From: Octopus sinensis
Taxonomy: Eukaryota
DNA: 64,000 nt
Assembly: GCF_006345805.1 (NCBI RefSeq)
Contig: NC_043013.1
Span: 26,164,001-26,228,000, forward strand
Direction: 5' to 3'
In this document: one piece after another, positions 1 to 64,000 of the stretch
Layout: every line of letters starts with the position of its first letter
Numbering within the stretch: the first letter of the stretch is position 1
Program-made: the position numbers and the translations under genes
Notes under the pieces: model-generated
Database searches by the model: none
Seen by the model: the letters and a program-made list of their open reading frames with translations, nothing else
Told to the model about the DNA's origin: nothing

Positions 1-958
1 CGGGCCCAGAACAGCCGACTCTTCCGGTTTTGGGCTGTAAGGAGTGGCTTACGGGTGGCCCTACGGGATTTTAGACCAGCTTCCAGTAATCTGGTCTTGA
101 CGGTGGTTGTAGACAACTGCTTCCCTGTCACCTTTTGCATCTCCTCCACCAGTTGCCGGCTCGTTGCCCTTCGGTTGTTCAGCGACTTTCAGATCAGCAT
201 CCAATCCTCCCACTGGGTCGTCAGCCTCTTCTGTCCCCTACCCTTTTTGTCAGCTGCTGATCCGGTTTCTTCGTATTTCTTAAATAAGCACTGAATTGTG
301 CGCCTGGCTACACCAAGTTTTCTGGCTATTGCTGCCTCCGACAGCTTCCCACGCCACGAGAGAGCCCCGTACCGTCTCTCCAAGGTCATGTGAGGTCTTG
401 GGCCCATCTAGGAATGAACGATAAAAACCAGTTATTTTCATTAAAACTATTCATTTGAATAATGTTATGCTATAACAAAACTACTATGAGTTATTATTCA
501 TTAAACAAAAAAGAAAGAAAGCAGAATTTCTCACTTTATTTGATGTATAACAGAAAGTTTTGTGAACCAGAAGTGACGTCACGAAGCAGAGTGTAGGAGA
601 ATTTGTGAGGAAAAAAAATCTTGCAAATACACAAATCAATTAACCTACAAGCTGTTCAAAACGTCTTACGCGATGAGAAAACTTAGTACGGTGTGATTTC
701 GGTCCTTGCGAGGCGCTACCTATATCTATTAAACAAAGGAAGATTTGTCTGCATCCGCACTCCAAGTTGTTGTTGCACTGCTATGTCAACATCATTAGGC
801 TGTAGACTCTCAAACCGCTCTGCAAACAAAGTTACATCATCGTTCTGCGCAACAGTGAACTCGCAACAAAGCAATAGTTCGAGATATGGCCACTAGGTGA
901 CAGCACATACCTTGAGTGAAGAAAAATCAAGGGTGCTAATTAATTTCTGACGGTAGTG
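1..958 (-). mobile_element. Tc1/mariner DNA transposon, 5' end (cut by window edge); transposase interrupted by a TGA at about 189
   Basis: N-terminal HTH (AIARKLGVARRTIQ..KYEETGS..DKKGRG..RLTT) continuing past the stop into SLNNRRATSRQL..KPLLT..R; TIR start CACTACCGTCAGAAA at 958 next to a TA target (959-960). Confidence 0.9.
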
Positions 959-1180
959 TATATGTACACAGAAACATAGATATAGAAGATCTATGTGTAC
1001 ATAATCATCAAACTATAAGAAGGGAAATAGGCATGGCAGTTGAAAATAGCCCAAGATTGCTATAGTTGATAAGAAGCTTCTTATAGAATCCTCCTGTAGG
1101 TGAGGAGACGCTGAGTGTTTGCTGCTCACTCAGGTGACATGTACAGTTATATATAAGGGAAGACTTAGATACCTAAATAT

Positions 1181-1874
<694 letters not shown>

Positions 1875-2519
1875 CCTATCTTATTGTTGTGTGTTGTGGT
1901 GACAAGGGACTATCTTGGACATGAAAGGGTCTCAATTGGTATGTGTTTGAGATGTAATGAAGTAAATGTAATGGTTGTGGATTGCACTTACTTGGTTCTA
2001 TCGTCCCTTAGAATGTTTCTGTTTTTTAATTGTAATTCATGTATGATTGAATAGTTAATGCTCAAGCTCATAATGCATAGACATTTGAACTAACTTTTAC
2101 AATCCAGCCGTCCTTTCACACGGAATTTTATCTATCTTTGAACCATGACCCTGAAGTGACTAATATATAAGGGAAGTGTTATTGCGTATATATATCAGAA
2201 AATGTATATAAGTCGAAAACGTTTGTTGGCCTTCTATGTTTTTTAATAATTGTTTATGTTATATAATATTATGTTATATTATATTCATAGTATATCATGT
2301 AATATTATGATGATGATCATCATCATCATATAATATAAATAGATTATTGGATTGTCAATAGTATCTCTCTAATTTATCTTTGTAATTACATTATACCAAT
2401 ATATATATGGTATTCAACAGATGTACCAGTGAGTTGGATGTTTAACACACCCCTTTGAAGGATCTCTTTTTCTCAGTTTGTCACTGTATATATATATATA
2501 TATATATATATACTAGTTT

Positions 2520-2960
2520 TAATACTTCTGAAGACCCATACTCCAGAGCAGAAGTGTTAAGACTGGTCTCTCTGGTGGTGAAAAGCACTCACAGTGGTTC
2601 CACATGAAAGTGCTCATACAGTGACATGCAAAAGTGTCCATGCAGTGCCACATAAAAGCACCCAGCTTTCTCACCACTTTGTCCCATGTCTTCTTAGGTT
2701 TACCCCTTCCACATGTTCCCTCTTCAGTTAGAGATTGGCACCTTTTGATGCAAATATCTTCATTCATATGCACTACATAACCATACTAGTGCTGTCTTCT
2801 CTCTTTCACACTGCATCAGATGTCTTGTATACCCAGTTTATCTCTCAAATTACTTACACTATGTCATATATGCATATTGACACTACACATCCAGCGGAGC
2901 ATGCTGGTTCCATTTCTTTCAAGCCTTTGCATATAATCAGTAGTCACAGCCCATGTCTCA
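2520..2960 (-). mobile_element. Degenerate RTE LINE C-terminal fragment
   Basis: EASMLRWMC..GTCGRGKPKKTWDKVV, homologous to the intact RTE copies. Confidence 0.8.
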
Positions 2961-3095
2961 CTACCATTGTACACAGGCAAATTTTTTTTAGAAGCATTGT
3001 TTCATGAAAGTGAAGGGAAATTATTCTAACTTGGATTGAAATCAGGATGGAGGCTCATCTCACCAGGAACTTACTTTAATATTATGAGTACTCAC

Positions 3096-3172
3096 CTCTT
3101 AATACGGATATCAATATCTTTTAGTAAAGCAACAAATATTGTTGGAAATGAATATAATCGATTGATTGTGGG
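3096..3172 (-). CDS. TRPM: TRPM exon, 77 nt, phase 0-2: PTINRLYSFPTIFVALLKDIDIRIK
   Basis: tacag| acceptor, GAG|gtgagt donor, open frame, follows the phase-0 exon across a 200-nt intron. Confidence 0.8.
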
Positions 3173-6100
3173 CTGTAGTATATTAGTAATGTTTACTTTA
3201 TCAACTGTTGAATAGTGAAAGGTACTGTAGGTTCACATGTAATAAATTGGTATTCTAGCCTGGGAAAGATTTATTACTTATATTTAACATCACGAAACAA
3301 ATTCTAAACACTAGCCCTTAAAATCCCTCAAGGGCTTAAAAAAAGTGAGAAGGAGACTTACAGATTACTTACCATCCTGAACAAGCTTTCAATATTTTCT
3401 TCAGCTAATAATTCTTTGAAGCTAACTCCATGTTCCATGAAAAGTTTCACAAAGCCAACACGATCATCACGCAGTGCAAACAGCATGAAATTGTTCAAGG
3501 TACCAGTCTGAGATTAACAAAATAAAATTGCATTTTGAGGTATGTTATCATAAATACTAATCAGACTATTAACATCAGCTTTCCAATTTTCAATGGAGGA
3601 GGGTTATTAAGTGAAGAATTTACTATAGTATGTCACTTCTATGGTTATGGCATTTCTATTTAGGAAGATTAAAGAATGTACAAGATGTGGCCAAAGACCA
3701 TTTGTAAAATATTTAATTTGCATGGTTCTTATTTATGACCTGTCAGAGATGGTCAAGTAAATGAGATAGGGAATAATCAGTCTAGCGGATGGTAGGTCAG
3801 ATCCTATTTACAATGCTGCAAATAGGGTATATTTGTGGTTGTCAATTGGCACAATCCATCTTGATGTAACTAGGGACTGCAGCAGAAGAACAGTTTGTTT
3901 CAAGCAGCATGGATGATTTAATGAGGGACTTTACCAAAAGCTTGCTATGTTGAGTTCAACTATCTACAGGACGAAAAATGTGATAAATCAGTATCCTAAC
4001 CAGAAAGACAATTATCTCTCACTCACTTATTAATAGCAAAACTTGAGATAAACATTAAGCCAAATCAAAGAGATCTTTCTGACTGAGGTTTAAAATGAAG
4101 AGAAGTGGGAAACTGAAAGAAGCTCATAAAATGTATGTATGTGTATGTTTGTGTATGTGTATATACACATATGTATACCCACATGCCTATGTGTGAGATT
4201 TTCTTGACATCATTGTAGGCAAGTGTTATCACCATCAATTGGGACTTTCATTTCCAGTCTTCCAGAAAAAAAAAAAACATCACATTACTTGAAAACATGT
4301 GAAGGTTAGCAACAGAAAGGACATCCAGCCACAAAAATTCTATCTCAATGAATTCCATTTGACCCAAACAAGCACAGAAAAATGGATATTAAATCAAAGA
4401 TATACAAACATGCATATACAAGTGCACACGCATGCATGCACACACACACACAGAGTCTGAGTGATTTCAGGATTGTACACAACATGCTTTACAAGCCCAT
4501 CCAACCAGGAATTATATCACAGCTGACATTTACATCCTGTGTTTACTGAATGATATCATCATCTTGAATTAACATCTGTTTTACATGCTGTCATGGGTTG
4601 GACAGTTAAACAGAATCTAATGAGCCACAGAATTACACTGTGCTCCTTGGTCATCTTTGGCATGATTTCTGTGGCTTGATGCCCTTTCCAACACCAATCA
4701 CTTTACAATGTTTACTTCATGCTTTTTCCATATCGCCAGCACCAGGGATGTTTCCAAGTAACTTGCAAGACAAGAAAAGAAGAAAGAAAGAAAGAAAGAA
4801 AGATAGTGATGATGGGGTGCTAGAGTAAAGCCTGAAGGAGCAAGAGAGAATAAGGGCAGTGGCTCAAGAGGGGAAGGAGGGGATGGGAAGTTATGGGAGT
4901 GTGAGGAGAGAGTAAGAGACGATTAGAGATGTGGGCAGAGGTGAATGTAGAAAGTGACAAATAGCAGCAGAGGTGTGGTTTGATGGGAAGTATCAGTAGT
5001 GGGCAGGAACTGAGCAAAGTAAACAATGATTTGTAGATACATAGTATTTTGTTATGCAAACACAATATACTATAAAGTATACTAAATGTTTTTAAATGTC
5101 AACACCACGTTCTACTGCATCAGCAGTGCTTCTTACATTACTTTGTTATGGTTATTTCTACAGATATTTTATAGGCATGTATAGCCAGTACTGATTTTTG
5201 CTTTGATGTTTGATATTGCGACATCAAATGTAAACAAACAATGAGATGGGAAACAAAAATTGCTTCTAATAATTTCTATAGAATATCTGTAGAAATAATC
5301 TTAACAAAAAATGAAGAGAGTAAGGTCAAAGAGATAGAAGTGGTTCAGGGTTGATAGATTAGGAGACAGAGAAAGACGATCAAGGTGTAAGGTTGGAGGG
5401 GGGAGAAATTTAGAAGTATATAACAATGGTAACAGTGAGTTTGTGTCGTTGCAGATAGAAAGCATTGGGAATGATAGAAGATATGAGAAGTTTTCAGATA
5501 AAGTATGGTAGAGTAGAGAGAGTGTGGGGTGGCATAACTGGAGGTACAGAAAGGAGATGACTGGTGAACCTGGTGTGGGAAAGAATGACAATAACAATGC
5601 AGGGTAGAACAGTGGGATGAGGTAGTAACTGGTAGCATGGAGAGTTAGAAGATGTAATATGTGTCAAGGAGGGATGGATGTTGGAGAATGATGGGAACAG
5701 GAAGATGAGATGTGGGCAATATTTGATGGAGTGTGTGTGTGTGTGTATGCATCTGTGTGTGCATACATATATCACCAGATATATATACATAGAGAGAGTG
5801 GAGGATAAAAAAGTCAGATAGACAAATACTTAATGACATCTTAAAAGAATTAAAATTATCAAAATTCTAAGTAAAGGATATTTAAATACATTTCTTACCA
5901 ATGTAACTTTACTTTTCTTCCTCTCAGGAAGGTGAAATAAAAAATCAATTTATTGTTTCATGACAGGAATTGATAAAAATATAAATCTATTATCTTACTG
6001 GCCAGAGAAATTCTTCAGTAAATAGTTCATTCTTTGCAATATCAATTCTGTTCCATTCCAATGCAAGCCTCAATTTTTCAAATTTGTTATTGTTTACTGT

Positions 6101-9100
6101 AATATAGGTTTTAGAACAGTCAATCAATTAATATTAACATTTTCTTTTATGAAATAAAAATACTTAATATCATCAACATGACTAATATGCTATATTATAA
6201 TTACTACTACTACTACTATTTCACAGAACAGAGAGCTAGCAGAATCAGTAGCATGTTGGGCAAAATGTTTAGTGGTTTTTCATTTGTCTTTATGATCTGA
6301 GTTCAAATTCTGCTGAGACTTGACTTTGCCTTATCACCCTTTTGGGGTCAATAAAATAAGTACCAATTAAGCACTGGGTCGTGCCAAAATCTGAAACCAA
6401 TATTTTCCGTGAGTAACAGTTTTGTGAGCATAGTTTTTTATAATTTTAGTTGATGAGATTAAAAACTGAGTTCCTTTACTCACAGCTTTATGCTGAATGA
6501 TGTGGTTTAATTTGAATTGTCATTACATGTACAATAGTGAATAGATGGTTGGATGGGTCAAGCTAGTGATGACATAGACATTGGATTGTTTATACATAGA
6601 ATGAGGTCACTAAATACTGTAAAAGTTTTTGATGCCTTAAAAAGTAACAAATCAAAGTGAAAATTAAACTAAGAATAATTATCCTAGTAATAAATTAGTA
6701 TCACATGTAATTAATGTATTAGAATGCTTTGAGTAAATGTTTGATTAAAACTGCAAGGTCATAAATATATACTTCAACATATATCAATCACTTGTATTCA
6801 CTTCAGTTAATTAACACCATGTCATAATTGAGTAAAATAAACAGAAGTATAGAATTATGGTTATCAAGGAAAAGGAGTTATTAATTAACAATCAAAATGA
6901 ACAGTTAACTACCACTAATATAGTTTATTATTATTTAGTAAGAGGAAGAGCAGTATTTAGATCTTTTAAAGTCTCTCCTATACTTTGAGCCTGATGTTGC
7001 ACTTAGCTGCCCCAGCATGACCACAACTGCCAGCTAAAACAAGTAAAAGTAGGAAAGAGGAGTATCAGAAATTAGGAGTCTACTGATTGACATTCAACAC
7101 TTTTAAAAGAAAAGTAACTGAGGTGAATGTATTCCCAAATCTTTTAATTCGAGTTGTTAATATTGATGGGTATTTTTGCAGAGTGTTAACCTTTTTTCTT
7201 ACTCTGGTTGTGACAGAAGTTATAAAACTAAGCATTTCAGATAGTTTAGTTTTTATTCATTATTATGTGTATTTATGTGTGCAGGTTTATTTCACACTGG
7301 TCTGCTCCAACTGTACAGATGTTATTTTCAGTATTATAGATGTTTATACATATTTATTGATTGCTGGGTATAGAGGAAGGGGTAGTCCTCCATGACCTCT
7401 GAGATAAGTGAGATTCATGCTATTAATATAAAGTAGGAACAGTTACCTTTCCATAAGCTTTTACTATCCCCCACTCACTAGATCTCTTCTTATCTTTAGT
7501 TTATATATTGTCACAGAGGGAAATAATTATTCCCATGAGAAAAATTGAATTTGGTACTTCAAATATGGAAAATATTCACCAGGTTCACAATTACACAAGC
7601 ATACTGTTTTTATTATTTAGTATCTATTTTCAGTAATGTAGACAAGGGGAATTTGTGAGTTAAATGTCTTTACAAAATACTATGCTAGTGACAACATGCA
7701 GCAATTCACTGACACTTCAGAAGATTCTTCAGAAAATCTATTGATTCAGTCATCTAATCTCTTATTGATGAAACTCAATTAACCTTCAATATGTCCAGGA
7801 TTAACTTCCCTAAACTTACTAGAAAATATAGAAATATCAACATTAGTAATTAAGTAATATTATTATTTTTCCCTGCTTATTTCATCCTAATTTAGATTTT
7901 CCCTTTTCCCTACTATATACCCTCTTAATTTATTACTAATACATAACTGAATTTGCTATCAAATCAAATACAAGTCAAATTTGTTGTAAAATAAAAAAAA
8001 AACAGTGAGAATATTTCTAACCTTTGAACAGAGCCTTCAAGACTACTACGTCAAACTCTTCAGCGGAACCGGATTCAAAAAGCGTTACCAAATTCAGTTG
8101 TTTTAGAAAATTCAACACACACTTAATCAAAACCTTTCGATGTTCATAATCTTCAAATTTTTTCTGGATTATTTCTTTGATATTTTCCAGTTTCCTTTGT
8201 AACAATTTTGGAAAAGAACTTATTACATAAAAATTAGGAAGGATGATAAGAATAAAGTTACATATAAAGAATAATATCAGACCTTTGTTATAGATGTTAC
8301 AAACAAAATGTGTTAACTAGACTCCTATATTGTTGTTGCTGAGGACATGCGTAAGCTCATGAGGAATGAAGCCAGTATGCTCCGATGGATGTGTAATGTC
8401 AGTGTACTTACTCGACAGAGTGTTAGTTCCCTAAGAGAAATGTTGTACCTAAGAAGCATCAGTTGTTGCGTGCAAGAGAGACGATTGCGATGGTATGGTC
8501 ATGTGGCGAGAATGGATGAAGATAGGTGTGTGAGAAAGTGCCATTCCCTAGCAGTTGAGGGAACCCGTGGAAGAGGTAGACCCAGGAAAACCTGGGACGA
8601 GGTGGTGAAGCACGACCTTCGAACATTAGGTCTCACCATGGAAATGACCAGAGACCGAGACCTATGGAAGTATGCTGTGCGTGAGAAGACCCGGCAAGAC
8701 TAGTGAAGCCATAACCCGTGGCCCCTACCTGGGACGTAGTCAGTCCGCCTGTGCATACCTTCCTGCTTGTGACACTTGAGAAGACCTGTTGAGGCAAATC
8801 AAATCAAAGTCAAATCGAATCAAGTCAAACCAAATCAAAATAGATGAACATCAATGGAATTTGTATCCTTGTGGTACCAGTGCCGGTGGCACATAAGAAA
8901 ACCATCCGAACGGGACCGTAGCCAGTACCGCATCGACTGGCCTCCGTGCTGTGGGCACGTAACAAACACCGTCCGAGCGTGGCCGTCTGCCAGCCTCGTC
9001 TGGCACCTGTGCTGTGGGCACATAAAAACACCATCCGAGCGTGGCCGTCTGCCAGCCCCGTCTGGCACCTGTGTCGGTGGCACATAAAAACACCATTCGA

Positions 9101-12100
9101 GCGTGACCATCTGCCAGCCTCGTCTGGCACCTGTGTCGGTGGCACATAAAAACACCATCCGAGCGTGGCCGTCTGCCAGCCTCGTCTGGCACCTGTGTCG
9201 GTGGCACATAAAAACACCATCCGAGCGTGGCCGTCTGCCAGCCTCGTCTGGCACCTGTGTCGGTGGCACATAAAAACACCATCCGAGCGTGGCCGTTCGC
9301 CAGCCTTGTCTGGCACCTGTGTCGGTGGCACATAAAATCACCCACTACACTCTCGGAGTGGTTGGCGTTAGGAAGGGCATCCAGCTGTAGAAACACTGCC
9401 AGATCTGACTGGCCTGGTGCAGCCTTCGGGCTCCCCAGTCCCCAGTTGAACCGTCCAACCCATGCTAGCATGGAAAGCAGACGTTAAACGATGATGATGA
9501 TGATGATGATGATAACAAAAAATGTCAAACAGGGTATCCTCATTGTTTCAAATGCAACAAGTTATGTTAAATGAGCTTTATACTCAACAGATAATGTTAA
9601 CTACATTATTCTGTTAATGACACATGTGACAAATTATGCTGAGTGACTAACCTTTTGGTGCAATAGGTGGAAGAACAGCATCCATAATCTGGACAACTGA
9701 GATTAATGAGGAGAACAAAAGAATAGATCACAAGTCTTGGATTGAAGTAAAAAAATTCTGGGTTTTGTAAATACTCCAGTAGGAAGATATAGGGATGATT
9801 GATCCAACAGAAAATAGGTAGCCTCTAGAGATGTTAAAGTGCCTCTTTCACACTTGGTAGTAAGCCTTTTTTGGAGAACCACTTCCATAATTATCCTCTA
9901 ACCAACAGACACTATACAAAGAAAATGTGAATCAAGGCATGTTATCCTCACACTGATGATCTGGTCTGAGTGCTTGTAACATTTTGGATTCTGTTAAAGG
10001 CGGTGAAGGACCAAGTGGTCCTGTTGAACCACCACCAGGGTTAGTTCAATGTTTAATGATGGGATAAATTAAGTTTACAAGCAGAGACAGTTTGCCTACA
10101 ATTGGTGAAACCCATTCTAAATTAATTCATAATTTCCATTTCTATCAATACGTTTCAATGTAGTGCCATAAGGATAGGTCATGATACCTATTGCTACCTT
10201 AAATACCTTAAATTGGATGGAAAAAAGAAATAGAGAAATCCGAACATCTCCAGGCATGTCCTCAGTTGGATCCACTATCCTTCCTCAGCAAATATGTAGC
10301 CTTATGTCAACATAAAGAACCAATGTTATGATTATTAGCAGTGTTATGTCATACTGCCTTAAATTTGAGTCTTTAGTAACAGAAATCTAATGAGTCATCA
10401 GTTTCAATCAAAGCTACAAAACTTTTAATACCAGATCTAAAATCAAACTATCGACTTTAGTAATAGGAGAGGTCCAACCAAGGAAGGAGGAGCAATTTAC
10501 CTAGTTACTCAGACTGTTAAAAATATCAGTTAAATCATTCTCGAAATAATGTAGTTTTGTTATATATACAAAAGAGTAAGGGCTGGATTACTTATGTTCA
10601 GGGTTTTTTTTTTTTTATCAGGACTTCAGGGTACCAAAAGATAACATATTAATAACAAAAAAAAACAAAAACAGAAATGACAGCAACAACAGCAGCAATA
10701 ACGAAATTATTGTATCCAAATGAAAAACAAACCCATCAGTTATGTCTTTGCTGTTTTCGTTTACATTCTCAAGTACTGTTTGGTAAGCATCTGCCAGAAC
10801 GTCTGCTGCCCGACCAGATCCCTAATTAATGAGAAAAAGGAGAAATTTAAAGAAATCATTTAAATCAAATCTTCAAATAAGAAATAATTTAATATTGAAC
10901 AAGTATTTTGAAAAATTTTTTAAATACACGCATAAAATTCAATAAATATGTTGCCCAGGTAGTAGAGGCACCATACATGATAAATTTAATGTGAGTTTAG
11001 CTGTAACACATCCAGGAATGATATATAGTGACATTATCAGAACTAGATTGTTCTGGTATGAGACTGAACTAAATTGTTCTGGTACTAATTTCTTTGAGCT
11101 GAGTTGTGACAATATAAAATAAAGATATTGACAAACACAATAAATGACAATAGTGACAATAAATGACAATACCCTGATTCGTCTGTGCACCTGGACAATT
11201 CAATTGAAACAAACAGAGAAATGGACAGATAGGACAGTGGAAGAAATGCAAACTATTTCTCATTGCCAATAGAAGTTGACAGCAATCCTTCTTGGAGTGT
11301 GACAATCACTGTACTTCTGCACTTGTCTCTAGTACTATGCTTCTCAGCACAGAGCTTGAGATTGAAGAGGCTAATGATGTGCTTGGGCATTTTTAGTTTC
11401 ATTGAATATATAACAGCAAAGATTGAGTGGGGTTTGATCAGAGTGCAACAAACTCTACCTAAACATATTCAGGTGGATTTTGCCTTTTAACATTTTGATT
11501 TTATTGTATAGCTAATTGTTGCTGTTGTTGCTTAGATGAACATTAGCCTTGATTAAGTTAATCTTTGATCAAAGGGCATTCAAGCTATGATCATCTCATC
11601 CTTTATCATATTGACATTTATAACATCCAATGTGTCCTTGCATTTTTAAATCAATAAGGTGCAATTTGATGGAGATTTAACTGCTACTTCCAGCAAGTTC
11701 AGCTAATCATTAACTTGCTTATTCACATGGTCTGTGGAAATGGTTTATACATTGTATGTAAAGATATGTAACGTATGATTTTGTGATCTTTATAGATTGT
11801 TGAAATTGATTAAGAGATTAGGGGTCCAGACAGGACTGGTATGATGCAGGATGGATCTTTGTGTTGGTCAAATATGGGTTCAGTCAGTGTTTATAGTTTG
11901 AACTTATTTCTTGCCTTTTTTAAGATATGTTGTAAATGTAGTGAATGTATTTTTTTATAATATTTATTAAGAAGAACTAGTCCTCTGTCTTATGTTCAAA
12001 GTGTATGTGAACTATGTCATAATTTTATAACCTTAATGCCAGCCTTGTTGAGCATATTAAAGGATTTTTTATTTATTAATTATGAAAGTCTTTTTCACAT

Positions 12101-15100
12101 CTATATATGCTATGGTTTTTTGAAACATTATTTCCATTTTGCAACTACTGAATAAACATCTACTAAATATGGAACAAATTTTGTGTGTCATCATCATCAT
12201 CAGCGTTTAACATCCATCTTCCTTGCATGCATGGGTAGGATGGTGGCTAGGTAGAAAATCTACCCAAGCCTACTGTGTCTGTTTTGGCAGAGATTTTACA
12301 GCTGGATGCCTTTCCTAAAACCAACCTCTCCACAGAGTGGACTCAGTACTTTTTACATGGCACTAGCACAGACAATGTTAGTTTTGGCATGATTTTTACA
12401 GCTGGATGCCCTTCCAAATACCAACCATGTTACAGTGTGAATTAGATGCCCTTAGCATGGCACCAGCAATGGCAGGGTAACCAAGAGAAGAGATTATGAG
12501 AGGGCCAGAACATTTGAGAAGAACTTCTGTCAGAAGATGAAAGATTAGAGTGTGACAAAGTGACAGAGAGACAGAAGCAGGTGTATGTTGGCTATGTCAT
12601 AATTTTATAACCTTAATCACAACCTTGTGGAGCATTTCATTTAGAGGTGGATGTATGATTATAGCTGATACTGTCATGTTTGATATTTGTTTTGTGCATC
12701 ACAAAAGTGGCTATCTGGCAGAATCATTAGTACATCAGACAAAATGTTTAGTCACATTTCTTTTGGTTTTACATTCTGAATTCAAATGCCACCGAGACCA
12801 ACTTTGCCTTTTGTCCTTTCAGAAGGTATCAGAGTTCTCTGATTACCTCATGTTTTCCAACTTGTTGGAGCCATAACGTTCTATTAAGATGTTAATATGG
12901 GTTTCATATTTTGGCACAGGGCCAGCATTTTTTAATTTATTTATTTATTTATTTATTTATTTTGGTGGGGTGTCAATTACATCAACACTAATCCTCAACT
13001 GAGATTTAATTTATCAGCCCCGTAAGAATGAAAGGCAAAGTGTACTTTGATAGAGTTTGAATTCAGAATGTAAAGACATAAAATTCCAAGCATGTTGCTT
13101 GGGATGCTAATGATTCTGCCATCTTATTGCTAATATGAAAAAAATAAATTACTATTTTTTAAAGAACATTTGTTATAAAATACTCTGAATTAAATACACA
13201 CACAATCATTCATCCAATACAAATAGTCATAAAATTTAAGCAGTTGACTAGGAAACCAATGACCAGGTAGATAATTAAACAAGATATTTATATAAAATTC
13301 TGCACCAATGAAATACTCATATAATCCTTCCATTCAGGTTTCCTAACCAGAAGTTTCTTCAGATATGTAAACATTATAAACTGAGTAAACTTCCAGTAAC
13401 CTTATTTAGAGAATAGTCTATTTACTGACCTTTACTATTACAACTGGGATGTTGCGCGATATTGAATCATACACTGACTTCAGAGTTCCAGGTCCACCTC
13501 CAACCATTACTGCAACAGCTGGAATCTTGACTTCTGTCGCTAAAATTACAGCAAAAAATATAAATTGATTAAAATACAAAATATGTCTGATTAATTTATG
13601 AAATATACCTGATTAAAGTAAAACATACTTGATTAATGTATAAAAGATATACCTGATTAAAGAATAAGGTATAGAATATTCCTGATTAATATACAAAACA
13701 TACTTTATTAACAGAAAAAATGTAAATTATTAATGTACAAACAATATCTGATTTATTGTATCTAATTAGGTTCTAAAATATACCTGATTAAAGTTTAAAG
13801 TATAACCTGACTGAGATCTAAAATATTAGGGTAGGAAGTATACAGTACCTGTCTAATGTGGCACTCCATCAGTTGTGACAATGAGGGTTCCAGTTGATCC
13901 ATCAACGGAACAGCCTGCTCAAGAAATTAATGTGTAAGTGGCTGAATGCTCCACAGATACATGTACCCTTAATGTAGTTCTCAGGGAAATTCAGCATGAC
14001 ACTGTGTGACAAGGCTGGCCCTTCGAGATACAGGTACAACAGAAAGAATGAGAGAAAGTTGTGGTGAAAGTGTACATCAGGATTCCCACCCCACCCCCTG
14101 CCAGAGCCTCATGGAGCTTTAGGTGTTTTCACTCAATAAACACTCACAACACCCAGTCTAGGAATCAAAACCACGATCCTGCGACCGCAAGTCCACTGCC
14201 CTAACCACTGGGCTATTGCACACCTGACTAATATAGGAAGTATGAGAAAATGTAAATCAATAGAAATACTATAATTTGCTTTTTACAAAGATATGTCTTG
14301 TTGAAATGGGATAATTAACATTAATTTTCTCCTGAATTAATTAATTTAGTCTCATATGTTACATAATCTCTAGGTAACCAATCTCTTTCAAAAACATTAC
14401 TATACAAAGCTTATACTCTCTTACTAATACAAAATATATATAGTTTGATGTTAAATCTACATGTGTCAAACATTACAGACACAACAGACATACTTAATTG
14501 TAGTAAATTTAGAACTGTGTAAATACATTAAAAAAAAAAGAGACAGAAATGCTTAATATACAGGTGATACCATTCGTCACTACTTCTTAAACTTCCACAC
14601 ACAGGTGTTAACAACCGACATTTTATATCACTTCTACACTAACTTTACTATTTTGTTTACTTCAACAGCATAAGAAAACGACTATTGAAATCATCATCAT
14701 CATCGTTTAACGTCCGCTTTCCATGCTAGCATGGGTTGGACGGTTCAGCTGGGGTCTGGGAATCCAGAAGGCTGCACCAGGCCCAGTCTGATATGTCAGT
14801 GTTTCTACAGCTGGGTGCCCTTCCTAACGCCAACCACTCCATGAGTGTAGTGGGTGCTTTTTACATGCCACCGGCACAGGTGCCAGACGAGGCTGGCAAA
14901 CAGCCACGATCGGATGGTGCTTTTTACGTGCCACCGGCATGGAGGCCAGTTAGGGTGGCGCTGGCTATGGCCACATTCGGATGGTGCTTTTTACGTGCCA
15001 CCAGCACAGAGGCCAGTAAGGCTGGCGCTGGCTATGGCCACGTTCGGATGGTGCTTTTTACGTGCCACCAGCACAGAGGCCAGTCAGGGCGGCGCTGGCT

Positions 15101-18100
15101 ATGGCCACGTTCAGATGGTGCTTTTTACGTGCCACCAGCACAGAGGCCAGTCAGGGCGGCGCTGGCTATGGCCATGTTCTGATGGATCTCTTATGTGCCA
15201 CCGGCACTGGTATCACAGCTACAAATTCCATTGATGTTGATCGATTTCGATTTTGATTTTGATTTTCACTTGCCTCAACAGGTCTTCACAAGTAGAGTTT
15301 TGTGTCCCAAGAAGGAAAGGTATGCATAAGTGGACTGGCTACATCCCAGGTAGAGGCCACGGGTTATGGTCTCACTTGTCCTGCTGGGTCTTCTCACGCA
15401 CAGCATATTTCCAAAGGTCTCGGTCCCTTGTCATTTCCTCGGTGAGACCTAAAGTTCGAAGGTCGTGCTTCACCACCTCGTCCCAGGTTTTCCTGGGTCT
15501 ACCTCTTCCACAAGTTCCCTCAACCGCTAGGGTGTGGCACTTTTTCACACAACTATCTTCAGCCATTCTCGCCACATGACCATACCAGCGCAAACGTCTC
15601 TCTTGCACACCACAACTGATGCTTCTTAGGTTCAACTTTTCTCTCAAGGTACTTACACTCTGTCGAGTATGAACACTGATATTACACATCCATCGGAGCA
15701 TACTGGCTTCATTCCTCGCGAGCTTACGCATGTCCTCAGCAGTCACGGCCCATGTTTCACTGCCATGTAGCATGGCTGTTCGTACACATGCGTCATACAG
15801 TCTGCCTTTTACTCTGAGCGAGAGGCCTTTAGTCACCAGCAAAGGTAAGAACTCTCTGAACTTTGCCCAGGCTATTCTTACTCTAGCAGTTACACTTTCA
15901 GCACACCCACCCCCGCTACTGACTTGGTCACCTAGGTAATGGAAGCTATCAACTACTTCTAGTTTTTCTCCCTGGAATGTGGTGGAAGATGGTCTCTGCA
16001 CATTTTCAGTGTTTATTGCCCCTGAGCATCTGCCACAGACAAAACTATCTTCCTAGTTAGTCTTCCTTTGGCATTGCTGCACCTCTTATGTGTCCATAGC
16101 TTACACTTGGTGCATCTTATAGAGTTTCTATCTACGCCTTTTTACAGATCGAGCAGGGCCATCTACCTGAAGGCGTTTGTGATTTGTCTACCGTCCTACT
16201 TATTAGGACTTTGGTTTTAGCTAGGTTGACTCTAAGGCCCTTCGATTCTAATCCTTGCTTCCACACCTGAAACTTCTCCTCCAGTTCTGATAGCGACTCA
16301 GCAATTAGAGCAAGGTCATCAGCCTAGAGGAGCTCCCAGGGGCATCCTGTCTTGAATTCCTCCATTATTGCCTGAAGGACTATGATAAATAGGAGAGGGC
16401 TGAGGACTGAACCTTGGTGGACCCCTACTTCTACCTGGAATTCTTCAGTGTACTCGTTGCCAACCCTCACCTTACTGACAGCGTCCCTGTACATGGCTTG
16501 CATGGCTCTCACTAACCATTTATCTATCCCTAGTTTCCTCATTTTCCACCAGATAAGTGATCAGGACCCTGTCAAAGGCTTTCTCCATGTCAACGAAAGC
16601 CAGGTACAGAGGTTTATCTTTGGCTAGGTATTTCTCCTGCAGCTGCCTTACCAGGAATATAGCATCAGTGGTACTCTTCCCTGGCACGAACCCAAACTGC
16701 ATCTCATCTAAACTAACTCTCTCTCTAATTAGTTGGGCTATGACCCTCTCCGTAACCTTCATTACCTGATCCAACAGCTTGATACCTCTGTAATTATTTG
16801 TATCTAGGGCGTCATCTTTACCTTTGTAGCAGTTGACTATTATGCTGCTACACCAGTCATTGGGTATGACTCCTTCATGTATCACCTGGTTAACTATATG
16901 GGTGACTAGGCTATAGCCGACACTTCCAGATATTTTGAGCATCTCTGCAGTAATTCCTGATGGGCCTGGAACTTTCCCTGTCTTCATGATTCTAATTGCC
17001 TTAACTACCAAAGAACTGTCAACTCGGATAGCTGGTCCCTCTGTTGGGTCGACATTCGGCAGACTCTCTTTATCCTATTCATTTTCTTTATTCAGCAACC
17101 TTTCATATTTCCACCACCACATTACCTTGGGTCGAGATGAGACTTTGCTCGATCCTCAGATCTGGTCAGTGGCTCTCAGCAGATTGTCCTGTAGAAACCT
17201 CCAGTTGTCTTCCACATTATGTGAAGCTATATCCCCTTCTATTTCATCAAAGACTTCGAGTAGTACGTCTCTAAATCTCTGTCCATTTGCAGGATCTTTA
17301 AGCTTCCAGACCCTTCTTCTCCAAGCTGGTCTTCTTCTGGGCAACCATTTAGCCCTGATCCTGAAGTCGCTAACTACTAATCTATGTTGAGGGGTACATT
17401 CTTTGCCTGGGAAGGTTTTTTTGGCATTTATAAGCAGTCCTCTTTCCCTCTTTCTGGCGAGGATGTAGTCAATCTGGCTAGTGTGTCTGCCAGAACGGTA
17501 GGTGACTAGGTGGGTTTCCTGAAGTTGGTATTGCAAACCATAAGGTCATTTGCATCACAGAACTCCAGCAGTCTTGTTCCCTACTCATTGCGAGAACCAA
17601 AACCGTAGCCTCCATGTATGCCATGGAAGCCCCCGACATGCCGTCCAACATGTCCATTGAAGTCACCTGCCACAAAGAGAAGGTCCCTGTCATTTGTCAA
17701 CGAGGTAGTCTGCAATAGGGTGTCATAGAATCGGTCTTTCTGTCCTTCCGGTAGCCCCAGTTGAGGGGCATATGCCGAGATAATGGTAGCTGACCTATGG
17801 TGAAGCACTAATCTAATCTTAAGTACTCTATCACTTACTCTGACTACCTCGATTACCTTATCTACCCTTTTCTCCACAAGAAGTATACCCATGCCCCCAA
17901 CCTCGTCAGTGTTCCCTGCTCAGAAAATCTTGTACCTGTGTTCTTTGCCTGTGAGGAACCTAGCGGAACCTCCTCTCCACCTTACTTCTTGCATGCAGCA
18001 CAAATCCACACGTCTCCGTTCAAGCAGCTCAACAATCTCACCAGACCTACCTTTCAATGTGCAAACATTGAGTGTGCCAACTCTGAGGGTGTGGGAGGTG

Positions 18101-20544
18101 TGGGCCTGTGAGACCCTGGGATGAGGGACAGCAGTGTCATATACCTGAAAAGAAAGCTTGCATTTGGCAGATTTCATAAAGAAACACTAGACTACAACCT
18201 ACATACACTACACAGTTTTTTTGCTCTATATGATCAAATAAACCCTACATAGGGGTGTGGGTGGGAGTGTTCGCGGGGTGGGATACACAAGTAAGACAAT
18301 GGCAGTAACTTCCGATATTGGTGGTGGTGGTGGTGGGGAGTTCAGGCGTACCGTGAAACAGCAACGAGGTTGAAAGTCAAAATTGCTTAGCTGCTCATTT
18401 TCTGAAATCCGTGTTTTATCAGCAGAGGAAATGAAAATCAAGTAGAGGAAAAAAGCAGAGCATATGCTAGTTTATATAGAGTTAGGGATTAGGGGGGTGA
18501 CTGTTGGTGTATTAGGTGGTAAATCGAAGAGGGAGAGAGAGAGAGAGGGAGGGAGGGAGGGAGGGAGGGACAAACATGAGGGAGAAGAGTGTTAATGTCT
18601 ATAATGTCTATATCTGCTTATTTTGCCACAAAGGTCTTAAAACGATTGGCTATGTTCTGTCTAGATTCACTTCTTTGATTTATGAACAGTTATGAAAATG
18701 ATGAATATATTTGGAGAAAAGAAAATGCTTATCTCAATATAGAGAATCAAACTTCATGGTGGCAATTACTGGAGAAAATCCAGACATGTTTTGAACTTAT
18801 TGTAACCTGACCAGTAAAACACTGACTCCACTGAATATATCAACATCATAGCAGGAGAATCACTGAGTAAATGTGGATTGAATGGCATAGAAAAATAGAA
18901 TTGTTTTGCTAGAAATATATTTACAATAATTTATGAACATGAGTGGCCCTACAAGAGTAATAGATTGCTCTCATAGTTACTGGACCATGCACGCCCACTT
19001 TTGCAACATGTAATGACTATAAAAATAATGCTACAGCAATTGCAGCTGGTTTTTTTTTCAGTTATTGCTTCCACACTCCTTCAAATTCTGTTTTCAAGTT
19101 TCTGCAGGACTTGATGCACCTGTGTGGCAAGTTGCCATGAGTTTGGCTGTCAGACAAATTCTTAAGAAATGCTATATGATTGTCTTGGATTTATCTACAA
19201 TGGTAAACAAGAGAGCTCTGGAGGCTCTGGACAAATCAATGAAGGATAGCATGACAGTAGATCTCAAAAGGGTAAAGTAGCTGTGTTGTTATCAAGGGAC
19301 TTCCATCAGACCCATCCAGAGATCCAAAAAGTAACAAGAACCAATAAAATCCATGCCTGCCTTAAACCAAAATTAAAATCTTTAAAATGTTTAGGAACTT
19401 GAGAGCTAATCTTTTGGGTGATCAACTTTTTGATCTAATGAGAAACTGTAATAAGATGGGATTGAAGTTTAGCTGCCAAAACAGGACCAGATACTTGCTT
19501 TAAACTCAACCAAGGAGATGAAGAATATCAGAAGGGACACCAGCCCAAAGGTGACATCAACATTCCCTAAATAAAAGTTATATAAAATATTTAGGAAAAT
19601 GAAGAATATATTTGGAGAAAAGAAAATGATTATCTCAATATAGTGGACTAAGCTACATAGTGGCAGGTACTGGAGACAGATCTGGATATATTTCAACCTT
19701 ATTGTGACCTCATCAGCAAAACACTGACTCCACTGAATAGATCAACATTGCAATAGGAATAGATCAACATCGTAAATGTGGATTGGATAGCATAGAAAAA
19801 TAGAATTGTTTAGCTATAAATATATTTACAATAATTTAACCGTCTCCTACAACTGACTGGTTCCCTCTTAAGAGAGAAATTTAATATGGTGTGTGTATAA
19901 ATTTAATGAGGGATTCTTAATATTTCATATCTGCTCTATTTTACACTTAGATTTTTTTTTAAATAACTTACCTTGGATTTTATTTTGTACAATAGCATTT
20001 TCTAGTGTTTTTCTGAAGTCAATTTCTACCCCGAAAGTGTCTGAGGTACCATCATCAACAAGGAAGAAATGTGAATGATTTGGATCCAAAGGACATGTTT
20101 TTGAGCAAGATTCATCATCTGTTATATAATACTCTGCAGGCCATGATCCCTAGAAATCAAGCCAATATTTTAGTTGTTATAACTATCAACATCATTGTAA
20201 TCAAATTATATATAAATATATAATGTGTTTGTTCAGACACAGAATAATTCACAGTGGAGAGTGATGGTGGTAAGAGAGAGAGAGGAAGAGAGAGAGAGAG
20301 AGAGAAATAAAAAGAGAGATAGAGAAGTAGGGGAAATTAGAGGGAGAGAAAGTGAGAGTATCAGAATATGGGTTGGTGGGGAAGGTGTTAATGTTTACAG
20401 ACATTAGTAAAAGGAGCACCAATAAAATTGCTATACACATGCATAATCACATCCCAGTGCACAAGTACAAGCATCTGTGTGTGCATATATAGATATAAAT
20501 CTATCTACCTGTCAATTTGTGTATCTCTCTCTCTCCCTCTCTCC

Positions 20545-20575
<31 letters not shown>

Positions 20576-20780
20576 CAGGTATTTTAATATGCTGTCACTT
20601 TTTTTATGAATTTTTTTCTGTAAAAACTTCATCCTATATTAGTAGTATATATATATTCACACATTTACACACACACACATACACACACACACATATGTAT
20701 ATATATAATTATATGTATAAGGATAAAGTAAACTTCTTGAAACCTACAGATATATAAGAGCCAGTTTCCCAGTTTCTGTG

Positions 20781-20811
<31 letters not shown>

Positions 20812-21696
20812 CATACATAAATAAATACATACATACATACATAAATACATACATACATATATATCATCATCATCATTCAACGTCCATTTTCCATATTGGC
20901 ATGGGTTGGATGGTTTGACTGGCAAGACAAGAAGCCACACTAGGCTCCAGTCTGTTCTGGCAATGTTTCCACAGCTGGATGCCCTTCCTAACGCCAACCA
21001 TTCCAAGAGTGGAGTGAGTTCTTTTTACATGTCACTGGCACAGAAGCCAGTCAGGCAGCATTGGCATTGACCACATTCAGATGGTGCTTTTTATGTGCCA
21101 CCAGCACGGGGAGCCAGTCAGGCAGCACTGGCATTGGCCATAACTACAATTTCCATTTGATTGTGATTTGATTTGATTTTGATTTTGATTTACTTGACTC
21201 AATAGGTCTCCTCAAACATGGCATGTCACCCGACGCTCGAAAGGTACTTTTTTTAAGTGGGCTGGTTATGCAACACTAGTGTAGGCAATGGTTGTGATCT
21301 CACTTTACTTGCCAGGTCTTCTCAGCATATCTCACAGAGGTCTCGGTCTTTCGTCATTACCTCTGTGAGGACCAACGTTCGAAGGTCATGCTTGACCACC
21401 TCATCCCATGTCTTCCTGGGTCTCCCCTCTTCTATGGGTTCCTTCCATTGTTAGGGAGTGACATTTCCTCATGCAGCTGGCTTCATTCATACATAACACA
21501 TGACCATACCAGCACAGTCGTCTCTCTTGCACACCACATCTGATGCTTCTCATGTCCAACATTTCTTACAGGATGCTTACACTCTGTCATGTGTGCACAC
21601 TGACATTACATATCCAGTGGATCATACTAGCTTTAGTTCTTTCAAGCTTACGCATGTCTTCAGTAGTCATGGCCCATGTTTCACTGCTGTATAGCA

Positions 21697-21742
<46 letters not shown>

Positions 21743-22928
21743 CATACATACATACATTTAGGATACCAGTCTGTCACAGGATTGCTCATTATTGCCAACT
21801 GAGTGGACTAGAGCAATGTAGAGCAAAGTGTTTTGCTCAAGAACACGTGTTGCCTTGTCCAGAAACTGAAACCACAATCTTACAATCAAGAGTCCAATAT
21901 CCTAAGCACTAGATCACACACCCACACACACACATGTACATATATACATTTGTCATACATTTCTGTAGTGTGTGTGTGTGTGTGTATACATACACACACC
22001 ACACTGAGGTATATATATATATATAAAGTTATAACCAAGTGTCTGATCAATAATTATCCAGACTGGTGCTATAGTAACGAAGCTAAAGCACACAGAGTGA
22101 AGCTGCTTGGCACAGATTGACCTTGGACTCTGTTGTGCATGTGCACTAAATTTTAACGTTCAAGCTTTTTCTGTTATTTACAGCAGTGCTTTGAAGGAAC
22201 ATGTGTAGCATGTGATCATCACATTGATCATGACAGAAAAAACTGAGCAGAGAATCAGCATCAAATTTTGCCAAAAGCTTGGCGATACCTGCTCAAAAGC
22301 TTACACAAAGATTTCAAAATGTTTTCATCATTCTCAACACAATCAAGGAGATCTTGTGCAACTGAAACCCAAGCGTATCATTTTGGTCAGCTGAAAGTAG
22401 CTTTGGCACAAACTTGGCAGACACAAGTCTCATAACCAAATCTTTAGTGATAATAGACTGAATTGAACTGTAACTAATCTGCACATCCTCTGATAACTCA
22501 TGGATGGTGATTCAACCGTTTCTTCTGACAGCTACACACATCTGCAATGTTTTTCTCAGTTCTGCTGATTGCAGGTCTCCCTAAACATTTTGTCAATATC
22601 AATATTCTTTTGGCCATCTTGAAAACATCTGAACCACTAACAAACTTGTGTGCAGCTCGTACATTCCTCTCCATACACTTTCTGCAACTTTGCATAGGCC
22701 TCTGAGCAGGTATCACCATGACAACTTTCTCTGTCATGGTTAATGCAATGACCATGCACTACAAACCTTCCTCCCATGTACTGCTGTAAACAGCAGAAGT
22801 GAGCTAGAATGTTAAAACTTAGTGCACATGCCAAACAGAGTTCAAGGTCAATCCTTGCCAAGCAGCTTTACTCTGCATGCTTTAGATTCATTACCATGGC
22901 AACAGTCTGGATACTTATTGATCAGACC

Positions 22929-22968
<40 letters not shown>

Positions 22969-25900
22969 CAATGATGACTGATGAAGATCACTACTGACCA
23001 TAATTAACATTGTGACTCAGCAAATTTATATTTTACACTTGTGGCTCCTGAAAAATTCTATATGTTGATGATCTTACCTTCGTAGTAAGTTCTATATTAG
23101 AGCTAGAAAAGAAGTGTGAAATTGATTTTCTCAGATGACCCAAAAGCTTTTTAGAGGTAGTGGATAATTTCTGCTACCTAAGAGACCAAATTAGTAGTGG
23201 AAGAGAATGTACAGAAGGTGTAATAGCTAGAATAAGAATAAGATGGAGAAAATTCAGAGAGCTGCTACATCTGCTGACAACCAAAAGTCTCTTTCTCTGA
23301 ATGAAAGGAAGATTGTATGATGCATGTATATGAACAGCAATTTTACAGGGGAGTGAGACAGAATGAAGAGGGCATGCAAAGGCTAGAGGGGGATGAAGTT
23401 AGTATGCTCCACTGGATGTGCAATGCAAGTGTACATGTGTGACAGAGCACTAGCTTGCTGAGGGAAATTAGATGCACTGTGCAAGAGAAAAGACTACACT
23501 GGTTTGGTCAGATGATACAGATGGATGTCAACAGTTTCACAAAGTGCCAATCACTCAAAAGGGATGGGACTCATGAAAGCAGGGGATCCAAGAAGAAATG
23601 GAACAAACTACTGAAGGACATCCTCAGAACATTGTACCTTGTAGAGAAGGTGACAAAGGATTAAAGTATTTGGCACCTTGCTATACTCAACAAGACACAT
23701 TCTGCACAGAAGAAATGTTAATGCCAGTCACCCTAATGAAGAGGACTGGCCTGCAAGAGCTCTGTGTTGGTGTCACATAAAAAGTACTCAATCTAGCACC
23801 ATGTAAAAATGCCCATGCTGGAGCCACATTAAATGCACTCAGCACACACAAAAATGGTTGGCATTAAGAAGGGCATCCAGCTGTAGAAGCCAAGACTGGA
23901 ACCTGATGCAGTTGTCTTACTTCCCAAATCTGGTCAAACCGTCTAACCCATGTTCGCATGGAGAACAGATATTAAAGGATAAAGAAGGTGATGATGAGAA
24001 AGGATAGGATAAGACATTGAAGGGAAAAAGAAAGAAAATATCTTGAAACAGAATTTTACATCCTTTTTCTTTAATGTGTCCTTGTTTCGTACACTGTTCC
24101 ATGGTGCAACACTAATCGTCACCAGTTTATTACTGCCAGTCAATGTGCTTTCATTATCATATATAGCTTTTCCAGTATATTTCACAACTCCAGTATGTAA
24201 ACCTGCACTTAAGATCCAGGCCCCTGCAAAACAAAAGATCAATAATCATATTCAAATATTGATTTCATATTCTAAAATGATGGGAGAGTTTGGGACAAAT
24301 ACCTTCTGATATTTAGTTATATTTCTTCAAATTCTAACTTCAAGCTTCATAAGAGTTGAATATGTTTCCTTTGTTCATGTAAGGTTAATGAAATATGCAC
24401 CGGTCATTAACTGGAGGTAATTTAATCATTGATACATTTCTCATTATGGAAGCAAGAGTATGATATGTTGAATCAATCCAGGACTTCACTATTGATTTTT
24501 TAATCAATTCTTGACAGGATAAATAAAATAAAAGTACAACCCTGGTAGAATTTGAACTTGTAACCAATAGAAACAAAACACTTAACACAGCATCTTTTCA
24601 GTCACAGTCGTCTGCTCCCAGCATATTGCTATTGATTCCATATTGCTAACTGGAAATGTGTTGTGTGTTAGAGAGAAAGATTAAAGTCTTTGATCAAAGT
24701 GTGACTTGGTTTCACTTATTGTAATGTTCTGGAATAATACATGAATGTCACTCTTTCCATTTCCCAATACCTCAGGTAACTTTTACATGGCCATTTGACC
24801 TTTAGAAAATAGCAATTATATCTCCTCCTTCTTCCCCCTACTGTCCTTGGAAAGGGGAGAACATATTGGATAAGGTAGTCTAACAAACACTTTCTATGAT
24901 GAGATGGTCATTGCTGGAATGATTTTGAACATAGGTCTGTTCAATTAAGCTTTACTTCAGTTTCAACAACAAACAATATCTAAATTATAAAGCCTTTCTA
25001 ACAAGTCAAAATGAATTATTATTACAAAGAAGAGATAAATTCAATGAAATTACAAAAAAAAAAAAAAAAAAGATTCAGTTGCTATTACTATTGTAGGTAA
25101 AACCTGGCCAGGTATAGAAATAAGATATATTTCAGGGATCTGAGAATACTGAGAGTACACCCAGCTGTGTTAGTGAGGAGTGGTGGCTCTAAGGAGGAAG
25201 GACTCAGACAAGGAGGATGTAGTCAATAAATTTAGATATTCACAGAGAGATTGGTGCAACATACAAATAGTGTATCAGGAATACTCAAACCTGTGAAATT
25301 CTTGAGGGATCTATCCATAACATCATCTGCCACATACATCATAGAAAGGCTTAGGTATAGATCTGAATTTTTACTTCAGAAGCTATAACTATTGAGGGGC
25401 GTCCCTTTCAAACTGAGATGCAAGAGAGCTGTGTTGGCATATGTGGATGACATCATGCTCATAGTGTCACATTCTGTGGAAGTTCAGATAAATGATTCCA
25501 TCTTAAAGGAAAATGAACTGATGGCAGCAGCTAGGATAAATCTGAACAAGTTGTTAGAGTTGTGTCTCAGAAACTGAAGAGGGAACACTATGCCAACAAA
25601 CAGTATAGTAGGTCAATGGACAGACAGACAGGTAAAATTGCTCAGTGTCTCTTATGTGGCCTTCCAGATGGACAAAAACTGGGATGAGTTTACAAGCAGG
25701 GTAGCTAGTCTCACTCAAAAATGGTCCAAGAGAAAATTATAGCTGAAGGATTGAGCAGAAGTGGAAAACGCTCACATTGCCTCCTTAATAACTTACCTCC
25801 TGACCATTGAACATTTTCCCTCAGTCCATGTTTGGCTAAACTGGAGCATTTACTTTTCCACTTCCTATGGAAAGGGCATGTTCCACTACTCAGGTGGTTG

Positions 25901-27171
25901 ATCTGTTACCAGTGCCCTCTGGATGGCAGGCTTGACATGCCATGGATACTAATGCACTGACATGCACTGTGGCTGCACTACTAACACATTTTCCTGGATG
26001 ATGAACCAGTGTGATCTTTGTTTGTAAGACATACTTTTCTGCAACTCATCTCTCAGATGGAGCTAAAATCCTGGGTCAAGAAAAGACCAAGATTAGACAT
26101 CTGGTATCTGGAGTGTTGTCAGGCACTCACTCTCCTCTACCTGTTGGGCAATACAGTTGGTGTGAGTTCTATGGTAGCAATATACAGAAATTTACTGGTG
26201 GGTATGAGTGATGATATTCTTGGGTAAAATCTAAGCATCAGGTACAATCTAGGCGATGGACTAGCTGGTCAGTTTCAGAGGACTTTCAAGCCCAGTACTA
26301 TTAGGGATAACTTCCAGAATTCCCAGGTCAAGATAAACTCTAAAGGCATAGAAGCACTGTTAAGCAGGACTGCCTGAGATACAAGTAGAGTGACAAGAAC
26401 TTTCTGCATGCAATCAGCCTCTGTCAAAATATTACCAACTTGTGGAGATATGCAGAACAACTTTTATCATATGTGGGACGAATTTGACTATCAGCTTAAT
26501 CCATCATGAGGATCACTTACCACCCACCTTTAATATGGCATTATAGGTGTTGTTACACTTTCTAGTGGCTATAGCAAAACCGGTTGTATGGTTGACAAAG
26601 CTGAAAGTTTTGTAGAGAGACACTTTCTTCTTCAGTTAAGGTTTCATCGACATTTTAAGTTTCACTTTCAAAGGAAAGTGAGGGTGGAGAGGAAAATGCT
26701 ACCTCCAAGTGAATTTGTGAAAAGATGGGTGACTGTAGCAAAAATGGTTAGAGTGAATGGCCCTAGTCTAAGTATGCATCTGTAGATTATAGAGTAGGAG
26801 AGACAGCTCGTGCCTTTGGTGGTCAGGATAACTATGAATCTGCAGGGGCCACTTGAATGGCTCTCACTGGAGTTTCTTCTCTATCAGGAGGACTGCAGCA
26901 TTCATGTTATCACATACTTTGTACACTATGTATACTTTTATCGCATTTTGCCATCTTTCTCATTTCTTACCTTCCATCCTTTATGCAAAAATGCCCACAA
27001 AAATTGTGATGTCTTCATCATTTATGCTCCTAACTGAATCATTAGCACATTGGATGAAATGCTTATTGGTATTTTGCCCATTGCTGCATTCTGACTTCAT
27101 ATTCTGCCGAGGTTGACTTTACTTTTCACCCTTTTGGGGATTTGATAAATTAAGTGCCTTTAGTAGAAAGA

Positions 27172-27202
<31 letters not shown>

Positions 27203-27205
27203 TTG

Positions 27206-27237
<32 letters not shown>

Positions 27238-30200
27238 GGTGGTGGTGGTGGTGGTATTATTATTATTATTATTATTATTATATTATTATTATTATTATTA
27301 TTACAGACTAAGGCAGTAAGTTGGTAGAATTGTTAGCATGCCAGGTGAAATGTTTAGTGGTATTTCATCTGCCGCTATGTTCTGAGTTCAAATTCCACCG
27401 GGGTCAACTTAGCCTTGCATCCTTCGGGGTCGATTAAATAAGTACCAGTTATGCATTGGGGTCTATGAAATCAACTAGCCCCCTCCCCCGAATTTCAGGC
27501 CTTGCATATAGTAGAAAGGATTATTATAATTACAGATAACTTTTACAATAAAACTATACCTGTACTTCTTGCAGCTTTTACCAAACCATACCCAAAAGCT
27601 TCTTTAAGATGTGAACTCAATAAGAAGTCTTTTCTTCCTCCAGTCACAGAAATAAGTAACTTTGGCAATGATAAACTCCACATTTTTTCTATCAAATAAA
27701 TCATTGTTTCCATAGAAGTTTCGTGATCCGCACGGACAAACTGTATGTGAGAGAAAACATTTGACTTATGTAATCTAATGTTTCATACAATGAAAAAAGC
27801 ATTCAAATACTGGCAATTTGGTGAATAAATTTCAATCCATAATATTGAAAATTGTGATATTTGACATTAAATGCTTGAGAAGTTACAGGTTTGTCCTGTC
27901 ACAGATGATATCAGAAAAATACAAGCAACAATTTCAACAATTATTAGCCATTGATGTTATTGTAATAATTATTCATTATATGTTTACTATTTTATGTTGT
28001 ATATATGTTCTGTATTGCAAAAGATTTGGATATTTCCTTCATACTTAGATTTTGGTCATAGATATAACACTTAAAATTAATCATTTCTTTAACCCTTTCA
28101 ATACCAACCTGGCTGAAACCACCTCTGGCTCTGTAGTACAAATGTCTTGCTTTCATAAGTTTTTAATTACTGTCTTCTACCAAACCTTAGTCACAATTTA
28201 TGTTCCTAATACTAGCTTAATGATAACTAAGCTATTTTACTAAATTCTTTGTTATATTTACAACTAATTGAAAGAAACACAGACCATATCAAAATAAATA
28301 TGGTAACAAAAGGGCTGAACATTTATCACTCAAAACCAAGTTATCTCTGACTGATTTTGCAACACTTATTCTGTCACATCATCATCATCATCATCATCAT
28401 TATCCCCATCATCATTTAACATCCATTTCCCATGCTGGCATGGGTTGAATAGTTTGCCTAGGGCTGGCAAGCTGGAGGATTATACCAAACTCCATAGTCT
28501 GTTTTGACATTGTTTCTTTGGCTGGATGCCCTTCCTAATGCCAACCACTTTACAGAGTGTACTGGGTGCTTTTTTCATGGCCCCTTGCAAGACAAGACTG
28601 GGGGAAATAGTATTGAGGGAGGTGGCTTTGATGAGAGGCTAAAAATAACAATAGAGGGATAGAGGTAGGTATTTGGCTATGGAAAATATACAAGGATGCT
28701 CCAATTGGATAAGAAGAGAGAAAGATAGAGGTGGAGAGAGTGAGAGAGATGATGGCAACTATGTCAGGACAAACATTCAAGGCAGTGAGGAGGGCAAAAC
28801 AGATGAGATGATGGGGGAAGGGGAACAGGAGTGAAAGTTTCATAAAAGTATGAGGGAAGACGGTTAAATGGGATAGAGATGGCTGTAGAATTTCAAGATG
28901 AGAGATATAGGAATGGGTCAGGGAGAGGGGCTTTATGTTAGCTATGTAAGGGCCTTAGAAGTGATAAAGGGATGAAAAAAGTGTGAGGATAAATAGAGTA
29001 GAGCACAGAGAAGGGAGTGTAGTGGTAGCTAATATCAACACATAATACTGAATATATATTCTCACTACAATTAATAAGAAATGGAAGTGGTTCTAAGGAG
29101 GGAGTGTGGCAGAAGTGAGAGAGCATGGCTGGAGAATAATAATGAGGAACTGGAGTGGTTCTGGGAAGGGGAGGAAAGAGGAAGGTAATAAAGAGGGGTA
29201 GGAGAATGTGCCTACTCTGCCTGCAGATGATTATGGTAGCCAAATATCAGGGATAAAGAAGGGATGAGTGTAGAGGATGAGATGTGGGGGAAGCATGATG
29301 GCGTAGTGAAAATGGAGGTGGGACAGAACTTTGCATATACAAGCATTTAAGCATTTATAAAGGTGGTTTTAGAAATTCAACTCTGGTGTGGAGGGTGGGG
29401 TTTCTCAAGCATATCAAAACTCCAGATATTTCAGTCCTTTGTAATCTTCACCTTAAAGATCAGCATCTCAAAGCATTGGCCCAGGTCTTCCTAGGTCTCT
29501 CTCTACCACAAGTTCCTTCCACTTTAAGTGATCAGCATTTCTTTATGCTATCTTCCTTGTCCACATGCATCACACTAACAAACCAACACAGTACTTTCTC
29601 TAACACATCACATTTAATTCCTTTTATACCTAACTTTTCTCTCAATACACTAGCACTCTCTTGTATAGCCATTGGAGGTTACTAACTTCATTTGTCCTCT
29701 AGTTTTTGCAGGTCTTCTGCATTTAGGGCTCACATCTCATTACCATGTAGCGTTGCAGTTCATACACAAATATCATATAATCTTCCTCTCAGTCAAAGAG
29801 AGAACTTTGGTTTCCAACAGAGGTAAAAGCTCTCTATATTTTTTCTGTTCTCCACATTTAATAGTCTTTCATAGTAGCTCTTCCACACGTCTTTCTTTTC
29901 AAAATTACCAAGTGTATGCATATCATTATCCAACTATATGCACTTCCCTCTCACAACATCTTGATTTTCTTAGATACAATGTAGAATCCATAATACCTCA
30001 AATCTCTGATCTTCATACTGTAGCTGGATAAACATGTCATCTAGCTTCCCTTTTAGCTACCTGATATGGTTCTTTGTTACCCCCAGTTTTCCTTCCATCT
30101 CGTACCTGTCTCTTCACTTTTATGATCTTGTCAACCTCGCTGTTCCCCCACCATGTTACCCTTGGGCTTGCAGAAACTTTGTTCCAACCACAGATTTAGT

Positions 30201-33200
30201 CTGTTACCCTCAGTAGATTATCCCCAAAGAACTTCCAGATGTCCTCTGTTATATTTCTTTATCTCTTACTCCTCCTTTTCATCAAACGCTTCAGTTAAAA
30301 TATCTCTAAATCGCTGGCCATTTGTAGGATCTTTGAGCTTCCATTACCTCCTTTTCCATATCAGTTTGTGTGTCTAAGTCCTTCTAGCACTGAGTTTCAA
30401 TTTACCAACCACTAACCTATGTTGAGTTATACATTCTTCACTTGGGAAGGACTCTGCATTCACAAGCATCCACCTGTCCCCATTTCTGGTGAGAACGTGG
30501 TCCACCAGTCTTTGTGTACCCACCAGATTGTTAAGTGGCAGGCAACTGCAGGTTTCCCACAGTTAGCACTGCCTTGAAGTAAGCACTGCAAGTCATTTGT
30601 ATCACAAAATTCCAGTTTTTCTCCCTCTTCATTTCTAGAACCAATGCCATAACCATCATGTACATCATGAAATCCATCAGAGCATTTCCCAACATAACCA
30701 TTGAAGTCACCAACCATGATGATAATGTCATTGTCTTTCATCATAGAGGTAGTCTGCAGAAGAGATTCATAGAAATGGTTCTTCTGATTTGCTAAGCTAG
30801 CATGTGAAGCATATGCAGGGATAAACGTCCTGTTATAGTAAACAAGACTATTCTTGGCTTAATAATCCTATCACACACCCTGACTACTTCAATCTCTGCC
30901 AGAAAAATACCTACACCACCTACTCTATCGCCACTGCCCATCCAAAATTTGTATATATGTTCCTTACTCACAATCAGTGTAGCTGAAGCTTCCCTCCATC
31001 GTACCTCTTGTATACTGTACATATGTACATGCCTCTGCTTTAGCATTTCAATGCCAGATTTGCCTTTCATTGTGCCAGCTTTGATGGTGGCAGTTATAAG
31101 CTTCTTGGTTTCTCCTTAAGTGCTTTATCATACTGTTGTAAACTAAAATGACTAGTCCCTCTGTTGGGTCTATGTTGAGAGGATCTTCTTCCTCCCATAC
31201 ATTCTCCACATTTAATAACCTTTAATGTTTGCACTTCTACTCTCTCTCTTCAAAATAAGTAAGTGCAAATGTACTGCTATCCATCCATACACATCAATGT
31301 GTAAAATAATTGCCATTTGTACATAAAAAGGAAAAGGTATGTAAAAATATTCACAAAAGCATGTAAAATGTTGTTGCTACACAAATCCAGTGACAAAATC
31401 ATGAACTAATTATTGGATACAATTTCTACAAACAGATATTATCACTAAAAATTAAAAGAACATTAAAAACAATTACCTTTGCAATTTTCCGGCCATATCC
31501 TACAAACTTTACCTCACCAAATGCATCAGTACTCTCAGATGGACTTGATACCTCTTCCTCATCACTAATGCATCTATCAAAGGCATACCTAAACCAAATA
31601 AACAGCTGAAGTAAAACTCTGGTAGAAAAGGGAAAATAGCAAAATCAAGAGATAAAGGAAACCACACTGCAAAATACAAATATTCACAGATATAGAGACA
31701 TAAACTCATAAACAGAAAAAGATAGATATCTTTTAATTTAGTTGGATAAAATAATGATTAATTTTAGAAATTGAAAATGAAAAACAAGAAATATTTTGCC
31801 ATCAGAAGTAAATAAAAAAAATAGGGTACACAGAGAAATAATGATTCCATGTCTGGAATGGTGCTGCTGCTACGTATACAAATATCATATGACCACATCC
31901 AGAAAGAAAAAAAGTTTCTCAATTGATTAGCACGAAGTCACCAATACACACCAAATTCTGACCCATGAATGTGATGTGTCCTCTGCCTTTTCTACCAGTA
32001 CTACAATAGCCTCTGCTCCTGAGAGCTGGTTGGCCTCTTGCCATCTTACCTGGGTATTACTGGTATACACATCTCTTGTGTCCATTAGATTTGAACCCAC
32101 ACTAACACTATGTCTATTCTCTTGAGGTATCATTCCTCCTCTGGGACTCACTTCCTGCTCATACTTTCTGTCCTAAAAAGTCTTTGGGCACAAAGCAATA
32201 AAAAAATAGAATGATATGCAAAATATATACAAACTCATACACGCTAATACCCGAAGAAGAAAAAGAGAAACTTAGATGTTTGTACTTGTTGAACTCATCA
32301 TTTCCTCTCCTGTCTAACTTAATAGCACCACCTGATAGAATCATCTGTTAAGTATTAAGAACTTTTTGAATCAAGTTTAATGGTGTTATGACCCCTTTCA
32401 AGCAGAAAGATGTTGAATGAGATGTATCCAGGTATCGATGGCTTATCTGGCATCACTTGAAGAAATTTGTCCAGGTTACATTTGAAGGTGATTGAATTTT
32501 TTCCTTCTTTGATTTGTTTTGGGAAAATGTTAAACAGAGCAGGGCCTGTTAAAGAAAAGAAATTGTATTGCTGTGAATTAATGTGTTGTGAGCCTGAATT
32601 GTGTAGGGGACATATGGCATATAGACCCCAGCTTTGGATGAATTTTGCTGGTGCTATATTCTCTACATTGTATAAAATGATGCAGAGCTCACAGCAGCAT
32701 GGGAGAGAATAAAGTTTCAATGTTTTAAGGCAGTCCTAATAATCAAGATCAGTCATGCCCTTCATTTTTTTAGTGAATGCTCTCTGGTGTGACTTAATTC
32801 TCATAATGTTTTGTTTTTTATGAGGGAGACCACAGGCAGATAATCACAAAATTTAATTTATTTCACCTATAATATCATAAATGCTAGTCTATGTTAATTT
32901 CCTGTTTGACTTGAAAGTGGTATGTTTAAAGAAATTATTACCTGATGTATTAAAAGCCTATAGATTATATTTCTTAATTCAATTTTTGACTTTCACATGT
33001 CCTTTATTGAATTTGTTCTTTTAAATCACTAGAATCTATTTTTATAAAATAACAGTAACACAATTGAATAGACATACCCCTTTTGATGTAAAAGAACACA
33101 ATAATAATGGTTGGCCATATCTCTTTCATTGTAAAAATTGTCCCAATTCTTTTTGAAGAAATGAATATTTTAATTCCCTTACAGATCAGATATCATAAAG

Positions 33201-36200
33201 AATTTGATTTCATAGATTATTAGCATCCTAATTGAGTTCAGAAAGGCCTTATTTCCAATGACTATATACTTACATTTCATCATCTGAACCAAAACTCTCT
33301 TCAGAACTTGTTTCTACTTCTGACTGGAAAATAACAGAAACAAAGTTAACAAGAACAGTTTTTCACCCAGCTCTCGAAAAGCAATCTTTGTTGAAATCTC
33401 AACAATGATTTCCTTCTGGTTTTTCTTTCCATAGCATTTTGGCATAAAATATTGTCAAAGGAATACATATTTAAAAAATTTTTTGTTTCAATTTTGGTAC
33501 ATGCTATGTGTATTTACTTACATGTTGTGATAATAAACAGTTTTTACTGTAGTTTGTAGTAGATTTCCTTTATCATCACCCTCATCACTTACTCCACTCA
33601 AGTCTTCACCTTCTTACTCATTTCATAATCTCTGTATAAAAGATTAAATTGGACTAACTGTGCCCAGTACACTATACTCTATCTCGACTCTCCCAACTCT
33701 TGTACTGCCTGTCATCACCTCATTTCAGTCAGTCTGTCATCACTCTCTTGCTTTTTGGACCAAGTCTAGCCAGTAAAACTCTTCCTTCATTCTCTTCTCC
33801 TGTATTGTGTCTTATCCCTCAATATATCACTGTCTCTGAAGGCCATCATACACTGGCCACTTTTCTCCCACACATCCTGGGTCTCTATCATCACTATCAC
33901 CTGGGTTTACATTATCATCAATCATTGTCCTATCTTTTTGGCTACATTGCCTTGCCTATATGAATATGTCCCTGAATTTTCAGTACCTCTATCACACATC
34001 CCCACTATTATACATGCTTTTTATCAATTACCACTGTCACCTATTCCTCTATCACTCATGCATTTTGCTCTAGTAGACATGTGCAGTTATGAGGTCCCTT
34101 TAAACAAATCAAAGACATGGCTATTTCTGTATTGCTAGTACACCTTGTAATGTGTATGGTTGTGAGGCAGTTTTGACAGGGGACAGATTGTGTGTAGTGG
34201 GGCAACATGGCTGTAGGCAAATTATTTTATGCATGGCTATGATTTTACTAAGTTTCACATGTCTTCCCAAGCACAGCAAATCGCCAAATGTCACAGCTCC
34301 TCCACAATGAGGCTCAACAACTGAAGGTCATTTCTCATCACTTCATCCCACGTCTTCTGCAGTCTGCCCCTCCACAATTAGAGATTGGCCTTTCTTTAGG
34401 CAACTGTCCTCATCCACATGCATCACATGACCTTACCAGTGCAGTCTTCTCTTGTACACTATATCTGATGCCGCTTATATCCAATTTTTCTCTTAAAACA
34501 TTTATATTATCATCGTCTTTCGTCATAATCATCATCATCATCATTTAGTATCTGCTTTTCATGGAGGCTTGGGTTTAGGCGATTTAACTGGAACCAGTAA
34601 GCTGGAGAGCTGCACCACGTCCCAGTCTTATTTGATTTCTACAGTTGGATGCCCTTAAACAGCTGATGGCCTTTTCCTTTCATTTGTCCACTCACTCATG
34701 TGTGTGTGTGTGTAGTCTATGTGTGTCGTGTGTTAATGAATAGTTACGATCTATACTGGGCTACATTTAGAAACAGTGACATCACCATTTGCAGAACAGT
34801 GACAAGTGATGACATTGTTGTTTGGGGCTAGGCTGCAACTGATGTCATCTGAAATATCTTGTCAGCTAATCATCTATTTCCTTACTTTCTTATTCCAACA
34901 GATAAAACAAAAAAAAAACTCTTACTTGAAAAATAGGTAAGGATTGGTGACAGGAGGGAATCTCACCATAAGATCTTGTTTCACATGCATCTCCTCATAC
35001 CTAAGCATGCCAGCAAAGATGCTAAACAAATGAACAAAAGCATGAAAATAGCAGTAAAGCTGCATGATAGTGGTGTCAAACCTGGCACCCAGGCCATCGT
35101 ATAATTTTTTTGACATTGTTTTTATTCTTCTTTTCCATTTTATTTTGACATGCACATTGCATTTTTATTCTTCACTTTTTATGAATTCAGTGAGCACATG
35201 CACATTGCATGTTCATTCTTCTTTTCCCAGATCCTACTCAAAACTGTTTACAGATCACAACCAGCTCATGAACTATGTTTGTGAGGAGTGCTTGAAGCAC
35301 TGTTGGTTGTGAAATAAACAGAGCTGCTGTCATGCGAAGCCACTGATGAAATTTCAAATTACTCACTGGTCGCAATTCATGCAATTAAAAAAAATGAATA
35401 AAATAAAATGAAATAAAATCTTTAAAATGCTACCTCTCTCCTTTGTTGTTTTCCAGCAGTTGAAGCTAACATAACAAGTCTACCTCTTGAAAATCTGAAA
35501 TGGAGTGCATCATTGTAAAAATTAATCAATTAGAAAGTTCAAGATAATTAAAGTTAATATGCCTCTCTTTCTCTCCCCTTCCTCTTTCTCTACTCTCCCT
35601 CTCTCTCTCTCCTATTCTATGATCTATTTGGTATCTCATACCTACATGTTGCTCACACTGAGATTCTTCATCACTCTCCCTTCTCCTTCTTCTTGTCCTT
35701 CTTTCTGACCATAGCCACCCATCTACAAGAATAGTAAGCTATGAAATTAAATTATTTGCATATGGAAATGAGGACACCATAAACTCTGCTGATGAATACG
35801 ACCCAACTTAGAGGGCAATAACTCAAATGAAACAACCTGTATGAGATGGATGGATGGATGGATGGGAAATCTGAAGCCATGGTGAAACTTTCAATGTGAT
35901 AGTGTTGTGCATAGTAGAAGGGTGGGTAGGTGGAAACATCTGGCCATGTGTCAGAAACTCCTTTGCTAACATCAAACAATAGCATTTTCCCTTTCAGATG
36001 CAAGAAAGAGGCATATTAAGCATCAACACTTTTGCCAAAGACTATCCTCTTCCTATCAGATGCAAAATAAAAAAATCTATAACAATTAATATTGGTGCAA
36101 CGAAGGGTACATTACTTGGGTGATGGTGACAGTGGAGATGGCTGAGGTAATTGCGGCTGTGGCAGTGGCGACGATGGCTGTGGTGATGTTGGTGATGTTG

Positions 36201-39200
36201 GTGAACTTGTCCTGATAAATGTAGAGTTGAATATTTTAGTCTTTATCAATGTTCAAGACTGAGGAAAGGAAGAAATATGATATTATTGCTTGGAAAAGAA
36301 TTGAGTAAATAGAGGTAAATGGGGGGAAAGGAAGATAAAAATTTAAGATGGCAAAGACAGAGAGAAGCTTGTTGAACAATCCAAGTGTGACAGAAAGGGA
36401 GAAAAATATTGTGCTAAATCATGCAGCCATCTTATTGAATACTACATGGCTCACTCAGTAAAAACAGTGATAAATTACATGGTGTGTTATTTGACAATCT
36501 GAACATTTGGCATCCTTACCACTATTTGAGTATACCTCTAAATTCTGGTGATACCACAGCAAATATAGTTAAAGGGAATTCAGTCAGAGTATCACAGTTG
36601 GTGCTCCTCTGCACTTGTTGGCAGTATGAATCATAACACACAGTTTGGTTCCAGTGAAGTTGCTGGTGGTGTAATTATTTCTGTGTAGGTACGTCATTTA
36701 ATATTTATCCAGACTAAGTGGAGGAGAGTGGGCTTTTAAAATGTTATTATAGTAGTGGTCTGTAATGTCTGTATGTGCCTGGTCACCTGAAAGGTACTTT
36801 GCTGCAGGTTTGATGGAGGAAGGGGTCTTTGAAACTTGCTGCAGCAACAAAATATGTTCCTTGCATGTCCAGATAGTCATGCATTTTCTAGTATTTTTGT
36901 TTCATTGTGCAGGTGGTCTGTGAATAATGGTCTGTATAGAACCTGTTAGGATGTGTAATGTACTGTTTTATGTTCTTTGTAGTTTACTGTGGTTTGTTGT
37001 GGGTGATTGAGGGCTCAAATAGGACAGTCATAATCGCTGATGCATCTAATGCATTGTTTGTATACCATTAATGGTATTTTTATTAGGTTAATAAACTCTC
37101 TTCTAAACCTGAAAGCTGATGTCATGTAGAAGAACAATAAATTCACAATCGGAAAATTTTTGAATGGTGTTACAAAGAGGATCTGTCATTTTACTTACAC
37201 CTTTCAAACAAACTTCCATGACATTCCCACACCTCCACAATATATTTACAGACAGTTTCATAAGAAATTCATACTCACATCCATCTTTTAGAAACAGAGC
37301 TACATAATAACAACAAAATTAATGTAGCATGATATAAATTTATTGATGGGATTATTTGTAATGTTTGTGATGTGATAAACTATATTATATTCTATACATA
37401 TATCTATTTATATAGTAGGAGGAGATGTCAAAAGTTCAGTTTATGAAAATGTTTGTGATGATCTGTTAGCTATTACATCAATATAAATTTTTGTGTGTTG
37501 GTTAACGTCTCCCAAATCTTCCATCTTACTTCTTGCCAGTAACATTAGAAAACATAAAATACAACCAAATATCACACTCCATAACATATTGCAGATACAC
37601 AAAGAGAATATACAAAGAGTTAGTACATTTTTGCAGCAACATATACATCTACATAGAAGAATATAAATGTGATAGATAAAAGGTCTTTTTATTATGACTA
37701 TATACTTACCATTCATCTTCAGAGCCACTGTTCTCAGCTTTTTCTACTACCTATTAGATTAGAGTGAAAAAAAAACATACTGAATGTAAGAAGTAATGAT
37801 TTAGAACTGGGTCACTCAAACACTGTGACATAGATTCCATGATTTTTTAATTGGATTATTCAGTAATGAAGACATGTTTGTATGTCAATAGTATATATTT
37901 GAAGGTACAATAAGAGAATGTAGCTACTATTATCTAATGGAAATATTCCAATCTGAAATAACACAGAAATATATGAATTAGTTTTTTTTTCTTACAGTTT
38001 TCACAATGGTGTGTTGATTAAAACACACAGTAAGAATGGAAGACATCTACTGAATGAAAAACAGTTTTGCATGATGGCAACTAAGGTTATCCAGCAGACT
38101 AAGACCAAATAAGAGAGATATGCCAAAAAGTGATGAACTTTTGTCTGAGGATTCAGAGTATAACACATTAGATGTAGAATAATCTTTTCTACTATAGGCA
38201 CAAGGCCTGGAATTTGTGGGGAGGGGAATAGTCGATTACATCAACCCCAGTACTTGACTGGTATTTAATTTATCAACCCCAAAAGGAAGAAAAAGCAAAG
38301 TCGACCTTAGTTGATGAAGCAAACCTTTGTGAAACTTTCAGATTCTGATCACTAATTATTCTTGATACGTGCGTGTGTGTGTGTGTGTGTGCGCGCGCGC
38401 GTGCATGCGTGTGTAATATTGTAGTTTGGTCTACCATTACAATATATATTACCTGGGACTACCCATATAACATAGTATCTGGGTCTACCAATATAACATA
38501 TAGTAGCTGGGTCTACTGATATGAAAAAGTCTCGTAGATTGCTCTTCCAGTACGAAATATAGTTGTCTGCTCAACTAAAGTGAGAAAATAAATTTTAAAA
38601 TATTCATAAGAAGAATATGCAATGTTGCTGACATACAAGTCTATTATTCCAATGTATTCTAAATGTAGCAGAGGCATTCTAGCTTTGAAAAGAATAGTAT
38701 TAAATGCTCTGTTTCTAGGAAATGTAGTCAACCAATTGAAGAATGAATTGAATACACATAGTGCAATGCGCAGTAACTGCACAGTGCCAGGCTATTCAAA
38801 CTATGTGTAGGCTAAATAAATCATTGTTAATGCATCTTCTTTGTTGATGTTTTTTTCTGTATGTGTGAATGTGTGTGAAATATAGTTGTTGATTTTTCAG
38901 TATTGAAAATTAATGTCAAACTCCTTAAGATGCCAACAGCTCTACCAGTATGGAAATTTCCAAATTGCCTACCTGCATGGAACATTTTAGCCTGTTTTGT
39001 CAATGTGAGAAAATACATAATATTCAGTAGTAGAATATACAGTGCTGCTGCTATACAAATCCATTCATGAAACTTTGAAATATTCAATGGTCACAATTTA
39101 CGCAAAGATAATCATTGAAATATTAAGTTTTAAAAGAATTACTTTCGTTGTATGTTTTCTTATAACATTTATAATGTCATTCAACTCTTGTTCACTTCCT

Positions 39201-42200
39201 TCCCGATGTTTTTTGAGGATCATTGGTGGTCTGAAAAATCAGTCAATGAGAAAATGCAAGATAGATAAAATTAATTTGTTCTAATGAGTGTACAGTGAAA
39301 CACTTCAGTTTTTATCTTATATCTGAAAGTGGGGAAAGAAAGAAAGGGAGTGTTATTGTTTGGAATGGAATCAAGTAAACAAAAAGGGAAATGAAGAGTA
39401 GAATGTGAAAGAGTTTTTAAGAGAAACCAGTGTCAGGAATGTGTCAAGAATCAGGGTTGAAAGGTGAACAAAATTAAAGAAGCTAACAAATTCAGATAGA
39501 AACAGCTAGTATTTTAAGCAAAGGTTGAAAATTCTAAATATATTATCAGAACAAGAGAATAATGCCATATTTATCAGGTCTCTGTGTACCAGAGTTCAGG
39601 CCTAGTGAGGCAACTGATGTTGTGGCTAAATTCTCTTTGCATATTTTTATGTCTGAGCAAGCTGAATGGGAAAAACAGTGATTTCATGGTACAGTTCTAT
39701 TTGTTCTCTGGATGTATTGTTTGTGTCTGGATATCTGAAGATAGCCTTTCATGTACTTAATACTGTGGAACATGAAGCTCACTAGCAACCATGGAAGATC
39801 AATTGCAACCAATTATCACACTCCCCAGTATGTATATACATATCACATTCACATAAGAGAAAAATACAAGGAGTGACATACAACTCCTCCATCACACCAC
39901 TCTCATACATAAAAGAACCTACATTTTATGATAAATAGCTTATGTGAAATGACTATATACTTACCTCTTATCAAATGGAGAGAAACCATTCCCACATTTT
40001 GTTTCTTCTTCTCCTTCCTAAAATGATGAACAGAAAAAATGAAAAGAAAAAGATATAATAAAATGTTGGAAAGATGAAGAATTTGAAAATCCTGCCATAT
40101 GACAGGACTATATTTCATACCTAATAGTTGATTGGTCTACCAATAAGAGATATAATAGACAGTTTTGCCAATTGTAAATCTAATTGATGACTCTCCCAGT
40201 ACTAATGAACAGTACCTAGCTCTACCAATATAAAATAAAATAGTAGCCTGCGACACCAATGTAAGAAAATATATAAGAATATTCACAAGCAGAATATACA
40301 GCATTCCTTTTATAGAAATCTGTTGATGAAATTCTCAACAACCCATTCATCACAATGTATGCAAACAGAACTAATCAAGAATATTTTAAAATTTTACATG
40401 ATTTACTTCTCTGCTTTTCCCAGCATTTAGAATTTTTGGTTGCACAATTCTTTTCTTAACTCCATACCGCTTTACACGTTTCTTTGAGGTTGCTTGATGT
40501 GGTCTGCAAAATTAGTCAATTAAGAAATTCAAGATTAGTAAAGTGAATTTTTTTGTCAAGAATCTGAGGAAAAGGAGTAAGTTGTGCTGTTGTTTAGAAT
40601 GGAATCATAGAATTGGAAAATGAATTACATTTTATGGAATGATACTGGGAGTGAAAGGAATACCCAGTGGTTGTATTGTTATGTCTTGGATAGTGGTCAA
40701 GAGTACAAGGTGGTCAAAAAGTAAAGGAAGTTAGGAAATTAACTGTAAACACCTTCCGGCTCTGGAACTCATTGTGAATTTCAGTTAGTAAATATATTCT
40801 TCTTTTCTCTCTCTTTCTCTCTGTCCATATGTGCATGAATATAATTAGAATAAACATTAGCAGATACTATGGATTTCCCATTGAAAACACAAACCAGTTG
40901 CTTAATTTGCACAAACCAGTTTGCTTAATTTGCATAAATCTGTTCCTTATATAAGAGAGAAACAATCAATATCACAAAATACTTCTTTCACCAACAGAAA
41001 TATGTTTGATTGTTAAAATTACTGATATTATAGCTGTCTCCAGAAATGATGGATTGCTATTTTAAATGCCTACCAAATTTTGCTTTTTTGATCCCTGTTG
41101 ATTCATGAATAATACCAATGATCTAATGGAGTAAGATTTGGAAGTGTAGCAATTTAGTATAGTTCCTACATATAATGAGAAATGTGTTACATGGAAATCA
41201 ACTGATCTTAATAGTTATCTCCATTGCTCATTATTTGTAGCTTATTAACATTCCCGGGAGTTTTTGTCAACTAATCACTGGGATAGTCTCAGATTATCAA
41301 AGTTTTTCAACTCACTATATACCATATCTAAAACCCTGTATTATATATATGTACTTGATGTTAGGAAGGGTATCCAGCCATAGAAACCATGCCAAATCAG
41401 ACTGGAACCTGGTGCAGTTCCCCAGCTTACCAGTTCCAATCAAACTGTCTAACCCATGCCAGCATGGAAAGTGGACATTAAATGATGGTGATTATCAGCA
41501 CAATATTATCCCATTTAAGGACATATTTCTTGAATTACCTCAATTTTATGTTTTCCTGCATCCATTTCTTTATATCTTCCTGAAAATAAAGAAAAGATTT
41601 TGAATGTTAGATGAATGATTAAGTTCCAATTACTAAGATTAATGCTATAAACACAGAATCTCAAATTTTATAACAAATTATACAGAGAAGACATAACTGA
41701 ATACAAATAGCACAAGACATGAGATTAGCCAAGATTATCTGGCGGAGAAAATCTGATCCATTTTAACAGATACAATGATTTTCTTTTTCCTTATTTAGTT
41801 TTTAGCATGGTAGACTGGTTTTGACATGGGACTTGAATGAATTAAATCTTCTGGATAACAACAGTGCTACTTGAGGATAACAAAATTTATTTAACCAATT
41901 TAAACATTCAGTAGAGTTTATAAGCCATGTCAGACTTACAAAGTTCTACAATACCCCTAATATATCTTTAAAAAATGGCTAGAAAGAAGGGAAAATAGAG
42001 TATTTTTGTAGCCTCTATAAATCGGAGAATATTTTTGTTAGTGGATTCTTCAAAATAAAAAACACCTCCAGCCTTGGTAACCCTTTTGAAACCATTTTAT
42101 AAATCTCCTCTCTCCCAAACTGCTAATTTTTAGAGCTGGAACAAATAATTCCATAAGGTTTCTTAATGTTTCTACTAATAGAATGTTTCCATACATGTTT

Positions 42201-45200
42201 CTACTAATAGAATATAATTTAAAGGAACATGTCACATTCAGAGCCAACAAAGTCATTGTATGTTACTCTGTCTTTGATGCATTTTATACATTGACAGATT
42301 TGGCTGAGATAATGGAGGTATACAGAGAAGGGTAAGACTAGTTATGAGACAGTAGAAGAAATGGTGAACTGTGTGTTGAGGATACAGGGTTTAACAAAAC
42401 TATGCAGGATCAAGAAGGATTGTGATATATAATATAAGGAGATTATTCTGACGTGATTGATGGGTCATTGACCACTCATTAGAGGATAAGTACTTCCTCA
42501 TTCATTGCAGATGGATGCACGGTATGCAGAATAGTCTACATAAGACAGTTAAGTTCTGATCTATGCAACAATGTGTCAGCACAGAAAAATAGATGTTCAA
42601 ATGATAACGATGATGTTTCATAGTATTTATCATATTGGTTGTTTTATACAAAGCACATGAGAACAATTTTATGGAAAGAGAAATACTAAGTCATGATAAC
42701 TTCTTATTTTCCTTCAAACAGAAACTGAAACTAGGACTTGAAACTGAGAATTAAACCCAGGTCAATGTCTCAGTTCACTGGATGTTTATCTCCCAGTGTA
42801 AGGGGTTTATAACTACATTCTTCAAAGTCTTTCCTCCATTATTTATGAAACCAATACCATTCAACTTTCATATTATACTCTCTGATTATTTTTCTGTCTT
42901 TCACATTAAATAGAAACCATGGCAAAGCAGACATCAGAGCTGAATACAGTCCTCCAAATCATTAGATCTTACTGAACTGTCCTACCTATGTTAATAAAGA
43001 AGATAAAGGTTAAATGATGATATTATATAAACATAATGCACAACACTGCATGTATTTGAAAACCGAGATGAATTTTAAAGGGATTGAACATCACTTTATT
43101 GAAACCTTCACTATGAAACTTTAAACAGATGCAAATACACATTGTTGGTATATTCACAGACAAAAATAAAAGCAATTATCTAGGTATATTTCATGGTTCA
43201 TTGATGAGTAATCAATGAACAAGTTACAGCCCTCATCTTTCTGTCCACAAATATAACTTGCAACAATTCCTATTTAAATCAAACACAACAAATATTCAGC
43301 TGTAATGAATGAAAACATTTACATGTAATGTATTTGTTGGTGATTAAATGATTAATGAATATTAATGCACAATTCACAGTGTATCAGAAACCAAAGATAA
43401 ACAGATGTAAATACACCTTGTTATGCTCTTCATATACAGAAAAAAATAAAGGAGATTATCCTGATGTGATATTTCATTTAGGCCAGATGAGGGATTAAGC
43501 CATATTGTGCTCCACTTTCTATATCTGTGCAGCTATGGCACTTGTTTACGTTGAAAATTGACTCTATATTTATATCTGCTTTTATTCAATGCATCATTAT
43601 GAAAAGTTGCCTTATTTAATAAAATGTTAGATATTCTTTCACTCATGTAATCAATTAATACTTCTAAGTATTAATAGTAGGGTGGTTAAAATTATCATTG
43701 ATGTACATACTTGTTTTTCATTCAGTTTTCTGCAGCATTGATAATCATTTGTCTGAATGTTAATTATTACCAGTTTGGCTGATAATGTGCAAAACTGCAA
43801 AGATCTAATCTAAAGCTTAATTTTTTTTTTAGCATATCTTTTAGAATATATAGAGCATGTATCTCAACTCTTTCCAAACAATCCATATCGCATCAAAGAT
43901 ATACCGTATATCTATCATTCACGCAGAATTGTCACCAAAAAATAGGTATTTCCTGGAATATATGTCTATATACATATATTCTTTTATTTGTTTCATTCAC
44001 CTGATTGTGGCCATGCTGAATCATTGCCTTGAAAGTAAGACCTGTGTTTTATATATATATATATACATGCACACACAAGTAAAACATGTGTGTGTGTATA
44101 CACACATACACATTTTGTCAACACACACACACACACACTCGGAATGCTCACAGCAGCCATATTCCTACCACTCTATGTCACACTGGTGAGACCCATATTG
44201 GAGTATGGGATTCAAGCCTCTTCTCCTTATCTCCTCAAAGACATACAGCATCTCGAAAGAGTCCAGAAGCTGGCTACCTGCATGGTTCATGGTCTCAAAA
44301 ATTTGTCCTACGAAGAAAGGCTGAGGACGCTCGACCTTTATTCTCTTGAAAAACGCCGCCGCCGTGGTGATCTCATTCTCGCCCACAACATCATAAGCGG
44401 AAAGTGTAACCTCTCGAAAGAGCTGTTCTTCACTCCTGCTCCAGAGCGTCGGCTGCGGGGTCATTCCGGAAAGCTCTACCTGCAACGATTTCATCTCAAT
44501 CGAAGGAGAGGAGCTTTCTCCGTCCGGGTTGCGGATCCGTGGAACAAGCTGCCAGACGAGATGGTGAAGATGCCGACGACCGCTTTGTTCAAAGCCTCCC
44601 TGGACCTCAAGTGGCCTGAACTCTTTACATGAACACCACCCTGTACTTAACTCCATGTCCCCCTACATGGCCTTGCTATTTGCTTTTGAGCCAAATTAAC
44701 TAACTAACTAACTAACATATATGTGCAGCACTGTTTCTTGCCTTCCAGGGAGGTCTTTTAATGCATTATAGAAAAAAAAGCAGCAAAGATATAATGTACA
44801 TAAAGATATAAAGAACATCATAATAATATCTATAAAATTGGGAAATTTTACAAAAAGACTACTTAAAGATCTTTGATTAACAAATTTATGCATCTCAGGT
44901 GCAATCCAAGTTCTTATCAGATTTTACATGCATTTATACAACCATCATACATCCATCATGACTGATGTACTTGTACAAGTGCACATCAGCACTTATGGCA
45001 AAATAGCAGCTCTTGCAAATAATGTTAAAAATACTAACTGGGCTACTAATACAAAAATTAATACCAATATGAAAAATAGTAACTGGTTTTACCATTACAA
45101 GAAATAGTATCCAGTACTAATCCAGTATACAAGAATCTGCTCTACCAATATGATAAACAGTAACCTGTTCTACCAAAATGAAAATAGTCACCTCTGCTAC

Positions 45201-45975
45201 CTTTATGAAAATTAGTAGCTCATTCTACCAATATGAAAAATAGTAGCTTGTTCTAAAAAGTTTGAAAGCAGCTTATAAAAAAATAGTTGGTTCAACCATT
45301 ATGTAATACAGTAGTTATCTCTAGCAATAGGAAAAATATAGTTTGCTCTGTGACTATGTAAAATAGTAAACTGATCCATCAACATGAAAAATAGAAGGTT
45401 GCTCAATCAATTTGAAAAATGTTTGCCTGCTTTATTCATCTGCAAAATTTATACACTGCTCTACATATATGAAAAATAGGAACCATCTGTACAATGCTAT
45501 ACTGAAAAATATGTTAAGATATTCATAAACGAAATTTATAATGTTGCTGTTAATACAGAGTCATTATTGAAATTCCAAACTACTCATCGGTCATAATTTA
45601 TAAAAACAGAAATAATAAAATTAATGAAAAATATAAGATAATACTTTTTTTGGTTGCTCTTTGGATTCTGGAGATTGTTGTCCCCATAATGTATCATTTG
45701 TTGTTATATCTAACATTGGTACTGACTCATATTGAGAGGTTGGTGATCTGCAAAAAATGAACCAAGGAGGAAGTTTAAGATTAGTAAAGTTTATTTGTCA
45801 TATGGGAAAGGCAAATGTGGATACAACTTGGCACCAGTGACATCACAACTCATTTCTACAGCTGAGTGAACTGGAGCAATGTGAAATAAAGTGCCTTGCT
45901 CAAGAACACAACACACAGCCCGGTCTGGGAATTGAATTCACTACCTCATGATTGTGAACCCTGTGACATAGTTAG

Positions 45976-46017
<42 letters not shown>

Positions 46018-46318
46018 TGTGTGTGTGTGTGTGTGATATATTTTCACTCCTCCCACCATTGTCCACCTTCTTTTGTCTCCTTTCCTTCTACACAAATGAT
46101 TGTTACTCACAAGAAAAAATATATACAAATACAGGTAGCATATTAAAGAAATAGGTGTAGGAGTGGCTGTGTGGTAAGTAGCTTGCTTATGAACCACATG
46201 GTTCCAGGTTCAGTCCCACTGTATGGTACCTTGGGCAAGTGTCTTCTACTATAGCCTCGAGCCAACCAAAGCCTTGGGAGTGGATTTGGTAGACGGAAAC
46301 TGAAAGAAACCCATTGTG

Positions 46319-46370
<52 letters not shown>

Positions 46371-48109
46371 GTGTGTGTATATGTTTGTGTATCTGTATTT
46401 ATCCCCCCAACATTGCTTGACAATCGATGTCCCCATAACTTAGCAGTTTGGCAAAAAGATATCAATAGAATAAGTACTAGGCTTACAAAGAATAAGTCCT
46501 GAGGTCGATTTGCTCAACAGTCAAATGACTGAAACAAGTAAAAGAGTAAAAGAGTAAATTGATGATTAACATCATTACAATAAACAATGTCATTTTTCAT
46601 ACTGAAGAACTGCAACTACTTTTCTCTTGTCAATGAAAAACTACATTCTGTTCCCAAAGCTGGATCCAATGATTCTGCTGATGTCTTTGAAAGAACTAAC
46701 TGGAACACTAAGTCATTTAATTCTATGTCAGCAGGCTGTTTTGTTCTCCGTGCTCCTCTTCAAGGTACAGCACTCCAGTTCATTGAAAACATTTAACTTA
46801 TTAGACACAGGAACATTCACTTCCGCCCAATGAGGTACAGTTTTAAATGTCAAGGGCAAATCTAGGTAATCAATTTTCAGCTTGTATCCAGCATGCAAAT
46901 AATACAAAAATAGCAATTTTCAAGATGATTTATCAGTTCTCATCAAACTATTGGCACAACAAAATGTTATCTGGAAAGGTTTGTCTACTTACTTATCATC
47001 AGAAGATGTCATAGTGTGTTTCCCTTTTCTTTCTCTTCTTCCAAACTAAAAAATATAACAAAATGTTAATTGCCACAAGATAAGATGGAATTAGAATTTC
47101 TATTTGTTAGAAACAAGATTTAAGTAAAATGTATGTTTAAAGGAGGAAGTATATAAGTAACAATAGCAAGAAATAAATAAAGAATGACCACTTCCAAAAT
47201 CCAACTACACACAGATATAGACACAGAAAATCCATTTACACAAAGGATATTTTTATTTTCAATTTAGCTGTTGAGACCTAAACATATTTAGTATCACTGC
47301 TTTCAAATGAAGATCTACAATCACATCTAAAACTATTGTATTTTTATAAAGTTCAGTATTTATGATATCATTGTAAATCCTTTAACATTTTATTACTTTA
47401 GATACAATTCAGAGTATTGGCCAGTAAAGGACCATTCTGTCAGTTTATTAATTTTAACTTGACACTAAGTGTGTATGTAGATTATACTATCCTTAATATT
47501 TGAACAATATCACAGGAAATGTTTGTACATATTAAATGTATTGATATGTTAAAAACTTTTGAGAGCAAAAGTATTGCTTGATGCTGAAGAGATACTCAAA
47601 TCTTTGATCATACACTAGTCTATGTGAAGTATGTAGGAAAAGAGTTGAATGTATGACCTACAAACTCAATTTGCCAATTTAGAGGCCCATTTAACCAAGT
47701 TAGTTTATCACTTATTTAGGTGAAAATAAAGGGATAGTAAACTTTGAAGGCCTGATACATTGGTTTGGTTTCATGAAATAAATTAGAGATGACACCACTA
47801 CCACCATGGGATAGTAGGATACACATCTAAATCTATAGGACAGTACATTTAGAACTAACTTATGTAACATGTTCTTTTTTTAAGATGGTAAAGTGTAATA
47901 TATATATTGGATATCATAGTCCCAGATACGCTATGTCTAAAAGGTTTGTAATGATCATTGCTATAATACTACTTGTCATAAATCTGTTTCATGTGAACAG
48001 AATATGGGTTAAACAACAGTAACAGCAATAATATGCACAGACTCGTTCACATTTTTTGTTTTCTGCTCTTCTTACTTTCAATACTTACCTGTCTATTTCT
48101 ATCAGGCAT
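3096..48109 (-). CDS. TRPM: TRPM-family (melastatin) TRP channel gene, 5' portion, about 21 coding exons; continues beyond the left edge
   Basis: Spliced translation gives TDAFGEVKFVG..FVRAD..LPKLLISVTGG..GAWILSAGLHTGVVK..LDPNHSHFFLVDDG..FGVEIDFRKTLE..IPAVAVMVGGGPGTL..IPVVIVKGSGRAADVLA..FDVVVLKALFK..LRLALEWNRIDIAK..ALRDDRVGFVKLFMEHGV, the hallmark TRPM MHR/SLOG motifs in the correct order. All junctions are GT-AG with matching phases. The subfamily cannot be assigned from this part alone. Confidence 0.93.
3373..3507 (-). CDS. TRPM: TRPM exon, 135 nt, phase 0-0: TGTLNNFMLFALRDDRVGFVKLFMEHGVSFKELLAEENIESLFRM
   Basis: Matches the TRPM AL..DRV.FVKL..E.GV motif; ctcag| acceptor and |gtaagt donor. 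Confidence 0.95.
5300..5740 (-). mobile_element. Purine/pyrimidine-skewed relic, possibly Penelope-like
   Basis: LCHPTLSLLYHTLSENFSYLLS resembles the PLE L.YHP.L...I...F..L..D region; a similar skewed tract lies at 28590-29330. Confidence 0.3.
5999..6096 (-). CDS. TRPM: TRPM exon, 98 nt, phase 1-0: (V)NNNKFEKLRLALEWNRIDIAKNELFTEEFLWP
   Basis: TRPM L.LAL.WNR.DIA motif; ttacag| and |gtaaga. Confidence 0.95.
6225..6400 (+). mobile_element. tRNA-derived SINE family (gagctggcagaatc..ttctgagttcaaattc..ggggtcgataaa..agtaccagt); other copies at about 12705-12830(+), 12975-13125(-), 27030-27160(+), 27305-27515(+), 38195-38310(-)
   Basis: Several mutually similar copies with A-box/B-box-like heads (gagttcaaattc). 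Confidence 0.75.
8022..8218 (-). CDS. TRPM: TRPM exon, 197 nt, phase 2-1: SFPKLLQRKLENIKEII...LVTLFESGSAEEFDVVVLKALFK
   Basis: Matches the TRPM ..D.D.AIL.ALLK motif; phases fit both neighbours; the acceptor (aataag|) is weaker. Confidence 0.88.
8339..9513 (+). mobile_element. 5'-truncated RTE LINE: ORF C-terminus, 3' UTR with about six 62-bp tandem units, (GAT)n tail
   Basis: ORF 8347-8703 RNEASMLRWMC..RRLRWYGHVARM..RGRGRPRKTW; repeat unit starts at 9031, 9093, 9155. Confidence 0.93.
10733..10821 (-). CDS. TRPM: TRPM exon, 89 nt, phase 0-2: GSGRAADVLADAYQTVLENVNENSKDITD
   Basis: GSGRAAD motif; attag| and |gtttgt. Confidence 0.93.
13430..13539 (-). CDS. TRPM: TRPM exon, 110 nt, phase 1-0: TEVKIPAVAVMVGGGPGTLKSVYDSISRNIPVVIVK
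   Basis: SLOG IP.V...V.GGPGT..PVV motif; ttttag| and AAG|gtcagt. Confidence 0.95.
13851..14225 (-). mobile_element. tRNA(Arg)-like-headed SINE (octopus OR-type)
   Basis: Minus strand reads gcaatagcccagtggttagggcagtggacttgcggtcgcaggatcgtggttttgattcc, followed by a non-tRNA body; the family name is from memory. Confidence 0.7.
14693..18440 (-). mobile_element. Near full-length RTE LINE (APE endonuclease, RT, PHD finger, 3' UTR 67-bp repeats, (GAT)n tail), inactivated
   Basis: APE motifs VGTLNV..MQEVRW, VAGDFNGHVG, SQIDYIL; RT motifs QFGF.PG.STTDAIF, AFVDMEKAFDRV, GVHQGSVLSPLLF; YADD Tyr codon is TAG (about 16324); several frameshifts. Confidence 0.95.
19000..19480 (+). mobile_element. Helitron PIF1-type helicase relic
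   Basis: Translations across frameshifts: CYMIVLDLSTMVNKRALEALDKSMKD, VLLSRDFHQTHPEIQKVTRTNKIHACLK, FRNLRANLLGD, collinear with Helitron helicase motifs (IIWDE.TM..K.A.EA.D, LL.GDFRQ.LP, L..NMR). Confidence 0.72.
19972..20149 (-). CDS. TRPM: TRPM exon, 178 nt, phase 0-1: GSWPAEYYITDDESCSKTCPLDPNHSHFFLVDDGTSDTFGVEIDFRKTLENAIVQNKIQ
   Basis: LD.NHSHF.LVD.G motif; tctag| and AAG|gtaagt. Confidence 0.96.
20865..21690 (-). mobile_element. Degenerate RTE 3' fragment with tail
   Basis: Homologous to 14693-15730. Confidence 0.8.
21765..21920 (-). mobile_element. CORE-like SINE fragment (another at about 45820-45965)
   Basis: ttcttgagcaa..cacttt..cattgctcyagtycactcag, CORE-like segment behind a tRNA-like head. 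Confidence 0.55.
22035..22930. mobile_element. Two convergent mariner 5' ends: + copy about 22035-22320, - copy about 22318-22930
   Basis: Both begin with a TIR like CAAGGTCTGATCAATAAGTATCCAGACT; MTEKTEQRISIKFCQKLG on +; AYAKLQKVYGEE..ITIHELSEDVQIS..VSAKFVPKLL on -. Confidence 0.8.
23040..23990 (+). mobile_element. Degenerate RTE RT/C-terminal fragment with tail
   Basis: LYVDDL, FCYL.DQISSG, KRLHWFGQMIQM; (GAT) tail. Confidence 0.75.
24060..24223 (-). CDS. TRPM: TRPM exon, 164 nt, phase 1-0: AWILSAGLHTGVVKYTGKAI...LVTISVAPWNSVRNKDTLKKKD
   Basis: GAWI..G..TGV.K and IGIAPW-like motifs; tgcag| and |gtaaaa. Confidence 0.94.
25380..26500 (+). mobile_element. L1/Tx1-clade ORF2 C-terminal relic
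   Basis: VLAYVDDIMLIVS..ARINLNK..NWDEFTSRVASLTQKW..LFHFLWKG, plus a decayed C-terminal zinc-finger region; many stops. Confidence 0.7.
27171..27303. repeat. Compound trinucleotide microsatellite (ACT)n(TTG)n(TGG)n(TAT)n
   Basis: Read directly. Confidence 0.97.
27560..27740 (-). CDS. TRPM: TRPM exon, 181 nt, phase 0-1: FVRADHETSMETMIYLIEKMWSLSLPKLLISVTGGRKDFLLSSHLKEAFGYGLVKAARST
   Basis: W.L..PKLLISVTGG..F motif; tacag| and CAG|gtatag. Confidence 0.96.
28093..28314. mobile_element. piggyBac-like MITE
   Basis: ttaa|CCCTTTCAATACCA ... TGGTAACAAAAGGG imperfect TIRs; TTAA on the left, decayed on the right. Confidence 0.6.
29440..31190 (-). mobile_element. Old, internally deleted RTE relic (APE and C-terminal parts)
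   Basis: MKGKSGIEMLKQRHV..IQEVRWR, IMVGDFNGYVG, homologous to 17500-18100. Confidence 0.75.
31477..31588 (-). CDS. TRPM: TRPM exon, 112 nt, phase 2-0: YAFDRCISDEEEVSSPSESTDAFGEVKFVGYGRKIAK
   Basis: TDAFG.I.F motif that opens MHR1; tttag| and AAG|gtaatt. Confidence 0.93.
32355..32720 (-). mobile_element. CR1/L2-type LINE C-terminal relic
   Basis: FSLTGPALFNIFPKQIK..FKCNLDKFLQVMPDKP, a typical CR1-group ORF2 end. Confidence 0.65.
33274..33323 (-). CDS. TRPM: TRPM N-terminal extension exon B4, 50 nt, phase 0-2: SEVETSSEESFGSDDE(M)
   Basis: ttttccag| and |gtaagtatatagtcat; only one open frame, which fits both neighbours. Confidence 0.8.
35434..35494 (-). CDS. TRPM: TRPM N-terminal extension exon A5, 61 nt, phase 2-0: FSRGRLVMLASTAGKQQRRE
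   Basis: catttcag| and GAG|gtagca; upstream intron is homologous to the A2 acceptor flank. Confidence 0.62.
36116..36211 (-). CDS. TRPM: TRPM N-terminal extension exon A4, 96 nt, phase 2-2, Pro/Ser-rich: TSSPTSPTSPQPSSPLPQPQLPQPSPLSPSP
   Basis: ttatcag| and |gtaatg; GC-rich, coding-like island in AT-rich intron. Confidence 0.72.
37710..37750 (-). CDS. TRPM: TRPM N-terminal extension exon B3, 41 nt, phase 0-2: VVEKAENSGSEDE(W)
   Basis: taatag| and |gtaagtatatagtcat. Confidence 0.75.
39143..39230 (-). CDS. TRPM: TRPM N-terminal extension exon A3, 88 nt, phase 2-0: PPMILKKHREGSEQELNDIINVIRKHTTK
   Basis: tttttcag| and AAA|gtaatt; open frame with fitting phases. Confidence 0.75.
39965..40017 (-). 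CDS. TRPM: TRPM N-terminal extension exon B2, 53 nt, phase 0-2: EGEEETKCGNGFSPFDK(R)
   Basis: cattttag| and GAG|gtaagtatatagtcat. Confidence 0.78.
40407..40503 (-). CDS. TRPM: TRPM N-terminal extension exon A2, 97 nt, phase 2-0, basic: PHQATSKKRVKRYGVKKRIVQPKILNAGKSRE
   Basis: ttttgcag| and GAA|gtaaat; open frame. Confidence 0.75.
44140..44717 (+). mobile_element. 5'-truncated CR1-clade LINE, intact ORF2 end plus (TAAC)n tail
   Basis: LYVTLVRPILEYG..LERVQKLAT..LSYEERL..L.L.SLEKRR.RGDLI..RGH..FS.RV..WNKLP; 3' UTR ends in taactaactaac. Confidence 0.92.
44977..45011 (-). CDS. Candidate exon B1, 35 nt (41 nt with the donor at 44971), phase 0-2: SCYFAISADVH
   Basis: Sits at the module position expected for a B exon and supplies the required phase, but the donor is a degraded form of the shared motif (gtacaagtacatcagtcat). 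Confidence 0.35.
45030..45480. repeat. Degenerate 28-bp minisatellite (ctaccaatatgaaaaatagtagcttgtt); paralogous arrays at about 42160-42210, 40120-40330, 38850-39060, 38430-38640
   Basis: Unit starts at 45142, 45170, 45198, 45225. Confidence 0.8.
45645..45747 (-). CDS. TRPM: TRPM N-terminal extension exon A1, 103 nt, phase 2-0: SPTSQYESVPMLDITTNDTLWGQQSPESKEQPKK
   Basis: ttttttgcag| and AAA|gtatta; acceptor flank homologous to A2. Confidence 0.72.
46152..46545 (+). mobile_element. SINE (ggtgtaggagtggctgtgtggtaag..ggttcagtcccact..accttgggcaagtgtcttc) with internal (TA)n; a - copy at about 59030-59262
   Basis: tRNA-like head plus CORE-like ccttgggcaag segment; more than one copy. Confidence 0.75.
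46993..47045 (-). CDS. TRPM: TRPM N-terminal extension exon B0, 53 nt, phase 0-2: FGRRERKGKHTMTSSDD(K)
   Basis: tatttttag| and |gtaagt; the other two frames contain stops. Confidence 0.72.
48089..48109 (-). CDS. TRPM: Putative start-codon exon, MPDRNRQ (exon probably 48089-48147 including 5' UTR)
   Basis: CAG|gtaagt donor in phase 0; ATG at 48109 with an in-frame upstream TGA in the same exon. Confidence 0.6.
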
Positions 48110-48769
48110 ATTTTCAAATTTATTTTCGTTTTGTCTTCAAATTCTTTCTAGTTAATTTGAATTTTCTTTCTAAAAATACAAAAATAGAGTTTTAAATGAG
48201 AGTCAATGAAATTAAAAGAACCTCTCTGTATTTATAATAATTTTAAACTTTTCTTAATTCATTTTATCTTTCCTCTTTCAATAAATGAAGCCCTAAGACA
48301 CTCATGTCGAGAAATGAGGGGTGAAAGACAAACAGTGAGTATTTATATCTTCTCTAGTCTAAGCAGCAATGCTGATATTGAATGGGTTTTTTCAATAATG
48401 ATCTCATCTGAAAAAAATTGAAGAGAAAATATTGGCAAGTAGACTTGATTGCAGTAAAGCTCTAAATATGTAAAAACTTCTCAGAACAAAGATTAGCCAT
48501 GTTGCAAAAGACTCTTGGCCAAATGAAAATCCCTGGAGGCAACATGTAAAAGTAAAAAAAACGTGATTGCTATAACAAGAAATTTCAGTCTGTATTCAGT
48601 GACCAGGAATATATTTTAAAAACTGCAAAATTATGAATCATTGAAGAGGAAAAGGGCACAAGAGAAAATCCTTGATTAATAATTAAATAAGTCACAGAAT
48701 AAAAGGGGGTATTTTAGAATTATTAATAAAATAACGGAAGCAAAAATAATCACTTATTGTTTTTGTAAA

Positions 48770-49170
48770 TATGGCACCCGTACCACTGTCACATAAAAGG
48801 CACCATTCAAACATGGCCAATGCTAGTGCTGCTTCACTGGTTCCTATGCCAGTGGCACATAAAAAGCACCATTCGAGCATGGCTGATGCCAGTGAAACCT
48901 GACTGGTACTCATGCTGGTGGCACATAAAAAGCAACATTTGAGCATGGTTGATGCCAGTGCCACCTAAGTAGCTCCTGTGCGTATGGCATGTAAAAAGCA
49001 CCCACTACACTCTTGGAATGGTTGGCATTAGGAAGGGCATCCAGCTGTAGAAACCATGCCAGATCAGATTGGAACTTGGTGCAGCCTCCTGGCTTGCCAG
49101 TCCTCTGTCAAACTGTTTATCCCATGCCAGCATGGAAAGCAGATATTAAACAATGACAATAATGATGATT
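48770..49170 (+). mobile_element. RTE 3'-UTR-only copy; similar tails at about 4560-4780(-), 12190-12480(-), 28380-28580(-), 34290-34660(-), 41360-41490(+)
   Basis: Shared ggaagggcatccagctgtagaaa motif and (GAT)n tail. Confidence 0.75.
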
Positions 49171-49837
49171 TACATTTTACAATGCAATACAGAGACAGGT
49201 AGACAGACATATACACACACGTTTAATTGTGCCAAATGAATGAGGAAAGAGGCCTCAATACATTTACATTTTGTGAAGTATCCAGTTTATTGAAATAATG
49301 TTTTTCCTGTGACTTGAGTCTTATGCCTTCAGTGGAATAGAACTCGAATTATTAGGCCACTACTTGTTCAGAAGATACCTGTTTAACCTGTTTCTGAAAT
49401 CTTACATAAATTCTTTTATTATTAACTTGTTACTTATGGTCATGAACGGGCAGACACCATCTTTTATTCACCTCATGTTTCTAAACAATTCACAATAATA
49501 ATGCTATGCATTTGTATCTAAGCAGAGAGCTGTTCAATTCAATGTCACTTGTGGAGATTGCAACCAATTCAAGGATCAAATGGGATTTGAGAGAGTTACT
49601 CAGACTGTACACTTTATTGTCAATCATCACACATAAAGAAAACACAAAGTCTACATTTTGTGTCTGGAGTTTGTTACAAATGCCCAAGCCAGGATTGCAA
49701 ATAATTCCATCACATAAGGAAAAGACAACTGCAACAATGACAGATACTTGCTATTGTATTTGTGGTGGTTAAAATTTTAATCATGTCAGAGTTTGTCCTA
49801 CGAAAGGATCTTGTGAGTAAAATCAATTTTCAGAGAT

Positions 49838-50168
49838 CATCATCATCATCATCATCATTTAACGTCCGCTTTCCATGCTAGCATGGGTTGGATGGTTCAA
49901 CTGGGGTCTGGGGAGCCCGAAAGCTGCACCAGTCCAGTCAGATCTGGCAGTGTTTCTACAGCTGGATGCCCTTCCTAACGCCAACCACTCCGAGAGTGTA
50001 GTGGGTGATTTTATGTGCCACCGACACAGGTGCCAGACGAGGCTGGCAAACGGCCATGCTCGGATGGTGTTTTTTATGTGCCACCGACACAGGTGCCAGA
50101 CGAGGCTGGCAGACGGCCACGCTCGGATGGTGTTTTTATGTGCCACCGACACAGGTGCCAGATGAGGC
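49838..50168 (-). mobile_element. RTE 3' tail with 62-63 bp repeats, inserted in the Merlin relic
   Basis: Near-identical to 9200-9513 in reverse complement. Confidence 0.85.
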
Positions 50169-50404
50169 TGAAATTCTTTCATCAAAAACCTAAGTAAAGT
50201 GGTAGATGTAAAATCATTGTAGAAATAGATGAATTATTGTTTCCCTGCGACACTGAGAAAATGGAAAAGAAACAGGTAAAAATTAAAGGTTACTAATGTG
50301 AAAGGAAAAGAGACTAACTGATATCAATGAAAGGCAAAAGTGCTGAGGTTTTAATTCCAATTGTTCTGGAATGGATTACTCCAGGATCTGTGATTTCTCA
50401 TAGC

Positions 50405-51778
50405 AGAATCATTACCGGAACTAGAAAAGAAATTTCGGGTGTGGAAGCTAGGTTTAGAATCAAAAGGCCTGAGAGTCAACGTAGCAAAGACCAAAGTTCT
50501 TGTAAGTAGGAAGGCAAACACACCACACACCCCTTCAGGTAGGTGGCCCTGCTAAACCTGTAGAAAAGGTGTAGGTAGAAACTCTATAAGATGTACCCAG
50601 TGAAAGCTATGGACACATAAGAAGTGCAGCAACATCAAAGAAAAATTAACTGAGAAGATAGCTTGATACTCAGAAAACAGATTCCATTACACTACTGGGG
50701 GAGAAACTAGAAGTAGTTGATAGTTTCCGCTACCTAGGTAAGCAAGTTAGTAGTGGGGGGGGAGGGTGTGTGCTCAGAGAGTGTTACCACTAGAATAAGA
50801 ATAGCCTGGGCAAAGTTTAGAAAGCTCCTACCCCTACTGGTGACAAAAGGTCTCTCGCCCAGAGTGAAAGGTAGATTGTACGACGCATGTGTGTGAACGG
50901 TAGTGAAACATGGGCTATGACTGCAGAGGACATGCATAGGCTTGAAAGAAATGAAGCTAGCATGATTCGCTGGATGTATAATGTCAGTGTGCACACTCAA
51001 CAGAGTGTAAGTGCCCTGAGAGAAATGCTGGACATAAAAAGCATTGGATGTGGCATGCAAGAAAGACGTCTGCACTGGTATGGTCATGTACTACGGATGG
51101 ATGAGGAGAGATGTGTGAAGAAGTGCCACTCCCAAACAGTTGAAGGAATCCTGGGAAGAGAATCCTGGGAAGATAATCCTGGGAAGGAATCCAGGAAGAC
51201 ATGGGATGAGGTGGTCAAGCATGACCTTTGAACGTTGGGCCTCACAGAGGCAATGACGAAAGACCAAGATCTCTGGAGATATGCTGTGACTGCGAAGACC
51301 CAACAAATAACTTGAGTTCATGGCTGTTTCCTGCACTTGGATCGCAGGATGGCCTGCTGTGCTTACCTTGGATCATAGGGTGACCTGCAGTGCTTAAGGA
51401 GACCTATTGAGTCAAGTACATCAACATCAAAAAATCAAATGGAAATTGTAGTTGTGATACCTGTGCCGGTGGCACATAAAAAGCACCATCTGAATGTGGT
51501 TGATGCCAGCGCCGCCTTAACTGGCTTTGGTGCTGGTGGCACGTAAAAAGTATCAACCGATTATGGCCAGCCTCCCCTGGCACCTGTGCCAGTGGCACGT
51601 AAAAAGCACCCACTACACTCACGGAGTGGTTGGCGTTAGGAAGGGCATCCAGCTGTAGAAACACTGCCAGATCAGACTGGAGCCTGGTGCAGCCTCCTGG
51701 CTTCCCAGATTCCGGTCGAACTGTCCAACCCATGCTAGCATGGAAGACAGACGTTAAATGATGATGATCATCATCATC
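50405..51778 (+). mobile_element. 5'-truncated, degenerate RTE with tail
   Basis: ELEKKFRVWK..GSETWAMTAEDMHRLERNEASM..RRLHWYGHV; (GAT)n. Confidence 0.9.
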
Positions 51779-52034
51779 ACATCAGAACTTTGGAAATTAA
51801 GGATATGACCTTGGTATGATAAACCACTTCAGAAATTTCATACATCCAAAAAACTGGAATATGCACAAATTGGGTGGAAGGCATATGAACCAATACAAAA
51901 GGTAACCTGAAGACGATACATGGCACATGGGGCCATATGAAAGAATTACCACGCAGAATTTATATGGACTCAAATCTTTGATTAAAAATCATTTTCAATT
52001 TCTAGATCTTAGTTACAACAAATATTTATCCTAT

Positions 52035-54062
52035 CATCATCATTATCATCATCGTTTAGCATCCGCTTTCCATGCTAGCATGGATTGGACGGTTCAACTG
52101 GGGTCTGGGAAGCCAGAAGGCTGCACCAGTCCCAGTCTGATCAGGCAATGTTTCTACGGCTGGATGCCCTTCCTAACGCCAACCACTCCATGAGTGTAAT
52201 GGGTGCTTTTTACGTGCCACCAGCACAGGTGCCAGACGAGTCTGGCAAACAGCCACGATCGGATGGTACTTTTTACGTGCCACCAGCACGGGGGCCAGGC
52301 GAGGCTGGCAATGGCCACGAACGGATGGGGCTTTTTACGTGCCACCAGCACGGGGGCCAGGCGAGGCTGGCAATGGCCACGAACGGATGGGGCTTTTTAC
52401 GTGCCACCAGCACAAGGCCAGTTGGGGTGGCGATGGCAACGGCCATGTTCAGGTGGTTCTCTTACGTGCCACCGGCACTAGTATCACAGCTGCAATTTCC
52501 ATTGATGTTGATCGATTTCAATTCTCACTTGCCTCAACAGGTCTTCACAAGTAGAGTTTTGTGTCCCAAGAAGGAAAGGTATGTATAAGTGGACTGGCTA
52601 CATCCCGTGTAGAGGTCACGGGTTATGGTCTCACTTGTCCTGCTGGGTCTTCTCATGCACAGCATATTTCCAAAGGTCTCAGTCACTAGTCATTGCCTCG
52701 ATGAGGCCTAATGTTTGAAGGTCGTGCTTCACCACCTCATCCCAGTTTTCCTGGGTCTACCCCTTCCACAGGTTCCCTCAACCGCTAGGGTGTGGCACTT
52801 TTTCGCACAACTATCTTCATCCATTCTCGCCACATGACCATACCAGTGCAAACGTCTCTCTTGCACACCACAACTGATGCTTCTTAGGTCCAGCTTTTCT
52901 CTCAAGGTACTTACACTCTGTCGAGTATGAACACTGACATTGCACATCCAGCGGAGCATACTGGCTTCATTTCTTGCGAGCTTACACATATCCTCAGAAG
53001 TCACGGCCCATGTTTCACTGCCATGTAGCATGGCTGTTCATACACACACGTCATACAGTCTGCCTTTTACTCTGAGCGAGAGGCCTTTTGTCACCAGCAG
53101 GGGTAAGAGCTCTCTGAACTTTGCCCAAGCTATTCTTACTCTAGCAGTTACACTTTCAGCACACCCGCCCCCGCTACTGACTTGGTCACCTAGGTAATGG
53201 AAGCTATCAACTATTTCTAGTTTTTCTCCCTGGAATGTGGCAGAAGTTGGCATTTTCAGTGTTTATTGCTCCTGAGCATCTGCCACATACGAAAACTATC
53301 TTCCTAGTTAGCCTTCCTTTGACATTGCTGCACCTCTTATGTGTCCATAGCTTACACTTGGTGCATCTTATAGAGTTTCTACCTACACCTTTTCTACAGA
53401 TCGAGCAGGGCCATCTACCTGAAGGCGTTTGTGATTTGTCTACCTTCCTACTTATTAGGACTTTGGTTTTAGCTAGATTGACTCTAAGGCACTTCGATTC
53501 TAATCCTTGCTTCCACACCTGAAACTTCTCCTCCATTGAATTCCTCAATTATTGCCTGGAGGACTATAATAAATAGGAGGGGGCTGAGGACTGAGCCTTG
53601 GTGGACCCCTACCTCTACCCGGAATTCTTCACTGTACTCGTTGCCAACCCTCACCTTACTAGCAGCGTCCCTGTACATGGCTCGCACAGCTCTCACTAAC
53701 CATTTATCTATCCCTAGTTTCCTCATTGACCACCAGATAAGGGATCAGAGGATCCTGTCGAAGGCTTTCTCCATGTCAACGAAAGCCAGGTACAGGGGCT
53801 TATCTTTGGCTAGGTATTTCTCCTGCAGCTGCCTTACCAGGAATATAGCATCAGTGGTACTTTTCCCTGGCACGAACCCAAACTGCATCTCATCTAAACT
53901 AACTCTCTCTAATTAGTTGGGCTATGACCCTCTCCATAACCTTCATTACCTGATCCAACAGCTTGATACCTCTGTAATTATTTGTATCAAGGGCGTCACC
54001 TTTACCTTTGTAGCAGTTGACTATTATGCTGCTACACCAGTCATTGGGTACGACTCCTTCGT
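52035..54062 (-). mobile_element. 5'-truncated RTE (RT, PHD finger, C-terminus, 62-bp repeats), with internal deletions
   Basis: ORF-track pieces 53484-53726, 53207-53548, 53038-53253, 52729-53031. Confidence 0.93.
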
Positions 54063-55514
54063 GTATACATATTACAATTAGTCATAGATGCTCTCTGAAA
54101 TTTGGCAGTATCAAATTGTCTAAAATTCAACATCATTAAATTGTTTTACTTCTTGGATATTTTACAATCAGTCATGGACACTGAGACTCTCCAGTTGAAA
54201 AGATTTGGATAAATTGTTTAAAATTTTGCTTAAAGTTGCCCAAATCTTTCTGCTTTGCCACATTAGGTTTTATTAAAATTAATTCTTTGAAATATCTTTT
54301 TTAAAAAAATCATTTTAAAAGATGTGGTAGATTTTTTCAAACATAATACGATTGCTTGAAATATGAATAAAAGATGGAATGGTCATGGGTGGAATGCTTT
54401 TGATTTTAAATCTGATAGGTCACAGTTGTCCTGCATTAAACAATAAAGGCTAGTAAGAGCCAGACTGAGTTAATAAGGAATATTCTACATAGCCACTTGA
54501 TCTACCAGAAAGAGAAACTATAGTCAATTGTTGGTTAGTCTCTGATCAGACTTGACCCAAGCCAACTTCTATAGTCAAAGGTATTTTAGTAATGATTTGG
54601 TTGCTATGTCTAGCAGATTGAATAACAGCATAGAAGATTATTTGCTAGTTGAGAGGATCTATTACAAGTTGTTACTGTTGTTTGACTCTGATTCAGTAGA
54701 CCTATGATTGAAGGTGTTCCACATATGACAATCCCATCTTTTATTTTATAGGCAGTGTACTTAGCACTCCAATCCTCAATATGTTCTTAAAAACAAAAAG
54801 AAAAAAGGGAGATAGGTTGCTACATAAGTGACATTTGACAGGATGGTCACGGATGGAAGTTCTTAAAAAGAAAAGAACATTTAAAACCACGTGATGATCA
54901 CGGTTGGAATGCTTTTAAAGAATGATGGCCATTTGGAAATACACATGTTAATTAATCGAACTTTTTTTTCCCACTCTAGCTGTCATCTAACATGCTTGAG
55001 ACAGCAGCTAAACACCATCGTCATCACTCTTCAACATCCTGTGTACGTCTGCTGAACTTTCCGTGAATTATGGCGAGAAAGTTTGTTGAACAATCTGAAA
55101 CTAGACGAGAATGCGATCCTGTATCATCGCCAACAAAAAAAAAATTAATCATTATCCGACGTATTCCCATTCCGACTATACGGGGATTCCACACATTTGC
55201 AACTAACGCGCTTCGGTGCCCCGTAAAGGCATCCTGTAGAACAGAGTCGAAAATTATCTAATGCTCCAAACATTTTAATTTTTTCGTTGGTTTGTATTTT
55301 AAGCTAATTACGATTCAACAAAAAGGAAAAGTTTCTGTTGTGTGCGAGTGTGTATGGGGCGGGGGTCTTCCCTACTCCTCTCATTTCCTCGAAATTTTCC
55401 ACTTTTGACTTTTGGGAAGTTTGCTCTTTGTTTTTATCAGTTTTATCTTGCTCGCGCATATTTTTACAGAATCATTTATATCGGATTTATGAAACATATG
55501 TGTGTGTGTGTGTG

Positions 55515-55567
<53 letters not shown>

Positions 55568-57496
55568 GTGTGTGTGTATGTGTGTGTGTGTGTGTGTCAA
55601 ATCTCAAAAATTACAAAATGATGCGGAGGAGATCAAGAAGTTCCACACCACTAATTTTTATTTTTCCTCCCTACTTTATTTTAAATACACACAGCTGAAA
55701 AAATACAGTTTTGAGCGGACTAAATAATTTCCGACTCTATTGTATAGGAATGCCAAATGCAAACCGGGCGCAGAAAACTCTAGAAATGAATAGGGGTGGG
55801 GAAATTACAGTATAGGCACTATACTGAGGTGGACAAACAAAAAAATACAGGAAGAGGGACGCCAACAAAATATCACAATTAATGTTATAGTATCGAAGTG
55901 GTTAGTGATAGATAGTAAAACTGTGTTGTTTGGTTATGTATTAGTTAACATATTAAACCAAGAAACTGGCTCATCTTTACGTGATCTGACTTAACGTAAC
56001 AAGTTTTGGGATTGATGGAATTCTCATAACTTTAGCATTGTCAGGAAATTTTTGTAAATTTGTGTTCCACACAAAGGAATTCATATGACAGTGTAAAAAA
56101 TTCCCTTTTATGTGAGTGTGATTTAAGAGTTATTTAACTGTTGTTTTTAGCGCATCTTTCAACCACCTGATACCGTTCTCATTGCTTTGCCACTCTGACA
56201 CATATCTATGTTTTTCAATATTTTTCTCCTCATGCACCCAAGGGTAGTCTACTGCTGGGATTTAAACAAAAAATTCGAACTCTCCGTATTTTAAAACTCT
56301 GATTTAAAAAAAAAAAGATTCGAAAAAGAGTTGAACTTTTGGGATTTATGGGGGAAGAGTTTTAAAATATTAAAACGAACTTTTATTTTTCTTTCATAAT
56401 TGTATGATTCCTTGTGAGTAAAACACAAATTCGCAAAAATTTTCTGAAAATTTTTTAAAATAAAAAAGTTATGAGGCGTTAGATTTTCTCTTTAAATAAA
56501 TTATTTGATTTTCATGAAATAAAGGGGTAGGGGTTACTAGTATTGAAATTTGTTTAGGCCTTAAGCTTTGATTACTGTCTTAAAAAGAGCACACTGAGGC
56601 GGAGAAAGTCCAACTACATCGGATAATATAGTCAAAGAGACAAAAAGCCGGGTGGTCATAGCTCGAATATTTTTGTTATTGGAATACTCGAATAACGCCG
56701 GTTTAGGGCTAACAATAACAACAGGAATATAATCAACTTATACATACCGCCACCAATTTCATGAGGTATCTCACCAGACTACACACGCCAGATACAACAT
56801 ACAGAAACATTCACAAACCGATTTTTTCCCCTACACATGTGACCTGATAAGAAATGACGACTAAATTTTAAGTAGTCCAAACAAACACGCCCACTTTCCT
56901 TATTTAGGAAACTATCCAGAAGCTCCTTTCTCGAAAACAATCTGGTCAAAATATTTTTACATATTCTCACATTATGATAAGGCTTTTGGTATTTATTTGT
57001 TTTATCCATGTTTACTGCTCCAAAAAGAAAAAGAAAAGTGGGGAGGATATTGCAGGCGTGCGCGAAAGTAGTGCAGGGACCACTTTGACGCTGTTAATGA
57101 AAAGTAAACAATGCACAATTTTGGTTTCTGAGAATAAATTATTAAGAGTTGGAAACGACCAGATTATAACACAATACAAAATGATATAAAACGAAAAATA
57201 CCTCGTTTCAATCAATGAACCTAGAAATTTTCAACGATTTTTTTTATATACAACTTTAAAACGTCTACCAAGTACCACATCACGACAAAACAAGTAATGC
57301 GGATGTGTCGTGCAAAGAACGAAAACAAAACAAAATTTCCAACAGGAAAGAGGGATAAGTGCCTATTTTTCGATCCTACAAAAGCAATCTTCATATTTCC
57401 GATGAATTTACCATCCCATGGAGAATGTGCATGACATGTCCAAAATATAAAGCCGCGTGGTCATAGAACACAATACACACACACACACACACACAA

Positions 57497-57534
<38 letters not shown>

Positions 57535-57704
57535 AGCGTGCGGATATGTATAGATATGTAAATATGCATAATACATATGTATATAATACATATGTTTATG
57601 TGTGTGTGTATACATATATACACACGTATATAGAAACTAATACATCTGTTGTTTACACACCCATATTCGTCTTTTGTTTTGTTTTGTTTGTTTTTGTAAG
57701 TTCC

Positions 57705-57782
<78 letters not shown>

Positions 57783-57859
57783 TATATAAGTACCCCCCTC
57801 CATTTCTCCCAAATTTGTTTATTTATTTATTTATTGCCAAAAAAACCCGTTTTTTAGAT

Positions 57860-58420
57860 ACAGAGGTTCCGGAAAATTGTCAAAAATCGGCAGTGTTAAA
57901 TTTTCCCCCTTCCTCCTCCCTCTCCCCCGCTCCACAAATTCTTCAATTTTGACTTTTTTCCCCAACACTAACCCTAACCCTAAAACCCTAACCCCCTAAC
58001 CTTAACCCTAACCCTAACCCTAAAACCCGTAACTACAGAAATGTTTTGAAATTTTTGTCCGAATCATAATGTGCATATTTTTCCGCATATTTAGGGGGGG
58101 AAAATTCTTTAAAAAAAAATTTACAAAAGTTTTTGGAAATTTTTTTCAAAATCATAATCTCCGTATTTTTCCGTATATTTCGAAAAAGAAATTTTCTGGG
58201 AAAAGGAGAAAAATGAAGGAAATGGGGGTGGGGCGGTAATTTAAAAATACCGATTTATGCCAATTTTTTTTTCTTGTAGATTCGTATTCCTCGTAGCCGA
58301 AAAGTGGAGTTTGTTCGAAAAAAGACTTTTTTTTTAAAGGGTGGTTTGGTGGGGGACGGGCGGAAGTCTCGCCCAAATGGAAAGGCGTTTTCCATCTCTT
58401 ATCTTTTACCATTAACTTAT
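57860..58420. mobile_element. Non-autonomous element with internal (CCCTAA)n-like repeats (57969-58025) and terminal hairpins, possibly Helentron/DINE-like
   Basis: ctaaccctaaccctaa tract; hairpins GGGCG-gaagtct-CGCCC and GGAAA-ggcgt-TTTCC; the class assignment is inference. Confidence 0.4.
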
Positions 58421-58765
58421 TTCAGTCATTTGACTGCAGCCATGCTGGGGCCTTTATTTTTATATTTTTCCGTATATTTCGAAAAAGAAATTTTCTGGGA
58501 AAAGGAGAAAAATGAAGGAAATGGGGGTGGGGCGGTAATTTAAAAATACCGATTTATGCCAATTTTTTTTTCTTGTAGATTCGTATTCCTCGTAGCCGAA
58601 AAGTGGGGTTTGTTCGAAAAAAGACTTTTTTTTTAAAGGGTGGTTTGGTGGGGGACGGGCGGAAGTCTCGCCCAAATGGAAAGGCGTTTTCCATCTCTTA
58701 TCTTTTACCATTAACTTATTTCAGTCATTTGACTGCAGCCATGCTGGGGCCTTTATTTTTATATT
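58166..58765 (+). repeat. 299-bp near-perfect tandem duplication
   Basis: ccgtatattt at 58171 and 58470; duplicated ORF-track entries at 58152 and 58460. Confidence 0.92.
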
Positions 58766-59279
58766 TTTAATTGTTATATGTCCCCACATGTGTTGTAGTG
58801 TCCCCCTCTGTGTAATGCCTTTATGGCAATTTAAAAGAAATAAAGAAACTTGCTTCCCAACAACATGGTTCCGGGTTCAGCCTTTATAGTATAGCCTCGG
58901 ACCAACCAAAGCCTTGGTAGACGGAAACTGAAAGAAATCCAGGTATGTGTGTGTGTGTGTGACTGCGGCCATGCTGGGGCCTTGAACGATTTTCATTTTT
59001 AGTCGAACAAATCGACCACAAAACATTTATTTTAAACCTAGTATTTATTCTATCGGTCTGTTTTGCCGAACTACTAAGATGCGAGGACGTAAACACACCA
59101 ACACCGCTTGTCAAGCGGTAATGGGGAACACACAAACACAGGCACAAAGTTACACACACACACACACACACACACATGGATTTCTTTCAGTTTCCGTCTA
59201 TCAAGGCTTTGGTTGGTCCGAGGCTATAGTAGAAAGGCTGAACCCGGAACCATGTTGTTGGGAAGCAAGTGTCTCTATT

Positions 59280-61230
59280 TCTTTTAAATTGCCTTGAGGG
59301 CATTACACAGAGGGGGACACTACAACACATGTGGGGACATATAACAATTAAAAATATAAAAAATAAAGTATGATATAATGAATGACACATGAAAATGAGA
59401 TGAAAAACAAATTAAAATATAACATGAATGATATCTAAAAATGATATTATGAGGAATGTGCTACTCACCCCACACTGAGTAACACCACTCGCCGCCTCTG
59501 GGTCCTAAGTCCTTTTTTGTCCTTCAGTCAAATCCTTTTCCCCCTTTCTCCATCACATAAGGACATCATTCTCTCCGCCATACATTCGTAACCTTTTTCT
59601 CTAGATGCGGGATCGTCTAAATTTTGTGGTGTCTGTTCTTTCTTTTTTTCTTTTTTTTTCTTGTGCGGAAATGGGTAGGGTGAATTTGGTGTCTGTATGG
59701 GGAGGGTGGATCTGAGTGGTCTTGGGTGGGATGGAGTTGGACTGGGGTACCACATCATACTCAGAGTTTTTTTCTTTTTTTCTCTTTCTACTGCTCTCTG
59801 AAACTTTCCATTCTTCCTCCATTTCCTCCTTTCCTCTGTCTGTCTTTTCTTCCTCTCTTTTCTCTTCTGTCTCAACAACTGTTTCCTCAGCTATAGTCCT
59901 TTGTAGAGGGCAGTATGCTCTAATGTGACCCTCTTGGCCACATTTAAAACAACGTGGTACTCTGCCCTCTACCCATACCTTCAGCACGATTTCCCTCAAT
60001 GTCACTGTCTCCGCCAAGTTCTCACAAAATTTTGTGGTCCTTTTTTTTTCTTTTTTTCTTGAGGGGAAATGGGGGGTGGGGGTTTGGTGTCTGTATGGGG
60101 AGAGTGGGTCTGAGTGGTCTTGGGTAGGATGGAGTTAAACTGGGGTACCACATCATACTCAGTGTTTTTTCTTTTATTCTCGTTCTCCTTCTTCTCTCAG
60201 AAATTTTCCATTCTTCGTCCTTTTCCTCCTTTCCTCCGTCTGTCTTTTCTTCCTCTCTTTTCTCTTCCGTCTCCACAACTGTTTCCTCAGCCATGGTCCT
60301 TTGTAGAGGTCAGTATGCTCTAATGTGGTCCTTTTGGCCACATTTAAAACAACGTGGTACCCTGCACACTACCAATACCCTCAGCACGACTTCCCCCAAT
60401 GTCACCGTCTCTGCCAAGTTATCCAGTTAACACTCCTCTGTCTGAATAATGAGTTCAAGTGTCCTTCCTTTCCACCCCCTTCTTCCGTTTTTGTGGCTTG
60501 GAGGACATGCACCTTCTCCTCGCCTCCAACAAGGACGGACAGCTGCCGCTACCCAAGCCACTTCTATATCCGGTGGATTTGCTTCTACCCTCACCTTGGA
60601 AGTCCTTCTTCCCAGGTATGTGGGCAGAAGCAATACTTCCTCTGTTTTCACCCCCACACTCGCCAGCCTCCAAGCCTCCTCTACCGTCCTCCATTGGACG
60701 ACCATTGTCCCATATCTTCTTCCTTTGGTTATATACGTTATCTCCTTTGTTCGTTCCCTCAGCATCTTTTCCACTTCTGCCTCCATCTGTTCTGCCTTTT
60801 TACCTTTCAACGAGTGCACCTTATAGGTGATTGTTTTCTTCACCATCCTCTCCATAATTCCAACTTCTACACGCGTCGTAACTGCTCTCCCTTTTTGTCA
60901 CCAACTTCATTCACACAAAACGAACTGCTATTGTGTACCTGTACGAACTGGTATTTATCTCCATCTTGTCTGAAATATCCTGAGAGACTCTTTTATATGC
61001 TCTGTATTTTGTCTAACACGCATACACCGTGTTTGTACTCATGTTAACTCTTGTAATATACACACAAACACACAGACACAAACACTTGTTGCACACAGTG
61101 TTGTTATACTTACAACGGACACACAGACACACATGTGCATGCACTCAGACACTACACTCTGCTAGCACCCATACTTTATCCTATTGTACACTTCTGTAAA
61201 TAAAATATATCTTTCTCTCAAGCAGTAGAA
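59280..61230 (-). mobile_element. L1/Tx1-like ORF1 (gag, CCHC knuckle) element lacking ORF2, with a 400-bp internal tandem duplication
   Basis: LLPTYLGRRTSKVRV..GRVPRCFKCGQEGHIRAYC; second knuckle copy ends in TGA; followed directly by a 3'-UTR-like end. Confidence 0.7.
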
Positions 61231-61239
61231 AGATTGTGT

Positions 61240-62124
61240 CGTCTTTCTTTATTCCTTTTGGCACTTATTCTTTTATTCCAAGTATTTGGCATCTTCTTTA
61301 ATGGGTCAACCGTGCGGCGTTTAAAAGGAGACATTTCTGTCACCAACTCCTTTACGTACGGTCGTTTGCTCCACAAAGTCGATTCGTGAAGATCCAAATA
61401 CTTTCAATGATATTTGGTTTCATAATGTGCTGCTGTGTTAACTTAAAGCATTGGGCAAATTATTTAAACCACAATATCCTTCTTTTACCCACACACCTTC
61501 ACTAGATATAGAAAATAGCAAACATGAGAAACAAGAGTCTTTTTGTTGTAGTACAGCCACACAACCACACTTTCTTGCTGCACCAGGCAGTTTCAAATGT
61601 TCTAATTATTTTTGTCCCTTTCTGTTGATTTTGATCCTTAAATTCTGGTATTGGCCTGCCATTTTTTATAATTTGTCTCTTTTCTTCATAAGCTAGTGAT
61701 GAAAATGTTTTAAGATAGCCACTTTCCATTGCTGGACAAAGTTAAAATGTAAATAAATAGAAATGAGCTAAATCTGAAAGTAAAGCACACAAAAATAAGC
61801 GAAACACAGGCGCGTGACTAGCGGGAGAAAGATTTACTTATGCCTTTATAGAATGTATAGAAAACGGTATTGTAGAAGTGTACATGGCACGTGTACTACA
61901 GCAGTACTATGCCTTGCTTAAATACTGAGATTGAAAGATAGGGGTGAATTATGCCTACCTAATCTACAAAAAAAAAATTTATATTTTATGCATAGTAATA
62001 AGAGTAACCTTCATAATTTTAGTGAATTAGGTGCATATTTGCCATAAAAGAAAAATGTTGCTATCGATCTATTTTATTCAAAGTAGGCACTGCCTACTTT
62101 GTCTACCTAGACTGCACGCCCCTG
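61240..62124 (-). mobile_element. hAT transposon 5' relic (TTF-type zinc-finger region)
   Basis: TIR start CAGGGGCGTGCAGTC at 62124, subterminal taggcagtgccta palindrome; FSSLAYEEKRQIIKNGRPIPE..RTFETAWCSKKVWLCG..LLF. Confidence 0.65.
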
Positions 62125-62170
<46 letters not shown>

Positions 62171-62364
62171 ATAATAGGCAATACACCTTGAAACGTAGGT
62201 CCGTGTGTGGTATCCGCTTCTTGGTGAGTGATCTCCCTTTGCAAGATAGAGGACGCCGTGATGGCGTCGGCCTATCTGGTGACGTTGATGTTCGCCTGGG
62301 GCTAAATGCAACAGTCACACCCCCACCACCCTGCCCTGTCCCTAGCCATATTCAGTTGGCTAAT

Positions 62365-63720
62365 ATCCCTTATATTATATATATATTATAATTCTGAAAT
62401 GCAAAAAATTTGTATGTCTGGTTTTGGCATTGAGAACGGGTTAAAGGCCACTAGATCCCGTCAGATTGACTCCAAAATTTACAGGGACATGTAAAATGAG
62501 GTGAGGATGCGAGTGGGCTAGGTTAGAAATCCCCATCTTAAAAGGTATCGTTGCTAGGGCCAAAAACGCAAACTTTGACAAGTCTACTCTCATTCTTTTA
62601 TGTGTCTGTCTTTCTCCATCTCTCTCTCTCTTTCCTCCCTTCCTTTCACCATCTCTCTATTGCGTCGTTTCACAGCGTCTATTATCTTTCCCCCGCCGCC
62701 ATCGCATTCTATTATTTGCCTGTCTTCCTCCATCTCTCTCTCTCTCTCTCTCCTCCCTTCCTTTCACATTCTCTCTATAACGTCGTTTGATAGCGTCTAC
62801 TATCTTTCCTCCGCCACCTTCGCAAGCGCTGTCACTCTCTCTCTCTCTCTCTCTCTCTCCCTCTCTCTACGTCTGTCTGCATACATAGAGAGAATTATCA
62901 TCGCCACAACCACCACCACCACCACCACACAATCATGAGAATCTTTCTCTTAAAACAAATCATCTTTAGGTTTCAAAATATTTCATTTTTCAGTCCTCTC
63001 TTTCATATATCACCTTTTCTTCCTCGATCTCTCTCTTTTCCCCCTTCCCTCCAATTTCTCTCTCTATAACGACGTTTGACACCTCACCGTCTCTCTTTCT
63101 TCTCCAACGCGTCGCTGAATGTATTTCTGTTTGTATATATAAAGACGAAACTTGACAGCCGCAAAAGTTTAAATATTCCCACCACAGGTCTTTCAGAAAG
63201 GTCATTTATTATCTCCCACCACCACCGCACAATTACAACAGATATTATTTATCAAAAGATATGTTATTATTTTGCGTGGATAAAAGATTTTAAAGAATTT
63301 ATTTCTATGCTCAAGGCGACCGTCGTTAACAAAAATTTGTCGGTAAATTTGAAAAATTTTCCAGTTTTGAAATATTTACTTCTTAACTATTTCATTCGTT
63401 TTCTCATTGTAAGCCAAATCATCTTTAGGCTTCAAACTATTTTATTTTTCAGTCCTCTCTTTCATATATCACCTTTTCTTCCTAGATCTCTCTCTTTTCC
63501 CCCTTCCCTCCAATTTCTTCCTACAACTACGTTTGACAGCTTCGCCGTCTCTCTGTTACTCTTTCTTCCAAAATTTACAGGGACATGTAAAATGAGGTGA
63601 GGATGCGAATGGGCTAGATTAGAAATCCCTATCTTAAAAGGTGTGGTTACTAGGGCAAAAAATACACACTTTGACAAGTCTTCTCTCTTTCATATATGAC
63701 CTTTTCTTCCTCCGTCTCTA
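62365..63720 (+). mobile_element. Non-autonomous Helitron-like repeat with internal duplications and (CT)n tracts
   Basis: 5' pattern tatattataattctgaaatgc..tttgtatgtctg; block 62472-62595 repeated at 63568-63690; block 62955-63100 repeated at 63416-63560. Confidence 0.45.
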
Positions 63721-64000
63721 CCTCTCCTGAGCGAATAAAGAATGGATCAAATATCTCTACAACTTTAAAAACACAACAGTCTTCTTTAGACCTTCACAAA
63801 AGCAACCGCATATATTGCTAGCTGAACCGATACTCCAACATATAGCACCATATGCATGGTTTTCCAAAATGTCAGAGCGTAAAAAGAAGACAAGCCGAGT
63901 TGTTTCGCCATTGGTTTTTCTCAGACTAAGATCATATTTCGATGACGTTGACCATTTCGATGATGTTGACCATTGTTTTACGGATGTTTTTGTGCAAGAA

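Follow-up and report, generated by a model that had tools for sequence, protein, structure and literature searches.

Twelve small exons on the minus strand of an Octopus sinensis locus, spanning positions 48109 to 31477 of the window (the whole 64,000-nucleotide stretch that was analysed), run into a TRPM SLOG/MHR1 domain, and this raises the question of where these exons came from and what they add to the channel. Taking the explanation as a whole, we consider it likely from the sequence that a TRPM2-like (melastatin-type) channel gene has its 5' coding part here and that its first two coding exons were copied to about five units, probably giving the channel a disordered front end of some 235 residues. 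The window ends inside the SLOG region, and matches to the Pfam families Ion_trans and TRPM2 are found in the orthologous Octopus bimaculoides gene. In PMC13143021, some octopus “TRPM-like 2” proteins are moved to TRPS, the sister family of TRPM-beta. The array is a new case of exon-cassette duplication, and a term search of recent cephalopod TRP and metazoan TRPM surveys returned no mention of exon duplication or of an N-terminal extension.

The exons are named by type (A or B, with the first exon M1 and the unpaired exon X36) and by position in kilobases; P0042 is the annotated O. bimaculoides protein model described below. In the order of transcription they are:

48109-48089, minus strand: M1, first coding exon (ATG, MPDRNRQ), 21 nt, phase 0-0, donor gtaagt; orthologous to the start codon of P0042.
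47045-46993, minus strand: B47, type B, 53 nt, phase 0-2, encoding FGRRERKGKHTMTSSDD; present in P0042.
45747-45645, minus strand: A45, type A, 103 nt, phase 2-0; present in P0042.
41579-41539, minus strand: B41, 41 nt, phase 0-2, canonical TRPM N-terminal motif exon EDIKKWMQENIKL.
40503-40407, minus strand: A40, type A, 97 nt, encoding the basic peptide PHQATSKKRVKRYGVKKRIVQPKILNAGKSRE; present in P0042.
40017-39965, minus strand: B40, type B, 53 nt, followed by a donor 16-mer at 39964-39949 (whole feature 39949-40017).
39230-39143, minus strand: A39, type A, 88 nt.
37750-37710, minus strand: B37, type B, 41 nt, with the donor 16-mer (whole feature 37694-37750); present in P0042.
36211-36116, minus strand: X36, Pro/Ser-rich exon, 96 nt, phase 2-2.
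35494-35434, minus strand: A35, type A, 61 nt.
33323-33274, minus strand: B33, type B, 50 nt, encoding SEVETSSEESFGSDDE, with the donor 16-mer (whole feature 33258-33323).
31573-31477, minus strand: A31, 97 nt, phase 2-0, the canonical exon CISDEEEVSSPSESTDAFGEVKFVGYGRKIAK at which TRPM conservation starts.
27560-27740, minus strand: next canonical exon after A31, FVRADHETSMETMIY...ARSTG, where Pfam LSDAT_euk begins.

All array exons are bounded by AG acceptors and GT donors. The lengths of the type A exons (103, 97, 88, 61 and 97 nt) all leave a remainder of 1 on division by three, those of the type B exons (53, 41, 53, 41 and 50 nt) a remainder of 2 and that of X36 none, so that exon lengths and splice sites bear out the alternation of A (phase 2-0) and B (phase 0-2) exons, with one phase 2-2 exon, that the first-pass annotation had proposed. 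Each B plus A pair is frame-neutral, as had also been claimed, and the frame is kept across copies of unequal length. Spliced together the 12 exons give a stop-free chain of 801 nt (267 aa), with 235 aa ahead of the canonical A31, in keeping with an earlier estimate of about 230-250 aa before MHR1. A45, A40, A39 and A35 are open in the used frame only, and the probability that all ten non-canonical exons would be open by chance in the frame set by the homologous splice sites is 3e-6 when judged against random intron segments and 8e-8 against shuffles. B37 ends in TG, giving a TGA stop if it is joined to any A exon, and only X36, because it starts with G, avoids this; the acceptor site of X36 corresponds to an intronic position within the A39 module. 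For A35 and B33, support comes from this window alone.

Two of these exons carry motifs known from other channels, EDIKKWMQENIKL at 41579-41539 and DAFGEVKF within 31573-31477, and the same two motifs are found in octopus relatives and in a fish TRPM2-like protein. B41 matches the KKWIQENIKL of O. sinensis relatives, where the relatives read KKWIQENIKLRNLRDEEASNPCDAFGEVKF, and B41 and A31 are the only B and the only A exon to keep the canonical motifs. One B exon had been left as uncertain in the first-pass annotation: it is an exon (B41), and its identity is that of the canonical WIxENIK TRPM motif exon. Since B41 is canonical, the canonical N-terminus lies within the array and is divided by it, and the array does more than precede the TRPM start as an extension. 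The canonical TRPM2 N-terminus, known from solved structures such as 6drj, 6mix and 7aov, shares the WIxENIK-type and DAFGxxxF motifs and the SLOG/MHR1 domain with this gene, but the spacing between the motifs, about 55 residues in the fish TRPM2-like protein and about 14 in octopus relatives, would be 176 residues here if every exon is used, with 59 further residues in front. At a second O. sinensis locus (L002) a B exon is followed by an A exon across a 3.7-kb intron with no modules between them, which we take as the ancestral state. No sequence similarity of B41 to B47, B40, B37 or B33 was detectable, and its homology to these is drawn from position, phase and size only.

Evidence for duplication was found in the introns, where blocks of two repeat families recur around the A exons:

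47136-47270, minus strand: copy of the block upstream of A31 (BLAST 72% over 126 nt to 31622-31744).
45754-45796, minus strand: D8 acceptor flank of A45.
45458-45640 and 45062-45479, minus strand: D5-like block preceding a 28-bp minisatellite, in the intron after A45.
40508-40550, minus strand: D8 acceptor flank of A40, the reference copy of the family.
40278-40370 and 40126-40243, minus strand: D5 block and 28-bp minisatellite, in the intron after A40.
39235-39277, minus strand: D8 acceptor flank of A39.
39019-39111 and 38412-38586, minus strand: D5 block and 28-bp minisatellite, in the intron after A39.
35298-35560, minus strand: D8 flank (35518-35560) and D5 block (35298-35390) bracketing A35.
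31346-31476, minus strand: D5-homologous intron block after A31 (BLAST 67.6% over 136 nt to 39019-39145, E 8e-9).

The acceptor flanks form family D8 (at 45754, 40508, 39235 and 35518), with 77-81% identity, while family D5 is a 93-nt block downstream of the donors (at 40278, 39019 and 35298) to which BLAST adds 45458-45640 and 31346-31479. The minisatellite repeats themselves were placed at 45062-45267, 40126-40243 and 38416-38516. An upstream block near 40570, 39325 and 36258 also aligns, and the 64 kb contain exactly three instances of the donor 16-mer GTAAGTATATAGTCAT, one at each of the B40, B37 and B33 donors, where chance would give 0.08. The shared acceptor flanks, upstream block, minisatellite and identical donor motif that had been reported from a first reading are thus all present. 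The A39 and A40 regions are 66.5% identical over 323 nt (E 3e-28), and the A copies are tied to A31 through its downstream intron block (E 8e-9); this sharing of intron flanks makes the type A copies paralogues of A31, the canonical DAFGEVKF exon. Counted on a MAFFT alignment, the A paralogues are 37-55% identical in their exons and 50-71% in their downstream flanks, with upstream flanks at 70-80% among A45, A40, A39 and A35 and at 41-50% in pairs with A31 (free-end global alignments, in which shuffled controls reached 0.68, were dropped). The donors of all five A copies share one column of this alignment, as do the acceptors of A45, A40, A39 and A31, the acceptor of A35 lying 42 columns downstream. 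The copies are adjacent, on the same strand and in a repeating order with homologous flanks, which upholds the tandem duplication of a two-exon module. The block at 47136-47270 could be what is left of a dead A copy heading the array; at L002 a block matching it also sits upstream of the A exon. Array modules were not found in the rest of the window, nor, away from the corresponding gene positions, in some 85 kb covering two further octopus loci (L002 and the O. bimaculoides locus L001). No known RNA families were found in the window, and no inverted repeats joining the conserved intron blocks were found beyond low-complexity runs.

The orthologous O. bimaculoides locus (L001) is collinear with the window, and seven of the array exons (M1, B47, A45, B41, A40, B37 and X36) are in its annotated model P0042, a protein of 169 aa named “formin-E” whose sequence appears under XP_014781146.1, XP_052830057.1 and UniProt A0A0L8GGZ8. 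The stop of this model is a read-through into the X36 donor (AAg taa), just ahead of N gaps at 23372-23471 and 23830-26545 of L001 (the second of them in CM046617.1), and the A35 orthologue lies inside an assembly gap of 2716 N. The downstream O. bimaculoides TRPM model (994 aa) begins at an internal Met of the exon after A31, and A31, which is 98% conserved, is therefore in neither model. A Pfam scan found no formin (FH2) domain in P0042, and the name probably reflects its proline run; on sequence grounds “formin-E” most probably represents the 5' end that the neighbouring, truncated TRPM-like gene model lacks. The B40-A39 pair is absent at the O. bimaculoides locus.

The array exons were compared between the two species. 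B41 is identical at 40/41 sites, A31 at 95/97 and B37 at 39/41, B41 and A31 together being about 98% identical; B47 is identical at 43/53 sites with flanks at 91-96% and A40 at 82/97 with a downstream flank at 143/150. A45 differs by an in-frame 15-nt indel and X36 is 135 nt long in O. bimaculoides, a 39-nt difference that stays in frame. Introns differ at 520 of 8290 sites (6.3%), uniformly with distance from the exons, and canonical exons at 3/138 sites (2%), whereas extension exons differ at 57/390 sites (p = 1.5e-8), or 42/315 without X36 (p = 7e-6), which is about 13-15% and 2.3 times faster than the introns. Between paralogues, too, divergence is greater in exons than in introns. The first-pass annotation had described the introns as better conserved than the exons: the exons do diverge more (13-15% against 6.3%), but this reflects fast exons and not any special conservation of the introns. 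Against the exons' own synonymous sites dN/dS is 1.7 (p = 0.4, two species compared), while pN of 0.16 against the intron rate of 0.063 gives p = 3e-7 for the same two species; that no stops have arisen since the two species parted (p = 0.11) is weakly informative. The pace of these coding parts hints at selection on the extension exons that is either diversifying or very relaxed; a higher mutation rate in these A-rich stretches could produce a similar pattern.

In the translated chain, Pfam LSDAT_euk (PF18139; SLOG, MHR1/2) begins at residue 266 (E 1.6e-33), and among solved structures TRPM2 chains match best (E 3e-51), the PDB TRPM2 alignments beginning at STDAFG. The non-canonical copies, M1 and X36 have diverged into basic, acidic/Ser-rich and Pro-rich segments, as the peptides had been described at first reading, and the disorder suggested for them then is also what is predicted: mean hydropathy, at 0.355, lies under the Uversky boundary (0.424), and AlphaFold2 gave P0042 a pLDDT of 57 and placed one helix over the WIxENIK motif and a second, just 6 residues long, in the Pro-rich tail. 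From these predictions we infer a disordered, cytoplasmic extension of about 235 residues before A31, and this tail probably carries phosphorylation and docking motifs. Its sole relative among 5.8 billion proteins is P0042; HMMER, run exhaustively over 1.84 billion representatives, added no further relative (two other matches, to bacterial repeat proteins, were spurious), and the 5.8-billion-sequence collection includes no protein that joins X36, A35, B33 or A31, or in which A31 occurs.

The only annotation has the array as a separate gene, and on that account a small “formin-E” gene, born from duplicated 5' exons, encodes a disordered protein of about 170 aa ending after X36, with the channel transcribed separately. 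The 169-aa model stands under three accessions and the read-through stop after X36 (AAg taa) is in the window as well, but the model halts just before the assembly gap that hides the next exons and has no formin domain, the sole WIxENIK exon of the locus sits inside the array, and A35 and B33 show open frames and good splice sites and continue in frame to A31, which starts in phase 2 and so needs an upstream coding exon. We therefore regard a separate gene as unlikely and infer that the exon array is continuous with the channel transcript.

It is quite unlikely, in our judgement, that the non-canonical copies are dead duplicates, never or almost never spliced in, with an mRNA joining B41 to A31 and perhaps starting from a Met inside B41. 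Such a join gives ..ENIKLRCISDEEE..DAFGEVKF, the same layout as in the relatives, one of whose models starts MQKNIKL, and purifying selection was not found in the copies (dN/dS 1.7), but the chance that ten exons would be open in the homologous frame is 3e-6, all length changes (including those of 15 and 39 nt) are multiples of three, the exons outpace the neutral introns instead of matching their rate, and seven of the exons are in an annotated coding model. That the repeated blocks might be dispersed copies of a mobile element, with the “exons” as chance open stretches alongside, is very improbable indeed: the window is rich in SINE- and LINE-type repeats and the module holds an internal minisatellite, but the copies are confined to 17 kb on a single strand in one repeating order, no copy was found in the remaining 47 kb or, away from the corresponding gene positions, in L001 and L002, and the universally conserved DAFGEVKF exon has such blocks beside it too. 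A mobile-element origin was rejected, as copies were not found outside the array in the window, L001 or L002 and the donor 16-mer is, within the 64 kb, only at the three B donors.

For a channel gene with a duplicated 5' end, the sequence of events may have been as follows. The ancestor would have had two small coding exons, B (..KKWIxENIKL, phase 0-2) and A (..DAFGEVKF..IAK, phase 2-0), as in octopus relatives, and this two-exon cassette, with its intron flanks and 28-bp minisatellite, would have been tandemly duplicated to about five copies. A single B (B41) and a single A (A31) would then have retained the canonical motifs while the other copies, M1 and the recruited Pro/Ser-rich X36 diverged, with splice sites, phase and open frame kept in the diverged copies. 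Serial splicing would place about 235 residues before A31, 176 of them between the motifs. Because every B plus A pair is frame-neutral, pairs could be gained or lost by unequal recombination, and they could be skipped in splicing without breaking the frame of the channel. It is conceivable, though rather doubtful, that the extra exons are both under diversifying selection and used combinatorially, giving fast-evolving N-terminal tails of variable copy number; any B donor other than that of B37 could then join any A acceptor, and any A donor any B acceptor or the next canonical exon, in frame.

Tandem exon duplication is well known and includes mutually exclusive arrays such as Dscam (Kondrashov & Koonin 2001; Letunic et al. 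2002). The octopus array resembles these in its local duplication, homologous flanks, conserved phase and possible in-frame alternative use, but its unit is an exon pair that is frame-neutral only as a pair, its serial inclusion gives an open frame, its copies do not encode similar peptides, and no docking/selector complementarity was found. A mutually exclusive array of the Dscam type was rejected, the peptides being unrelated and inverted repeats between the blocks not being found. Titin PEVK exons and nebulin super-repeats are multi-exon block duplications that are disordered and differentially spliced. They share with the octopus array the tandem amplification of small-exon blocks, low-complexity disordered sequence and a copy number that varies between species, whereas the array here, known from genome sequence, is a short one of about five units at the N-terminus of a channel, in which an ancient conserved motif survives in a single copy of each exon type. 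In snake-venom phospholipase A2 and conotoxin genes, exons reportedly evolve faster than introns (Nakashima et al. 1993-95; Olivera et al. 1999). The octopus exons are alike in diverging more than their introns (13-15% against 6.3%) and in that nonsynonymous changes dominate, but they encode a predicted cytoplasmic channel tail and not a secreted toxin, and their dN/dS above 1 is not significant alone.

For annotation, “formin-E” likely belongs to the neighbouring TRPM-like gene. Since two close species differ by one cassette and exons outpace introns, the locus lends itself, in compact form, to testing how selection acts on disordered tails and how cassettes are gained and lost in cephalopods. 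The array, as read here, shows the stepwise gain of a long disordered N-terminal region by a conserved channel, and if the combinatorial reading were true, an octopus sensory-type channel would be a counterpart of the hypervariable venom and immune genes.

On its minus strand the window, which is animal DNA high in AT and dense in repeats, encodes the N-terminal part of a TRPM2-like channel in a series of exons. Translation showed that exons near 31.5, 27.6, 24, 20, 13.5 and 10.7 kb encode the SLOG/MHR1-2 domain, and the channel N-terminus matched Pfam LSDAT_euk (E 1.6e-33), with TRPM2 chains as the best relatives among solved structures (E 3e-51) and octopus TRPM-like fragments as the nearest proteins in the public collection. 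The exon A31 (exons are named by type and kb position) carries the universally conserved DAFGEVKF motif and starts in phase 2, so that an upstream coding exon is required.

Fragments of LINE-type retrotransposons lie on the minus strand at 15375-18186 (reverse-transcriptase domain confirmed at 16523-17074), 29500-31100 and 52700-54100, with relatives in the orthologous Octopus bimaculoides locus (L001) and in an O. sinensis locus with related TRPM-like genes (L002). Adjoining LINE fragments, in both orientations, are arrays of one family of 62-67-nt units (GGCACATAAAAA..CCATCCGAGCG..) at 8954-9342, 14903-15207, 48783-49002, 50004-50170 and 52199-52413. Open frames at 3-407 (minus) contain among them a helix-turn-helix domain of the kind characteristic of Tc1/mariner-type transposases, an internal telomere-like (CCCTAA)n run of ~10 units lies at 57960-58033, and large tandem duplications (299 bp x2, 99% identity; 400 bp x2, 88%) are found at 58164-58768 and 59642-60420, the latter overlapped by a CCHC zinc knuckle open frame (59604-60134, minus) which looks retroelement gag-like.

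Upstream of MHR1, twelve exons were placed from sequence and checked by script, all with AG/GT splice sites (12/12), and chained they give 801 nt (267 aa) with 0 stops. Type A exons (phase 2-0) are 103, 97, 88, 61 and 97 nt long, type B exons (phase 0-2) 53, 41, 53, 41 and 50 nt, and the single phase 2-2 exon, X36, 96 nt. When 33-48.5 kb was compared with the entire window and a repeat finder was applied, real, local repeats emerged, all on the same strand:

Repeats of the exon array, by repeat finder and self-comparison
45754, 40508, 39235, 35518, minus strand: 43-nt acceptor flank
40278, 39019, 35298, minus strand: 93-nt block 3' of donors
45458-45640, 31346-31479, minus strand: weaker copies of the 93-nt block
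39795-40059, 37551-37800, 33242-33355, minus strand: second repeat unit

Three of the A copies are followed by a 28-bp minisatellite, and the 16-mer GTAAGTATATAGTCAT has three occurrences in the 64 kb, precisely at three B donors (chance expectation 0.08). The first-pass annotation had proposed a tandemly duplicated two-exon module here; its exons, phases and open frame, shared acceptor flanks, identical donor motif, minisatellite and upstream block (which aligns among the copies) were confirmed in every particular, and the self-comparison it had called for revealed repeats at module level. Its interpretation is supported at its core, with four refinements.

When the A copies were aligned, the acceptors of A45, A40, A39 and A31 shared one column, as did the donors of all five copies, and the intron 3' of A31 was homologous to those 3' of the A copies. 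These aligned splice sites and homologous introns identify the type A exons, as judged from sequence, as duplicates of the canonical exon A31. The spliced window peptide matched one protein, the 169-aa O. bimaculoides model P0042 (E 8e-17), which reads EDIKKWMRENIKL between its A45 and A40 segments; 41579-41539 (minus) encodes EDIKKWMQENIKL, with acceptor and donor both good, and this exon, B41, which had been left uncertain, is the canonical TRPM N-terminal motif exon (WIxENIK). The short interspersed repeat that is most frequent in the window has a copy at 41355-41500, ~40 nt 3' of the B41 donor, and O. bimaculoides shares this copy (L001 16891-17059).

In octopus relatives the sequence is KKWIQENIKL-R-NLRDEEASNPCDAFGEVKF, with B joined straight to A, and at L002 the B and A exons are separated by 3.7 kb that holds no extra copies, an arrangement regarded as undivided. 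The window gene is made up of about five B+A cassettes, with the canonical B in the second and the canonical A in the last. No remaining sequence similarity was found between B41 and the other B exons, and their homology would follow from position, phase and size only. The block at 31622-31744, just 5' of A31, recurs at 47136-47270, 5' of B47 (72% over 126 nt), and is also found 5' of the A exon in an O. sinensis relative; the 47136-47270 copy may be what is left of a dead A copy heading the array.

The P0042 gene was located on O. bimaculoides chromosome CM046617.1, flanked by two TRPM genes, in the 33-kb L001. Collinearity of L001 with window 57.7-20.5 kb marks the window as DNA of a close relative of O. 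bimaculoides. Annotated as "formin-E" (XP_052830057.1; L001 10001-23106), it has no formin domain and is composed of M1, B47, A45, B41, A40, B37 and X36, its stop codon arising from read-through into the X36 donor (AAg taa). A short way 3' of it, runs of N at 23372-23471 (100 bases) and 23830-26545 (2716 bases) occupy the expected place of A35 and B33. The gene annotated next to it, a 994-aa TRPM (L001 29630 onward), begins at an internal Met of the exon after A31 (equivalent to window 27713), so that A31, 95/97 identical at L001 ~28.1 kb, lies in neither model. The split of the models coincides with the N gaps, and we infer that both are one gene divided by an assembly gap; "formin-E" looks like the 5' part of the neighbouring TRPM-like gene. 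Two RefSeq accessions and one UniProt entry list the identical 169-aa sequence, which may point to transcript support.

The B40-A39 pair, exactly one frame-neutral cassette, is absent from O. bimaculoides, where window 40097-38314 is replaced by 955 nt of dispersed-repeat fragments; with an identity of only about 66% between A40 and A39, the pair is old and was probably lost in the O. bimaculoides lineage. Also absent there is ~1.7 kb of the A45-B41 intron (42996-44717), probably a lineage-specific insertion, which holds a 165-aa open frame (44168-44662, minus) with no Pfam match. At L002 (CM016875.1) the models P0033 and P0034 are chimeric, fusing one TRPM-like gene's C-terminal SLOG exons to the next gene's first exons, and a 1423-aa model on the opposite strand has four SLOG domains, which indicates a dense tandem array that is difficult to annotate.

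Each of the ten non-canonical exons is free of stops in the frame set by homologous splice sites (10/10; joint chance 3e-6 to 8e-8), in four A copies the used frame is the only open one, and length differences among paralogues and between species (A45 15 nt, X36 39 nt) are all multiples of three. Rates were taken as differences at aligned sites between the window and O. bimaculoides:

Differences between the two octopus species
Introns: 520/8290, 6.3% (5.3-6.7% at every distance from exons)
Extension exons, all: 57/390, 14.6% (p = 1.5e-8)
Extension exons without the poorly alignable X36: 42/315, 13.3% (p = 7e-6)
Canonical exons: 3/138, 2.2%

The claim that introns are better conserved than exons holds as a fact but not as intron constraint, the intron rate being uniform; the contrast is caused by fast exons. 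With exons changing at ~2x the intron rate, paralogous flanks are still 60-80% identical and exons 37-55%. The nonsynonymous rate exceeds the intron rate (p = 3e-7), the synonymous rate (0.098) is nominally raised but not significantly, and dN/dS of 1.7 (34.5 nonsynonymous, 5.5 synonymous differences) counts against purifying selection.

Dead, neutral duplicates should match the intron rate, and this reading of the non-canonical exons is contradicted by the excess as well as by their open frames and frame-keeping lengths. Candidate causes of the excess are diversifying or very relaxed selection on an expressed protein and, alternatively, local mutation bias in the A-rich stretches of these exons. 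Derivation of the array from a mobile element is contradicted by copies that are strictly local, ordered and on a single strand. A product that stops after X36 may exist as an isoform, but its reading as a separate small gene is undermined in three ways: the O. bimaculoides model that ends there does so just before an assembly gap, the sole WIxENIK exon sits inside the array, and A35 and B33 are open with good splice sites.

Tandem exon duplication, amplification of multi-exon blocks and genes whose exons outrun their introns are well known. Term searches of two recent surveys, of cephalopod TRP channels and of metazoan TRPM evolution, gave no match for exon duplication or N-terminal extension. 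The array is a new instance of exon-cassette duplication, in a TRPM-like channel that may belong to TRPM-beta or to the sister family TRPS. Its cassette comprises two exons, which are frame-neutral together but not singly, and the two canonical motifs survive in different copies.

In a charge-hydropathy comparison the 235 residues that precede A31, which abound in S, K, E, P and R, lie on the disordered side of the boundary. An AlphaFold2 model of P0042 (pLDDT 57) has one helix at the WIxENIK motif and a short 6-residue helix in the Pro-rich tail; A40 is strongly basic (net +10), B33 and A31 acidic and Ser-rich, and X36 Pro-rich. The extension would be a cytoplasmic disordered tail and linker before MHR1, probably bearing phosphorylation and docking motifs. 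As all A exons begin with A, splicing B37, whose last two bases are TG, to any of them would create TGA; B37 must therefore be followed by X36, whose first base is G, and this arrangement is kept in both species. In transcripts the array is predicted to run on into the channel and may be alternatively spliced, its function being likewise putative; the length of the predicted tail would be changeable by whole cassettes, and a direct B41-A31 junction, if used, would be in frame and give the layout of the relatives.
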